Below, in pieces: positions 1-64,000 of a stretch of DNA of 64,000 bases (the first letter of the stretch is position 1; the number at the start of each line of letters is the position of its first letter). A program made the translations under genes and the position numbers. The stretch comes from Dicyema japonicum. Taxonomy: Eukaryota > Animalia > Dicyemida. Location: assembly GCA_011109175.1 (NCBI GenBank), contig RDEW01000026.1:575695-639694 (forward strand), read 5' to 3'. The notes beneath the pieces were generated by a model. That model searched no databases. It had not been told where the DNA came from and saw nothing but the letters and a program-made list of their open reading frames with translations.

Positions 1-575
1 ATTATGTTTAATTGGTGGTACATTCCTCTAATAATAGAACGATTACCAACGATTTGAATAACTATGTTATGGAGTTCTATATACTTAATTTATTTATAAA
101 AAAACTTACAATTTTACTTAACTAGCAATCAATAAAATAAGTTGTGTTTATCCGTAAGAATTCCCAAATTTAGTTTAACTCAATTCCGAACGGGGAGGCG
201 TAAAATCAAAATGGTATTATTCATAAAATCTAATTTAATAAAAGTGATCATTAATAGGAAAAACGTATTCATAATGAAAGCGAAGGAATTTCCGTTCAAA
301 TTAAACAATAAAAATTAATTAAAAGATTTTAAATGTATATTATGAAATGTTAACTCAATTTTATAGATTTAAAAAGTGTCATTTATAGATCAAGTATGAA
401 TCAATATACAAAAGTACATTATTACACCATTTCCAATAATTGCCTTCAATTATATGTTTACCTGCAGGGAAAGTCTTTGTGTCTTACAATGAGTAATTTA
501 TTCCAATAAATCAGACAATAATAATAAACCACAAAATCAACAACAACATTTATATAAACAATTAATAGTTAATAC

Positions 576-1091
576 TCAACCATCCAAAACCTCATGATTT
601 ACTCCTTTCCCTTGACAATATAAAGGAATAGCACAAGAATGACTCCACATATAATAATCTTCCATATTATACATTTCGGTCATTAAATAAGGCATTCCAG
701 AATATATTTCTGATTCTTTACTATGTGATCCATTAAAGATTGTTATACAAACACCGTCTTCATTTTTCCTAAGTTGAACAGAGTTTGGATCAGTCCAGAT
801 TGTGATCTCTCCCAGCTGTTCCACAATCTTTTTCGTCATTCCATAAGTGAAAGCAGCACGTTTACAAGCTAATGTTATCTTTGAGTCTCCTCTTAATGGT
901 GAATTTCGAATACAACGACTAGCAGATCCAAATAGTTGATGATTGGTATCCCAAGATTGAAAATATTTCTCACAAAGAACAGTATGTAAGTTTGTTTGGA
1001 ATTCCTGTATTATATTATGCTTTATTCGGTTGGTTAGTAGGTTTTCTATGCATTTTAAAGTAGATTCAAGCTCATTATTGAATGGATACAT
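576..1091 (-). CDS. BTG/Tob (APRO) family anti-proliferative / CAF1-binding protein, intronless, 171 aa
   Basis: Box A-like QSWDTNHQLFGSASRCIRN and Box B-like LGEITIWTDPNSVQLR match the BTG consensus (HW..P.KG.AYRCIR; LP.ELTLWVDP.EV..R). Complete ATG-TGA ORF. Confidence 0.85.
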   Translation of the reverse strand: MYPFNNELESTLKCIENLLTNRIKHNIIQEFQTNLHTVLCEKYFQSWDTNHQLFGSASRCIRNSPLRGDSKITLACKRAAFTYGMTKKIVEQLGEITIWTDPNSVQLRKNEDGVCITIFNGSHSKESEIYSGMPYLMTEMYNMEDYYMWSHSCAIPLYCQGKGVNHEVLDG

Positions 1092-2522
1092 AATATAAAT
1101 AATATATTTTAAATAAAATTTATTGTTTTAATTTTAAATTTATTTATTAATATAATATTAATAACATTCATTTTATTTTCACTTTATTATTGAGATCATA
1201 ATCTTTTCTCAAATATTTTTTTATTTTATATTTAAAATGATATTTTTTTGTGTAAATATCTTAAAATGTCTGAAATACATTAATATAGAATCGATTGTTT
1301 AATTGAATATAAAAATCATTAATATTTTGGTGACGAACAAGTTTTATTAGAGAACGTCAATAGGTTTATAATATATTACTTAGAATAGCCTGATTTACTT
1401 TCCACTATGTAACGATTACTAGCACTTTTATATTGCACTTTAATGGGATAGTCATTTAAATATTAACTATTTAGAATTTGTTCTTTATGATCCAACTAAT
1501 ACATTCCGAAAATGAAACATTACCTTCTTCCAATTTATAAAAATGTATTTATTAATGACAATAAAGTTAACAAATGATCATACAGCGACCGCCTTGACTG
1601 AGTGGCTATTCCCTATCTGGATGTATAAAATATTTTCCTTATCGGACATTGTTCTTATTATTTGTTTCATTCATTTATCTTATTATCTCTAATGACATTA
1701 AACCCTGGACTACCAAAATTCTTATTTATAGTAATTAAAGGAAAAATCTGAAAACTACAGAAACATGGAATTGACGTATGCCATTTACAATAGACAAAAT
1801 TATTACTACACACCTTGAGTTGTGATGGGGAATCATTAATCTAGTTACGAAAATCTACGAAAATCCCTCATTCCCAGTTGAATTCTTAAAATCTCAATAG
1901 ATAACAGACATTGTTATTAATTCTATAGTTTGATGGAGATAATAATTTTCTATACAAGGCAGATCAAACAAGTTACTTATAATTTCAGCTATTATGAAAA
2001 AACCAAGCCTGCCTCAACTGTAGTGTGCAAAATGATTAATTTAAAAAGAGTATTTAATTTATCAGACTTCATCCACTGTAAAAGACATCTTTCGTCTTTA
2101 TTAGTTTTAAATCATCGATAATCAATATGTTCCATGTAAAATGGAAATGAATTCCATGTGTTTCATTTCATAGTGTCAGATGGATATGTTTTTCTCTTGC
2201 ACAGCACTTAGAAAATAAAACCACTTAATTTCCCTATCGGGTTCTCAATGGCGAACATCGAAGGGCATAAAGACTTCACTCTGTCTAAACATCATCAAAC
2301 GGCATGCCTGTTAAAACCCTAAGTATATAAATGATGTTAAACAGTAGGCAAAAGTATTAATATTAAAAACATGAACCAAAGGACCTATTTCTTAATATTT
2401 GAGAAGTAACAACCATCATGCAGCTCAACTTTCAATATAGAACAAAATTATTATTTCTTGAAGACGCAAGCATTCAATATTTTTATTGATGAATCATATT
2501 TTTATGAATCATAAGATAAATT

Positions 2523-2830
2523 TGCATAATGGTTAGGTGTCGGGCTAAAGTGACTTAGGTTACGGGTTCGATTCTCGCTGCTGTTCACATGGTGGAAGGT
2601 TCCACGCATCTACGATGCTAAAAGGGTTTGACCTGTGACACCGTCATCTGTGGATACTCATTGCGGAACTGGATTGTCTAGAAAAGACCCACACACAAGA
2701 AAAAGAAACAAAGATCTTGGTTCTGCGATTAGTTGAAATTAACTGTTCTTTACTTAAATAAAGTCTGTGTACTGCTTATGCGGAGCTATAAATATTGTGG
2801 CTCTCGTGAAAAGCTGTTATTATTATTATA
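2523..2830 (+). mobile_element. tRNA-derived SINE, copy 1
   Basis: B box GGTTCGATTC; body and 3' end (tgtggctctcgtgaaaag + (TAT)n) shared with copies at 10966 and 42635; A box degraded. Confidence 0.8.
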
Positions 2831-2949
2831 TTTTATTAAGATAAAGTTAATAAATAATAGTTAACAAATTCTGTTTTTTTTCATTATTTTTTTAAGAGAA
2901 TTTCAATTACATACAACTATGAGTTATATTCTAAACTATGCTTAACGAC

Positions 2950-3749
2950 AGTGAAGTGCTAAAAAAAACACTTTGTTATTCTTTACAGGTCGTCCAACAT
3001 AAAATTTTCGTTGGTAAAAATTTTTCGATGATATAGATAGATCGTTTAACAACATTTAGCAAACAAAAATTAAATGAATTTTAAGTTGGAAACTGGGATT
3101 TGAAGTGACTAAGGCCCTTCAGAAATGTGACATTCCGCTTAACAAATTGTCAGTTCCTTTGTTCATTGATCTTTATGAATGCAACCAAATTTCTATTCCT
3201 TCGCAGTCGCAAGCAGAGAACTGTGCCAAATATATTACAAATAAATACATAGCTTTGTTCAGGGACATATTCAAGTATTTTATCAAATTTATTTTCTAGA
3301 GAACAAAAATTTTTTGCGATAACGATGAAAGATGAAACAGGGGTCAAACAATATTTGGAAAAGTGAATTTTGGAAAGCGACCTAACTAAAATTATTAATA
3401 TGGAATATAAAAATGTCTCTCTTGAAAATTGTTCGTTCCTTCTAAATTGTCAGCCATCCTCGGCATCTGTCGAAATATGTTATCCGCAATTCAAGAGTTT
3501 TTTGAGGACAAACAGAAACTTTTGTACACGAAATCTGGAAAATTACGTAATGTCTATTTTTAATAATAGTCTTTAAAACAACATTTGTCTTTTATTGTAT
3601 CGCATCTATATTTTACAAATTTAAATTGAGAATAAATAAAGTTAAATTTTTTAATTTTATGGTTAAAAAGTTTGGTTTATAGGTCAATAAAATTAACCTT
3701 TTAAGGTTAAATTTTTTTCAAATTTTAAAGTTAAAAAATGTTTGCCCTA
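2950..3749 (+). mobile_element. CGGBP-like hAT transposon, internally deleted remnant
   Basis: TKALQKCDIPLNKLSVPLF and C-terminal LLNCQPSSASVE..RNFCTRNLENYVMSIFN resemble CGGBP-related hAT transposases. Ends in gtttgcccta (reverse complement TAGGGCAAAC, hAT-like terminus). Inverted relative at 5640-6420. Confidence 0.55.
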
Positions 3750-3882
3750 ACCATAAGACAATAAGGGACGTTATTATAGCATCGATTTCTAAACCAGGTT
3801 GTCAATCACTTTTCTATGTACAGAAATGAATTCTTGAGAATACAGATTAAATGTTTTATTTAGGAAAAAAGAGAGTAAATCG

Positions 3883-4030
3883 TCAAAAAGCAACTGCCCT
3901 GAAAGCGTGGCTATTCACTCTAAAGATGGCAAGCGAGATTCGCTCAAATAACCAGCATCGCTCACGAGGGTCTCCTGATCGTATAGCAATCCGATTCCCT
4001 AGACCCCGGGTCGGAAAAAGCGAGCTCGCA
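3883..4030 (-). mobile_element. CRE-clade non-LTR retrotransposon, 3' fragment
   Basis: Translation GNRIAIRSGDPRERCWLFERISLAIFRVNSHAF matches the CRE C-terminal pattern (GD.RE..L.QRISIAI.RGN). Confidence 0.6.
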
Positions 4031-4299
4031 AGCCTTTGGTGGCTCTTTAAGTTTAAAAGTAGGCTCTTTTTTTAACTTCGACACCATTATTAGCAAAGAA
4101 AATTAAAGAGGGAGTTATTTGGCCTCATGCCGCAAGTCCTGTAAACCCTTGGACTCTTCTCTGCTCTATCAGACCCCTCTTATCGTTTATTCTGTGCTGC
4201 AACATACAAGTCAATTATGTCATCTCTTTTTAGGTAGTTTTCCATCCTTTTTTCTGCTGCATCTATTATCGACATTACTAGCAAATTTTCATCATCATC

Positions 4300-4548
4300 T
4301 AGCTTTTCGGTTATAATCCTCGTCCTAAGAAATATGTGTCTTGTAATCACATCTTTCAAGGTTTCCGTTGATCTACAATGTTCAATATTTTTAAATAAAC
4401 CTATCTTGAACCTCTGCGAGAAAACAGCGCCCTGCTTCGCGCTCGATTCCTCCAAGGACCCAATGATCTTGGATCCTTTGCTGATGCTCGTCCTTTTCTT
4501 ACACTTCATGCATTTCCATACATGTTTATCGACCACTAGAATCAACAC
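4300..4548 (-). mobile_element. Merlin/IS1595-like transposase remnant
   Basis: VWKCMKCKKRTSISKGS (W.C..C...SIR.GS) joined to RSTETLKDVITRHI..RTRIITE (R..ETL...I..HV.PG..I.TD); most of the DDE region is missing. Confidence 0.45.
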
Positions 4549-4830
4549 AAAAAAGTGACAATAAATCTATTTATTACATATTTTCAAAAATAACCTTGCA
4601 CAGTCAGTAGAAAATTGTGTTCCTTGTCAATCGCCGTGCTGCACACCACTTTATGGATTCCTCCAGACTCTGTGTACCCATCAGAAGCCTCAACAGGGAG
4701 AGTCGTTCGGCTTGAATAGCAGCACGACTCATTATTTCTTGTGGAATTATGCTCTTGCAAAGTTACTCTAAATATGCTGATGTAATTAATAATATAATTA
4801 TTTATTTTAGTTACTCGTTTACTTGTTTTA

Positions 4831-5615
4831 TCAATTGCCAGACGAGTCTTGGACTCGGTATGCCCTATAGTGATTCCAGTTTAGATTCTTGGTATCGCAA
4901 CTGACAAAGACTCCAGGTTCATTAATAATTTTCATATCCACGGATATGTGGTCACTGCCAATATCCGGAAGAGTAATTGGTACGTCGGCGTATTCTGAAA
5001 TAGCAGGGGAAATCAAGAAGACACCAAGCTTGTCACCCCCGTAGGAAGAGAAATGGTCATCCTCTTTTGATGTAAGGACTTTTACTCCTAGGCATTTAGA
5101 TAGCATCATCAGGAGCTTTCTATCCCTGTTACTCTTTTTTCAGCGAAAGGATGTGCTCTTTGAGTTAAGATCATCTCCCAATATGGCCATCGAATTTTCA
5201 CTGAAGGATTGGGAGATATCTCTGGTACATACCCTCAAGGATTTGGAATACATATTGCCATGCGAGCCAACCGTCGACACAAAAACATAAATGGCGACAA
5301 ATTCACAACAAATTGATGAAACAATTCTCGGATTCCTTGTCTTTAGATGACACCGATAAAAATTGATGTTCCAGTCCCTGGTATAGTCCCTTCTTTCCAG
5401 TATAAAGATATCGATTCGAAACCCGGTAGTACTGTATTCTCATTTGACTTCACCTTCGTCTCGTTGACAATTATTATATCAGCTTCCTCGAAATTCGCCA
5501 GGGAAGCTATCTCATGATGCCTCCTCGGATTGATCAAACATTCATGAGCATGCTCGTTATGTTTTGTATCACTGGTCTTGGCGGCCTGATCTCTTCAGGA
5601 CCAGAGCCACCACTT
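4831..5615 (-). mobile_element. Ingi/I-group LINE 5' part (AP-endonuclease), decayed
   Basis: ADIIIVNETK and LPDIGSDH APE motifs in broken frames. A pseudoknot-forming GC-rich segment at 5571-5612 lies just upstream. Confidence 0.7.
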
Positions 5616-5639
5616 GCAGTAAATCCAAGTTTACCTTAT

Positions 5640-6420
5640 CACTAAAGCGAATTTTTTTAACCTAAAAAAATAACTTTATTAACCAAAAAACTAAAAAATT
5701 TAACCTAAAAAATTTAACTTTATAACTAAACAATAAAATCACTAAAACTTTTTGTTACACATACAAATTACATAATTTTCTAAATTTTCTGTTAGAAAAT
5801 GTCTGTTGGATCTTGGAACATTAATTCATTATCTCAGAGAAAGATCGTTCAACCGAGCACTAAGTTGGCTAACAATTCAGGAGTAGTGAATACTCGGCAG
5901 GAGATGTGTGTTAATTAGTCATTTTAATTATGTTTGAAATATCATTTTTTTGAAACTTTTTATTTATGTATTTTTTAATAAACTTGTTGTCATTTTTAAA
6001 TTCCAACGATTATAAACCATCACTTGTTTGTTCAATTGTGGAGAGTGTACGTTAATAATAATATCTGCAATAGCGACATTATTCGGAAACCTGGAATGTT
6101 CGAATAGCTTCAGATAAGGTCACATAGACTGATAATTAACGATGAGGAAAATCGTACAGAGCCTCCGTAAAACAATTCTCAAAGCCATGGCATAGATAGT
6201 TTGTTTAGTAGAATATCAGATTTTATAAATGCTCTGGATACTTGTAGAGCCCAATCATCATTTTTAGAATATTGGTCAATGTGTGTTTGGTGCGATTCGG
6301 TCAGATTATCTAGAAAAAATAATTGTTATATCGCAAAACTCAATGAATTTTCATCAAAATGAATTTTGATGGGAATTTACAAAATGTTTTTTTTGCTTTT
6401 TCTCGCATTTTATATTACAC
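5640..6420 (-). mobile_element. CGGBP-like hAT remnant, second copy (inverted to 2950-3749)
   Basis: Minus-strand FIKSDILLNKLSMPWL and SVERSFS..TENLENYVICMCN parallel the first copy. TTAACC-rich subterminal region 5650-5750 mirrors 3660-3740. Confidence 0.5.
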
Positions 6421-6457
6421 AAACAGAGTCGACAATATAGCGCACCATCCTCAAGAA

Positions 6458-7190
6458 TCATAAATTCTTTAGGATAGGATAATCATCAATGATGATTGTC
6501 AGATTGCCATACTGCGTCAACAGCAAATTTCCTCTTGTATCTGCAGACTGATTTAAGAGCCAGAGAGGGTGTTTAGCATTCAAATCGCCGCATATAACGA
6601 CTTCGTTCCAAATCTCCAGTGCTGATAAGTCCGGCATACCGTAATGTTTCGGAAATGAGCCGCCCAGAAGCGGAATATACATGTTTACAAAATATAGTCT
6701 TCCTTTTGTTGTGCCAACAGATATTCCGATTGTCTCCGTGGTTTCATCACTCCCCAAAAGTTTCTTCGCTTCGAGTGTATGGTCCTCATACTTTATGTTT
6801 TTTCTGATTAATATAAGTAGTCCTCCTCCATGTTTCTTAGTGCGATCGGCACGTATTATGTTGTATCCGGGAAAGAAGGGCGTAGTATCTTTCGCTGATA
6901 GCTTCGATTTTAGGATGAGCATGATGTCAGCTTTAAGTTTAACGATCAGAGTTCTAAGTTCAATAATTTTGCCTTTTATTCCGTTCACATTCATTTTTAT
7001 AACGGAGATCCGGTCCTTTGACTTGTGTAGGTTGCGAATCCGAGAAGCTGTAGACAGACCAGTAATCCGTCGATCAGGGGTGAAATGTACCCCCGGTAGG
7101 AAGAGAGCTAATGGCTCTTTTTGGAAATGCTTTAGGAGCATTTTGAGCGCCTCCAGAGTTGTTGCATCCGGTGAGCCACATGACGCCACG
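6458..7190 (-). mobile_element. Ingi/Vingi-like LINE, intact 5' end plus AP-endonuclease, 3' truncated
   Basis: MNVNGIKGK...GYNIIRADR..HGGGLLILIR...NMYIP...ICGDLNAKHPLW APE motifs. 5' UTR starts with GTGGCGTCATGTG and folds into an HDV-like topology (7112-7187). Confidence 0.85.
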
Positions 7191-7217
7191 CTAATAAATA
7201 TATTAATAATCTTTATC

Positions 7218-8816
7218 TCCCTGGGGAGTACCAACATTGCACGTAAATTCACGGGAAAACGTCTTACCGACCCGCATTCTGAGCTTCGTGTTAGATAGCA
7301 ACACTCTGATCATACTGACAGAATCAGCGTCCAAGAATTGTTCCAGATCCTGAGAAGTAGACCACGGCGGACCGTATCAAAGGCCCTAGAGAGGTCTATT
7401 CCCAGGACTGTTGTTGCACTTTCAAATCTCTGGTTGATAGCACAGCGCCACTTGTGGCTCCATACTACATCCGCAGTGGATCTTCCTGTCATGAATCCAC
7501 TGTGACTAGGGGATAGATAGTTGTCCACTTGTTCTCTGATTCGGTTCAGCGTAAGTAATGCCAGAAGTTTCCGTAAAGTGTTTAGCAGGAATATTGGACG
7601 TAGGTTTTCAACAGGCCCAGCATGCTTGTTAGGTTTTTGTATTGGTATTAATAGTCCGGATCCAAGAGCGGGGTATTATTTTTTTATAAACATAGAGTTG
7701 AGTAGTTCTGCCAACTTATCTATTAGTGAAGGTGGCCCGTATTTGAGAAGTTCTGAATTGATTCCATTCAGTCCATGAGAGCAACCATTCTTAAGTTTGA
7801 CCATTGCATTTGAGATTTCGCCAGGTGTGATATCTTTATCAAGTTGGGTGGCGTATCCACAAGTATGATCAGATATTTCTCCGCGGACAGTTAGTATATC
7901 CTCGAAATACGACGCAATATATTCAGCCTGATCTTTGGGATTTGTTAAGAATCTTCTATTTCCGTCATGGAGTTTGAGTTTGTTCGATTGTTTTCTTCTG
8001 TTGAACTGACGGATTGCAGTGAACATTTTTGATGAGTCTTTTAACTGTTCAACTTCTGCAGTTCTTAGATCAAGTAGGTTAGTGGCATGCTTCTTATTCA
8101 AAATCTTTCTGGTTTTCTGGGTGGATCTTCTTATAGACTTCAGGATTTGTTTCCTGTCCGGATCAGACGTATTTTCCAATTGTAATCTTAGTTCCTTTTG
8201 TTTTTTAATAAGGGCGGGGACATCTGGATGTATACATTTTTTAAACAGTGCTGAGGACCAGGTTCCGATATTCCCATTTGCTACCGAAATGATCCCTTTC
8301 ATTGTCTCCGCCGAGGTGCCTCCTGGAGGAAGTCCGGGATCTAGGTTTCGTAAGAATTTCGTAAATGATATTTCTCGTAGAACAGGTCAAGTTCTTCCGG
8401 ATTTTTTAGGATACGTCCACTGTGTGGTAACGTTGATAATTGAGATTAGTCTCCTCGAATTTCTGATTGATCTTGTACGTAGTTGTAAGACAATGATTCT
8501 GTCATTGACTTTCCAGTAACGATATACTCTGGGAATATAGTCCTTGTGTATGGCAAAGCCTTGTCCATAATGCCTCGATTCCGAGAAAAGCAATAGTAAC
8601 CTGTACTTTGCATTTGTTTCATCGAGTCCATTTTTTATTTTAGTCTCCTGCAGGCAGCCCCCATATTTCTTAACATCAGAATATAGAAGCTGCCTTTTAG
8701 CCACGTTATTCAGGCCTCTGACATTGAAGGTTAGGATAGTCAGGTCATTAAATTGTTCTGAATCCTTTGCAGACATAGGTGCAAAAGATGCACGTCACCA
8801 CCTCAACCAAAAAAAA
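7218..8816 (-). mobile_element. RTE-like (APE+RT) LINE, intact 5' head, internally deleted, 3' truncated
   Basis: LTFNVRGLN..CLQETK..RHYGQGFAI (APE); KNG..GLNGINSELLKYG; GFMTGRSTAD..LGIDLSRAFD; GTPQGD (RT). Head T8-GGTTGAGGTGGTGACGTG about 32 nt before the ATG at 8776. Confidence 0.9.
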
Positions 8817-8847
8817 TTTATCTTATGTTATCAAAATTAAGTATATA

Positions 8848-9280
8848 GGTTGAGATGGTGACGACACCTATATTGCACTATTTCTTATTCGTATACCTTA
8901 CCGACTTCTCTGTTCACTCTGGAATCTTTCAATTGCAGGGGACTGATCAACCTTGCAAGAAATATCAACTGGTATGCGATCTAACTAAATATGACGTCTC
9001 TGTCTGCTGTCTACAAGAGACAAAACGACCGTACAATGTACAGAACTGTTTGGAAAATTCCACCTTTTTATCCCTCCCGTCAGCCTGCCGACATTATGAT
9101 CTTGGATTTGCAGTCAATCAGGATCTGATTCACTACGATACAAGGGTGTGGACAGCATCTGATATTATAATGGAAATGGCGGACGACCTGGACTACCTAA
9201 GAGAACTAGTGCGTAACAGAAGATCATGATCGAAGCTAACGGAGAGGATGTTCGGAATACGGCACAAGGGAAATTTAACT
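8848..9280 (+). mobile_element. Short non-autonomous RTE-like derivative (5' head + APE start fused in frame to 3' tail)
   Basis: Head GGTTGAGATGGTGACG; CCLQETK..CRHYDLGFAV joined to ADDLDYLRELVRN, homologous to NADDLDMRALARN at the tail of the 18990-21786 element. Confidence 0.65.
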
Positions 9281-9319
9281 AATTTTATGTTTTCTCGGGA
9301 GTGCTTTTTTTTAATAATT

Positions 9320-10473
9320 AATTAATAATCCAAATTAAGTCGTTTCCGATTCTTGGAGATCTCATGAGCCAATTTTTTCCACTCTCCCCACTCCGTCGCA
9401 AATTGGAGTAGCCTTGATATAGGCATTCCCGTGATGTCTTCTACCGTGGATAGCCACCAAGTCCTTGATCGACCAGGTCTTCTTTTTTCTTCCCAGTAAT
9501 ATTGTTCAGCATAATGGTTCTTTCTAAATAATCGATCGGACAACATGCCCAAAGAACGCATCTGTGTTTTACAATTTTTCCTTCTAGCGAAATGTCTGTC
9601 TCCACCGTTTGAGTACATCGGTGTTTGTTATTTTGTAAGTCCAAGGGATTCTTAGTAAACTTCTCCAGCACCAAAGTTCAAAAGCATCAATTTTTCGTCT
9701 ATCCGCCTTTTTTAGTATCCATGATCTGCGCCGTATAGAAAAACCGGGAACAAGATTGCATTAACCAGTCTGCATTTGGACCTTAAGCAAATATCTTTAC
9801 TTTTCCTAAGTCTATTCATTCTCTGGAATTCGCGTTTTAATTTCCAAGTCTCCGTCAGCATTCCGATTAACTAGACATCCCAGAAAGACAGCATTATAAC
9901 AACTCTCTATGTTTCGCATTCCCAATTTTTAGTTCCATTATTACATTATTAGCAGTCATCATAATTTTGGTTTTCTTGACATTTAGCAATAAACCAAAGA
10001 CCGCCGCTCTCTTCTCTGAATCTTAGAATCAACTCCCCAGGCCATCCTCTGTTTCAGCCAGTAAGGTTGTATCGTCAGCATATCAAAAATTATTGATGTT
10101 CCTGCCTCCAATTTTCATCCCGTTATTTGACACAGTATCCAATATAGTCATGATTATTTCGGCATAAATATTGAATAGATGGGAGATAATAAGCATCCTT
10201 GTCTTACTCCTTTACCAATTTTGAACAAATCGGTATCTCCATACACTGTTCTAACAGTAGTTTCTTAATCCTTATAAAGAGATTTGATGAACAATATCAG
10301 ATGGGCATCGAATCCAAATTCTTTTAAAGCGGACCACAGCTTGTCATGTATAAAGGAATCAAAAACTTTCCGATAGTCAATTAAGCACATGTATACATTC
10401 TTTTGGGATTCATGGGCTTTCTCCATAATCCACCGGACATTTGCTACATTGTCACGTGTGTCTCGTCCCTTCC
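9320..10473 (-). mobile_element. RTE-BovB-like LINE, 5' truncated, decayed
   Basis: GRDTRDNVANVRWIMEK, CLIDYRKVFD, KGVRQGCLLSP, YADDTTLLAE-like segment, RRKIDAFELWCWR, GRSRTWW are typical BovB/RTE motifs. Confidence 0.85.
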
Positions 10474-10544
10474 TAACGGGTAGGGACCAATTCGAGCAAA
10501 TTCCTATACTTTGCTCTCATACTCCTCGTATACCTAATCAAAAA

Positions 10545-10880
10545 GTAAAGATTATCCCACTGGTTATGACCTGGGATGGAGTTATCTCGAAATGCAACAA
10601 AAACTATATGAATAAGTTATCTATTGAAGAATAACGAGAACTTAACCACTGAATTGTGTTGAAATGGACTCTCGAAAGCATATTAATTGAACACAAATAC
10701 AGAATGAAGGTTTCCTCTGCTACCTCTCAACTCGTGGAAATGATATGCCGTGAGGACATCCCACTGAATTCTAACAGAGATACTACGACTGACTCTGATG
10801 TGAAGATGGGTAATAAGAGGTACTTGTTGGCACAATCTCTTGTAAGAAAAGAAGGATTACCAGCGATCTGGATTAAAATC
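10545..10880 (+). mobile_element. NeSL/R4-like (RLE) retrotransposon 3' fragment
   Basis: KVKIIPLVMTWDGVISKC..MNKLSIEE and VLKWTLESILIEHK are near-identical to the C-terminus of the 48870-52114 element. Confidence 0.7.
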
Positions 10881-10965
10881 TATTTAATTAGATAATTTAC
10901 TCGTTTTACTTTATAATCACTATATGTTTATCATCAAAGAAAACTTTATTAAACAACAAAAAATG

Positions 10966-11260
10966 TGCCGGATGGCAAAGTGGTTAGGCGTCGGGCTAAA
11001 GTGGCCTAGGATACGGGTTCAATTCAAGCTGCTGTTCACCTGGTGGAAGGTTTCCAAGCATCTACGATGCTCTGAAAAGGGTTTTGACGAGTGACGCCGT
11101 CATCAGTGGATATTCACTGCGGGAGTGGATTGTCTAGAAAGGACCCACACACAAGAAGAAACAAAGATCTTGGTTCTGCGATTAGTTGAAGTTTGTGTAC
11201 TGCCTATGCGGAGCTATAAATATTGTGGCTCTCGTGAAAAGGCCGTTACTATTATTATTA
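10966..11260 (+). mobile_element. tRNA-derived SINE, copy 2
   Basis: A box TGGCAAAGTGG, B box GGTTCAATTC, shared body, (TAT)n tail. Confidence 0.85.
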
Positions 11261-11579
11261 AAAAATGATCATCGCAGAAAAAATCGACGTTTCGTTCCTC
11301 GCTAGATTGCAAAAAATCAACTGAAAAAATATCGAGTTTCACGTGCGTCGTTGCTTTTTAGCGTAGCCAAATGTCTCAGCTTCTTGAGGAAACAAAGCGA
11401 TTTCCCGATTATTTTTCTAGTTATCTCAATTACGATAACGTGTACAAATAGCTTCGTATTTTTTCTCCTTAGCTTTCATAGCTTTTTTATTGACATACAG
11501 TGTGTCTACTACGCTCCCGGCAATGTTGGATGGACAAAGGGGTTGATGCACGTGTATCATATACCAATGGAGTCTTACC

Positions 11580-11760
11580 GCGTGGCGCCATGTGGTGCTG
11601 CGTGGTTAATTGAGTGAAGTTTCTGCTTGCTTGTCTGTTCCTCCTCTCTTCCTAATAGAGTGGCGTCATGTGATCCACCTGTCTAGGTGACGCCCAGTGC
11701 CAGGATCATTTGCTCTTCCCCACTCCACTGGAGAGGTTTCCACAACTGCATGTAGTGGAC
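11580..11760 (+). mobile_element. Orphan 5' end(s) of the Ingi/Vingi-like family
   Basis: gtggcgtcatgtgatccacc (11660) aligns with gtggcgtcatgtggctcacc (7170-7189, minus); downstream ggatcatttgctcttcc resembles gagccattagctctcttcc. A second, degenerate head lies at 11581. Confidence 0.55.
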
Positions 11761-11909
11761 GTCTTATTTTTTATGCTGATTCCGGATGGACTCTTTCTGT
11801 AGAAGTGGAAACTAGATACATTTAATTAGTTTTTTTACTTTAACTTTTTTCTCGGTGTATCCGGTGGTAATAAATAAATAAAATAATAATAAAATAAATA
11901 AATAATAAT

Positions 11910-12250
11910 GGCTTTCCACCTCGAATGGAGAGATTGTAATTCCGTCCCTCTATCCAAGCCAACCGGTTCAAGGATGGAGGGGTATTCCAGAACTCGCTTA
12001 ACAATTCTTTTGATCGTCTTATGTCTTGGGAATCGTTCGCGCTTCTTCGGAAAGAAAGGGCATGATGTCCATAACAGTCGACGGTACCACCGCACCGGTA
12101 CTTGTAAGTCTGGCAAATTTCAGTCCCAGTCTGATGGAGATATCGGTGCAAAAAGTTTCATCGTCAAGGTGGATCCCGACGCTTCCGACCGGGAGCTGTT
12201 GATCCAATCGTCACTCCATTCGCATCTTCCTGTCACTGGACAGAAGCGTA
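11910..12250 (-). mobile_element. CRE-clade retrotransposon fragment (zinc knuckle / RLE region)
   Basis: LPVGSVGIHLDDETF..ISIRLG, CGGTVDCYGHHALS, RFPRH..IVKRVL..PSILEPVGLDR in shifted frames. Confidence 0.75.
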
Positions 12251-12658
12251 GGTGTTGGTTTGATTGGCTCAAAATCCTTCCATATTTATCAGGCAGAAGG
12301 TTGTTGATTCTTACAACCTACTCTAGAGTGTTTCTGGAGTCTACTCTACCGCTGAGAAAATTGTAAATTCTCTCTTCTCAGACAGTTTGACTTTCAGATT
12401 CAGAGTCCAATTCACAGTCTATGACTCTTAAAACTTTACTATTTGAACAACGACGAAAATTCTTAAGGGTGGTCAGCTTAAAAAACTGTCAACTATACGA
12501 TATTATTGTCAAATATCTCAAAAATCACACGAGATACGCTACTCAATAAACTAATTTGTAATTAAGACAAAAACAACTAATAAACAGTTTTTATAATTTT
12601 ATTTAGTATTAATTTAAAAAAGTAGTTAGATTGTAAGCGGCTAAATTTGATAAAGCTC

Positions 12659-15097
12659 ATGTGTGCCACTTTTAGATACGACTCCGACACCTCAATCAAG
12701 CTCAAACTCGACTTACAAGAGTCTAAAAACTCAATAGATTCGCAGTTAGCCAAGGTAAGGCAATTCGTCTACGCTGTGTTCGATGGAAGCAACAAGCCCT
12801 CAATCTGGACTATTTATAAGGTATTATAATACATTAGTTGAGTCTATCAACATCATCCTCGAGAGATCTGACGGAAGGTGTCTCGGTGATGTCATCAATG
12901 ACTTGTTGGACAACAAAATCAACGATTTTCACTCTGAATTGGATTCCGAACCAGAAAATGAGCGATTTTTGAGAAAAATTTGCGACTATTGGGCTTTCTA
13001 CGACGGAAAAATCGTTTATACCTATTTAACCATAGAAATTCCTTAGCCTCGTCTTCATTAACTACGACAGAGTCTCCGGTCTAAAGACCGTCTCCGAATA
13101 CGCCCAGGACCATTTCATACGTCATCTTCTTTTCCCTGAAAGGATGAAAATTGGTTTTCTGCGCTCCCTTAATGACCTGCTGCGTGAAGAACGGAACGGA
13201 GGAGTCCCGAATACAGTGACCCGAGATGCCGTACACTTGCTCACAGTACTGGGGGTTAGTTTTCTTATCAAGTAATAGTTGGAGGAGAGCTATGCCTTTG
13301 AAGCTATCTGCGAGGAAATGACGAATTACTTTCAGTCTAAGACTTGTGATTTTACGGTAAAGTAGTTTTCCTGATCGAGGACAGGTGAGATGTTCGACCA
13401 TATCGAGAAGAGGATCATGGAAGAAGAATCCCGTTTCCAAATGTTCCGTGATATAAGGCCGCGGTGGATTTTGTTGTTATTCCAGACTAGTGGCACGCGT
13501 GCACTCTCTGGTGTTTTTCCAGCGCGTTGAAGAGCTCCTTGGAGACCGTATACAATAATTTGATTTTTGTAGGACTTGCGAATGTACTCAACGCCGGAGA
13601 CTGGGAGATGCTGGGACGATTCCGTGATTTCTTTATTAATTACGGAATTCAGGAAAGATTGATCAACCAGATATGCCGTTATTTTGGAGTTTCAGTTATT
13701 TTTACTAAAGAAATGGTTTGATGACGTCGTTTCTAGCTCTCCTGAGTCCATTTTGATTACCCTTCTCGCAGGTAGAAGGATATTTTACCACAGAGACGAT
13801 AACCAAGGCCTTAACTATGATAACCCACGTGTTTGAGGACCATGGAGACATCCTCAAAAGCATCCATCTATCAGTGGAGAACTCCTTAGTTCCCATCCAC
13901 AAATCAATACCATCAATGTTGAACAACCACATCCGATGTCTCCTCACTTCTGGGATCGTCCCTGACCTTAGTTCCCGACTGGACGACTGTATCTATATAA
14001 GTACTTGTCTTCGAGGTAGCAGTTGTTTCCACGTAGGCTCCTTTGACCAATTCATGAGCTTATTCATTTACGAGACCAGCTTCAGATTGGTCTATTCTGA
14101 ATACCGATCCCTTGAAGATGAGGCATTGATGTTGGCCAAATTAAGGCAAGGTGCTTAATTGATTTATTCTAGAGATCGGTCCTTTTCGCATGGATGCGCT
14201 CGACAAGATTCTCTCGAACTACAAAGTCGCTATTGGGAAGACAAAGGACTACTACGCCCACATGGGTGGTTTTTTATTTGTTATTAATAGAGGATCCCTC
14301 TCTTGAGTTTCTGTTCCGTCCCCTGGCGATGTCCGTGAACATTTCCGCGTCGGCTCCGTGGATAAAACCGGAGATTGTACATGTGCGTATTCCGGAAAAG
14401 GTTGAGTACTAACTTAGCCTAGTTATCGCGCTTAAAGGACAGTTTTGAGCGGTTTTTTTCCGAGAAAAATGAATTTTGTGAGCTCTCATGGATAAACGCG
14501 ATTGATAGATGCACTTTAGGAGTGTTTCTTAAGGTGAACGTATCGGTAATTATAGGGCGGAGTGAGGGATGTCGAAATGACCTTATTGCAGGCTGTGGTG
14601 TTACTTCTTTTCGACGGTGAAGATCGGCTCAGTTTCGCGGAAATTCAAGAAAAAACGGAAATCCGTAATTTCGTGCTTATTTCAAGATCCTGACATATTG
14701 GAAAGGGTCCTGAGTAGCATCACATGCACGGGACTGTTACTTGAGGACGACGGGTACCTCTTTAATCCACTCTGTGAGTGTCCCCTTGTCTATATACTGC
14801 CCCCATTGGATTCGCAGGTTACTCGAGAAGTTGTGAAATCCACGGAAATGACGGTTAAGAACCGACAGGAGATTGTGGGAGGTGCCATGATGAGCGTTTT
14901 GAAGGAAATGAGGACTGCGACGATGAATGAACTGAAGGAGAGGGTTGTTGAGAGGCTTAAGTTCTCCATGGAGGTTGATGGAGATGTGATGATAGAGCAA
15001 CGATTTAAAGGAGGTGATTGATGAATTGGTAGGTAGGGGATATATGGAGAGGCACCCTGACTTAATTGATGTGTATAAGTATAAGAGTTTTTCCTGA
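12659..15097 (+). CDS. Divergent full-length cullin (about 696 aa), 16 exons separated by 15 micro-introns
   Basis: Exons 12659-12820, 12843-13013, 13036-13254, 13279-13356, 13390-13463, 13486-13547, 13573-13688, 13711-13771, 13794-14015, 14037-14150, 14173-14265, 14291-14400, 14423-14533, 14556-14664, 14687-14973, 14996-15097 total 2091 nt (697 codons including TGA) with no internal stop. Spliced peptides align to cullins: FLSLVFINYDRV, LREERNG, HIEKRIMEEESR, DQFMSLFIYETSFRLV..EDEALMLAKLRQEIG, MSVNISASAPW, FERFFSEK..LSW, MTLLQAVVLLLFD..LSFAEIQEKT, NRQEIVGGAMMSVLKEMR, LKEVIDELVGRGYMER..DVYKY. Start codon and intron 4 boundaries are uncertain; subfamily not assignable. Confidence 0.9.
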
Positions 15098-15989
15098 GTT
15101 ATAATTTTTGAGTATTTTGGTGTTTTTTTATTTATTTAATAATATCGCAAATAAAAACCAAAACATATAAATTAACTTATGGTACTTATTGCGAGTTTCA
15201 AATTTCTATCACTATTATCAATAATCATTTTCGACAGAAAGTACATTTAAGAGATCGCCGACCTAATGGAAAACGTATATTTTGAATTCTCTGTTGTTCA
15301 ATATACTGATAGTTGATTTCCTGTCTGCTAGGTAACTAAATACAATATGTAATGTATGATGACGTACTACTGTCTCCCATATCGAGTAAAATCTCGGAGA
15401 AGAGGCTAATTGTACAGTGCTTAGCATAGTATATTGTACACTTAATTTCTCAATTATTTAAGGGAAATAGTTTCATTTTTTTATTTATTCCGACTTTATT
15501 TTATATATAGAGCTTCAATGAGTTTTTTGCTATCATTAAATTCCTAATTGCGGAACAAACAGGAATTTTTTTATTTTTACTGATCAATGAAAATCGTACA
15601 TTTGAATTTTCAACATTTTGTGTGTCCACCATGTGCCGAATATACGTACAAACGCGTTTTTTCATTGAATTAATGAGTTTCTCTGTTAAACTTTGTGGGA
15701 ATCAAGGTGTTTTTGAAAATTCAAAGATGCGATGGCAACATCTTGATGGCATGAAGCAATCAGTGTCATCAGGATATGAAAGGATAGTCTATTCTAGTTA
15801 GCCGCCAAGCTTGATAAAAGTAAATTGAATAAGGTCAGAGAAAGAACCGAACCACGGAACTCTATTAGGTAAGATCTACAGCATGAGTATGTGTACATGA
15901 TAATGGAATGTTAAGAGGATCAGAAAAAAATGAAAGTAGCCAGATTTCTATCTAATCCAGTTCTCTGTGTTGAGGATCTTCATTCTCAA

Positions 15990-16300
15990 AATATTTCTTG
16001 TTCTGTCAAGACCTTGTCAATTGAGCAACAATTGTTCGCTCGGTTTGATAAAATACAGTAAAATTCGTTCCGCAATTTTGTAAATAACTGGCAAGAAGGA
16101 AATAGAACGTTAAGAAGGGGAATCAGAATTGGTTAAAGCAAAAAAATTTTTCGGACCGTGATTTTTCAGGTAATGTACGACAAGACCGTTGGACCTCTTG
16201 TATATGAGTTTCGAGAGTAACGACAAATTGCTTAATTAAGGATTGTCAAATAGTGAACCAGTCCACTGACTTTTGAGCATTTGGTCTCTTACAAAAAAGG
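15990..16300 (-). mobile_element. Decayed LINE RT fragment
   Basis: SPS*RSISFLPVIYKIAERIL resembles the RT motif (NYRPISLLPV.SKI.ERI). Confidence 0.4.
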
Positions 16301-16521
16301 CCTTTGGGTAGGAAGAAGGCTAATGTTTGCATATTGACATATCAGTAAGCTAGCTTGGTCTCGGAAGGATATCATACGTTTTCTGTTAGAGACAAGTAGT
16401 ATGACAGATTAATGGAGACGTGTGTACTGAGTGAATCTTTCTAAGGGTTTTCCAGAAAAAACGGATGCCAGAATATTTAATTTATTTTATTAACCCCAAA
16501 TAAATAAATTAATATATTTTT

Positions 16522-18548
16522 GGTTGAGGTGGTGACGTCCCTCTATAGCACATATGTTTTTCTCACGTCTAATATCTAACTGCCCTTTTTCTGTGGGTAC
16601 CCTGAATGTAAGAGGACTCAATCCAACATACAAGAAGCTTCAGCTGTCACGTGATTTGGATCACTATAAGGTATCAGTATGCTGCCTACAGGAAACAAAA
16701 ATAACTGACGACACATGCATGCGGGTGGGAAATTATCATTTGATTACCCTTCCAACAACGTGTCGTCACTATGGACTTGGATTTGCTATTCATCACATTG
16801 TATAGTCGTATATCTCGGATGTGGTCGTTACAGACAGGATTGCGGTACTGCAAATCCGGTGGGGAAGCAAACCAAACTCTACAGTGACAATCATCAAACA
16901 TATACGCCCCGACTGGAATTAGGGGCATCTGCCAATCCAGAAGAACTAGACGAATTCTACTCCGCCTTCATAAGGGTTTACAACACTCTCAATTCTTCAT
17001 ATTTTTGCTTAATTGCCGGGGACTGGAATGCCAAAGCAGGAAAAGCCAGATCTGGAGAAACTTGTATCGGATCTCATGGAAGAAATCGGCGAAACACGCC
17101 CGGAATGGCATTAATCCACTTTTGCACTTCCTTGGATCTGTTTTTGTGCAATACGGCATTCCGTCACCCAGCGAGACACAAGACGAAAAGGACTGGAACT
17201 AGGAAGGATTTGCAAGGAAATTACATAAAAATATATAATCAAATTGACTACATACTATGCAGACGAGGTCACAAACATCTCCTCGTAGACTCCAGGTCAT
17301 ATGGAGGATTAGAGACATATAGTGATCATAAAATTGTGGTTACTCGCATTGGACTATACAAAGTCCATAACCAAATGAAAACACCTTCCAATAAAAAGCA
17401 GGAGCAATATGATATCCAATTATTACATGACAAGTCAACTCAACAGAAATATGCGTATCAACTAAATCTTGAACTTAATGATGTCGACGAAACTAAACCT
17501 GTTCATATTATTTGGGACAAAGTCACAAAGTCGATAAAAGGTACAGCATGTGATGTGTTGGGAAGTATTACAAAACCCCGTAAATTTTACAATCATGATA
17601 TTTGCGTCCTATCAGAAAACCAGAAAGCCTTGAGATTGAAGATAGAAAACTCAAGGTCTCCAGAAAAGGCCAAGGAACTTCGGCAACAACGAAACTGAAC
17701 ATTATTAAAAATCAAGCAAATTCAGAAATCCCTAACGGCTAAAGAAATAGAAAAACAAATTGAAGACATTGAAAAATATAAAGATGGAGTAAAATGTTAA
17801 AAGATATTCAATTAATTAATAAGAAAAAGAGTGCCCCATAATAATCAATGACATCCTTGGCAGAATAATTATCGATGAAAAGGACAAAGCAGCTACTATA
17901 TCTGCTTATTACTATCATATGCTCAACTGGGACAACGAAATAGGCTATAAATTTGGTGCACAAGTCAAGCATGGTTTGGACATCCCAATAAACACACAAG
18001 AAACACTGGATGCAATTAAAAAATTGAAAAATGACAGATCGGCAGGACCAGATGTAATAGTAGGAACTTATAAAGTATGCCCAGTGAAGTTGGTAACAAT
18101 CATTACCAATATACTCAACAAAATATTTGAAGAAAACACTACGTTAGACATTGGCAAGGGTTGGTTAATTCCACTGCAAAAACCGGGAAAACCCAAAGGG
18201 CCCCTTTCCAACCTAAGACCAATCATCCTACTAACTACACTGCGAAAAATTTTGTCAATTATTACTTTGGAAAGAATCAAAGACAAGGTGGAGTATTTTC
18301 TGTCACTAGGACAAAGTGGGTTCCGGTCAGGCAGATCCACTGCCGATGTCATTTGGACACACAGATGGTCAAGTCCTCTTTGCCAAAAAAATAAAAAGTG
18401 CATAGATGTTCTCGGAATAGATATGTCAAAAGCGTTTGACTCGGTTCATAGAGGCAAACTTCTTGAAGTACTCACAAGCTTCCTAACAACGGATGATGTC
18501 AAAATTATACAAAAACTACTGCAGAATACGCAACTAGCAACCAAACTC
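16522..18548 (+). mobile_element. RTE-like LINE, intact 5' head, APE + partial RT, 3' truncated
   Basis: Head TTTTTGGTTGAGGTGGTGACGT; GTLNVRGLN, CCLQETK, AGDWNAK, YNQIDYILCR, YSDHKIVV; GKPKGPLSNLRPIILL, QSGFRSGRSTAD, GIDMSKAFDSV. Confidence 0.9.
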
Positions 18549-18599
18549 ATTTTTTTATTTATTCCGACTTTTATAAACAGTTGATGTAGATAAGCCTGG

Positions 18600-18988
18600 A
18601 GCTTCCTATCTACCCTTAACTGTTTTAAATAACCTTTGTTGTCTTTTTTGCAATTCCTTCCATTTCATTAGTATTAGAATAACGAGAACCTTGGAACCAA
18701 GTATCTGCCCCATCTCATTTGCAAGAAAAACATACTTCTTTTTTCCACTTCCACAGTCTGCAAAAAGCATTTGAACGTAATGCCAAATTCTATGATAAGG
18801 GCTTGCCAAGACCATAATGCCGGTTTATTGTGCTTGACTAGCACCGAGGTTAATCGGACAGAATTTGCGAATTTGTGTTAATTTAAGCTATTACTTTTAA
18901 GGATACCAGTGACTTGGACCCTGGTGTTCTCTACTACAGATTGCACCTTTTGAGTCTGCAACTTTCTGTTGTGGTGAATACCATTATT
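18600..18988 (-). mobile_element. NeSL/R4-like RLE fragment (subfamily of 57545-58350)
   Basis: Reverse complement atggtattcaccacaacagaaagttgcagactcaaaaggtgcaatctgtagtagagaacacc matches 57981-58050; KKKYVFLANEMGQ matches KYDLLANEMGQ. Confidence 0.7.
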
Positions 18989-18989
18989 A

Positions 18990-21786
18990 TGTTCCTAGCC
19001 AAGGCTCTCATGTCCAGGTCGTCGGCATTTTTAAGATTTCTTTTGATATTGACCAGGTCTTTTTGTAAGACTATTGGCAGTGTTGTTCTTGGTCTTCCAC
19101 GATAGCGGCCTTCTTGGCTAACATAGTATGTTTCCATAGATATGTTCGGTGGGGATGTTAATTCCATCTCAGCACGTGTCCGAAAGCTTCCATCGGGATT
19201 CCAGTACTTCTAAGCTGATAGGTCTAGTCTGCATCTCTTATATAAAGCATTTAGATATTCTAGTTGGCCAAGTAGTTCCTGTTATTTTTCTCAGCTGAGT
19301 TCTGTGGAACTAGTCTAGTTTTTCCATATCCGCAGATGAGTCGCCCAAGTTCCAGCGTTATATAAAAGTACGGGTTTTTGAATGCGTCTATAATAGGATT
19401 CTCATTTTCGTGAGATACCTCTTTGATTGAGCCATAGAATTCTTTAGTCTATATAACGTAGCATTGGCTAGAGTTTTCCTACGTAAAATATCTTCGCTAT
19501 CTCCCAAAAGTGAACCGAGTTTCTTTACTTGTCGCCAATTCTCTTCTAGGACGTTACTCATCTTTCTTATCTCTGTGAGTTCTGTTTTCTCTCTGTTCAC
19601 AATAAGAAACTATTCCCTCTTTGTCTTCAGAAATTAGGTCTACATCGTCCGCGTAGATTACTTCTTCCGTCTTTCCTTGGTATAACGGTCTAAGTTCCCT
19701 CATAGCGGCTTCCAAATAAATTGTGAATAGTAGAGGAGAATGAGAGTCTCTTTGTGGAGTGCCCGTGTTTGTTTCAAATTTTTTAAATAGGTCTTTCCGA
19801 CTCTCGCAAGGAACTTAGTGTTAGAAAGTAGAATTCGGGTAATCCTTAGACTTTATTCATCAAGAAAGCCGCTCACTACCCCATTAATTTGTTCCTGTTA
19901 ACCGTATAAAAGCTCTTGATAGGTCAATTCACAGAATATTGGTGGCGTTACGGTATCTTTGATATGTTGAACACCTCCATCTGTGACTCTAGACCGCATC
20001 AGCTGTGGATCTCCCTTCTCGAAAACCACTTTGACTATCTGGTAGGTATTTGTAAGCAGATTCTTTTATTCGTTCGAGCACAATGTTTGCCAAGACTTTG
20101 CGTAATGAATTTAGTAGTTTGATGGGTCGCGAATTTTCGAACGGTCCTCTGTTTTTGTTGGTTTTTTGTATAGGGATTAGTTGAGTTAGTTGAAAACATT
20201 TCATTTAGTAGTGTAGCGATTTTTTAAAAAAGGTCAAGGCCGTATTTCAGTAATTCTGGGTTTATCGCATCTGGTCCGGGGCTTCTGTTATTCTTGAGTT
20301 TTCGGCAGGCCGTTTTGATTTCCTCGGACGTGATTGGTATCTCCAGGGACCTTCCATCAAATGGGTGGATTTCTATGTTTTTGATGTTGAAAAGCTTCTC
20401 AAAATGAGCCGCGATGGCTTTAGTTTGTTCATTAGTGTTCAGTATCAGCTTACCGTTCTCGTCTTTTATGGTTATTCGACTTCGGTTTGTTCGCCGCAGC
20501 AAACGGGGATCGACGTTCACCTGTGCGATGTCTTTCACTTTGTTTACTTCTTCTATACAGGAAGATATTAATTCTATGAAAAGCTTCTTGTTCAGACCCC
20601 TTATTTTTTTCTGACACGTTGCCTTTCGCCTTGAAGGACTTTTATCGTATTAGTTTCAGTGGCATTTGATTTTATCACATTTATTTCTTTTAGACTTCAT
20701 ACTCAGGGAACATCTGGATGAATAGCCTTCAGGTCCATTTTACTATTCTCCTTTTTACCAAGTCATGCTTCAGCATCTTCGCTGATGGACTTTTTTGTGC
20801 GTTTCCAGGCGTCTTCTAACGTGTATCCACTAATACGTCCTGCAATGAGTCTGAATGTATTGTTGACATATCTCAGTTGTCTCCGGTTGGGAATCAGCCT
20901 TTCAGACGCGTAGTCTCCTCTGATTTTTCTAATTCGTGATTTTTGCATTCATGTATTTGATGGCATGTTTTTTCATGGTGAAGGTCGCAATAACCATCTT
21001 GTGGTCGCTGACAGTCGTCGAGCCTTCATATGAACGTGCGTTTACTAGAAGGTGTTTGTCTTTAGCCCGGCATATGACATAATCTATTTGGTTGTATATT
21101 GGACCAGCTTTCCTCTGAGTTCCTTCGCTTCCCCATCCACGTAGTTTTGTGGCAGGCAGGATGCGTAAATGCAGTATTGCATAGGAAAAGGTTGTTTGCC
21201 ATACAAAAGTGACCAAGTATTGTCCCGGGTAAATTTCTTATTCCACGTCCATGTTCTCCCAAGAAAACATCATCCGGGTTATTCTTCAACCCAAATGCAA
21301 TGAGTATTAGTGATGACGACTCATATTCGTTGTACGTCCGTAACAGTGTTGAATAGAAGTCGTCTAGTTCTGTCGGATCTTTCACTACTCTCCCGCAGTG
21401 TGGCGCATAAACATTTAAAATTGTCAGAAAGCTCTTCGAAGGGGGAAGTCGTTTAGCCGGATTTGTATAACACAGATCCTGTCATTCACACTCCATAAAC
21501 AGTGGAGTGCACTTGTCAACTTTGAGTGGATGGCAAATCTAAGTCCATAATGTTTTGAGTCGCTCGGCTGACATATAATTCGATATTCGCCATAGTTCTC
21601 ATCAATGCTACAAATTACTTTCGTCTCTTCTAGGCACCCAATAGATAGGTCGTATCTCTCCAGATCGTCACAGAGAATTTTCCTCGACCAGGTCGTAGAT
21701 AATCATAGCATCCCTTTGTATCCATTGCTTTTTAGACAATATTATCAATTGAGATCTAATTAAGAAACTAGGCACGTCACCTCACC
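18990..21786 (-). mobile_element. RTE-like LINE, near full span but frameshifted and deleted; 5' head abuts the satellite
   Basis: Head T7-GGTGAGGTGACGTG (21771-21793); APE (YNQIDYVICR, VSDHKMV), RT (NNRSPGPDAINPELLKYG, QSGFREGRSTAD, GTPQRDSHSPL, YADDVD), tail GRPRTTLPIVLQKDL. Confidence 0.9.
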
Positions 21787-21793
21787 AAAAAAA

Positions 21794-24700
21794 CTTGAGC
21801 TATTAAATATAATTGTTAAATCTGCGATTCGGGATAGACTGAAAAAGGGCAAAATAGGACACAATTTGAAAAAAATGGTGTCAATTTGAGCAGATAGAGA
21901 AATATGAGATTCGGGATTGACTGAAGAAGTACCAACATTATCCGTCTAAATTTGAGAATTGGTGATAATTTGAGCTATTACTTTTATATTGATTATCTGC
22001 ATTCGGGGTTGAGTAAAGAAGTACCAACATAATCGGACACAATTTTAAATTTGTCACTTTATGCATTAGTCAAATTTGAGATTCGGGATGACTGAAGGAG
22101 TACCAACATTATCAGACACAATTTGCGAATTAGTCTTAATTAGAGCTATTATATATCTAAGTGTAGTCCATTCGCGATTCGGGATCTACAGAAGAAATAC
22201 CAACGTTATTTAATAAATGTCAGATTAGAGTTTTTAAAATATTAACTGTATACATTTGAGATTGATTATCTGCATTCGGGATTGAGTAAAGAAGTACCAA
22301 CATAGGACACAATTTGAAAAAATTGTTGTCAATTTGACAGTTAGTCAAATTTGAGATTCGGGATTGACTGAAGGAGTACCAACATTTCAGACACAATTTG
22401 CGAATTAGTCTTATTAGGAGCTATTATATATCTAATTGTAGTCCATTCGCGATTCGGGATCTACAGAAGTAGTACCAACGTTATTTAATAAATGTCATAG
22501 ATTAGAGTTTTTAAATATTAACTGTATATATTTGAGATTGATAATCTGCATTCGGGATTGAGTAAAGAAGTACCAACATAGGACACAATTTGAAAAAATG
22601 GTGTCAATTTGAGCAGTTAGTCAAATTTGAGATTCGGGATTGACTGAAGAGTACCAACATTCTCAGACACAATTTGCGAATTAGTCTTAATTAGAGCTAT
22701 TATATATCTAATTGTAGTCCATTCGCGATTCGGGATCTACAGAAGTAATACCAACGTTATTTAATAAATGTCATAGATTAGAGTTTTAAAATATTAACTG
22801 TATACATTTGAGATTGATAATCTGCATTCGGATTGAGTAAAGAAGTACCAACATAGGACACAATTTGAAAAAATGGTGTCAATTTGAGCAGTTAGTCAAA
22901 TTTGAGATTCGGGATTGACTGAAGGAGTACCAACATTCTCAGACACAATTTGCGAATTAGTCTTAATTAGAGCTATTATATATCTAATTGTAGTCCATTC
23001 GCGATTCGGGATCTACAGAAGTAATACCAACGTTATTTAATAAATGTCATAGATTAGAGTTTTTAAAATATTAACTGTATACATTTGAGATTGATAATCT
23101 GCATTCGGATTGAGTAAAGAAGTACCAACATAGGACACAATTTGAAAAAATGGTGTCAATTTGATCAGTTAGTCAAATTTGAGATTCGAGAATGACTGAA
23201 GAGTACCACATTATCCGTCTAAATTTGAGAATTGGTGATAATTTGAGCTATTACTTTTATATTGATATCTGCATTCGGGGTTGAGTAAAGAAGTACCAAC
23301 ATAATCGGACACAATTTCCAAATTTGTCTCACTTTATGCATTAGTCAAATTTGAGATTCGAGAATGACTGAAGAAGTACCAACATTATCAGACACAATTT
23401 GCGAATTAGTCTTAATTAGAGCTATTATTTATCTAATTGTAGTCCATTCGCGATTCGGGATCTACAGAAGAAGTACCAACGTTATTTAAATAAATGTCAG
23501 ATTAGAGTTTTTAAAATATTAACTGTATACATTTGAGATTGATTATCTGCATTCGGGATTGAGTAAAGAAGTACCAACATAATCGGACACAATTTCCAAA
23601 TTTGTCTCACTTTATGCAATTAGTCAAATTTGAGATTCGGGATTGACTGAAGAAGTACCAACATTATCAGACACAATTTGCGAATTAGTCTTAATTAGAG
23701 CTATTATTAATCTAACTGTAGTCCATTTCGCGATTCGGGATCTTACAGAAGTAGTACCAACGTTATTTAATAAATGTCATAATTTGAGTTCTTAATTAGA
23801 GCTATTATATATCTAATTGTAGGTCCATTCGCGATCGGATCTACAGAAGTAATACCAACGTTATTAATAAATGTCATAGATTTGAGTTCTTAATTAGAGC
23901 TATTATATATCTAATGTAGTCCATTCGCGATTCGGGATCTACAGAAGTAATACCAACGTTATTTAATAAATGTCAAAGATTTGAGTTTTTAAAATATTAA
24001 CTGTATACATTTGAGATTGATAATCTGCATTCGCGGATTGAGTAAAGAAGTACCAAAATAGGACACAATTTGAAAAAATGGTGTCAATTGATCAGTTAGT
24101 CAAATTTGAGATTCGAGAATGACTGAAGAAGTACCAACATTAGTCCGTCTAAATTTGAGAATTGGTGATAATTTGAGCTATTACTTTTATATTGATTATC
24201 TGCATTCGGGATTGAGTAAAGAAGTACCAAAATAATCGGATACAATTTCCAAATTTGTCTCACTTTATGCATTAGTCAAATTTTGAGATTCGAGATTGAC
24301 TGAAGAAGTACCAACATTATCAGACACAATTTGCGAATTAGTCTTAATTAGAGCTATTATATATCTAATTGTAGTCCATTCGCGATTCGGGATCTACAGA
24401 AGAAGTACCAACGTTATTTAATAAATGTCAGATTAGAGTTTTTAAAATATTAACTGTATACATTTGAGATTGATTATCTGCATTCGGATTGAGTAAAGAA
24501 GTACCCAACATAGGACACAATTTGAAAAAATGGTGTCAATTTGATCAGTTAGTCAAATTTGAGATTCGGGATTGACTGAAGGAGTACCAACATTCTCAGA
24601 CACAATTTGCGAATTAGTCTTAATTAGAGCTATTATATATCTAATTGTAGTCCATTCGCGATTCGGGATCTACAGAAGTAGTACCAACGTTATTTAATAA

Positions 24701-27700
24701 ATGTCAGATTAGAGTTTTTAAAAAATTAACTGTATACATTTGAGATTGATTATCTGCATTCGGATTGAGTAAAGAAGTACCAAATAATAGGAAACAATTT
24801 CCAAATTTGTTGTCATTATGCATTAGTCAAATTTGAGATTCGGGATTGACTGAAGAGTACCAACATTCTCAGACACAATTTTGCGAATTAGTCTTAATTA
24901 GAGCTATTATATATCTAATTGTAGTCCATTCGCGATTCGGGATCTACAGAAGTAGTACCAACGTTATTTAATAAATGTCAGATTAGAGTTTTTAAAATAT
25001 TAACTGTATACATTTGAGATTGATAATCTGCATTCGGGATTGAGTAAAGAAGTACCAAAATGTTCGGATACAATTTCCAAATTTGTCTCACTTTATGCAA
25101 TTAGTCAAATTTGAGATTCGGGATTGACTGAAGAAGTACCAACATTATCAGACACAATTTGCGAATTAGTCTTAATTAGAGCTATTATTTATCTAATTGT
25201 AGTCCAGTCGCGATTCGGGAAAAACAGAAGTAATACCTACGTTATTTAATAAATGTCATAGATTTGAGTTTCTTAATTAGAGCTATTATATATCTAATTG
25301 TAGTCCATTCGCGATTCGGGATCTACAGAAGTAATACCAACGTTATTTAATAAATGTCATAGATTAGAGTTCTTAATTAGAGCTATTATATATCTAATTG
25401 TAGTCCATTCGCGATTCGGGATCTACAGAAGTAATACCAACGTTATTTAATAAATGTCATTAGATTGAGTTTTTAAAATATTAACTGTATACATTTGAGA
25501 TTGATAATCTGCATTCGGATTGAGTAAAGAAGTACCAACATAGGACACAATTTGAAAAAATGGTGTCAATTTGATCAGTTAGTCAAATTTGAGATTCGAG
25601 AATGACTGAAGAGTACCAACATTATCAGACACAATTTGCGAATTAGTCTTAATTAGAGCTATTATATATCTAATTGTAGTCCATTCGCGATTCGGGATCT
25701 ACAGAAGTAGTACCAACGTTATTTGATAAATGTCAGATTAGAGTTTTTAAAATATTAACTGTATACATTTGAGATTGATTATCTGCATTCGAGCATTGAG
25801 TAAAGAAGTACCAAAATAATCGGAAACAATTTCCAAATTTGTCTCACTTTATGCAATTAGTCAAATTTGAGATTCGGGATTGACTGAAGAAGTACCAACA
25901 TTATCAGACACAATTTGCGAATTAGTCTTAATTAGAGCTATTATATATCTAATTGTAGTCCATTCGCGATTCGGGATCTACAGAAGTAGTACCAACGTTA
26001 TTTAATAAATGTCATAGATTTGAGTTCTTAATTAGAGCTATTATTTATCTAATTGTAGTCCATTCGCGATTCGGGATCTACAGAAGTAATACCAACGTTA
26101 TTTAATAAATGTCATAGATTAGAGTTTTTAAAATATTAACTGTATACATTTGAGATTGATTATCTGCATTCGGGATTGAGTAAAGAAGTACCAACATAGG
26201 ACACAATTTGAAAAAAATGGTGTCAATTTTGATCAGTTAGTCAAATTTGAGATTCGAGAATGACTGAAGAAGTACCAACATTATCAGACACAATTTGCGA
26301 ATTAGTCTTAATTAGAGCTATTATATATCTAATTGTAGTCCATTCGCGATTCGGGATCTACAGAAGTAGTACCAACGTTATTTAATAAATGTCAGATTAG
26401 AGTTTTTAAAATATTAACTGTATACATTTGAGATTGATTATCTGCATTCGGGATTGAGAAGAAGTACCAAAATAATCGGATACAATTTCCAAATTTGTCT
26501 CACTTTATGCAATTAGTCAAATTTGAGATTCGGGAATGACTGAAGAAGTACCAACATTATCAGACAACAATTTGCGAATTAGTCTTAATTAGAGCTATTA
26601 TATATCTAATTGTAGTCCATTCGCGATTCGGGATCTACAGAAGTAGTACCAACGTTATTTAATAAATGTCATAGATTTGAGTTCTTAATTAGAGCTATTA
26701 TATATCTAATTGTAGTCCATTCGCGATTCGGGATCTACAGAAGTAATACCAACGTTATTTAAATAAATGTCATAGATTTGAGTTCTTAATTAGAGCTATT
26801 ATATATCTAATTGTAGTCCATTCGCGATTCGGGATCTACAGAAGTAGTACCAACGTTATTTAATAAATGTCAGATTAGAGTTTTTAAAATATTAACTGTA
26901 TACATTTGAGATTGATTATCTGCATTCGGGATTGAGTAAAGAAGTACCAAATAATCGATACAATATCCAAATTTGTCTCACTTTATGCAATTAGTCAAAT
27001 TTGAGATTCGGGAATGACTGAAGAAGTACCAACATTTCAGACACAAATTGCGAATTAGTCTTAATTAGAGCTATTATATATCTAATTGTAGTCCATTCGC
27101 GATTCGGGATATACAGAAGTAGTACCTACGTTATTTAATAAATGTCATAGTTTAGAGTTTTTAAATATTAACTGTATACATTTGAGATTGATTATCTGCA
27201 TTCGGGATTGAGTAAAGAAGTACCAACATAGGACACAATTTGAAAAAATGGTGTCAATTTGATCAGTTAGTCAAATTTGAGATTCGGGATTGACTGAAGG
27301 AGTACCAACATTCTCAGACACAATTTGCGAATTAGTCTTAATTAGAGCTATTATTTATCTAATTGTAGTCCATTCGCGATTCGGGATCTACAGAAGTAAT
27401 ACCAACGTTATTTAATAAATGTCATAGATTAGAGTTTTTAAAATATTAACTGTATACATTTGAGATTGATTATCTGCATTCGGGATTGAGTAAAGAAGTA
27501 CCAACATAGGACACAATTTGAAAAAATGGTGTCAATTTGATCAGTTAGTCAAATTTGAGATTCGGGATTGACTGAAGAAGTACCAACATTATCCGTCTAA
27601 ATTTGAGAATTGGTGATAATTTGAGCTATTACTTTTATATTGATTATCTGCATTCGGGGTTGAGTAAAGAAGTACCAACATAATCGGACACAATTTCCAA

Positions 27701-30700
27701 ATTTGTCTCACTTTATGCATTAGTCAAATTTGAGATTCGAGAATGACTGAAGAAGTACCAACATTATCAGACACAATTTGCGAATTAGTCTTAATTAGAG
27801 CTATTATATATCTAATTGTAGTCCATTCGCGATTCGGGATCTACAGAAGTAGTACCAACGTTATTTAATAAATGTCAGATTAGAGTTTTTAAAATATTAA
27901 CTGTATACATTTGAGATGATTATCTGCATTCGGGATTGAGTAAAGAAGTACCAAAATAATCGGAAACAATTTCCAAATTTGTCTCACTTTATGCAATTAG
28001 TCAAATTTGAGATTCGGGATTGACTGAAGAAGTACCAACATTATCAGACACAATTTGCGAATTAGTCTTAATTAGAGCTATTATTAATCTAAGTGTAGTC
28101 CATTCGCGATTCGGGATCTACAGAAGTAGTACCAACGTTTTTAAATGTCATAGATTTGAGTTCTTAATTAGAGCTATTATATATCTAATTGTAGTCCATT
28201 CGCGATTCGGGATCTACAGAAGTAGTACCAACGTTATTTAATAAATGTCATAGATTTGAGTTCTTAATTAGAGCTATTATATATCTAATTGTAGTCCATT
28301 CGCGATTCGGGATCTACAGAAGTAATACCAACGTTATTTAATAAATGTCATAGATTAGAGTTTTTAAAATATTAACTGTATACATTTGAGATTGATAATC
28401 TGCATTCGGGATTGAGTAAAGAAGTACCAACATAGGACACAATTTGAAAAAATGGTGTCAATTTGAACAGTTAGTCAAATTTGAGATTCGGGATTGACTG
28501 AAGGAGTACCAACATTTCAGACACAATTTGCGAATTAGTCTTAATTAGAGCTATTATATATCTAATTGTAGTCCATTCGCGATTCGGGAACAACAGATGT
28601 AGTACCAACGTTATTTAATAAATGTCATAGATTAGATTTTTAAAATATTAACTGTATACATTTGAGATTGATAATCTGCATTCGGGATTGAGTAAAGAAG
28701 TACCAAATAATCGGATACAATTTCCAAATTTGTCTCACTTTATGCAATTAGTCAAATTTGAGATTCGGGATTGACTGAAGGAGTACCAACATTCTCAGAC
28801 ACAATTTGCGAATTAGTCTTAATTAGAGCTATTATTAATCTAAGTGTAGTCCATTCGCGATTCGGGATCTACAGAAGTAGTACCAACGTTATTTAATAAT
28901 GTCATAGATTTGAGTTCTTAATTAGAGCTATTATATATCTTTATTGTAGTCCATTCGCGATTCATGATCTACAGAAGTAATACCAACGTTATTTAATAAA
29001 TGTCATAGATTTGAGTTCTTAATTAGAGCTATTATATATCTAATTGTAGTCCATTCGCGATTCGGGATCTACAGAAGTAATACCAACGTTATTTAATAAA
29101 TGTCATAGATTAGAGTTTTTAAAATATTAACTGTATACATTTGAGATTGATAATCTGCATTCGGGATTGAGTAAAGAAGTACCAACATAGGACACAATTT
29201 GAAAAAATGGTGTCAATTTGACAGTTAGTCAAATTAGAGATTCGGGATTGACTGAAGGAGTACCAACATTTCAGATACAATTTGCGAATTAGTCTTAATT
29301 AGAGCTATTATATATCTAATTGTAGTCCATTCGCGATTCGGGATCTACAGAAGTAATACCAACGTTATTTAATAAATGTCATAGATTAGAGTTTTTAAAA
29401 TATTAACTGTATACATTTGAGATTGATAATCTGCATTCGGATTGAGTAAAGAAGTACCAACATAGGACACAATTTGAAAAAATGGTGTCAATTTGATCAG
29501 TTAGTCAAATTTGAGATTCGGGATTGACTGAAGGAGTACCAACATTCTCAGACACAATTGCGAATTAGTCTTAATTAGAGCTATTATATATCTAATTGTA
29601 GTCCATTCGCGATTCGGGATCTACAGAAGAAGTACCAACGTTATTTAATAAATGTCAGATTAGAGTTTTTAAAATATTAACTGTATACATTTGAGATTGA
29701 TTATCTGCATTCGGATTGAGTAAAGAAGTACCAAAATAATCGGATACAATTTCCAAATTTGTCTCACTTTATGCATTAGTCAAATTTGAGATTCGGATTG
29801 ACTAAAGAAGTACCACATTATCAGACACAATTGCGAATTAGTCTTAATTAAGCTATTATTAATCTAAGTGTATTCCATTCGCGATTCGGGATCTACAGAA
29901 AGTACCACGTTATTTAATAAATGCGATTAGTTTTAATTAGAGCTATTATATATCTAATTGTAGTCCATTCGCGATTCAAGATCTACAGAAGTAGTACCAA
30001 CGTTATTTAATAAATGTCATAGATTAGAGTTTTTAAAATATTAACTGTATACATTTGAGATTGATTATCTGCATTCGGGATTGAGTAAAGAAGTACCAAC
30101 ATTGGACACAATTTGAAAAAATGGCGTCAATTTGACAGTTAGTCAAATTTGAGATTCGGATTGACTGAAGAAGTACCAACATTATCAGACACAATTTGCG
30201 AATTAGTTTTAATTAGAGCTTTTATATATCTAAGTGAAGTCCATTTGCGATTCAAGATCTACAGAAGTAGTACCAACGTTATTTAATAAATGTCATAGAT
30301 TAGAGTTTTTAAAATATTAACTGTATACATTTGAGATTGATTATCTCCATTCGGATTGAGTAAAGAAGTACCAACATAGAACACAATTTGAAAAATGTGT
30401 TAATTAGAGCAGTTAGTCACATTTGAGATTCGGGATTGACTGAAGAGTACCAACATTATTAGACACAATTTGTGAATTAGTCCTAATTAGAGTTATTATA
30501 TATCTAATTGTAGTCCATTCGCGATTCGGAATCTACAGAAGTAAGTACCAACGTTATTTAATAAATGTCAGATTAGAGTTTTTAAAATATTAACTGTATT
30601 CATTTGAGATTGATTATCTGCATTCGGGATTGAGTAAAGATGTACCAACATTGGACACAATTTCCAAATTTGTCTCACTTTAATGCATTAGTCAAATTTG

Positions 30701-33700
30701 AGATTCGGGATTGACTGAAGAAGTACCAACATTATCAGACACAATTTGCGAATTAGTCTTAATTAGAGCTATTATATATCTAAGTGTAGTCCATTCGCGA
30801 TTCGGGATCTACAGAAGTAAGTACCAACGTTATTTAATAAATGTCATAGATTAGAGTTTTTAAAATATTAACTGTATACATTTGAGATTGATTATCTGCA
30901 TTCGGGATTGAGTAAAGAAGTACCAACATAGGACACAATTTGAAAAATGGTGTCAATTTGATCAGTTAGTCAAATTTGAGATTCGAGAATTGACTGAAGA
31001 AGTACCAACATTATCAGACACAATTTGCGAATTAGTCTTAATTAGAGCTATTATATATCTAATTGTAGTCCATTCGCGATTCGGGATCTACAGAAGTAGT
31101 ACCAACGTTATTTAATAAATGTCATAGATTTGAGTTTTTAAAATATTAACTGTATACATTTGAGATTGATAATCTGCATTCGGGATTGAGTAAAGAAGTA
31201 CCAACATATCGGACACAATTTCCAAATGGTGTCACTTTATGCATTAGTCAAATTTGAGATTCGGGATTGACTGAAGAAGTACCAACATTATCAGACACAA
31301 TTTGCGAATTAGTCTTAATTAGAGCTATTATATATCTAATTGTAGTCCATTCGCGATTCGGGATCTACAGAAGTAGTACAAACGTTATTTAATAAATGTG
31401 ATAGATTTGAGTTCTTAATTAGAGCTATTATATATCTAATTGTAGTCCATTCGCGATTCGGGATCTACAGAAGTAGTACCAACGTTATTTAATAAATGTG
31501 ATAGATTTGAGTTCTTAATTAGAGCTATTATATATCTAATTGTAGTCCATTCGCGATTCGGGATCTACAGAAGAATACCAACGTTATTTAATAAATGTCA
31601 TAGATATAGATTTTTAAAATATTAACTGTATACATTTGAGATTGATAATCTGCATTCGGGATTGAGTAAAGAAGTACCAACATAGGAACAATTTGAAAAA
31701 TGGTGTCAATTTGAACAGTTAGTCAAATTGAGATTCGAGAATGACTGAAGAAGTACCAACATTTCAGACACAATTTGCGAATTAGTCTTAATTAGAGCTA
31801 TTATATATCTAATTGTAGTCCATTCGCGATTCGGATCTACAGAAGTAATACCAACGTTATTTAATAAATGTCATAGATTAGAGTTTTTAAAATATTAACT
31901 GTATACATTTGAGATTGATAATCTGCATTCGGGATTGAGTAAAGAAGTACCAACATAGGACACAATTTGAAAAATGTGTCAATTTGAGCAGTTAGTCAAA
32001 TTTGAGATTCGGGATTGACTGAAGGAGTACCAACATTCTCAGACACAATTTGCGAATTAGTCTTAATTAGAGCTATTATATATCTAATTGTAGTCCATTC
32101 GCGATTCGGGATCTACAGAAGTAGTACCAACGTTATTTAATAAATGTCATAGATTAGAGTTTTTAAAATATTAACTGTATACATTTGAGATTGATTATTT
32201 GCATTCGGATTGAGTAAAGAATGACTGAAGAAGTACCAACATTATCAGACACAATTTGCGAATTAGTTTTAATTAGAGCTATTATTTATCTAATTGTAGT
32301 CCATTCGCGATTCAAGATCTACAGAAGTAGTACCAACGTTATTTAATAAATGTCATAGATTAGAGTTTTTAAAATATTAACTGTATACATTTGAGATGAT
32401 TATCTGCATTCGGGATTGAGTAAAGAAGTACCAACATAGGACACAATTTGAAAAAATCGTCATTTATCATTAGTCAAATTTGAGATTCGGATGACTGAAG
32501 AAGTACCAACATTATCAGACACAATTTGCGAATTAGTCTTAATTAGAGCTATTATATCTAATTGTAGTCCATTCGCGATTCGGGATCTACAGAAGTAGTA
32601 CCAACGTTATTTAATAAATGTCAGATTAGAGTTTTTAAAATATTAACTGTATACATTTGAGATTGATTATCTGCATTCGGGATTGAGTAAAGAAGTACCA
32701 AATAATCGGATACAATTTCCAAATTTGTCTCACTTTATGCAATTAGTCAAATTTGAGATTCGGGATTGACTGAAGGAGTACCAACATTCTCAGACACAAT
32801 TTGCGAATTAGTCTTAATTAGAGCTATTATATATCTAATTGTAGTCCATTCGCGATTCGGGAAAAACAGAAGTAGTACCAACGTTATTTAATAAATGTCA
32901 TAGATTAGATTTTTAATTTAACTATTATATATTTAATTGTAGTCCATTCGGCGATTCGGGATTACAGAAGAAGTACCAACGTTTTTAAAAATGTATAGAT
33001 TTGAAGTTCTTAATTAGAGCTATTATATATCTAATTGTAGTCCATTCGCGATTCGGGATCTACAGAAGTAATACCAACGTTATTTAATAAATGTCATAGA
33101 TTAGAGTTTTTAAAATATTAACTGTATACATTTGAGATTGATAATCTGCATTCGGGATTGAGTAAAGAAGTACCAACATAGGACACAATTTGAAAAATGG
33201 TGTCAATTTGAGCAGTTAGTCAAATTTGAGATTCGGGATTGACTGAAGAGTACCAACATTCTCAGACACAATTTGCGAATTAGTCTTAATTAGAGCTATT
33301 ATATCTAATTGTAGTCCTTTCGCGATTAGGGATCTACAGAAGTAATACCAACGTTATTTAATAAATGTCATAGATTAGAGTTTTTAAAATATTAACTGTA
33401 TACATTTGAGATTGATTATCTGCATTCGGGATTGAGTAAAGAAGTACCAACATAGGACACAATTTGAAAAAATGGTGTCAATTTGATCAGTTAGTCAAAT
33501 TTGAGATTCGGGATTGACTGAAGGAGTACCAACATTCTCAGACACAATTTGCGAATTAGTCTTAATTAGAGCTATTATTTATCTAAGTGTAGTCCTTTCG
33601 CGATTCGGGATCTACAGAAGTAAGTACCAACGTTATTTAATAAATGTCAGATTAGAGTTTTTTAAAATATTAACTGTATAAATTTGAGATTGATTAATCT

Positions 33701-36700
33701 GCATTCGGGATTGAGTAAAGAAGTACCAACATAAGGACACAATTTGAAAAAATGGTGTCAATTTGAGCAGTTAGTCAAATTTGAGATTCGGGATTGACTG
33801 AAGGAGTACCAACATTATCAGACACAATTTGCGAATTAGTCTTAATTAGAGCTATTATTTATCTAAGTGTAGTCCTTTCGCGATTCGGGATCTACAGAAG
33901 TAAGTACCAACGTTATTTAATAAATGTCATGATTAGAGTTTTTAAAATATTAACTGTATACATTTGAGATTGATATCTGCATTCGGGATTGAGTAAAGAA
34001 GTACCAACATAGGACACAATTTGAAAATGGTGTCAATTTGATCAGTTAGTCAAATTTGAGATTCGGGATTGACTGAAGGAGTACCAACATTCTCAGACAC
34101 AATTTGCGAATTAGTCTTAATTAGAGCTATTATATATCTAAGTGTAGTCCATTCGCGATTCGGGATCTACAGAAGAAGTACCAACGTTATTTAATAAATG
34201 TCAGATTAGAGTTTTTAAAATATTAACTGTATACATTTGAGATTGATTATCTGCATTCGGGATTGAGTAAAGAAGTACCAAATAATCGGAACAATTTCCA
34301 AATTTGTCTCACTTTATGCAATTAGTCAAATTTGAGATTCGAGATTGACTGAAGAAGTACCAACATTATCAGACACAATTTGCGAATTAGTCTTAATGTA
34401 GAGCTATTATTAATCTAATTGTAGTTCCATTCGCGATTCGGATCTACAGAATTAGTAGCAACATTTAATAAATGTCTAGATTTAGTCTTAATTAGAGCTA
34501 TTATATCTAATTGTAGTCCATTCGCGATTCGGGATCTACAGAAGTAGTACCAACGTTATTTAATAAATATGTCAGATTAGAGTTTTTAAAATATTAAACT
34601 GTATACATTTGAGATTGATTATCTGCATTCGGGATTGAGTAAAGAAGTACCAAATAATCGGACACAATTTCCAAATTTGTCTCATTTATGCAATTTAGTC
34701 AAATTTGAGATTCGGGATTGACTGAAGGAGTACCAACATTATCAGACACAATTTGCGAATTAGTCTTAATTAGAGCTATTATTATATCTAATTGTAGTCC
34801 ATTCGCGATTCGGGATCTACAGAAAGTACAAACGTTATTTAATAAATGTGATAGATTTGAGTTCTTAATTAGAGCTATTATATATCTAATTGTAGTCCAT
34901 TCGCGATTCGGGATCTACAGAAGTAGTACCAACGTTATTTAATAAATGTGATAGATTTGAGTTCTTAATTAGAGCTATTATATATCTAATTGTAGTCCAT
35001 TCGCGATTCGGGATCTACAGAAGTAGTACCAACGTTATTTAATAAATGTCAGATTAGAGTTTTAAATATTAACTGTATACATTTGAGATTGATATCTGCA
35101 TTCGGCATTGAGTAAAGAAGTACCAACATAGGACACAATTTAAAAATGTGTCAATTTGATCAGTTAGTCAAATTTGAGATTCGAGATTGACTGAAGAAGT
35201 ACCAACATTATCAGACACAATTTGCGAATTAGTCTTAATTAGAGCTATTATATATCTAATTGTAGTCCATTCGCGATTCGGGATCTACAGAAGAAGTACC
35301 AACGTTATTTAATAAATGTCAGATTAGAGTTTTTAAAATATTAACTGTATACATTTGAGATTGATTATCTGCATTCGGATTGAGTAAAGAAGTACCAACA
35401 TAGAACACAATTTGAAAATGGTGTCAATTTATCAGACACAATTTGCGAATTAGTCTTAATTAGAGCTATTATATATCTAATTGTAGTCCATTCGCGATTC
35501 GGGATCTACAGAAGAAGTACCAACGTTATTTAATAAATGTCAGATTAGAGTTTTTAAAATATTAACTGTATACATTTGAGATTGATTATCTGCATTCGGG
35601 GTTGAGTAAAGAAGTACCAACATAATCGGACACAATTTCCAAATTTGTCTCACTTTATGCATTAGTCAAATTTGAGATTCGAGAATGACTGAAGAAGTAC
35701 CAACATTATCAGACACAATTTGCGAATTAGTCTTAATTAGAGCTATTATATATCTAATTGTAGTCCATTCGCGATTCGGGATCTACAGAAGTACCAACGT
35801 TATTTAATAAATGTCAGATTAGAGTTTTTAAAATATTAACTGTATACATTTGAGATTGATATCTGCATTCGGGATTGAGTAAAGAAGTACCAACATAGGA
35901 CACAATTTGAAAAAATGGTGTCAATTTGATCAGTTAGTCAAATTTGAGATTCGGGATGACTGAAGGAGTACCAACATTATCAGACACAATTTGCGAATTA
36001 GTCTTAATTAGAGCTATTATTTATCTAAGTGTAGTCCATTCGCGATTCGGGATCTACAGAAGAAGTACCAACGTTATTTAATAAATGTCAGATTAGAGTT
36101 TTTAAAATATTAACTGTATACATTTGAGATTGATTATCTGCATTCGGATTGAGTAAAGAAGTACCAAATAATCGGAACAATTTCCAAATTTGTCTCACTT
36201 TATGCAATTAGTCAAATTTGAGATTCGGGATTGACTGAAGAGTACCAACATTATCAGACACAATTTGCGAATTAGTCTTAATTAGAGCTATTATTTATCT
36301 AATTGTAGTCCATTCGCGATTCGGGATCTACAGAAGTAATACCAACGTTATTTAATAAATGTCATAGATTTGAGTTCTTAATTAGAGCTATTATATATCT
36401 AATTGTAGTCCATTCGCGATTCGGGATCTACAGAAGTAATACCAACGTTATTTAATAAATGTCATAGATTTGAGTTCTTAATTAGAGCTATTATATATCT
36501 AATTGTAGTCCATTCGCGATTCGGGATCTACAGAAGTAAGTACCAACGTTATTTAATAAATGTCATAGATAGAGTTTTTAAAATATTAACTGTATACATT
36601 TGAGATTGATTATCTGCATTCGGGATTGAGTAAAGAAGTACCAACATAGGACACAATTTGAAAAAATGGTGTCAATTTGACAGTTAGTCAAATTTGAGAT

Positions 36701-39301
36701 TCGGGATTGACTGAAGAGTACCAACATTATCAGACACAATTTGCGAATTAGTCTTAATTAGAGCTATTATATATCTAAGTGTAGTCCATTCGCGATTCGG
36801 GATCTACAGAAGAAATACCAACGTTATTTAATAAATGTCATAGATTAGAGTTTTTAAATATTAACTGTATACATTTGAGATTGATAATCTGCATTCGGGA
36901 TTGAGTAAAGAAGTACCAACATAGGACACAATTTGAAAAATGGTGTCAATTTGAGCAGTTAGTCAAATTTGAGATTCGGGATTGACTGAAGGAGTACCAA
37001 CATTCTCAGACACATTTTGCGAATTAGTCTTTATTAGAGCTATTATATATCTAATTGTAGTCCATTCGCGATTCGGGATCTACAGAAGTAGTACCAACGT
37101 TATTTAATAAATGTCATAGATTAGAGTTTTTAAAATATTAACTGTATACGTTTGAGATTGATTATCTGCATTCGGGATTGAGTAAAGAAGTACCAACATA
37201 ATCGGAACAATTTCCAAATTTGTCTCACTTTATGCAATTAGTCAAATTTGAGATTCGGGATTGACTGAAGAAGTACCAACATTCTTAGACACAATTTGCG
37301 AATTAGTCTTAATTAGAGCTATTATTATCTAAGTTGTAGTCCATTCGCGATTCGGGATCTATAGAAGAAGTACCAACGTTATTTAATAAATGTCAGATTA
37401 GAGTTTTTAAAATATTAACTGTATACATTTGAGATTGATTATCTGCATTCGGGATTGAGTAAAGAAGTACCAAAATAATCGGAACAATTTCCAAATTTGT
37501 CTCACTTTATGCAATTAGTCAAATTTGAGATTCGGGATTGACTGAAGAAGTACCAACATTCATGACACAATTTGCGAATTAGTCTTAATTAGAGCTATTA
37601 TATCTAATGTAGTCCATTCGCGATTCGGGATCTACAGAAGAAGTACCAACGTTATTTAATAAATGTCAGATTATAGTTTTTAAAATATTAACTGTATACA
37701 TTTGAGATTGATTATCTGCATTCGGGATTGAGTAAAGAAGTACCAACATAATCGGACACAATTTCCAAATTTGTCTCACTTTATGCAATTAGTCAAATTT
37801 GAGATTCGGGATTGACTGAAGGAGTACCAACATTATCAGACACAATTTGCGAATTAGTCTTAATTAGAGCTATTATTTATCTAAGTGTAGTCCATTCGCG
37901 ATTCGGGATCTACAGAAGAAGTACCAACGTTATTTAATAAATGTCAGATTATAGTTTTTAAAATATTAACTGTATACATTTGAGATTGATTATCTGCATT
38001 CGGGATTGAGTAAAGAAGTACCAACATAATCGAGAAACAATTTCCAAATTTGTCTCACTTTATGCAATTAGTCAAATTTGAGATTCGGGATTGACTGAAG
38101 AAGTACCAACATTATCAGACACAATTTGCGAATTAGTCTTTATTTGAGCTATTATATATCTAATGTAGTCCATTCGCGATTCGGGATCTACAGAAGAAAT
38201 ACCAACGTTATTTAATAAATGTCAGATTAGAGTTTTTAAAATATTAACTGTATACGTTTGAGATTGATTATCTGCATTCGGGATTGAGTAAAGAAGTACC
38301 AACTTAATCAGACACAATTTCCAAATTTGTCTCACTTTATGCAATTAGTCAAATTTGAGATTCGGGATTGACTGAATAAGTACCAACATTATCAGACACA
38401 ATTTGCGAATTAGTCTTTATTTGAGCTATTATATATCTAATTGTAGTCCATTCGCGATTCGGGATCTACAGAAGTAAGTACCAACGTTATTTAATAAATG
38501 TCAGATTAGAGTTTTTAAAATATTAACTGTATACATTTGAGATTGATTATCTGCATTCGGGATTGAGTAAAGAAGTACCAAAATAATCGGAACAATTTCC
38601 AAATTTGTCTCACTTTATGCAATTAGTCAAATTTGAGATTCGGGATTGACTGAAGAAGTACCAACATTATCAGACACAATTTGCGAATTAGTCTTAATTA
38701 GAGCTATTATATATCTAATTGTAGTCCATTCGCGATTCGGGATCTACAGAAGTACCAACGTTATTTAATAAATGTCAGATTAGAGTTTTTAAAATATTAA
38801 CTGTATACATTTGAGATTGATTATCTGCATTCGGGATTGAGTAAAGAAGTACCAAAATAATCGGAACAATTTCCAAATTTGTCTCACTTTATGCAATTAG
38901 TCAAATTTGAGATTCGGGATTGACTTAAGGAGTACCAACATTATCAGACACAATTTGCGAATTAGTCTTAATTAGAGCTATTATTTATCTAATTGTAGTC
39001 CATTCGCGATTCGGGATCTACAGAAGAAATACCAACGTTATTTAATAAATGTCAGATTAGAGTTTTTAAAATATTAACTGTATACATTTGAGATTGATTA
39101 TCTGCATTCGGGATTGAGTAAAGAAGTACCAAAATAATCGGAAACAATTTCCAAATTTGTCTCACTTTATGCAATTAGTCAAATTTGAGATTCGGGATTG
39201 ACTGAAGAAGTACCAACATTATCAGACACAATTTGCGAATTAGTCTTAATTAGAGCTATTATTTATCTAATTGTAGTCCATTCGCGATTCGGGATCTACA
39301 G
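21794..39301. repeat. 17.5-kb higher-order tandem satellite
   Basis: Core ATTCGGGAT..AGAAGTACCAAC recurs throughout. Measured spacings A-B 97, B-C 99, C-A 82 (278-bp trimer, 27282-27560) and B-B 100. Roughly 180-190 monomers estimated from length. Confidence 0.97.
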
Positions 39302-40590
39302 ATCATTACACTATCTAAGAAAGGTATTCTTATCTATTTGCGATTTGGCATAGATAATGTATTCTATCCAATTTTTTGATGCCATTTGAGTATTTGAACA
39401 TTTCATGGAAGTACAGCATCATTCTACATTCTAAAAAATTGGTTTTAGTTAATCCAGTTTCTCCAAATATAACTGGATGCCATTTGAGATTCTTGATCAC
39501 TTCATTAATTAATTAGTTATTCAAAAAAACTTGTGAATGCAATATATGTTCTTTCCATATAAATCTAGTTAATTTTAGATTCAATATAAATACACTATGA
39601 AAGTTATTTAAAACTTCTTGGGAATTGTTATGTAATCTAAGTTTAATCCATAAAAATGTAGTCGATTAGAGAATCAAGATCATTACATGATCTATAAAGT
39701 TATTCTACAGTACATGATATGCACTATATTGTATCCATATTATTGTAATGAATTAGATAATCATGATCATTACACTATCTACGAAAGGTATTTTATCCTA
39801 TTTGCCATTGGCATAGATAATGTATTCTATCCAATTTTTTTATTTCATTTGAGTATTTGAACATTTCATGGTGTACAGACATTCTACATTCTAGAAAATT
39901 GGTTTTGGTTTTACATATATTACTGGGATGCGATTTGAGATTCGTGATCACTTTATTAAGTAATAAGTTATTCAAAAAAACTCGTGAAATGTTATGCACT
40001 ATATGTTCTTTCAATACAAATAAGTCAATTAGAGATTCAAGATAATTACACTCTCTAAGAAAGATATTTAAAACTTCTTGTTAATTGTAATGCAATCTAG
40101 GTTCTGTCCATATAAATGTACTCGATTAGAGATTCATTCAAACTTTTGTGAATTGTTATGCAATCTAAGTTTAATCCATAAAAATGTAGTCGATTAGAGA
40201 ATCAAGAACATTACATGATCAATAAAGTTATTCTACAGTACTTGATATGCACTATAGTGTATCCATATTATTGTAATGAATTAGATAATCATGATCATTA
40301 TACTATCCACGAAAGGTATTCTAAACTATTTGCGATTTGGCATAGATAATGTATTCTATCCAATTTTTTGATGCCATTTGAGTATTTGAACATTTCATGG
40401 TGTACAGACATTCTACATTCTAGAAAATGGGTTTTGGTTTTACATATATTACTGGATGCCATTTGAGATTCTTGATCATTTCATTAAGTAATAAGTTATT
40501 CAAAAATACTCGTGAAATGCACTATATGTTCTTTCAATACAAATGAAGTCAATTAGAGATTCAAGATAATTACACAATCTAAGAAACATT
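39301..40590. repeat. Second, diverged repeat family (about 90-95 bp subunits in a roughly 5-subunit higher-order unit), segment 1
   Basis: Recurrent gatcattacactatctacgaaagg, ttgagtatttgaacatttcatgg and aagttattc motifs; continues at 42469-42634, 42961-43830 and 56803-56940. Confidence 0.85.
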
Positions 40591-42468
40591 TTACTAAAGT
40601 CCGAAGTCCTCCAAACCCTCATGATTTTAAGATACTAATTGACTTCGGAATAAAAATTATTTTTATTAAAACTAAATTTAATATGTTATTGTCTCTTTTA
40701 ATTTCTTTTATTATAATAAAACTTTTGAATAATTTAATTAATTAATTGATTCACTATTGCATGCCGTTTCTCGTTAATTAAATGTGAAATAGAAGTTTAG
40801 AACATGATGGAAATCTGTATCATTTAATATACAGGAAGGGACATAACACATATTCGAGGTGCTCAGGTCGTAATTGTCCTGGATCTGTAAAAACCATTTA
40901 ATCCTGTGATGAAGTTTGAAGTCTGAAGCAACATAATCATCTTCCAAGGAGTGAATTTGTCAAGAGAGCCTTAATACGGGAGGACATAAAGCAGAAATCA
41001 CTCTTATGTGATATGAGTCATAGACAGATAATTAATAATTCTCTGCTTGGACAAAATTTGACTACTATTGCTTTTACAGGGACTCATTCTTTTCTGGAAC
41101 AACTGATTAATAGAACAAGAAAAAGTATCCCACACGAAAGTGATGATTCAGTTCTTAATATTGAGGAGAATTTAATGTATACCTTACGAGGGCATAGATT
41201 CTATCAGTTTGGACACAGTTTTCGCCAAAATATTGGTATATTAATGATTAACTTTTCAGATGTTGAGACAAATATGGTTATTTTTTTTAATTCTGAAATG
41301 ACGACACCATTAAAAAATCATAAAATATGGTCTATTGATGGGACTTTTTCTGTCTGCCCTCTTCCTTGGAAGCAATTATTCACAATATCGGTAATAATTA
41401 ATCACCATGTAATTCCAATAATATTCTGTCTTTTAACATCAAAAACTGAAAATGAATATGACACAATGCTTCAAATAATTAAACGTCTTATTCCGGATTT
41501 AGAACCAAGAGTTATTGTCTCAGATTTTGAAAAAGGAGCAATAAACTCTTTTCAAAAATCATTTCCAAACGCACGGATAAATTGCTGCATGTTCCATCTA
41601 GGACAAAATATTAATAAAAAATATTGGAATTAGGAATTTTCAACGACATAAATAATGAAGATATAAATAGGTTAAATGTGATTTATAATTAACGATAGAT
41701 TTGTAAAACTGTTGAAACGGCTCTCCTTTATTCCTACACATACTGTAAAGAACACTTTTGATTGGATAGTGTCGAGATCAGATTTTCCTGAGATTCTAAA
41801 TCCATTATATCAATATTTTTCGATCAATTATATCGGAAATCAAGAAAATGCATTAATTCCAAGATTTCCAATTAATTATTGGAATAATCTGGATAATTAT
41901 ATGAGGACTTACCTCGGACAAATAACTAAATTGAAGGCTGGCACAACGTTTTTAGAAGTACATTTGGGACACTAAACAAGACGCCAAGAAATTTTGTAAA
42001 GAAATTGATAAAAGAAGAAGGCATAATGATTAAATTCTTAAGATTACAAAATGAAGAAAAAATTCTTAGAAAAACAAAATATATCGCTTTATCTGAGAAT
42101 ACATTGAGATTTGTTGATGAACAAATATTATTTAATATGGATCCGACAGAATATATATTCAATTTAGTAGAATTTTTGTTCTAGTAACATTTATAATCAT
42201 TTTCCTTTTTTTCTATTGAAAATAAATATTTCATTTTAAACTTTTATAAAAATATTAAAAAAGATGATTTTTTTAGCTAAAGATGTCGAGGACCTTAGTA
42301 AATGTTCCACTTAGCCATAGGACCTTAAAATCAATTTTTATAAGATTTAAAAAAGATGACTTTTTTACCTAAAGATGTCGAGGACCTTGGTAAAATATCT
42401 CGTGATGTCTATTGTTGAACTTATCCAAAACCTGAAAAAATTTATCGGAGGCCATTTTGAATGGGAAC
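40590..42468 (+). mobile_element. Mutator (MULE) DNA transposon, decayed, interrupting repeat family 2
   Basis: FLYWCH-like start; WSIDGTFSVCP..QLFTI, PRVIVSDFEKGAINSF..FPNARINCCMFHLGQ; RTNN.IEGWHN. Partial inverted subterminal motif tttactaaagtcc / gaggaccttagtaaa. Confidence 0.85.
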
Positions 42469-43830
42469 CGTATTCTATTCATTTTTTTTAAGCTATTTGA
42501 TTATTTGAACATTTCATGGTATAACATCATTCTACATTCTAGAGAATTGGTTTTGGTATGTATTACAGATTCTACATATATTACTGAATGCCACTTGAGA
42601 TTCTTGATCATTTCATTAAATAATAAGTTATTCTGGTGGCTTAGTGGTTAGGTGTCGGGCTTAAGTGGCTTAGGCTGCGGGTTCGAATCTCGCTGCTGTT
42701 CACCTGGTGGAAGGTTCCACGCATCTACGATGTAGAAATGGTTTGACGAGTGACGCCGTCATCAGTGAATACTCACTGCGGAACTGGATTTGTCTAGAAA
42801 GGACACTCACACAAGAAAAAGAAAAAAAAGAAGTGAAGATTATTCCTTGGTTCTACGATTAGTTAAAATTAACTGTTTTTTACTTAAATAAAGTGTGTGT
42901 CCTGCCTATGCGGAGCTATAAAATACTATGGCTCTCGTGAAAAGGCTTTATTATTATATTAAACAACTTGTGAATGCAATATATGTTCTTTCCATATAAA
43001 TGTAGTTAATTATAGATTCAAGAGAATTACACTATCTAAGAAAGTTATTCAAAAGTTCTTGTGAATTGTTATGCAATCTAAGTTCATTCCATAAAAATGT
43101 ATTCGATTAGAGAATCAAGATCATTACATGATCAATAAAGTTATTCTACAGTTCTTGATATGGACTATAGTTTTATCCATATTATTGTAATGAATTAGAT
43201 GATCATGATCATTACACTATCTACGAAAGGTATTTAAACTATTTGCGATTTGGCATAGATAATGTATTCTATCCATTTTTTAAGCTATGTGATTATTTGA
43301 ACATTTCATGGTGTTCAACTAAAGGTATTCTAAACTATTTGCGATTTGGCATAAATAATGTATTCTATCCAATTTTTTGATGCCATTTGAGTATTTGAAC
43401 ATTTCATGGTATAGCATCATTCTACATTATAGAGAATTGGTTTTGGTATGTATTATAGATTCTACATATATTACTGGATGCCATTTGAGATTCTTGATTA
43501 TTTCATTAAGTAAGTTATTCTAAACAACATGTGAATGCAATATATGTTCTTTCCGTATAAATGTAGTTAATTAGAGATTCAAGATAATTACACAATTTAA
43601 AAAAGTTATTCAAAACTACTTGTGAATTGTTATGCAATTTAGGTTCTTTCCATAAAAATTTAGTCCATTGAGATTCAAAATCATTATATGATCAATAAAG
43701 TTATTCTACAGTAATTGATATGCACTATAGTTTTATCCAAATTATTATAATGAATTAATCATGATTATTACACTATCTACGAAAGGTTTTCTATACTATT
43801 TGTGATTTGGGATATATTATGTATTCTATT
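42469..43830. repeat. Repeat family 2, segment 2 (interrupted by SINE copy 3)
   Basis: Same motifs as 39301-40590. The SINE sits between ttattct and aaacaac of an otherwise contiguous unit (compare 43515-43530). Confidence 0.8.
42635..42960 (+). mobile_element. tRNA-derived SINE, copy 3
   Basis: A box TGGCTTAGTGG, B box GGTTCGAATCT, shared body, (TAT)n tail. Confidence 0.85.
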
Positions 43831-43849
43831 TAATTTTTTAAGCTATTTT

Positions 43850-44980
43850 TATCGTTTATCCAACAATTAACAATAGTTGATGTTGTTACTCAATTCTCCT
43901 ACAAATGCAATTATTTGCCACATATTAATAGTCAATAGGGTCGAATAGTATTCTTTAACATCTTCAAGAAATCATTTCATAAAGAACGTTGTAATAATAA
44001 TTTCACAGTCTGATAAATCGTGACTGTTCACAGATTGGATTAAAAAATATTTAGAATATTTAAAAACCATTGCAATTTAGAAATTTTTAAGCTTTTTGGA
44101 GATATAAATTTCCGATAACAAAAGGGTTAATTTCTCACCTTAAAGACTGCAGTATAAAAGAATTGAAACTCGTTCTTTGATTTCGTTTTACTTAAACAAT
44201 CATTATTCAAAGAGACACATGATTTTCATGAATTTTTTTAACAAAATGAGAAGTTTCGTCGAAGTTAAAAATATTTTTTTTGTATTTATCAAATAAATTG
44301 TTGTAATCGTTAAAAAATTTTTGGATTTTATTTCTGTCACATAAGTTCTTTTCACCCAAAATTACTTTAAACAATAATTCATAGCGCATTTTACATCTAT
44401 CCAACCATCCATTTGATCCTTTGAAATCATTAAAGTTAAGATTAGCTGCTATTTTTTTGCAATAGTTTTGAGGAGATATCCTGATACTGAAATACCATCC
44501 TCTCTCAACTTTTGAAAGACTTCGAATACTTATCGATCAATTCGAATAGAATGATCTGATTTGAATTTCTTAGATGAGAGTTCATCAGTGCAAATTTGTT
44601 CTTTTCGATACCACATTTCCGATTTCTTTTATAATTCTTGAGACAGTTCTTTTTCCAATATTGTATAATTGATAAAAATATTTTTTACTTTCATTAAAGA
44701 ATTGGAAATCTTCTGTTTCAGGTGGCGACTAAGCTTCGTAGCCATGCCTAACAATATTTTAAAATTAATTAAATAAATATAAAAATGAAATAATAAATTT
44801 AATATTATCGATTGAAAAAGTGCCCAGATGAGCGTGGTTTTCTATTTTAAATTTAAGGTTCCTATTGGTCAAAAAATGTAAAAAAAGTAAAAATCAATGA
44901 AAATAATATTTATTAAAAAAATCGCATCCAAAACAGAGGATGCCCCAAGGCCGGGGATTTATTGGGGCGGGGTCGTACTG
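43850..44980 (-). mobile_element. Tigger/pogo transposon remnant with one terminus
   Basis: CENP-B-type HTH (GISVSGYLLK..FKGSNGWLDRCKMR) and NIFNFDET. Right end gtcgtactg|ta = TA|CAGTACGAC on the minus strand (pogo-type end and TA target). Confidence 0.75.
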
Positions 44981-45469
44981 TATTTGAAAAGTGGTAGGAA
45001 TAAATCTAATTTTATCTGAAACATCAATGAAAATTTTTTATATTTAAATCTTTTCCACGTCACTTTTGTTTCACATTTATTACACTAAGAATATAATCCT
45101 ACTTCACAGATGTTGATAACCTGATTTCTTCTTTAACTCCTGCCACGGTGAATAACAATAGACACTGGAAAATGTTCTCACAAATAGGAAATGCATCTTA
45201 AGAAGTTTTCACAAAATGCGGAAGCTGGTTAATAGCCGCAAAATATTACTCCCAGAATCTTCCAGAAATTATTACATTGTCTATGAATTTGCGAAAGATG
45301 GAGTTTTAATCAAAAATGTTGTTATTTTTAAATATTTTAGTTCAAAGAATCAGTTAAAATTCCCACTTTGTTTTCAAGTTTAACTGAAATCAGGTCAAAC
45401 TATTTGGTTTTAATTGAAATGATTTCAAATACCTAAAGCATTTCAACTGCTGTTGACTCACCCTCTTTA

Positions 45470-45690
45470 TCCAGAACCAAGAAAAGGGATCTTCGCAGAG
45501 AAATAATCAAGAAGATCATGGTCGGGGACATTCGGGGAGCCCTACGTACACTCTCCAGCAGCGACAAGGTTAGCACCAGCTGATCTACGTGACACGAAAA
45601 TTCAAAAAGATGTCCACAACTATTGACACTCCTGATGATATTAAATGTGCTATTCGTGCATTCCCTGGAAGCAGCGGCGACGGGCTGGAT
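45470..45690 (+). mobile_element. CRE-clade fragment (pre-RT region)
   Basis: KIMVGDIRGALRTLSSSD matches the CRE pattern (EGDIRGAVR.LSS.D). Confidence 0.55.
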
Positions 45691-45727
45691 AGTTCTAGGT
45701 AAATTCATCGCCGGAAATTTTTTCGCT

Positions 45728-46300
45728 GGTAAATTCATCGCCGCTTAATTCAAGCGACCACGTGGGTTCTTGAAAGAAGAGGTCGAAATTTTGATTTTTT
45801 ATATTATCATTAAAATGTAATTTTGTAGATTAATTTGACGGTATGTACTCTCGCTTTACATTAAATTTTATAGTAGGATTCATATTTCCAAAATGTGACT
45901 TCGCCATTAAATTTTTAAAAACAGTAAATGTATACATTTTCTGAAATTTTTCTCTTATTTCTATCACTTATTACAAATTGCAAAGCCATGCTGTCAAGAT
46001 ATAAGAAATTAGCGAAAAATATCACTTTATAGTAATCAATTATGATAATGACTATAAAGTACAAAAGAATTCAAAGACATTATCACCAGATTATAAGCTA
46101 CTTTATCAGTTAAAAGAAACACAATTACATGCAACCATTACTCTTGTGTTTAAGATAGAGATGAATACTGTCCTCAGCACTAAAGAAAACTGGCTATTTA
46201 TGTTTAATCGTCGTATATAGATGAATACTGACAGAGTTATTTATTTTATTATTTGTTAGTCACAGGCGTACAATCTTTGGTAAGCCTAGCAAAAACAGTC
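45728..46300. mobile_element. Non-autonomous TIR element, left half
   Basis: 45728-45830 is an inverted match to 59445-59548; 45848-46300 is a direct match to 58817-59270. Confidence 0.6.
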
Positions 46301-46302
46301 AT

Positions 46303-46538
46303 ATATTGCAGAATTTAGTCCCGTCAAAACATTAACTCTGACATACTTTCTCTGAATTTTGGGTGTTGGTTTTTGAGTATCCCTCGGAATTGACTAAATT
46401 TCTCAATTTGTACTTTTAGTTCCTCAAGGCAATTTCTGAAGGTGGAAATTTCCACATTAGTATCCTTTTGCACTTTGAAACATTCGCCTCCTTTTACATT
46501 GTTATTCCGATTTTCAGGTTTCAGCATCTTTTTTAGCT
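46303..46538 (-). mobile_element. Duplicate fragment of the NeSL-like element N-terminal region
   Basis: Near-identical to 51525-51757 (MLKPENRNNNVKGGECFKV). Confidence 0.85.
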
Positions 46539-46561
46539 AACATAGCTAACATAATTTAAGA

Positions 46562-46835
46562 GTGGCATATTTGAGAGAGTTTACTGTATATATCGCAATA
46601 ACACCTAAAGGAGATTTATTTTGCCAAAAATGCTCTAAGATAGTAAAATCATCTAAACAATACTACATCGATCAACATCTTAATGGACAAAGACATCAAA
46701 CAGAACTAGACAAAGACATCAAACCACTTAAGTTTTTCTTTCTGATGAAAAAGAAGAAAACTGGATATCTTTTTGGTTAAAGCATTTTTAAATGATGATA
46801 TTCCACTTCAAAAAATAAGGAATAGTTATATAAAA
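46562..46835 (+). mobile_element. CGGBP-like BED zinc finger / hAT N-terminal fragment
   Basis: YLREF..GDLFCQKCSKIVKSSKQYYIDQHLNGQRH (C2H2 BED-like), followed by KAFLNDDIPLQK. Confidence 0.6.
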
Positions 46836-46847
46836 ACCGAATCATCG

Positions 46848-47011
46848 GAGCCGTTGGTCCAATGACGGCTGAGTTCTTGCGAGAACTTGGAGGATTGCTT
46901 GCCAGAAAGAAAAGGGATTAACGAGAAGGGTTATGGCTAAGACAAAAAATTGAAATAGCCATACTCCGAGGGAACTCGTTCTCTATCCACGCAACAGGCT
47001 TCCTCAACTGA
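46848..47011 (+). mobile_element. CRE-clade 3' end (inverted copy at 48480-48643)
   Basis: GAVGPMTAEFLRELG..REGLWLRQKIEIAILRGNSFSIHATGF*. Confidence 0.7.
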
Positions 47012-47400
47012 CATTTGTTAAAAAAATTATTTTGTAAAAAAAATATATAAAAAAACTATTCCTTAAATTAAATTATCATGTACCGTCTATTACAGCACTA
47101 CAAAAAAATATTCATAAACTTAATGATCTTCATATAATAGTTCACAAAGATTTTCTTCATTGATCGTGGGTAGTCTTGTATTTAAAGAAATTTTGTAGTA
47201 AATTCAAGTTCATTTTCCAGCACAAGAACCAGTCTTCCAAAAAAAGTATCTAATGAGTCGTATCCATCAATTTTAAATGGTCTTCTCTTTAATTTAGTTT
47301 CGTTTATAATTAGAACATCCATCTGGATCGTGCTGGCTAGAGCAACCAGCACTGAGGCCCGTTTTAATCAGGGTTATCCTGACTACTTCTGGTTTTTTTN

Positions 47401-48330
47401 CAATTATTTGGAAGAATACCTTGGAACGATATTGGGGAAAAATTTACGGTTGAAAGATTTGAAAAACAGGGCATCAGACTATCGTTTTTGCAAAAATGTT
47501 GAACGATGCCTTGTTTGTTCTGGGACACATAGAAGATTGCAGTGTCCGGTTGCAAACAATAATAAGTCGTGTGTGAATTGTGGTTTCATCCTGCCACTTT
47601 GCAAATTATGGAGGATGCCCCAAGGCTGTTGAAGCTAACATAGCGAAGAAAAACAAAATTGACCAAAAAAGAAAGAATCGAATGGAAAATTTTCTCTAAA
47701 ACAAGAAAATACCCATAATGGAGAAAGTGAAGTTTTTCCAAAATTGGAACGAATAAGAAATTAAAGTCAGAGTTTAGAATGTATGGGCAGACTGGCTGGA
47801 ATACGACATATAATAAGAAACCTTTTAAAAAAGAAACAGTAGAAGCTTCAACATAGACAAGCATTCTTGATGAGAGTGACCAGGTGGAAGCACGTGTTAG
47901 AAAAGTGACTTTTGGAGTTGCTACACAGACTATCGAGACTCACTCAGACATCTTGTCTGAAAATGAAGAAGTAGTAGCTTCCAACTAGATTCTTGACAAG
48001 TTGGAGAGAAGCATTAAAGATATGACTAGAAAAAAAAGGATTCTAAATTTTTACTAGATTTGGTGGCGCTCTTAAAAAGAGAGGGCAGCCAACAAAAAAA
48101 CAGAAGTAGTCAGGATAACCCTGATTAAAACGGGCCTCAGTTGCTGGTTGCTCTAGCCAGCACGATCCAGATGCGATGTTCTAATTATAAACGAAACTAA
48201 ATTAAAGAGAAACCATTTAAAATTGATGGATACGACTCATTAGATACTTTTTTTGGAAGACTGGTTCTTGTGCTGGAAAATGAACTTGAATTTACTACAA
48301 AATTTCTTTAAATACAAGACTACCCACGAT
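47401..48330 (+). mobile_element. Jockey/I-group LINE: ORF1 zinc-knuckle end and ORF2 APE start
   Basis: RCLVCSGTHRRLQCP..SCVNCG..ANYGGCP (ORF1 knuckles), then DVLIINETKLK..KIDGY. Confidence 0.65.
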
Positions 48331-48869
48331 CAATGAAGAAAATCTTTCGTTGAACTATTATATGAAGATCATTAAGTTTATGAATATTTTTGTAGTGCTG
48401 TAATAGACGGTACATGATAATTTAATTTAAGGAATAGTTTTTTTATATATTTTTCTACAAAATAATTTTTTAACAAATGTCAGTTGAGGAAGCCTGTTGC
48501 GTGGATAGAGAACGAGTTCCCTCGGAGTATGGCTATTTCAATTTTTTGTCTTAGCCATAACCCTTCTCGTTAATCCCTTCTTTCTGGCCAAGCAATCCTC
48601 CAAGTTCTCGCAAGAACTCAGCCGTCATTGGACCAACGGCTCCGATGATTCGGTTTTTATATAACTATTCCTTATTTTTTTGAAGTGGAATATCATCATT
48701 TAAAAATGCTTTTAACCAAAAAGATATCCAGTTTTCTTCTCTTTCATCAGAAAGAAAAACTTAAGTGGTTGATGTCTTTGTCTAGTTCTGTTTGATGTCT
48801 TTGTCCATTAAGATGTTGATCGATGTAGTATTGTTTAGATGATTTTACCTATCTTAGAGCATTTTTGGC

Positions 48870-51800
48870 CATGCTTATGTTCAATGAGCATACTTTCGAG
48901 CGTTCTCTTCAGTACAACCGATTGGATGTAAGTCCTCGTTGATTCTTCAATAGATAATTTATCCATATGATTCTTGAAGCATCTTGAGACAACTCCATCC
49001 CATGTCAAAACCACTGGAATAATCTTCACTTGGCATTCATAGAGCAGCGAAAGTTCATTTGCTAGCAAGTCATATTTGTGAAGTTTCTCAACTTCAACTT
49101 GCTTTAGTCGGTCTTGTGAGGTAATCCCCACTTCAATTAACGTTACTTCCTTCTTTATTTTGTCATACACGAAAATATCAGGTTTATTGTATTGGACTTT
49201 TGTTTCTGTCAAAATCGACGAGTCAACTCTAATTTCGACATTTTGATTCGTCAATATTGACTGAACCGAATGTCCTTTCAATTTCCTGCTTCTTTTGATT
49301 CCATAAATTCGACAAAGATGAAGATGGATGCACTTTACCACTTCATTATGTCTTCGGAGATAATCACTATTTAGCATTTTTCCACACTGAGTGGCCAAAT
49401 GATCAACAGTTTTCTTGCTTTTTTTACAATGGTTGCATAATGACCCCGTGTGTGCAAAAAACAAATTCCTATCTTGCAAAAGACAGTACAATGCTTCGCT
49501 CCGTGGCCGTTATTTCCTTTGGATAACCATTCTGAGGAAGTATATAGGTCGACATTTGTTTCATCAATACATTTGAACATAATTGAGTGTAGTGTTCTGC
49601 AATAAATTTTATTTAGTAAATATTTTTTCTGAGTGTCCTTGAGGGACTTAATATCCATGCTTTCCCTGTCGGCAATTGCATATTTAGAGGCAAGAAATCC
49701 TGCGATTGTAGCCAAGTGCCATTTTTTTGTTTTTATTACTCGCAGAATCCCCGACCTTCGCAAACACACAGTCGACTGTTTTTCCAAACTTTTAAAAAAC
49801 TGGAAAAGTATTAATTCGCTCTTTAATGAAATCGAGGAAAGTCCTCTTCCAAAAGTCTTCCTGTCCAAATACAGCCTCTCTTTATTTGCAGGTTTGAGGT
49901 GCAACTTGAGTGACGTAAGCAGTTGGCGTATTTGTTGGTCAATATATCAAATTCGTATGGTTCAATATTAATTAATCCTATATAATAGTTATATAGGGAC
50001 ATTGCGTATTCATTTATTGCGCGAAATAAGTTCACAGAATTTAACTTTGTTTTTGAAAGCATGGTTATTCTCTTCTTAACATTTTCAAGTATGGACTCCA
50101 TAACTTTGCTTTTAAGAACATTACTTCCCTCATCTTCAAAAACACCCAAATATCGATATCCACTGACTCCTTCCAGATTCTCACAACATGATAACGATTT
50201 AACATTAGACAGTGACTTTTCCGAATTCATTCCAAGCCGGCAACATAAAAGAAATCGCGAACAACTTTCATCATTCTAATAACAGTATCTTCTTTTCGCC
50301 CAAATATCTTTAGTCATTAATGAATAACAAATGATTTGTAGAATAAGTCAGTGTATTAGAATCCTCCTGATTAATTTGGAGTCTTGGGAACATAAAGTTA
50401 AGGGTCCTGCTCAAGGGTTCCATTACCATAACAAATAGTTGAGGGGATAATGAATCTCCTTGCAGAATTCCACGTCCCAGTTTTACAGAACCAATTCTTC
50501 TTCCATCTAAGTGGAGATTTACAGTCCACTTCTTGACTATGGTCTTTACAAAGAAAGGGCGTTTCCATACTCCTTATTTAAGCATTGATTAATAAGGGCC
50601 TGTTCCTTAGCACCCTGACAATGTTTCCTCGTTCCCAGCTGATTGTCAGATAATAGACCAAACGAATCCACAAAATCTGAGAGTTTGGAATTAACACATT
50701 TGGTAATAAGTTTATATAAAGTTGGCATACACGTTATAGGACGTAAGTCTTTAGGAGTCACAATCATCCTTTTTAGGAATTAAATAGGTTATTCCAGTAT
50801 AAAACCAACTTTCAGACATATATTCACCATTAATAATTCGGTTGATCTCATTACATAAAAAGCCATGTAAAGATTCCATTTTCTTAATAAAGAAGTTTAT
50901 ATGAGCCATCGCATCCACACGCCTTCCAATCGGGAAGCCATTTAATAACATCCAGGATAAACTCATTTGTGAACTCTGGCAACATCTCTTCAATACCAGT
51001 ATTTACTTTACCCACACTGTCATATGGCACGTGCATCTCTTTTCTTTTAGACCACACTTTTTCCCAAAACGACATACAATCATCATCATCGAAACCATTT
51101 AACGTTACTTCATTGCTTGCTGATAGGTTCCGATAAAATCTTCTTCGATTTAATTCAAAACAACAGTTGTCCTTGCGAAACTCCTTCCTCGAATGATGTA
51201 CAGCTATTTGCTTCTTAATTCTACAAGGTCACATATTAGAGCCTCAATCCTGGCAACCTCCCCTTTTTGGCCCTTTTGTATCCATAGGCACAAAGAACAT
51301 CCATAACCTTTTGTTTTTCATACACAGGGAGAGCTTGTCTGGAAAAGCGATTGACAAGTTCTAGTTCTGCCATCAGCTTTGAGATTTTCTTTTCAGTCTT
51401 CTCCAACCACGTACTTTGCGGTTTAACCTTCGCAGTTAAAGTCATATAAGCACACTGTGCAGCATATAGAATATCAGTAATTTGATTGATATCTTGAGGC
51501 GGATTATCTTTCGTAATATAATATATTGCAGAATTTAGTCCCAACAAAACATTAACTCTGACATACTTTCTCTGAATTTTGGGTGTTGGTTTTTGAGTAT
51601 CCCTCGGAATTGACTTAATTTTCTCAATTTGTACTTTTAGTTCCTCAAGGCAATTTCTGAAGGTGGAAATTTCCACATTAGTATCCTTTCGCACTTTGAA
51701 ACATTCGCCTCCTTTTACATTGTTATTCCGATTTTCAGGTTTCAGCATCTTTTTTAGTTGACATAGACTGGAACTCTTGGAGTACTTTTCATTGAACTTT

Positions 51801-52114
51801 TTAAGTACGAGGTTCCAGCCACTTCTAGGTATCCTTCCAAATCTTTGTTTCGTGGCAAGAAAAATCTGAGATACCCACTCAACTTCAGAGACACAGTGGA
51901 CCTCTTCAATAATGGCAGATAGTGAATGCAAGTTGGTCTGTGCACCAATATTCCCAACGATGTTGATATTAGTTCTTGTGACATTATCCAGCCCCACAGA
52001 CGACGGTCCTGCTTCTACTATACTATCTTCTTTATTTGATTTTGCAGGAAGGCCCATAGGATTAGAAACGGACATGTCAACACCACAACAACAAATGTCG
52101 TAATTAATAATCAT
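48870..52114 (-). mobile_element. NeSL/R4-like non-LTR retrotransposon (RT + CCHC + restriction-like endonuclease), near full length, frameshifted
   Basis: DLRPITCMPTLYKLIT, NQLGTR..QGAKEQAL, RGILQGDSLSP, YRYLGVFED, RLYL.RK..GRGL, CNHC..TVDHLATQC..RRHNEVV, NKPDIFVYD..IEVGI..EKLHKYDLL. Confidence 0.92.
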
Positions 52115-52542
52115 TATAAGATAGAATTAATTAATTTATTGATTTATTTTTCATTAAAAATTATTGATTTCTAACGGCTTAACAAATAATAATAATAATA
52201 CAAACCTTGAAAAAAAATAAAGGAAATTAAGGAAGAGTTAAACATCTTAAGACAGGAAAGAGATCGTTTAACGAAAATAGCTATAAATTTTATTTTTGAC
52301 GAAGAAGGAACATATTATAGGAGAAAGGCTACAAGTTGTGATTTTTTTTGTTGAAGATATTGAGTTGAAACTCAAATCCATAGAAGTAATTAAATCGTTT
52401 AGATTAATTTTGTTCCCACCTTCGGAGTTCACTCCCATTTCGCTCCTGCGGAGATAAGTTTTTTCCTTAGTGAATTATATTTAACGAATTAAACTATTTT
52501 TATTAAAAAAACTGATTGTTATAGTAAAAATTATCAAATATC

Positions 52543-55500
52543 TTATTGTAATGCTTGTTGATATACAACATTGCTTGTACGACCGTCCTTTGTGTATATG
52601 AATAGGTTTTCTCGTTCACCTACCCTAGAACAACCTACATATAACTGTCCATGTGCAAAACATTCACTTGCTAAATATAAACCTACTACTTTAAGAGTTT
52701 GTCCCTGTGATTTGTTGATTGTCATTGCGAAACTCAACTTCAATGGAAATTGTAGTCTCTTAAATCTAAATGGTAATCATCTGAAATTATCGGAATTCTT
52801 AGAATATAAACGTCTTCTCCTTTATTTCGCCCCGTTAATATCGTTGCTTCTATAATATTAAACATCAAATTTCTTACTACCAATCTTGTACCACTACATA
52901 ACCTTGGAGATTCTAAATTTCGTAATAGAACAACTGGCGCTCCTACTTTTAATTTTAAAGTATGATGAGGCATCCCTGACGGTTCTAAAGAATTTAAAAA
53001 TTCCACAGGATATTCACATACTGATTCTTGATCCATAATTACATCGACAGATTTATAAATACGTTCCAACCCGGTTAATTTAATTCTGACTTGTTTTGTG
53101 GTCGAATATTTACATCTAAACTTACCTTTTTTACAAAAGACCACAAATACGATGATTTCAGACATGCATTTAATTCATCTGCTGGTGTTCCCCTTTGAAT
53201 AATAGGCAGTGTCCGTCTAAAATCACCTGCTAATACTAATACCGATCCACCAAACGGTATATCAGAGTGTTTTATGTCGCGAAAAGTTCTATCAACTGCT
53301 TCAAATGCTCTTTTACTTACCATTGTACACTCATCCCATACTATTGGATTACAATCACGTATAATAGTCCTAATAAGTGAATTTCCTTTAATGCTACAAA
53401 CTGGGTTCATATCTCTTGCTAGATTTAATAGTAGTTTGAACATTAAATGCGCTGTTCGACCACCATCTAAAAGCGTAGCCGCAATACCTGTAGATGCAAC
53501 TGCTATGGCTATTTTATGATTGCATCTAGCCTTTGCTAACAATAGATTTAACAAATATGTCTTACCTGTACCTCCTGGTGCATCTATAAAAAAATATCTT
53601 TCCATCATTTTCTTCAATCGTTCTGTTTATTTCAGTGAGATTCTTGATTGACCTTCCAATAAATTTGGTTCCCTTTCTTTTAGTATTTGATGTAGTTCTT
53701 CTATATTATATTTTTCATATTCCAAATTATTTGTAGTATTTTGACTGTTAACGGTAAACCCGCACTCATTAAGATTTTTCCCAATCACTGACTCAAGTCA
53801 TCTATTGATGATTAGTAATTCTTCATTAAAATTGTCCTCATCAAAACCTGATTTTGTGTCCCTCTTTAATATATTTTTACACATTATTTCTTTATGCTTC
53901 TCCCAAAGCTGTAGGGGATTTGATATATTACAATATGTCAAAATCAATGTGAATAAATATCTAATATGTGATGGCATATTGAAAATCCCAGCTTCGGTCA
54001 ATGCGTCGTCCCAGCTTTTGTCATCTTCTAAAAGTCCCAATTTAAAACAGGCTTATCTATATGTTGCGTAGATTACTCCATCGACTGTCTTTAAATCAGT
54101 AAAAGATTTCGGTCCTCGGATGGTATGCAGAAGTAACCTAACACAATAACATTCGGAGTTATTAGGGTGAACTGTGTACATTCTGCCCAATGCATCACTA
54201 CTTAAAATTCCTGGATATCATTCACTGGTTCTCCTCTTATTCTTCGTTTGAATTTCTTACCGGTAGTTTCCCATGTGTAGTATCTAGGAATTTCACAATA
54301 TAATAATGTTTTTGCAAATGTATTTAGTGTACAAAGTTCAAAGAAATCCATAAGCGTAGAATTCCTTGGGTTTTGTATTTGGTCTTTTACGTTTTTTTCA
54401 TTGAAGTAAACTCTTTGTCCATTTTCCAAGTGTACTCTTAAATGCATTACCAAAGGATATCTATCATGTATGGAAAATCCAAAAATTTTCCACGCAGCCT
54501 CACTGCCTCAAATATATCTCCCATGCATGTATTGTGTAACCTCATCCTTTCCTTCTATAGTAAAAACTGCCTGATCTGACCCTTTGTTGATGTATTTGCA
54601 GACATATTTAATTGATTTAATTGAATTACAGAATTCTACATTTATATGATCACTAAAAATTTTACATAACAGTGGACTAAAAGGTACTACCCACCTATTA
54701 TCCACTGTTATTTCATTTACCTAGCCTTCGTTAATAGTCACTATATACCCCCATCAGTTGGCCTTCTCCTACGGTAAAGAGGATACCCGTTTTCTCCCGT
54801 TCGAGTGATAAAAAAGAATTCTTTTGGATATCCTTTACTACACTTATCGTCTTTCATACATGGTGAAGACCTATTAAGAATTCCACATTGTCCATGTATC
54901 ATATTTTTCCTGATGGTTTCATATAATTCCGGATTTTCTTCTGGATTTTTAATTTCTGCGGATATGCAGTCTTCAATTTCAGTAGGCCTAATTTTGTCAA
55001 CTAAACATATTAAAATGTGTGCATGTGGAAGTCCTCTTTTCTGCCATTCAACTGTGTACATATGGCATCGTGTCTTACCATATATATGACTCTTCGTAAT
55101 TAGATCCATCAGTTTCATAATTTTCTGTCTAAAAACTCTTGCAATTATATCATGTCTATTTTCGTACTTTTGACCTATAAATAAGTTATCAATAATTTCT
55201 GGCCATTTAGGATTGCACGTAATCGTAATGAATAAATCTGGAGTACCGTAATTTCTTACGTAAGTCATTGCATCTTGTGTTCGTTCATGCATATATCTTG
55301 GCCCTCCCGTAAATGATGAGGGTAATATGATCATTTGACCTACATCAGTTACATTACCATCATTAATTATTGCATCTCTCAGATGTATATATTCTTCTGC
55401 TCTTAGTTTTCGCTGATTTAAACGAATGTAGAGAAGTCTCTCTGCCTCTATCTTTGCATACATATCAACTAAATATTGATCAAACAATTGGCCTGTTTCG

Positions 55501-56794
55501 ATGAATAGTATTAAATTTTTCTTTTTTTAACATGAATCTATAAGAGTAAAATGCCATACAGCTAATTTTTTTATTTGTGTTTTGTCCTGTAGATGGATTT
55601 CGCTGCATAAGCTTAAAATTATATCCTTTTTCCCCTCTTAAAAATATCAGAGGGTACTGTAGAGCATCATAAGAAACGATGTGTTTTCTGAAATTCTTCG
55701 TAGTCCACTGTCTTTATTATTAACGATAATATCTCGTTTATCATATTCTTGGCCAACTATTAAAACCTCAACCTGATTAGAGCTTGGTGTGTTGTACCGT
55801 CCTTCATGAACTCCCGTAGGTGCCTTATCTGCATGAATAATTACTTTGTAGTCCTTTTCTTTTGTAGTCAGCATAACACTCCTAAAAGATAAAATATATG
55901 AATTATGTTCAATTAACATGTTTTGTAACATGCTAGTTATAGAGTGACGTAATTGTGGCTCTGTTTCTAATCTTCTTGTTGACTGATCCTCAAAACTTTC
56001 TAAAAAATATATTGTAAAAAGCTATGTTGCTCTCCTACATTTGGAGTAGTGACCCCATCCTATGATAAACTTGACCAAGAACCTTATATGTAGGCATATA
56101 ACCCTTATAAATTAAAATTACCTGTTGTTCCAAACGATGTCATAAGAAAACAATTATTATACTTTAGAATATTTTCAATAAAATGCTTCGAGGTTGGTAA
56201 TTCATTTCTTAATAGCGTCAATAGTGGTTCTGGTGGAATCAATAAGGCAGGCAAATCTACCTGACCGAGACTGCAACACATGCCTGTTGTTTCCCCTTTA
56301 AATTTTAGTGCCGAACAAAATTTACATACATCGGACATAGTGCCGATATTCTCCAAACATCTAAAATTATTAGCTGCAGCATAATTAAATCCTAGATTAC
56401 CCAATAATTCAGGATTATATAACCTCGTATTCCTCCGTGATATAATTTCTTGATATTCTATATAACGTTCTTCTTGATTTTGTTGGCTTCTCATTGTAAC
56501 GGTTCTTATTCTGTCTGTTTCTTGACGGATAATTTTTCTTTCTTCAATTTCTTGACTTCTTGTCAACTTTTTCCTTTTTTTGTCTATTTCTTGTCGGATA
56601 AGTTTTCTTTCTTCATTTTCTTGACTTCTTGTCAACTGCTTCCTTTTTCTGTCTGTTTCTTGTCGGATAAGTTTTTTTTCTTCAGTTTCTTGACTTCTTG
56701 TTAACTGCTTCCGGTGTCTTTCATTTTCTTGGCGAATATTTATATCTTGTATAGATTCATGACTTCTTTTTTTCTGCATTCGTACTTTGTTCAT
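52543..56794 (-). mobile_element. Helitron RepHel (Rep + PIF1 helicase) with N-terminal 23-aa repeats, frameshifted
   Basis: CKFCSALKF..MCCSLG; FDQYLVDMYAKIE; ILPSSFTGGPRYM; PDLFITITCNPKW; VEWQKRGLPHAHIL; YVCKYINKG; FIDAPGGTGKT; VLAGDFR; FAMTINKSQGQTL..HGQLYVGCSRV. No canonical TC/CTRR ends found. Confidence 0.95.
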
Positions 56795-56802
56795 CTCGTT
56801 GT

Positions 56803-56940
56803 GACTTGATATGCACTATAGCTTTTACCATATTATTGTAATGAATTAGATATTCGTGCTCATTACACAATCTACGAAAGTTATTCTAAACTACTTGTGA
56901 TTTGGCCTAGACTATTTATTCTATCCAATTTTTACTACAT
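56803..56940. repeat. Isolated fragment of repeat family 2
   Basis: acttgatatgcactatag..ccatattattgtaatgaattagat..cattacacaatctacgaaag matches 43150-43230. Confidence 0.75.
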
Positions 56941-56999
56941 TTTTTAATAAATGCCATTTAAGATTCTTAAATCATTTTTATTTTGTTTATCAACCATTT

Positions 57000-57540
57000 A
57001 AATTCATCATCATCCTCCTCAAAACACAAATACTGAATTATATAATTTGAGTAATAATCTTTAAAGGTCTTGATAATTTCCCATATCCAATGGTTGCAAA
57101 TACGGTGTTGGATTTTTGCAAAGATAAAAACTCAATATTTGAGCATTCAATAGTTTTATGACATCCCGCATTATCAAGCAATATTAATACTTTTCTTGGT
57201 TGTATTAAAAATTTTTTCATTTATCCAAGTCAACCAGCTCATAAAAATATTTCCAGTCATCCATGCATTTTAGAGGATGAATATGAAATTCCAAAATCTT
57301 TCACATTGAAATTTTTGAGACATCGAGGGTTTTTAAATTTTCAAACAATCATTGGTTCAAGTTTTTCCCTCATGGAATTGCAACAAAGAAGTACAGTGAC
57401 TCTTTCTTTTCCCTGTTTAAAGCCAAAAGTATCGTCATTTATTCCTACAAACGACTTTCGTGGAGTCCTTTTTATATAAAGAGCAGTTTCATCAAAATTA
57501 AAAACATTTTGTCTTCCATATTGAAATAATTTTGGTCAAG
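57000..57540 (-). mobile_element. Tigger/pogo DDE_1 domain remnant
   Basis: NVFNFDETAL, KERVTVLLCCN..GEKL, RKVLILLDNAGCH, LDMGIIKTFK. Confidence 0.8.
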
Positions 57541-57544
57541 TGTG

Positions 57545-58350
57545 TCTGCTAGGAAGCACGCCATAATAACGACCGAAAAAACACGTGCAACCCACCTAGG
57601 CACTATCAGACCTCTTTTGTCTGCTAAGTATCGTGTGATGATGGTGAGGTAGTAAATGTGAAAGCGTTGATCGAATTACAATATAATATTTTATGGAAAA
57701 GATCAACTTAAAAAGCCTTCATAAGATCCTCTTCAGAGCATTGTACAACCCACATGTCAACCTTAAGTAGTCACGGTGACAACTCACCTCTATCGGAAGC
57801 GCTGTTCACAAAGACCGCAATATCTTTTGGGGTCGATCAACAAATACATGTCCCCGCTGTAAGTCACGGAGCATGTCGGTTGATCTTTTAGCCACTCGAT
57901 GTGGATCGATTTTCTGCCACGATTATGTTTGGAGGCATAACGAGGTAGTAAGAAGTCTTTATTTTCTACTATGCAATATGTATGGTATTCGCCACACCAG
58001 AAAGTTGCGGACTTATGAAGTGCAATCTGTAGCAGAGAACACCTGGGTCCAAATTAAGGTAGACAGTGTATCCATACCTCGGTTCTAGTCAAGCACAATA
58101 AACCGGACATTGTGGTACACGATAAGGAGTCTGGCCGAGTCCTTATCATAGAGATTGAGAGCGTTTGCAGACTGTGGAAGTTGAAAAAAATGAAGTATGA
58201 CTTGCTTGCGAACGAGATGGGGCAGATGTTTTGGTTGCAAAATCCTTTTTATTCTAATAGTAATGAGGTGGAAGTAATTTCAACAAAGTACAACAAGGGT
58301 AATCTGAAGCAGTTGGGGGTAGATATGAAGCTCCAAGCCTATCTATAGTC
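57545..58350 (+). mobile_element. NeSL/R4-like 3' fragment (CCHC + RLE)
   Basis: LLATRCG..HDYVWRHNEVVRSL, NKPDIVVHDK, KYDLLANEMG. Confidence 0.75.
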
Positions 58351-58358
58351 CACTGTAT

Positions 58359-58810
58359 TCATGCGGAATCTAGAGAGCTTGACACTGTAGTATAGGCAGA
58401 GCTCGGAAATGTCATATGGGCAGAGGGAACCACCCTCTCTCTGAATCGGTTTCCTAGCTCATTGCATATACGTATGAAGCCAGGCCATTTTTCACCGTCG
58501 CCATCTCTGAAAGCATACCAGAGACGGACATGGAGTCTGATTGTATATACCTCATGAACTTCCGTCTGAGAGAGTTCATACGTTCCATCCTCGTTGAAGG
58601 AATAGCGCATCTCAATCATTGGCGAAATAACTTGTAGATATTCTTTGCTGATCCAAGCAGTAGGAGTGAAGGGGCTCTTCTTTATGATAGCATTTAGGAC
58701 GTTCCATTTTCGGAGACTCGTGGTTAACACCTCCTCCGTGTGACTGGCGAACGTCATCAGAGAGTTGAAAGTTACTCCAAAGATCTTCTGGATTCATGAA
58801 TAAGGAAGGG
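58359..58810 (-). mobile_element. Ingi/I-like LINE C-terminal fragment
   Basis: GVTFNSLMTFASH..RKWNVL is homologous to the LGVTFD..F..HV segments at 63330-63430. Confidence 0.55.
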
Positions 58811-58816
58811 AATGTT

Positions 58817-59548
58817 TCCGCTTTACATTAAATTTTATAATAGGATTCACATTTCCAAAATGTGACTTTGCCATTAAATTTTTAAAAACAGTAAATATAT
58901 CCATCTTCAGAAAGTTTTCTCTTACTTCTATCACTCATTACAAATTGCAAAGCCATGCTGTCAAGATATAAGAAATTAGCGAAAAAATATCACTTTATAG
59001 AAATCAATTATAATAATGACGAAAAAGTACAAGAGAATTCAAGGACATTATCACCAGATTATAAGCTACTTTATAAGTTAAAAGAAACACAATTACATGC
59101 AACCATTACTCTTGTGTTTAAGATAGAGATGAATACTGTCCTCAGCATTAAAGAAAACTGGCAATTTTATGTTTAATCGTCGTATATAGATGAATACTGA
59201 CAGAGTTATTTATTTTATTATTTGTTAGCCACAGGCGTACAATCTTTGGTAAGCCTAGCAAAAACAGTCATTGGTAATTAATCCAAGGAGGGAACGCAAA
59301 AGTGAACGTCTGCTTGTGACAACTAAATTGATCCCCCAATAATACATGGCAGGCTGAAGAGACGTGAAAAAATAGGTCCTCTCTCTTCAATTTTCATAGG
59401 TCCTACCGTCACGGATACGTGACTCCTATCGCCGAATTATCTCCAAAATCGCAATTTAACTATAATATAAAAAATCAAAATTTCGACCTCTTCTATCTAG
59501 AAACCCGCCCACGTGGTTCCTTGATTTAACTGGGATGAATTTACTTCT
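58817..59548. mobile_element. Non-autonomous TIR element, right half
   Basis: Body matches 45848-46300; terminal 59445-59548 is the inverted counterpart of 45728-45830. Confidence 0.6.
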
Positions 59549-59753
59549 TTAAAATATTTCATTCACAGTCTGATAAATCCTCCCTGTTCACAGATTGAAT
59601 TAAAAAATATTAAGAATATTTAAAAACCATTGGAATTTACAAATTGTATTAACTGAGAAATAAAATATCTATAAAATTAATTAATTAAATTAACGTTCTG
59701 AAATTCGTTTGGTGTATATTTCTTTAGAAAACAAAGCAGTGGACCATCTAAAC

Positions 59754-61620
59754 CAGGGGTTCTCAATCTTTTTTTACTCGTCGACCCCTTGACTTTTTTT
59801 TCGACCCCCCTAATATTTAATCGACCCCTCAAAGCTTTTTTATTTAGAACAGACAATTCTATGTAGAATTTGTTAACTATCTAAAATGGATTCATTGTTA
59901 ATATTCAAATCAAACAAAAAAAGTATATACTCGATGTTAAGTTAATATCTTAGCATAAATCTATAATAAAAAAAGATTTAAATACCAATGGGATCCCTGT
60001 GACTGATGTTTTATTAACAAAGATTTATTATCTGGGTCTATATGTGTTATTTTTAAACGAATATCTCCTCAAATGGACACATCCAATCTGTTTCGTTCTT
60101 TATTTACAATTCGATGTAGAATGTTAAATCCGTATTCACACAAAATGATGTCGGAAAATAGAGTAGCAATTGTGCTATTTCTGTCCACTATTTTGTATAA
60201 CTCTCTTTCACTTTCATATTTTGCCAAAAAATAACAGGTGATTGTGAATCATTATAATATAGTTTTAATTCTAAATTGAATTTTAACGTAATTAATTCCT
60301 CTTTAATATTTTCTTTTTGCTCTGTTGGCTTTGACAAAAACGGATTAATCATCCAAGATGAAATTTCTAATTCAAGAATATCTTGGAATCGAAGAATCAA
60401 ATCTTTTTCTATACTTAATAAATGTTGCAAAAAGTTGTTAATCTTCATTAAATGTTTGAACAATTAAGTGGAATTCGGGAATGTTATAATAATTTCTTTT
60501 TTCCAAGTTATATTTATATAACATAATTTTTTCGATAAATATTTGAATAATTCTTTTCAATCTATTAACGTCACATACTTTCTCTGAAGTTCTAATGAAA
60601 CTTCATTAAATTTTCCAAAAATCCAAGTCAAATAAACAATTTTTTTCTTTTTCGATACAATTAAATCTTCTAAATTTTTTATCACTTTCAGAAGTAAGAA
60701 AATTTACGATTGTGTCAAATAATATTGAAAATCGTTCTAATGCATTTCCCTTTGATAACCGTAATGCATTTCCTTTAATCGTACCTATAAAGTAAAATTG
60801 GAAACTATAACCTCAGTGTGAAGCACAAGACGGGCATATGTTTCTTTAGCCTCATAGCAAAATTTTCTAAAAAGACGATCATACTTGCTTTAATTTTGTT
60901 TATGGTTTTAATAACTATATTTAACGTTTCATGTAGAATTGGTGAAAGAGCTTTTGAAACCAAATGTTGTATACGTAGGACGCAATGTATATAAATCACA
61001 TTTGGACATATTTTTTTCAAATATGCCTCAAATCTTTTATATTTTCCAACCATAGGCATTCCACCATCTGTGGCACAAGAAACCAAATTTTCATATGGAA
61101 TCTTCTTGTCATCCAAAAATAATTTGACTACGGAAAAAATAGAAAATCCAGTCGTATCAGTTTCCAAATATTTGACGAATAATAAATCTTCTGTAAGAAG
61201 AGCATGATCGTCAAATTATCTTAAAGGGTAAGCTTCTAATAATATAAACCTGACAAATCCCATTAGAATTGATTGGTTGTCACATATATGACTTTCGTCT
61301 ATTTGAAGCGAAAAAATAGTATTTTAAGCCTTTCACAAAATATGTTCAACATTATCTGACATTTCGTTAATCCTGCAGCGAATTGAATCATTGCTAATTG
61401 GTACGGATTTTAAAATATCGTCGTGATTTAAACCCATCAATTCTGATAGAATCACTGATATAGATGGTTTGATGAGATTTTCACCAGAAACATGGGAACT
61501 CTCATTTTTGGCAATAATCATTGCAATTTTATAAGATGCTATTAGTGCTCCTAAATATAATTTAAAATAACAACAACTATTGTTTCTTTCATTACTATTT
61601 GCAAAAACAGTGTCAATCGT
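59754..61620 (-). mobile_element. Buster/Charlie-type hAT transposon (ZBED5/ZBED8/SCAND3-like transposase), decayed
   Basis: SYKIAMIIAK..GENLIKP, ISNDSIRCRI.EMS, CATDGG..MVGK, IHCV..QHL, WMINPF. Terminus CAGGGGTTCTCAA at 59754 preceded by atcTAaac (Buster nnnTAnnn target). Confidence 0.85.
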
Positions 61621-61648
61621 TTTTTGTTTACGAAAAAATCCTTTAAAT

Positions 61649-62045
61649 CAGCGGTTCTCAACCTGGGGTCGATTCGACTCCCAGGGGTCTAAAATCATTC
61701 CAGATCGATCGTAAGGGGGTCGAAAATGAAATACTTGGGAATCGAAAATAAATTTAACATATTTAATTTTTTCTTATTTTAAATTAAGTTAGTTTATTTT
61801 TAAAGTGGTAAACCTTCGTCTTTAAAATTTTTAAAATTTCCATGATTGTTTTTGTTCAAGTCGTCCTTCTACAATAAAAATTCGTCAATATAAATATGAA
61901 TATTTAAATTTATAAAAAAATCTTTTGATAATAGACCATATTGCTTACTGCATTATCAAATGATTCAATGAAACCGTCCAAATTGTTGGATCATAAGATA
62001 AACCATTAGAGTATTTTGAAGATTTAAAGGATTTTTTAATTACAA
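61649..62045 (+). mobile_element. Second Buster/Charlie hAT, 5' end only
   Basis: Terminus CAGCGGTTCTCAAC preceded by cttTAaat; LSNDSMKPSKL..KPLEYF at about 61950-62025. Confidence 0.65.
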
Positions 62046-62073
62046 AGCTCATCAGAGAAAAGAAAGATAGGGC

Positions 62074-63493
62074 GTGGAACCGCCATTATCATCTATTGGA
62101 CATATGAAATCCACGAGTCTTTTATGGAAAACTATTCGTCGAATCAAGCTAAACTTATCAGATGAATCAGAATCTTTTTCTGCTCCAAATACTGTGAAAG
62201 CTAACAACCTAATGAAATACTACGCATCCATAAGTCACAAGGACTTCTCGAAATCCCATTCTTGTCACCTTCGAATTTAATGCCTAAACCAACTTCGTGA
62301 ATCAATTTATTACCCATGCCGAGGTCACACAGGCAATAAGATCGATGAAGAGATTTTATACATGTGGTCCTGACGGCATTCTGGGAATTTTGCTAAAACA
62401 CCTTGGTAATGTTGCAATCAATTCGATTACGTCAATTTTTAATTTGTCTTTTAACATGAACGTCATCCCATGCAAATGGAAGAACTCACTTATAATACTA
62501 ATCCTAATTTTCTCTCCGGAAGGACGTGTCTGTATGGGCCACGCAAGATCGAGGTCTCGTCTACTACCAAATGGCGTCCTTCAAGGATCGCTCCTCTCTC
62601 CGGCGTTATTCAACTTATTCCTCAACGATTTACCCTGCCCTGGAGGACCAGATTCAATGCTTTCTCACCTATGCTGACGACCTTATCATCGCTAGCAGGA
62701 ACAAATACGTGGGTACAGCAAAATCAGAGCTTCAGTCACATATTGACGACCTGGGAGCCTGGTTGAAGTTGAATCGTCTCTCCATATCCAGGGATAAATC
62801 AACGTGTACAATCTTCACCACGGACAGAAAAGAAAAACATACACTGGATTTGAACTTTTATTATTATTATTATTTAAGCCAAAGAAACACCGTCTTAACC
62901 AATAACTAATATTCAGGTGATCCCGGCATCTCTCAATAATCGGGCCATTTTTTCTCTTTTCTCGATGCTCCGACTGTGATCCCACGCATTTTCTATACGG
63001 ACGGGGGTCTTTTTCCTTTCCTCTTCTGAAATTGCCTCCAGTTGCCTCTATGATAGACTCGAGTGCTCTGGGGGCAATTTCTTTATCTGTATATTTTTCT
63101 AGTAACTTTTTCGCTCTTGACTGGATATCTTGAATTTTTGTTAGGTTCGTTGCCGACAGGTTAGATCCCCATGCAGCATATGCATAGCCTATTGTTGGCT
63201 CGACATACTGCTTGTAGAGGGTCCCGATACCTGGCGGATAAATTCCTCCACAGTTCCAAAGGAAGGCCTTTACAAAATTGATCTTCTTTGCACAGGTTGA
63301 TATGATAGATTCCACATGGGCTGAGAAGCAGAGGAAAGTATCAAAAGTTACTCCCAGAAACTCCTTACCATTACAGATTCGTCCAACTATCCTGGGAGTG
63401 ACATTTGACCCTTTGATGACATTTTCCCAACATATGAAGAACGTTATGACAAAGGGTCTCAGGAAACTATACATAATCAAACCGATCTTGTAG
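62074..63493 (+). mobile_element. Ingi/Vingi-like LINE RT region, interrupted by an antisense relative
   Basis: GPDGI..LKHLG, NGVLQGSLLSPALFNLFLNDLP, YADDLII, KSTCTIFTT; resumes at about 63365 with ILGVTFDPLMTFSQHM. Confidence 0.8.
62860..63365 (-). mobile_element. 5'-truncated Ingi-like LINE inserted antisense, with (TAA)n tail
   Basis: FLGVTFDTFLCFSAHV..LYKQYVEPTIGYAYAAWGSNLS.TNLTKIQ.IQ; the tail reads ttattattatt on + at 62860-62876. Confidence 0.75.
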
Positions 63494-63499
63494 TCCAGG

Positions 63500-64000
63500 C
63501 CGTTACTTTAATGCGCTGTCGTCTTGTTCAATTAACTCCTAAAACCGACGATAGAGTATAGAGTTGGAGTACCTAATGGATGTGAAACAGTAATACATTC
63601 AATCCGGAATCCTGACGCGCAGGATTCAATTATAGTCAAACTGGACATACGTAATGCATTCAATAGCATCCGAAGCGATAGAATCATAGAAGATAGTGTC
63701 TCTAGGATTCCTGAGATTAGCAGGATGTCAGACTCTCATATGGTTCCCCGTGTACGCTGATCTTCGGACAACGCGCCATCAAGTCCAAGACTGGAGTCCA
63801 ACAAGGAGACCCACTTGGCCCTCTACTCTTTGCTTTGGGTATCGACTGTATCTGCGATCAAAACTCCTTGAAATTATGGTACCTTGATGACTCGACCATT
63901 GGGGGAGTTGGGAAATTGTTGTAAAAGAAGTTAAACGCGTCATCCCTGCCCTCGCGGCACTCGGACTGGAGCCGAATCCATCGAAGTGCGAAGTTATTAA
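63500..64000 (+). mobile_element. CRE-clade RT, running off the window end
   Basis: GVPNGCETVIHS, VKLDIRNAFNSI, TGVQQGDPLGPLLFALGI, WYLDDSTIGG. Confidence 0.8.

Follow-up and report, generated by a model that had tools for sequence, protein, structure and literature searches.

The introns of dicyemids are very short and uniform in length (Aruga 2007, PMC2222250; Zverkov 2019, PMC6543705; Lu 2019, PMC6736024). For Dicyema japonicum, a parasite of octopuses, Hadjez 2026 (PMC13644364) reports a 5′ splice site reduced to GTa and a 3′ splice site reduced to AG, and its length-sorted logos of September 2026 display weakly conserved A residues that lie farther from the AG as introns lengthen. Motif counts over 41 dicyemid introns gave no branch-site motif (Irimia & Roy 2008, PMC2483917). 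In PMC13644364, the myxobolid myxozoans Thelohanellus kitauei as well as Myxobolus rasmusseni are described with a median intron length of 22 bp, reduced motifs, and a matching A pattern, but they are cnidarians with comparatively TE-poor genomes, whereas the window studied here is rich in TEs and satellite. Introns of Paramecium (about 25 nt) and of the Bigelowiella natans nucleomorph (18–21 nt) are also short, uniform, and dense and have a very weak 5′ consensus, but these are protist and nucleomorph systems in which motif counting yielded no branch signature (PMC2483917, PMC2222250). Stentor coeruleus has introns of 15–16 nt with a branch A at a fixed position (PMC9505925).

Here, we analyzed a window of 64,000 nucleotides from D. 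japonicum (contig RDEW01000026.1, positions 575,695 to 639,694, forward strand), in which a divergent cullin gene carries 15 candidate introns. Dicyemid micro-introns, reportedly also described by Ogino in 2010 (Gene 449:70), are GT-AG introns of about 22–27 nt, uniform and dense, with GT(a)...AG as their only splice-site motif and with an A upstream of the AG whose distance grows with intron length. The introns of the cullin gene resemble them in all of these features.

The cullin gene and its candidate introns

The coding span of the gene, which is CUL4-like at its C-terminus, covers positions 12659 to 15097 on the forward strand. Excision of 15 GT...AG segments leaves 16 exons and one stop-free frame of 697 codons, which starts with the ATG at 12659 and ends with the TGA at 15095–15097. 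In a retention check, 14 of the 15 segments shifted the frame or introduced a stop, and the sole in-frame, stop-free segment was the 21-nt one at 14016–14036. Ten segments are 22 nt long and the others 21, 24, 25, 25, and 33 nt, giving a median of 22 nt with 14 of 15 within 21–25 nt. The density is 15 introns in 2.09 kb of coding sequence (7.2 per coding kb). These results bear out the initial annotation, which had claimed that removal of these segments, all 15 with GT...AG ends, restores the cullin frame, that ten are 22-mers and the rest 21, 24, 25, and 25 nt plus one ambiguous case, and that there are about 7 introns per coding kb; the coordinates and lengths check out. It had also stated that introns so short are known in dicyemids, which is correct, as they have been published from 2007 on.

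As a control, a dynamic-programming finder of spliced-ORF chains was applied to the locus and to 40 dinucleotide shuffles. The chain score was 384 at the locus against a shuffle maximum of 185, and 318 against 156 when only 22-nt introns were used. Without a coding model the finder was too permissive and mis-modelled the cullin gene too, so it was kept for the shuffle control only.

Homology was searched exon piece by exon piece, and the bit scores are therefore those of single pieces. Pfam Cullin (PF00888) was matched at profile positions 504–537 and 546–578 of 620 (26.0 and 11.3 bits, under the cut-off of 33.2), in colinear order, and Cullin_Nedd8 (PF10557) at positions 1–34 and 42–62 of 63 (12.9 and 16.4 bits, under the cut-off of 36.9), colinear with the Cullin matches. 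The weak PDB matches of the two longer C-terminal pieces are exclusively cullins (CUL4A/B and CUL3). For the last exon, Cullin-4B tops the PDB list and the other matches are unrelated. In one of the two longer pieces, the lysine of a V-L-K motif aligns with that of I-M-K in CUL4B and is a candidate for the conserved neddylation lysine. No homology was detected for the N-terminal two-thirds of the protein in the piecewise search, including Pfam. Neither the proteins of the window nor a transcript-derived cullin were found in protein collections by word search, exhaustive phmmer, or exact look-up. Judged by its frame and its matches, the host gene appears to be an intact, fast-evolving, divergent cullin.

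Several junctions are constrained individually. For introns 2 (13014–13035) and 10 (14151–14172), both 22 nt with T14/A16 (positions counted from the donor), the segment is the sole frame-restoring GT-AG solution. At intron 13 (14534–14555; 22 nt, T14/A16), the Pfam Cullin profile continues past the junction, from position 537 to 546 with 7 unaligned residues between. At intron 15 (14974–14995; 22 nt, T14/A16), a gap-free alignment with human CUL4B (2do7_A) spans the junction, with residues up to 63 on one flank and from 67 on the other and no indel at the junction. Introns 7 (13689–13710) and 8 (13772–13793) are likewise 22 nt long with T14/A16. Junction 4 has several frame-keeping solutions, of 18 (13362–13379), 33, 39, 45, 51, and 54 nt; the candidate boundaries used here (13357–13389, 33 nt) enclose a CTGAT with its A at position 18. 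The putative intron 9 (14016–14036; 21 nt, C14/A16) is the weakest candidate, with 52% A+T and no Pfam match in the piecewise search of its stretch; being in frame and stop-free, it could be retained as 7 codons. Intron 11 (14266–14290, 25 nt) has T16-n-A18, and with another in-frame donor, at 14269, its length would be 22 nt.

Contigs of three sequencing runs (X1, X3, and X4) cover the gene unspliced, at even depth and with no joints, as expected of genomic DNA, indicating that the DNA retains the segments. A further run, X5, gave a few short contigs at 13659–13768 only, one of which spans intron 7 unspliced. Two 58-nt X5 contigs begin exactly at exon 8 (13711), which may reflect either a splice bubble or a SNP bubble. 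We consider it very likely that the segments are real introns, spliced from the RNA.

The remainder of the window consists mostly of transposons and satellite, with remnants of Helitron, MULE, LINE, and BED or Tc5 elements, a satellite of 17 kb, and a single intronless ORF of BTG, a family characteristic of animals. The G+C content of the window, about 35%, is near the 36.7% of D. japonicum (PMC6736024). No second intron-bearing host gene that would replicate the motif was found in the window; in a frame-restoring GT-AG scan of the whole window with three control dinucleotide pairs, noise drowned any signal beyond the cullin gene. The satellite at 22–39 kb was considered as a hidden micro-intron gene and rejected, because its repeat units are stop-rich and long frames are absent. 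A search for snRNAs gave no Rfam match within the window.

A position-specific T-n-A signal

The 15 introns of this one gene, on which all signal statistics are based, share a position-specific signal. An A stands at base 16 from the donor in 12 of 15 introns (p ~6e-4 by shuffling within introns, with correction over columns). At base 14, 13 of the 15 have T and the remaining two C (p ~0.012 for T in the same shuffle test). The pair of a pyrimidine at 14 and A at 16 occurs at 12 of 15 true donors but at only 3 of 38 decoys, which were GT sites of the same pre-mRNA with their first AG 21–25 nt away (Fisher p 6e-7). In the rest of the window, 13–14% of other 21–25-nt GT..AG candidates carry it. 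The initial annotation had reported T14 in all ten 22-mers and A16 in nine, with A15 in the exception; each of these counts was confirmed, the exception being intron 14 (14665–14686) with T13-n-A15.

The five introns that are not 22 nt long bear on the end to which the signal is anchored. Among them, A is found at +16 in three and at −7 in one, and A16 is kept in the 21-nt, the 24-nt, and one 25-nt intron. The 24-nt case is intron 3 (13255–13278) and the 25-nt case intron 6 (13548–13572), both with T14/A16 from the donor; in the latter the A lies 9 nt from the 3′ end. These counts tip the balance slightly towards a signal anchored to the donor and not to the acceptor, although five introns are not significant alone. 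A donor-fixed A agrees with the genome-wide statement of PMC13644364.

The T-n-A pattern resembles a branch site of the yUnAy type in minimal form. The human consensus yUnAy has two conserved positions, namely the A and the U that precedes it by two bases (PMC2367711), which correspond to A16 and T14. It is reasonably probable that the branch point is A16 or, alternatively, the nearby A at 15 or 18. The signal is sharper in the cullin gene (A16 80%, T14 87%) than the "weakly conserved" A of dicyemid introns, and the main texts on dicyemid introns drawn on here do not mention a T two before the A or an exonic G at −1. Another reading of T-n-A, as selected in-frame stop codons, was rejected, since only 6 of 15 introns have A or G at position 15 and the intron phases differ.

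The splice sites themselves hold little information on the intron side. At donor position +3, 6 introns have A, 5 have T, and 4 have G, with no further consensus beyond GT, and 9 of 15 acceptors have T at −3; the initial annotation listed the variants of both splice sites correctly. In 11 of 15 cases the exon ends in G (base −1; p 8e-5). A T-run crosses intron positions 10–14, and A+T content is 72% in introns against 55% in exons. A rule that takes the first AG whose end lies 21 nt or more from the donor gives the correct acceptor for 14 of 15 introns, the exception being junction 4, unless it is differently bounded. Earlier AGs at positions 16–18 (ending at 17–18) are passed over, such as those at 16–17 in intron 1 (12821–12842; 22 nt, T14/A16) and at 17–18 in intron 3, where splicing to it would expose a TAA. 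Acceptor choice accords with the classical rule that takes the first AG some bases beyond the putative branch site.

Stentor offers a comparison for a fixed A (PMC9505925). Its introns are likewise tiny GT-AG introns in which a U-run is followed by a branch A at a near-invariant position, and its A-to-AG distance of 5 nt equals that in the 21-nt intron of the cullin gene. The lariat loop, in contrast, is 10–11 nt in Stentor but predicted at about 16 nt for the cullin introns. Furthermore, the Stentor A is constant from the 3′ end (position 10 of 15 and 11 of 16), whereas that of the cullin gene is seemingly constant from the 5′ end; a Stentor-type constant distance to the 3′ end was not seen in the small sample of non-22-nt introns.

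A proposed minimal intron plan and its alternatives

The best explanation, and in our view a likely one, is that a genome of dicyemid type here carries ordinary micro-introns of the U2-type GT-AG spliceosomal class, which follow a minimal intron plan. The donor would have hardly any intron-side consensus past GT, with the exon before it usually ending in G. Next would come a short run rich in T, followed by a degenerate yUnAy-like branch site with its A about 16 nt from the donor, a span that is probably the shortest 5′ss-to-branch distance tolerated by a dicyemid-type spliceosome. The acceptor would be whichever AG comes first from about 5 nt beyond the branch A onward. With the A set from the donor and the first AG taken, the length variation of 21–25 nt would arise 3′ of the A. 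In human introns the branch point is 18–40 nt away from the acceptor, with a polypyrimidine tract after it, whereas the cullin introns have 5–9 nt from the A to their end and no tract. Since only 3–7 nt separate the A from the AG, there is no space for such a tract, and the acceptor would probably be chosen late, by proximity to the branch, and not by U2AF65 binding. We tentatively propose, while holding it somewhat short of probable, that the dicyemid spliceosome may place the branch at a fixed span of ~15 nt from the 5′ss, need U-n-A there, and then use the first AG at least ~5 nt further on, without a polypyrimidine tract or U2AF65-type recognition.

The initial annotation had instead proposed recognition mainly by geometry, as GT+13+A+4+AG, which it took to imply a modified, streamlined spliceosome. 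Taken fully, this would be a two-sided ruler read by a much modified spliceosome that has lost U1, U2AF, or SF1-type recognition, with sequence nearly irrelevant. The uniform length and the fixed T-n-A of the 22-mers stand, since 10 of 15 introns are exactly 22 nt long and their A is fixed to both ends, and donor positions +3 to +6 show no visible consensus. The fixed distance to the acceptor seems not to hold, since three of the five non-22-nt introns keep the A at position 16 from the donor with an A-to-AG distance that varies between 5 and 9 nt. The G at exon base −1 indicates that recognition involves more than geometry, and the T two before the A, the T-run, and the A+T contrast carry sequence information too. 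Moreover, Stentor with its tiny introns (all snRNAs) and the myxozoans (conserved U2 snRNA) retain U2AF (PMC9505925, PMC13644364). We regard the two-sided ruler as unlikely.

About as improbable, or slightly more so, is that the introns are real but T14/A16 marks a protein-binding site, a U6 or U5 contact, or a by-product of T/A-rich sequence, with branching at another A such as A12 of intron 12 or A19. The 72% A+T of the introns and the further A residues at positions 12–19 of several of them are in keeping with this, as is the failure of motif counts to reveal a dicyemid branch signature (PMC2483917). Intron 12 (14401–14422; 22 nt, T14/A16) contains a perfect TACTAAC at positions 7–13, which would place the alternative branch A at position 12. 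However, composition is controlled for in the shuffle tests, most decoys with matching geometry lack the pair, and A16 is the only A within positions 12–19 in introns 5, 6, and 9; in intron 5 (13464–13485; 22 nt, T14/A16) the 3′ half has no other A save that of the terminal AG. The T at −2 of the A also fits the two most conserved yUnAy positions (PMC2367711). A non-spliceosomal origin, as a pseudogene with small insertions, assembly artefacts, or DNA-eliminated sequences, would accommodate the N-terminal two-thirds without piecewise homology, but it is very improbable given GT-AG ends in 15 of 15 T-rich segments with such uniform lengths, a long ORF on removal that scores far above shuffles, and the gap-free CUL4B alignment over one junction. 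Independent DNA runs also repeat the sequence and contain no form without the segments.

In a genome already known to be unusual, the cullin gene is an ordinary one, and its kind of intron is already known for the lineage. Earlier publications cover the phenomenon and hint at a movable A, so what the locus contributes is mainly a tidy worked example, with three minor details: the T two before the A, the G at exon base −1, and the first-AG rule. Introns of 22 nt are close to the physical limit of the spliceosome, and with a lariat loop of ~16 nt and 3–7 nt from A to AG, simultaneous textbook binding of U1, U2, and U2AF would not fit. With a clean, position-specific branch signal, dicyemids would become an animal model in which minimal intron recognition could be studied. 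If true, the donor-anchored ruler would mirror the situation in Stentor, where the branch A is anchored to the acceptor, and dicyemids would be the first animal system to conserve 5′ss-to-branch spacing instead of branch-to-3′ss spacing.

Reading frame and identity of the cullin gene

Direct reading of the sequence revealed that excision of 15 segments from positions 12659-15097 of the plus strand leaves a single frame of 697 codons, running from ATG to TGA. All 15 segments start with GT and end with AG; ten are 22 nt long, and the others measure 21, 24, 25, 25, and 33 nt. Retention of 14 of them shifts the frame or introduces a stop codon. Only the 21-nt segment at 14016-14036 could stay without disturbing the frame or adding a stop, and its splicing is putative. 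Two junctions admit no frame-keeping GT-AG pair other than the 22-nt one, and at most others the frame-keeping alternatives are shorter than 20 nt or longer than 30 nt. Junction 4 (listed as 13357-13389) is more permissive, the frame being kept alike by removal of 18, 33, 39, 45, 51, or 54 nt. Intron 11 has tandem in-frame donors 3 nt apart (GTGGTT, 14266-14271): the donor at 14266 gives a 25-nt intron and that at 14269 a 22-nt intron, either keeps the frame, and the difference is one Gly codon. This resembles the NAGNAG situation, but on the donor side.

The locus reached a spliced-ORF score of 384, whereas none of 40 dinucleotide shuffles exceeded 185; when only 22-nt introns were allowed, the figures were 318 and 156. 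What the initial annotation observed in the 15 segments is thereby confirmed in full, as regards the frame, the GT and AG ends, and the shuffle and decoy tests (for the latter, see the next section). The sequencing-run contigs that cover the gene are unspliced. They show the segments in genomic DNA, evenly covered and with no form that lacks them, which argues against excision at the DNA level.

One run, X5 (2017, labelled 'DNA?'), contains a 79-nt contig that spans intron 7 (start 13689) unspliced within 13659-13768, and two 58-nt contigs whose first base is precisely that of exon 8 (13711). The latter could reflect a bubble in the assembly graph between spliced and unspliced forms or a plain SNP bubble. 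The word share of X5 for the cullin gene is 0.53 in the run index, yet almost no X5 contigs lie over the gene.

The predicted spliced product appears to be a very divergent cullin. Four Pfam matches lie in profile order along exons 13-16: Cullin is matched by exon piece 13 (profile positions 504-537) and exon piece 14 (546-578), and Cullin_Nedd8 by exon piece 15 (1-34) and exon piece 16 (42-62). The PDB matches of exon pieces 14 and 15 are weak and all cullins (CUL4A, CUL4B, CUL3); for exon piece 16 the best match is Cullin-4B and the remaining matches are unrelated. Over the last intron (start 14974) the alignment to human CUL4B (2do7_A) runs on without any break, with residue 94 of exon 15 pairing with residue 63 and residue 3 of exon 16 with residue 67, so excision of exactly 22 nt gives no indel. 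No protein of the window was found in large protein collections. An AATAAA at 15150-15155, 53 nt past the cullin stop codon and within an A/T-rich stretch, is a plausible candidate polyadenylation signal.

Splice signals and a putative branch point

Acceptor choice obeys a simple classical first-AG rule: in 14 of the 15 introns the acceptor is the earliest AG whose end lies 21 nt or more from the donor. AGs ending at position 17 or 18, on or beside the putative branch A, are passed over in three introns; in intron 3 (start 13255), a TAA would be uncovered if the early AG were used. Beyond GT, the donor carries no intron-side consensus. The exon before it ends in G in 11/15 cases (p 8e-5), and A+T content is 72% in introns versus 55% in exons. 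The initial annotation had these introns recognized mainly by geometry. That interpretation is supported in part: geometry does contribute, but the exonic G and the A+T contrast indicate that recognition combines it with a little sequence and composition.

Counted from the donor, position 16 is A in 12/15 introns and position 14 is T in 13/15 and C in two. When each intron's interior was permuted and the best column taken, p was ~6e-4 for A16 and ~0.012 for T14. As an internal control we took all GTs of the pre-mRNA for which the same rule (earliest AG ending 21 nt or more away) yields a length of 21-25 nt. A pyrimidine at 14 together with A16 occurs at 12/15 real donors versus 3/38 decoys (Fisher p 6e-7), and in 13-14% of ~1,250 same-geometry candidates in the remainder of the window. 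Ahead of A16, positions 10-14 form a T-rich run, and in three introns A16 is the sole A within positions 12-19. The three introns without A16 carry the same T-n-A moved by -1 (A15) or +2 (A18), and one of the A18 cases sits within CTGAT. The T and the A of this motif correspond to the two positions conserved in yUnAy, the human branch consensus (PMC2367711).

The position-specific A may be the branch point. Among the five introns of other lengths, an A at +16 from the donor is kept in the 21-nt, the 24-nt, and one 25-nt intron, and an A at -7 from the acceptor in just one. This points toward anchoring at the donor, though five introns alone prove nothing; the trend agrees with a genome-wide remark on D. 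japonicum and myxobolids, according to which the distance between AG and the conserved A residues grows with intron length (Hadjez et al. 2026, PMC13644364). If this A is the branch point, its position may be set by a donor-anchored ruler. Intron 12 (start 14401) contains a perfect TACTAAC, whose branch A would be position 12, a fair warning against over-reading A16.

The best reading would be that conventional U2-type splicing works here at the smallest size it allows: the lariat loop would measure ~16 nt, the U-rich stretch would carry a minimal branch helix, and the nearest AG would be selected late. A polypyrimidine tract could not fit, since only 3-7 nt separate the putative branch A from AG.

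Surroundings of the gene

The rest of the window (transposable elements, a satellite, and an intronless BTG ORF) holds no second intron set for comparison, and no snRNA was found within the window. The second host gene is a BTG-family ORF (579-1127, minus strand; Pfam BTG E 6.6e-17), which is intact and single-exon, has an intronless coding part, and would encode 171 aa if translated from the ATG at 1091; neither relatives nor exact copies of its protein were found in protein collections. A Helitron remnant (48838-56815, minus) contains Helitron_like_N (54744-55526, minus; E 4e-57) and a PIF1-like helicase (53078-53626, minus; E 8e-52), many frame breaks separating its open stretches. A MULE transposase domain (40920-41630, plus), a Tc5-type HTH (44210-44536, minus), a weak BED finger (4183-4566, minus), and a reverse-transcriptase fragment (62508-62906, plus) are also present. 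LINE fragments at 6461-7309 (minus) and 16709-18581 (plus) bear endonuclease and RVT_1 domains. The cullin flanks (11000-12200 and 16400-17000) show DNA-run word depth 100- to 3000-fold above the single-copy gene and are thus high-copy repeats. The 17-kb satellite (21988-39302) has ~100-nt subunits in ~276-nt higher-order units, with steady positive GC skew, many stops, and no long frames, and so does not resemble a hidden micro-intron gene.

Relation to known micro-introns

Dicyemid micro-introns are an already known class. Very short, uniform introns were described in Dicyema in 2007 (26.2 +/- 1.9 nt, n = 16; PMC2222250). Ogino et al. 2010, as cited in PMC6543705, found them in 40 D. japonicum genes, and two papers of 2019 extended the description to the whole genome (PMC6543705, PMC6736024). 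Irimia & Roy 2008 found the dicyemid 5' boundary to be the weakest known, with hexamer counts giving no branch motif (PMC2483917). Hadjez et al. (Sept 2026) reported reduced GTa/AG signals and proposed A residues in length-sorted logos as the branch site (PMC13644364). A branch A at a fixed position has a precedent in the still smaller introns of Stentor (PMC9505925). To these the present locus adds a clean example, defines the signal more sharply (T at +14, A at +16, and G at exon -1), and supplies a simple rule predicting 14/15 acceptors.
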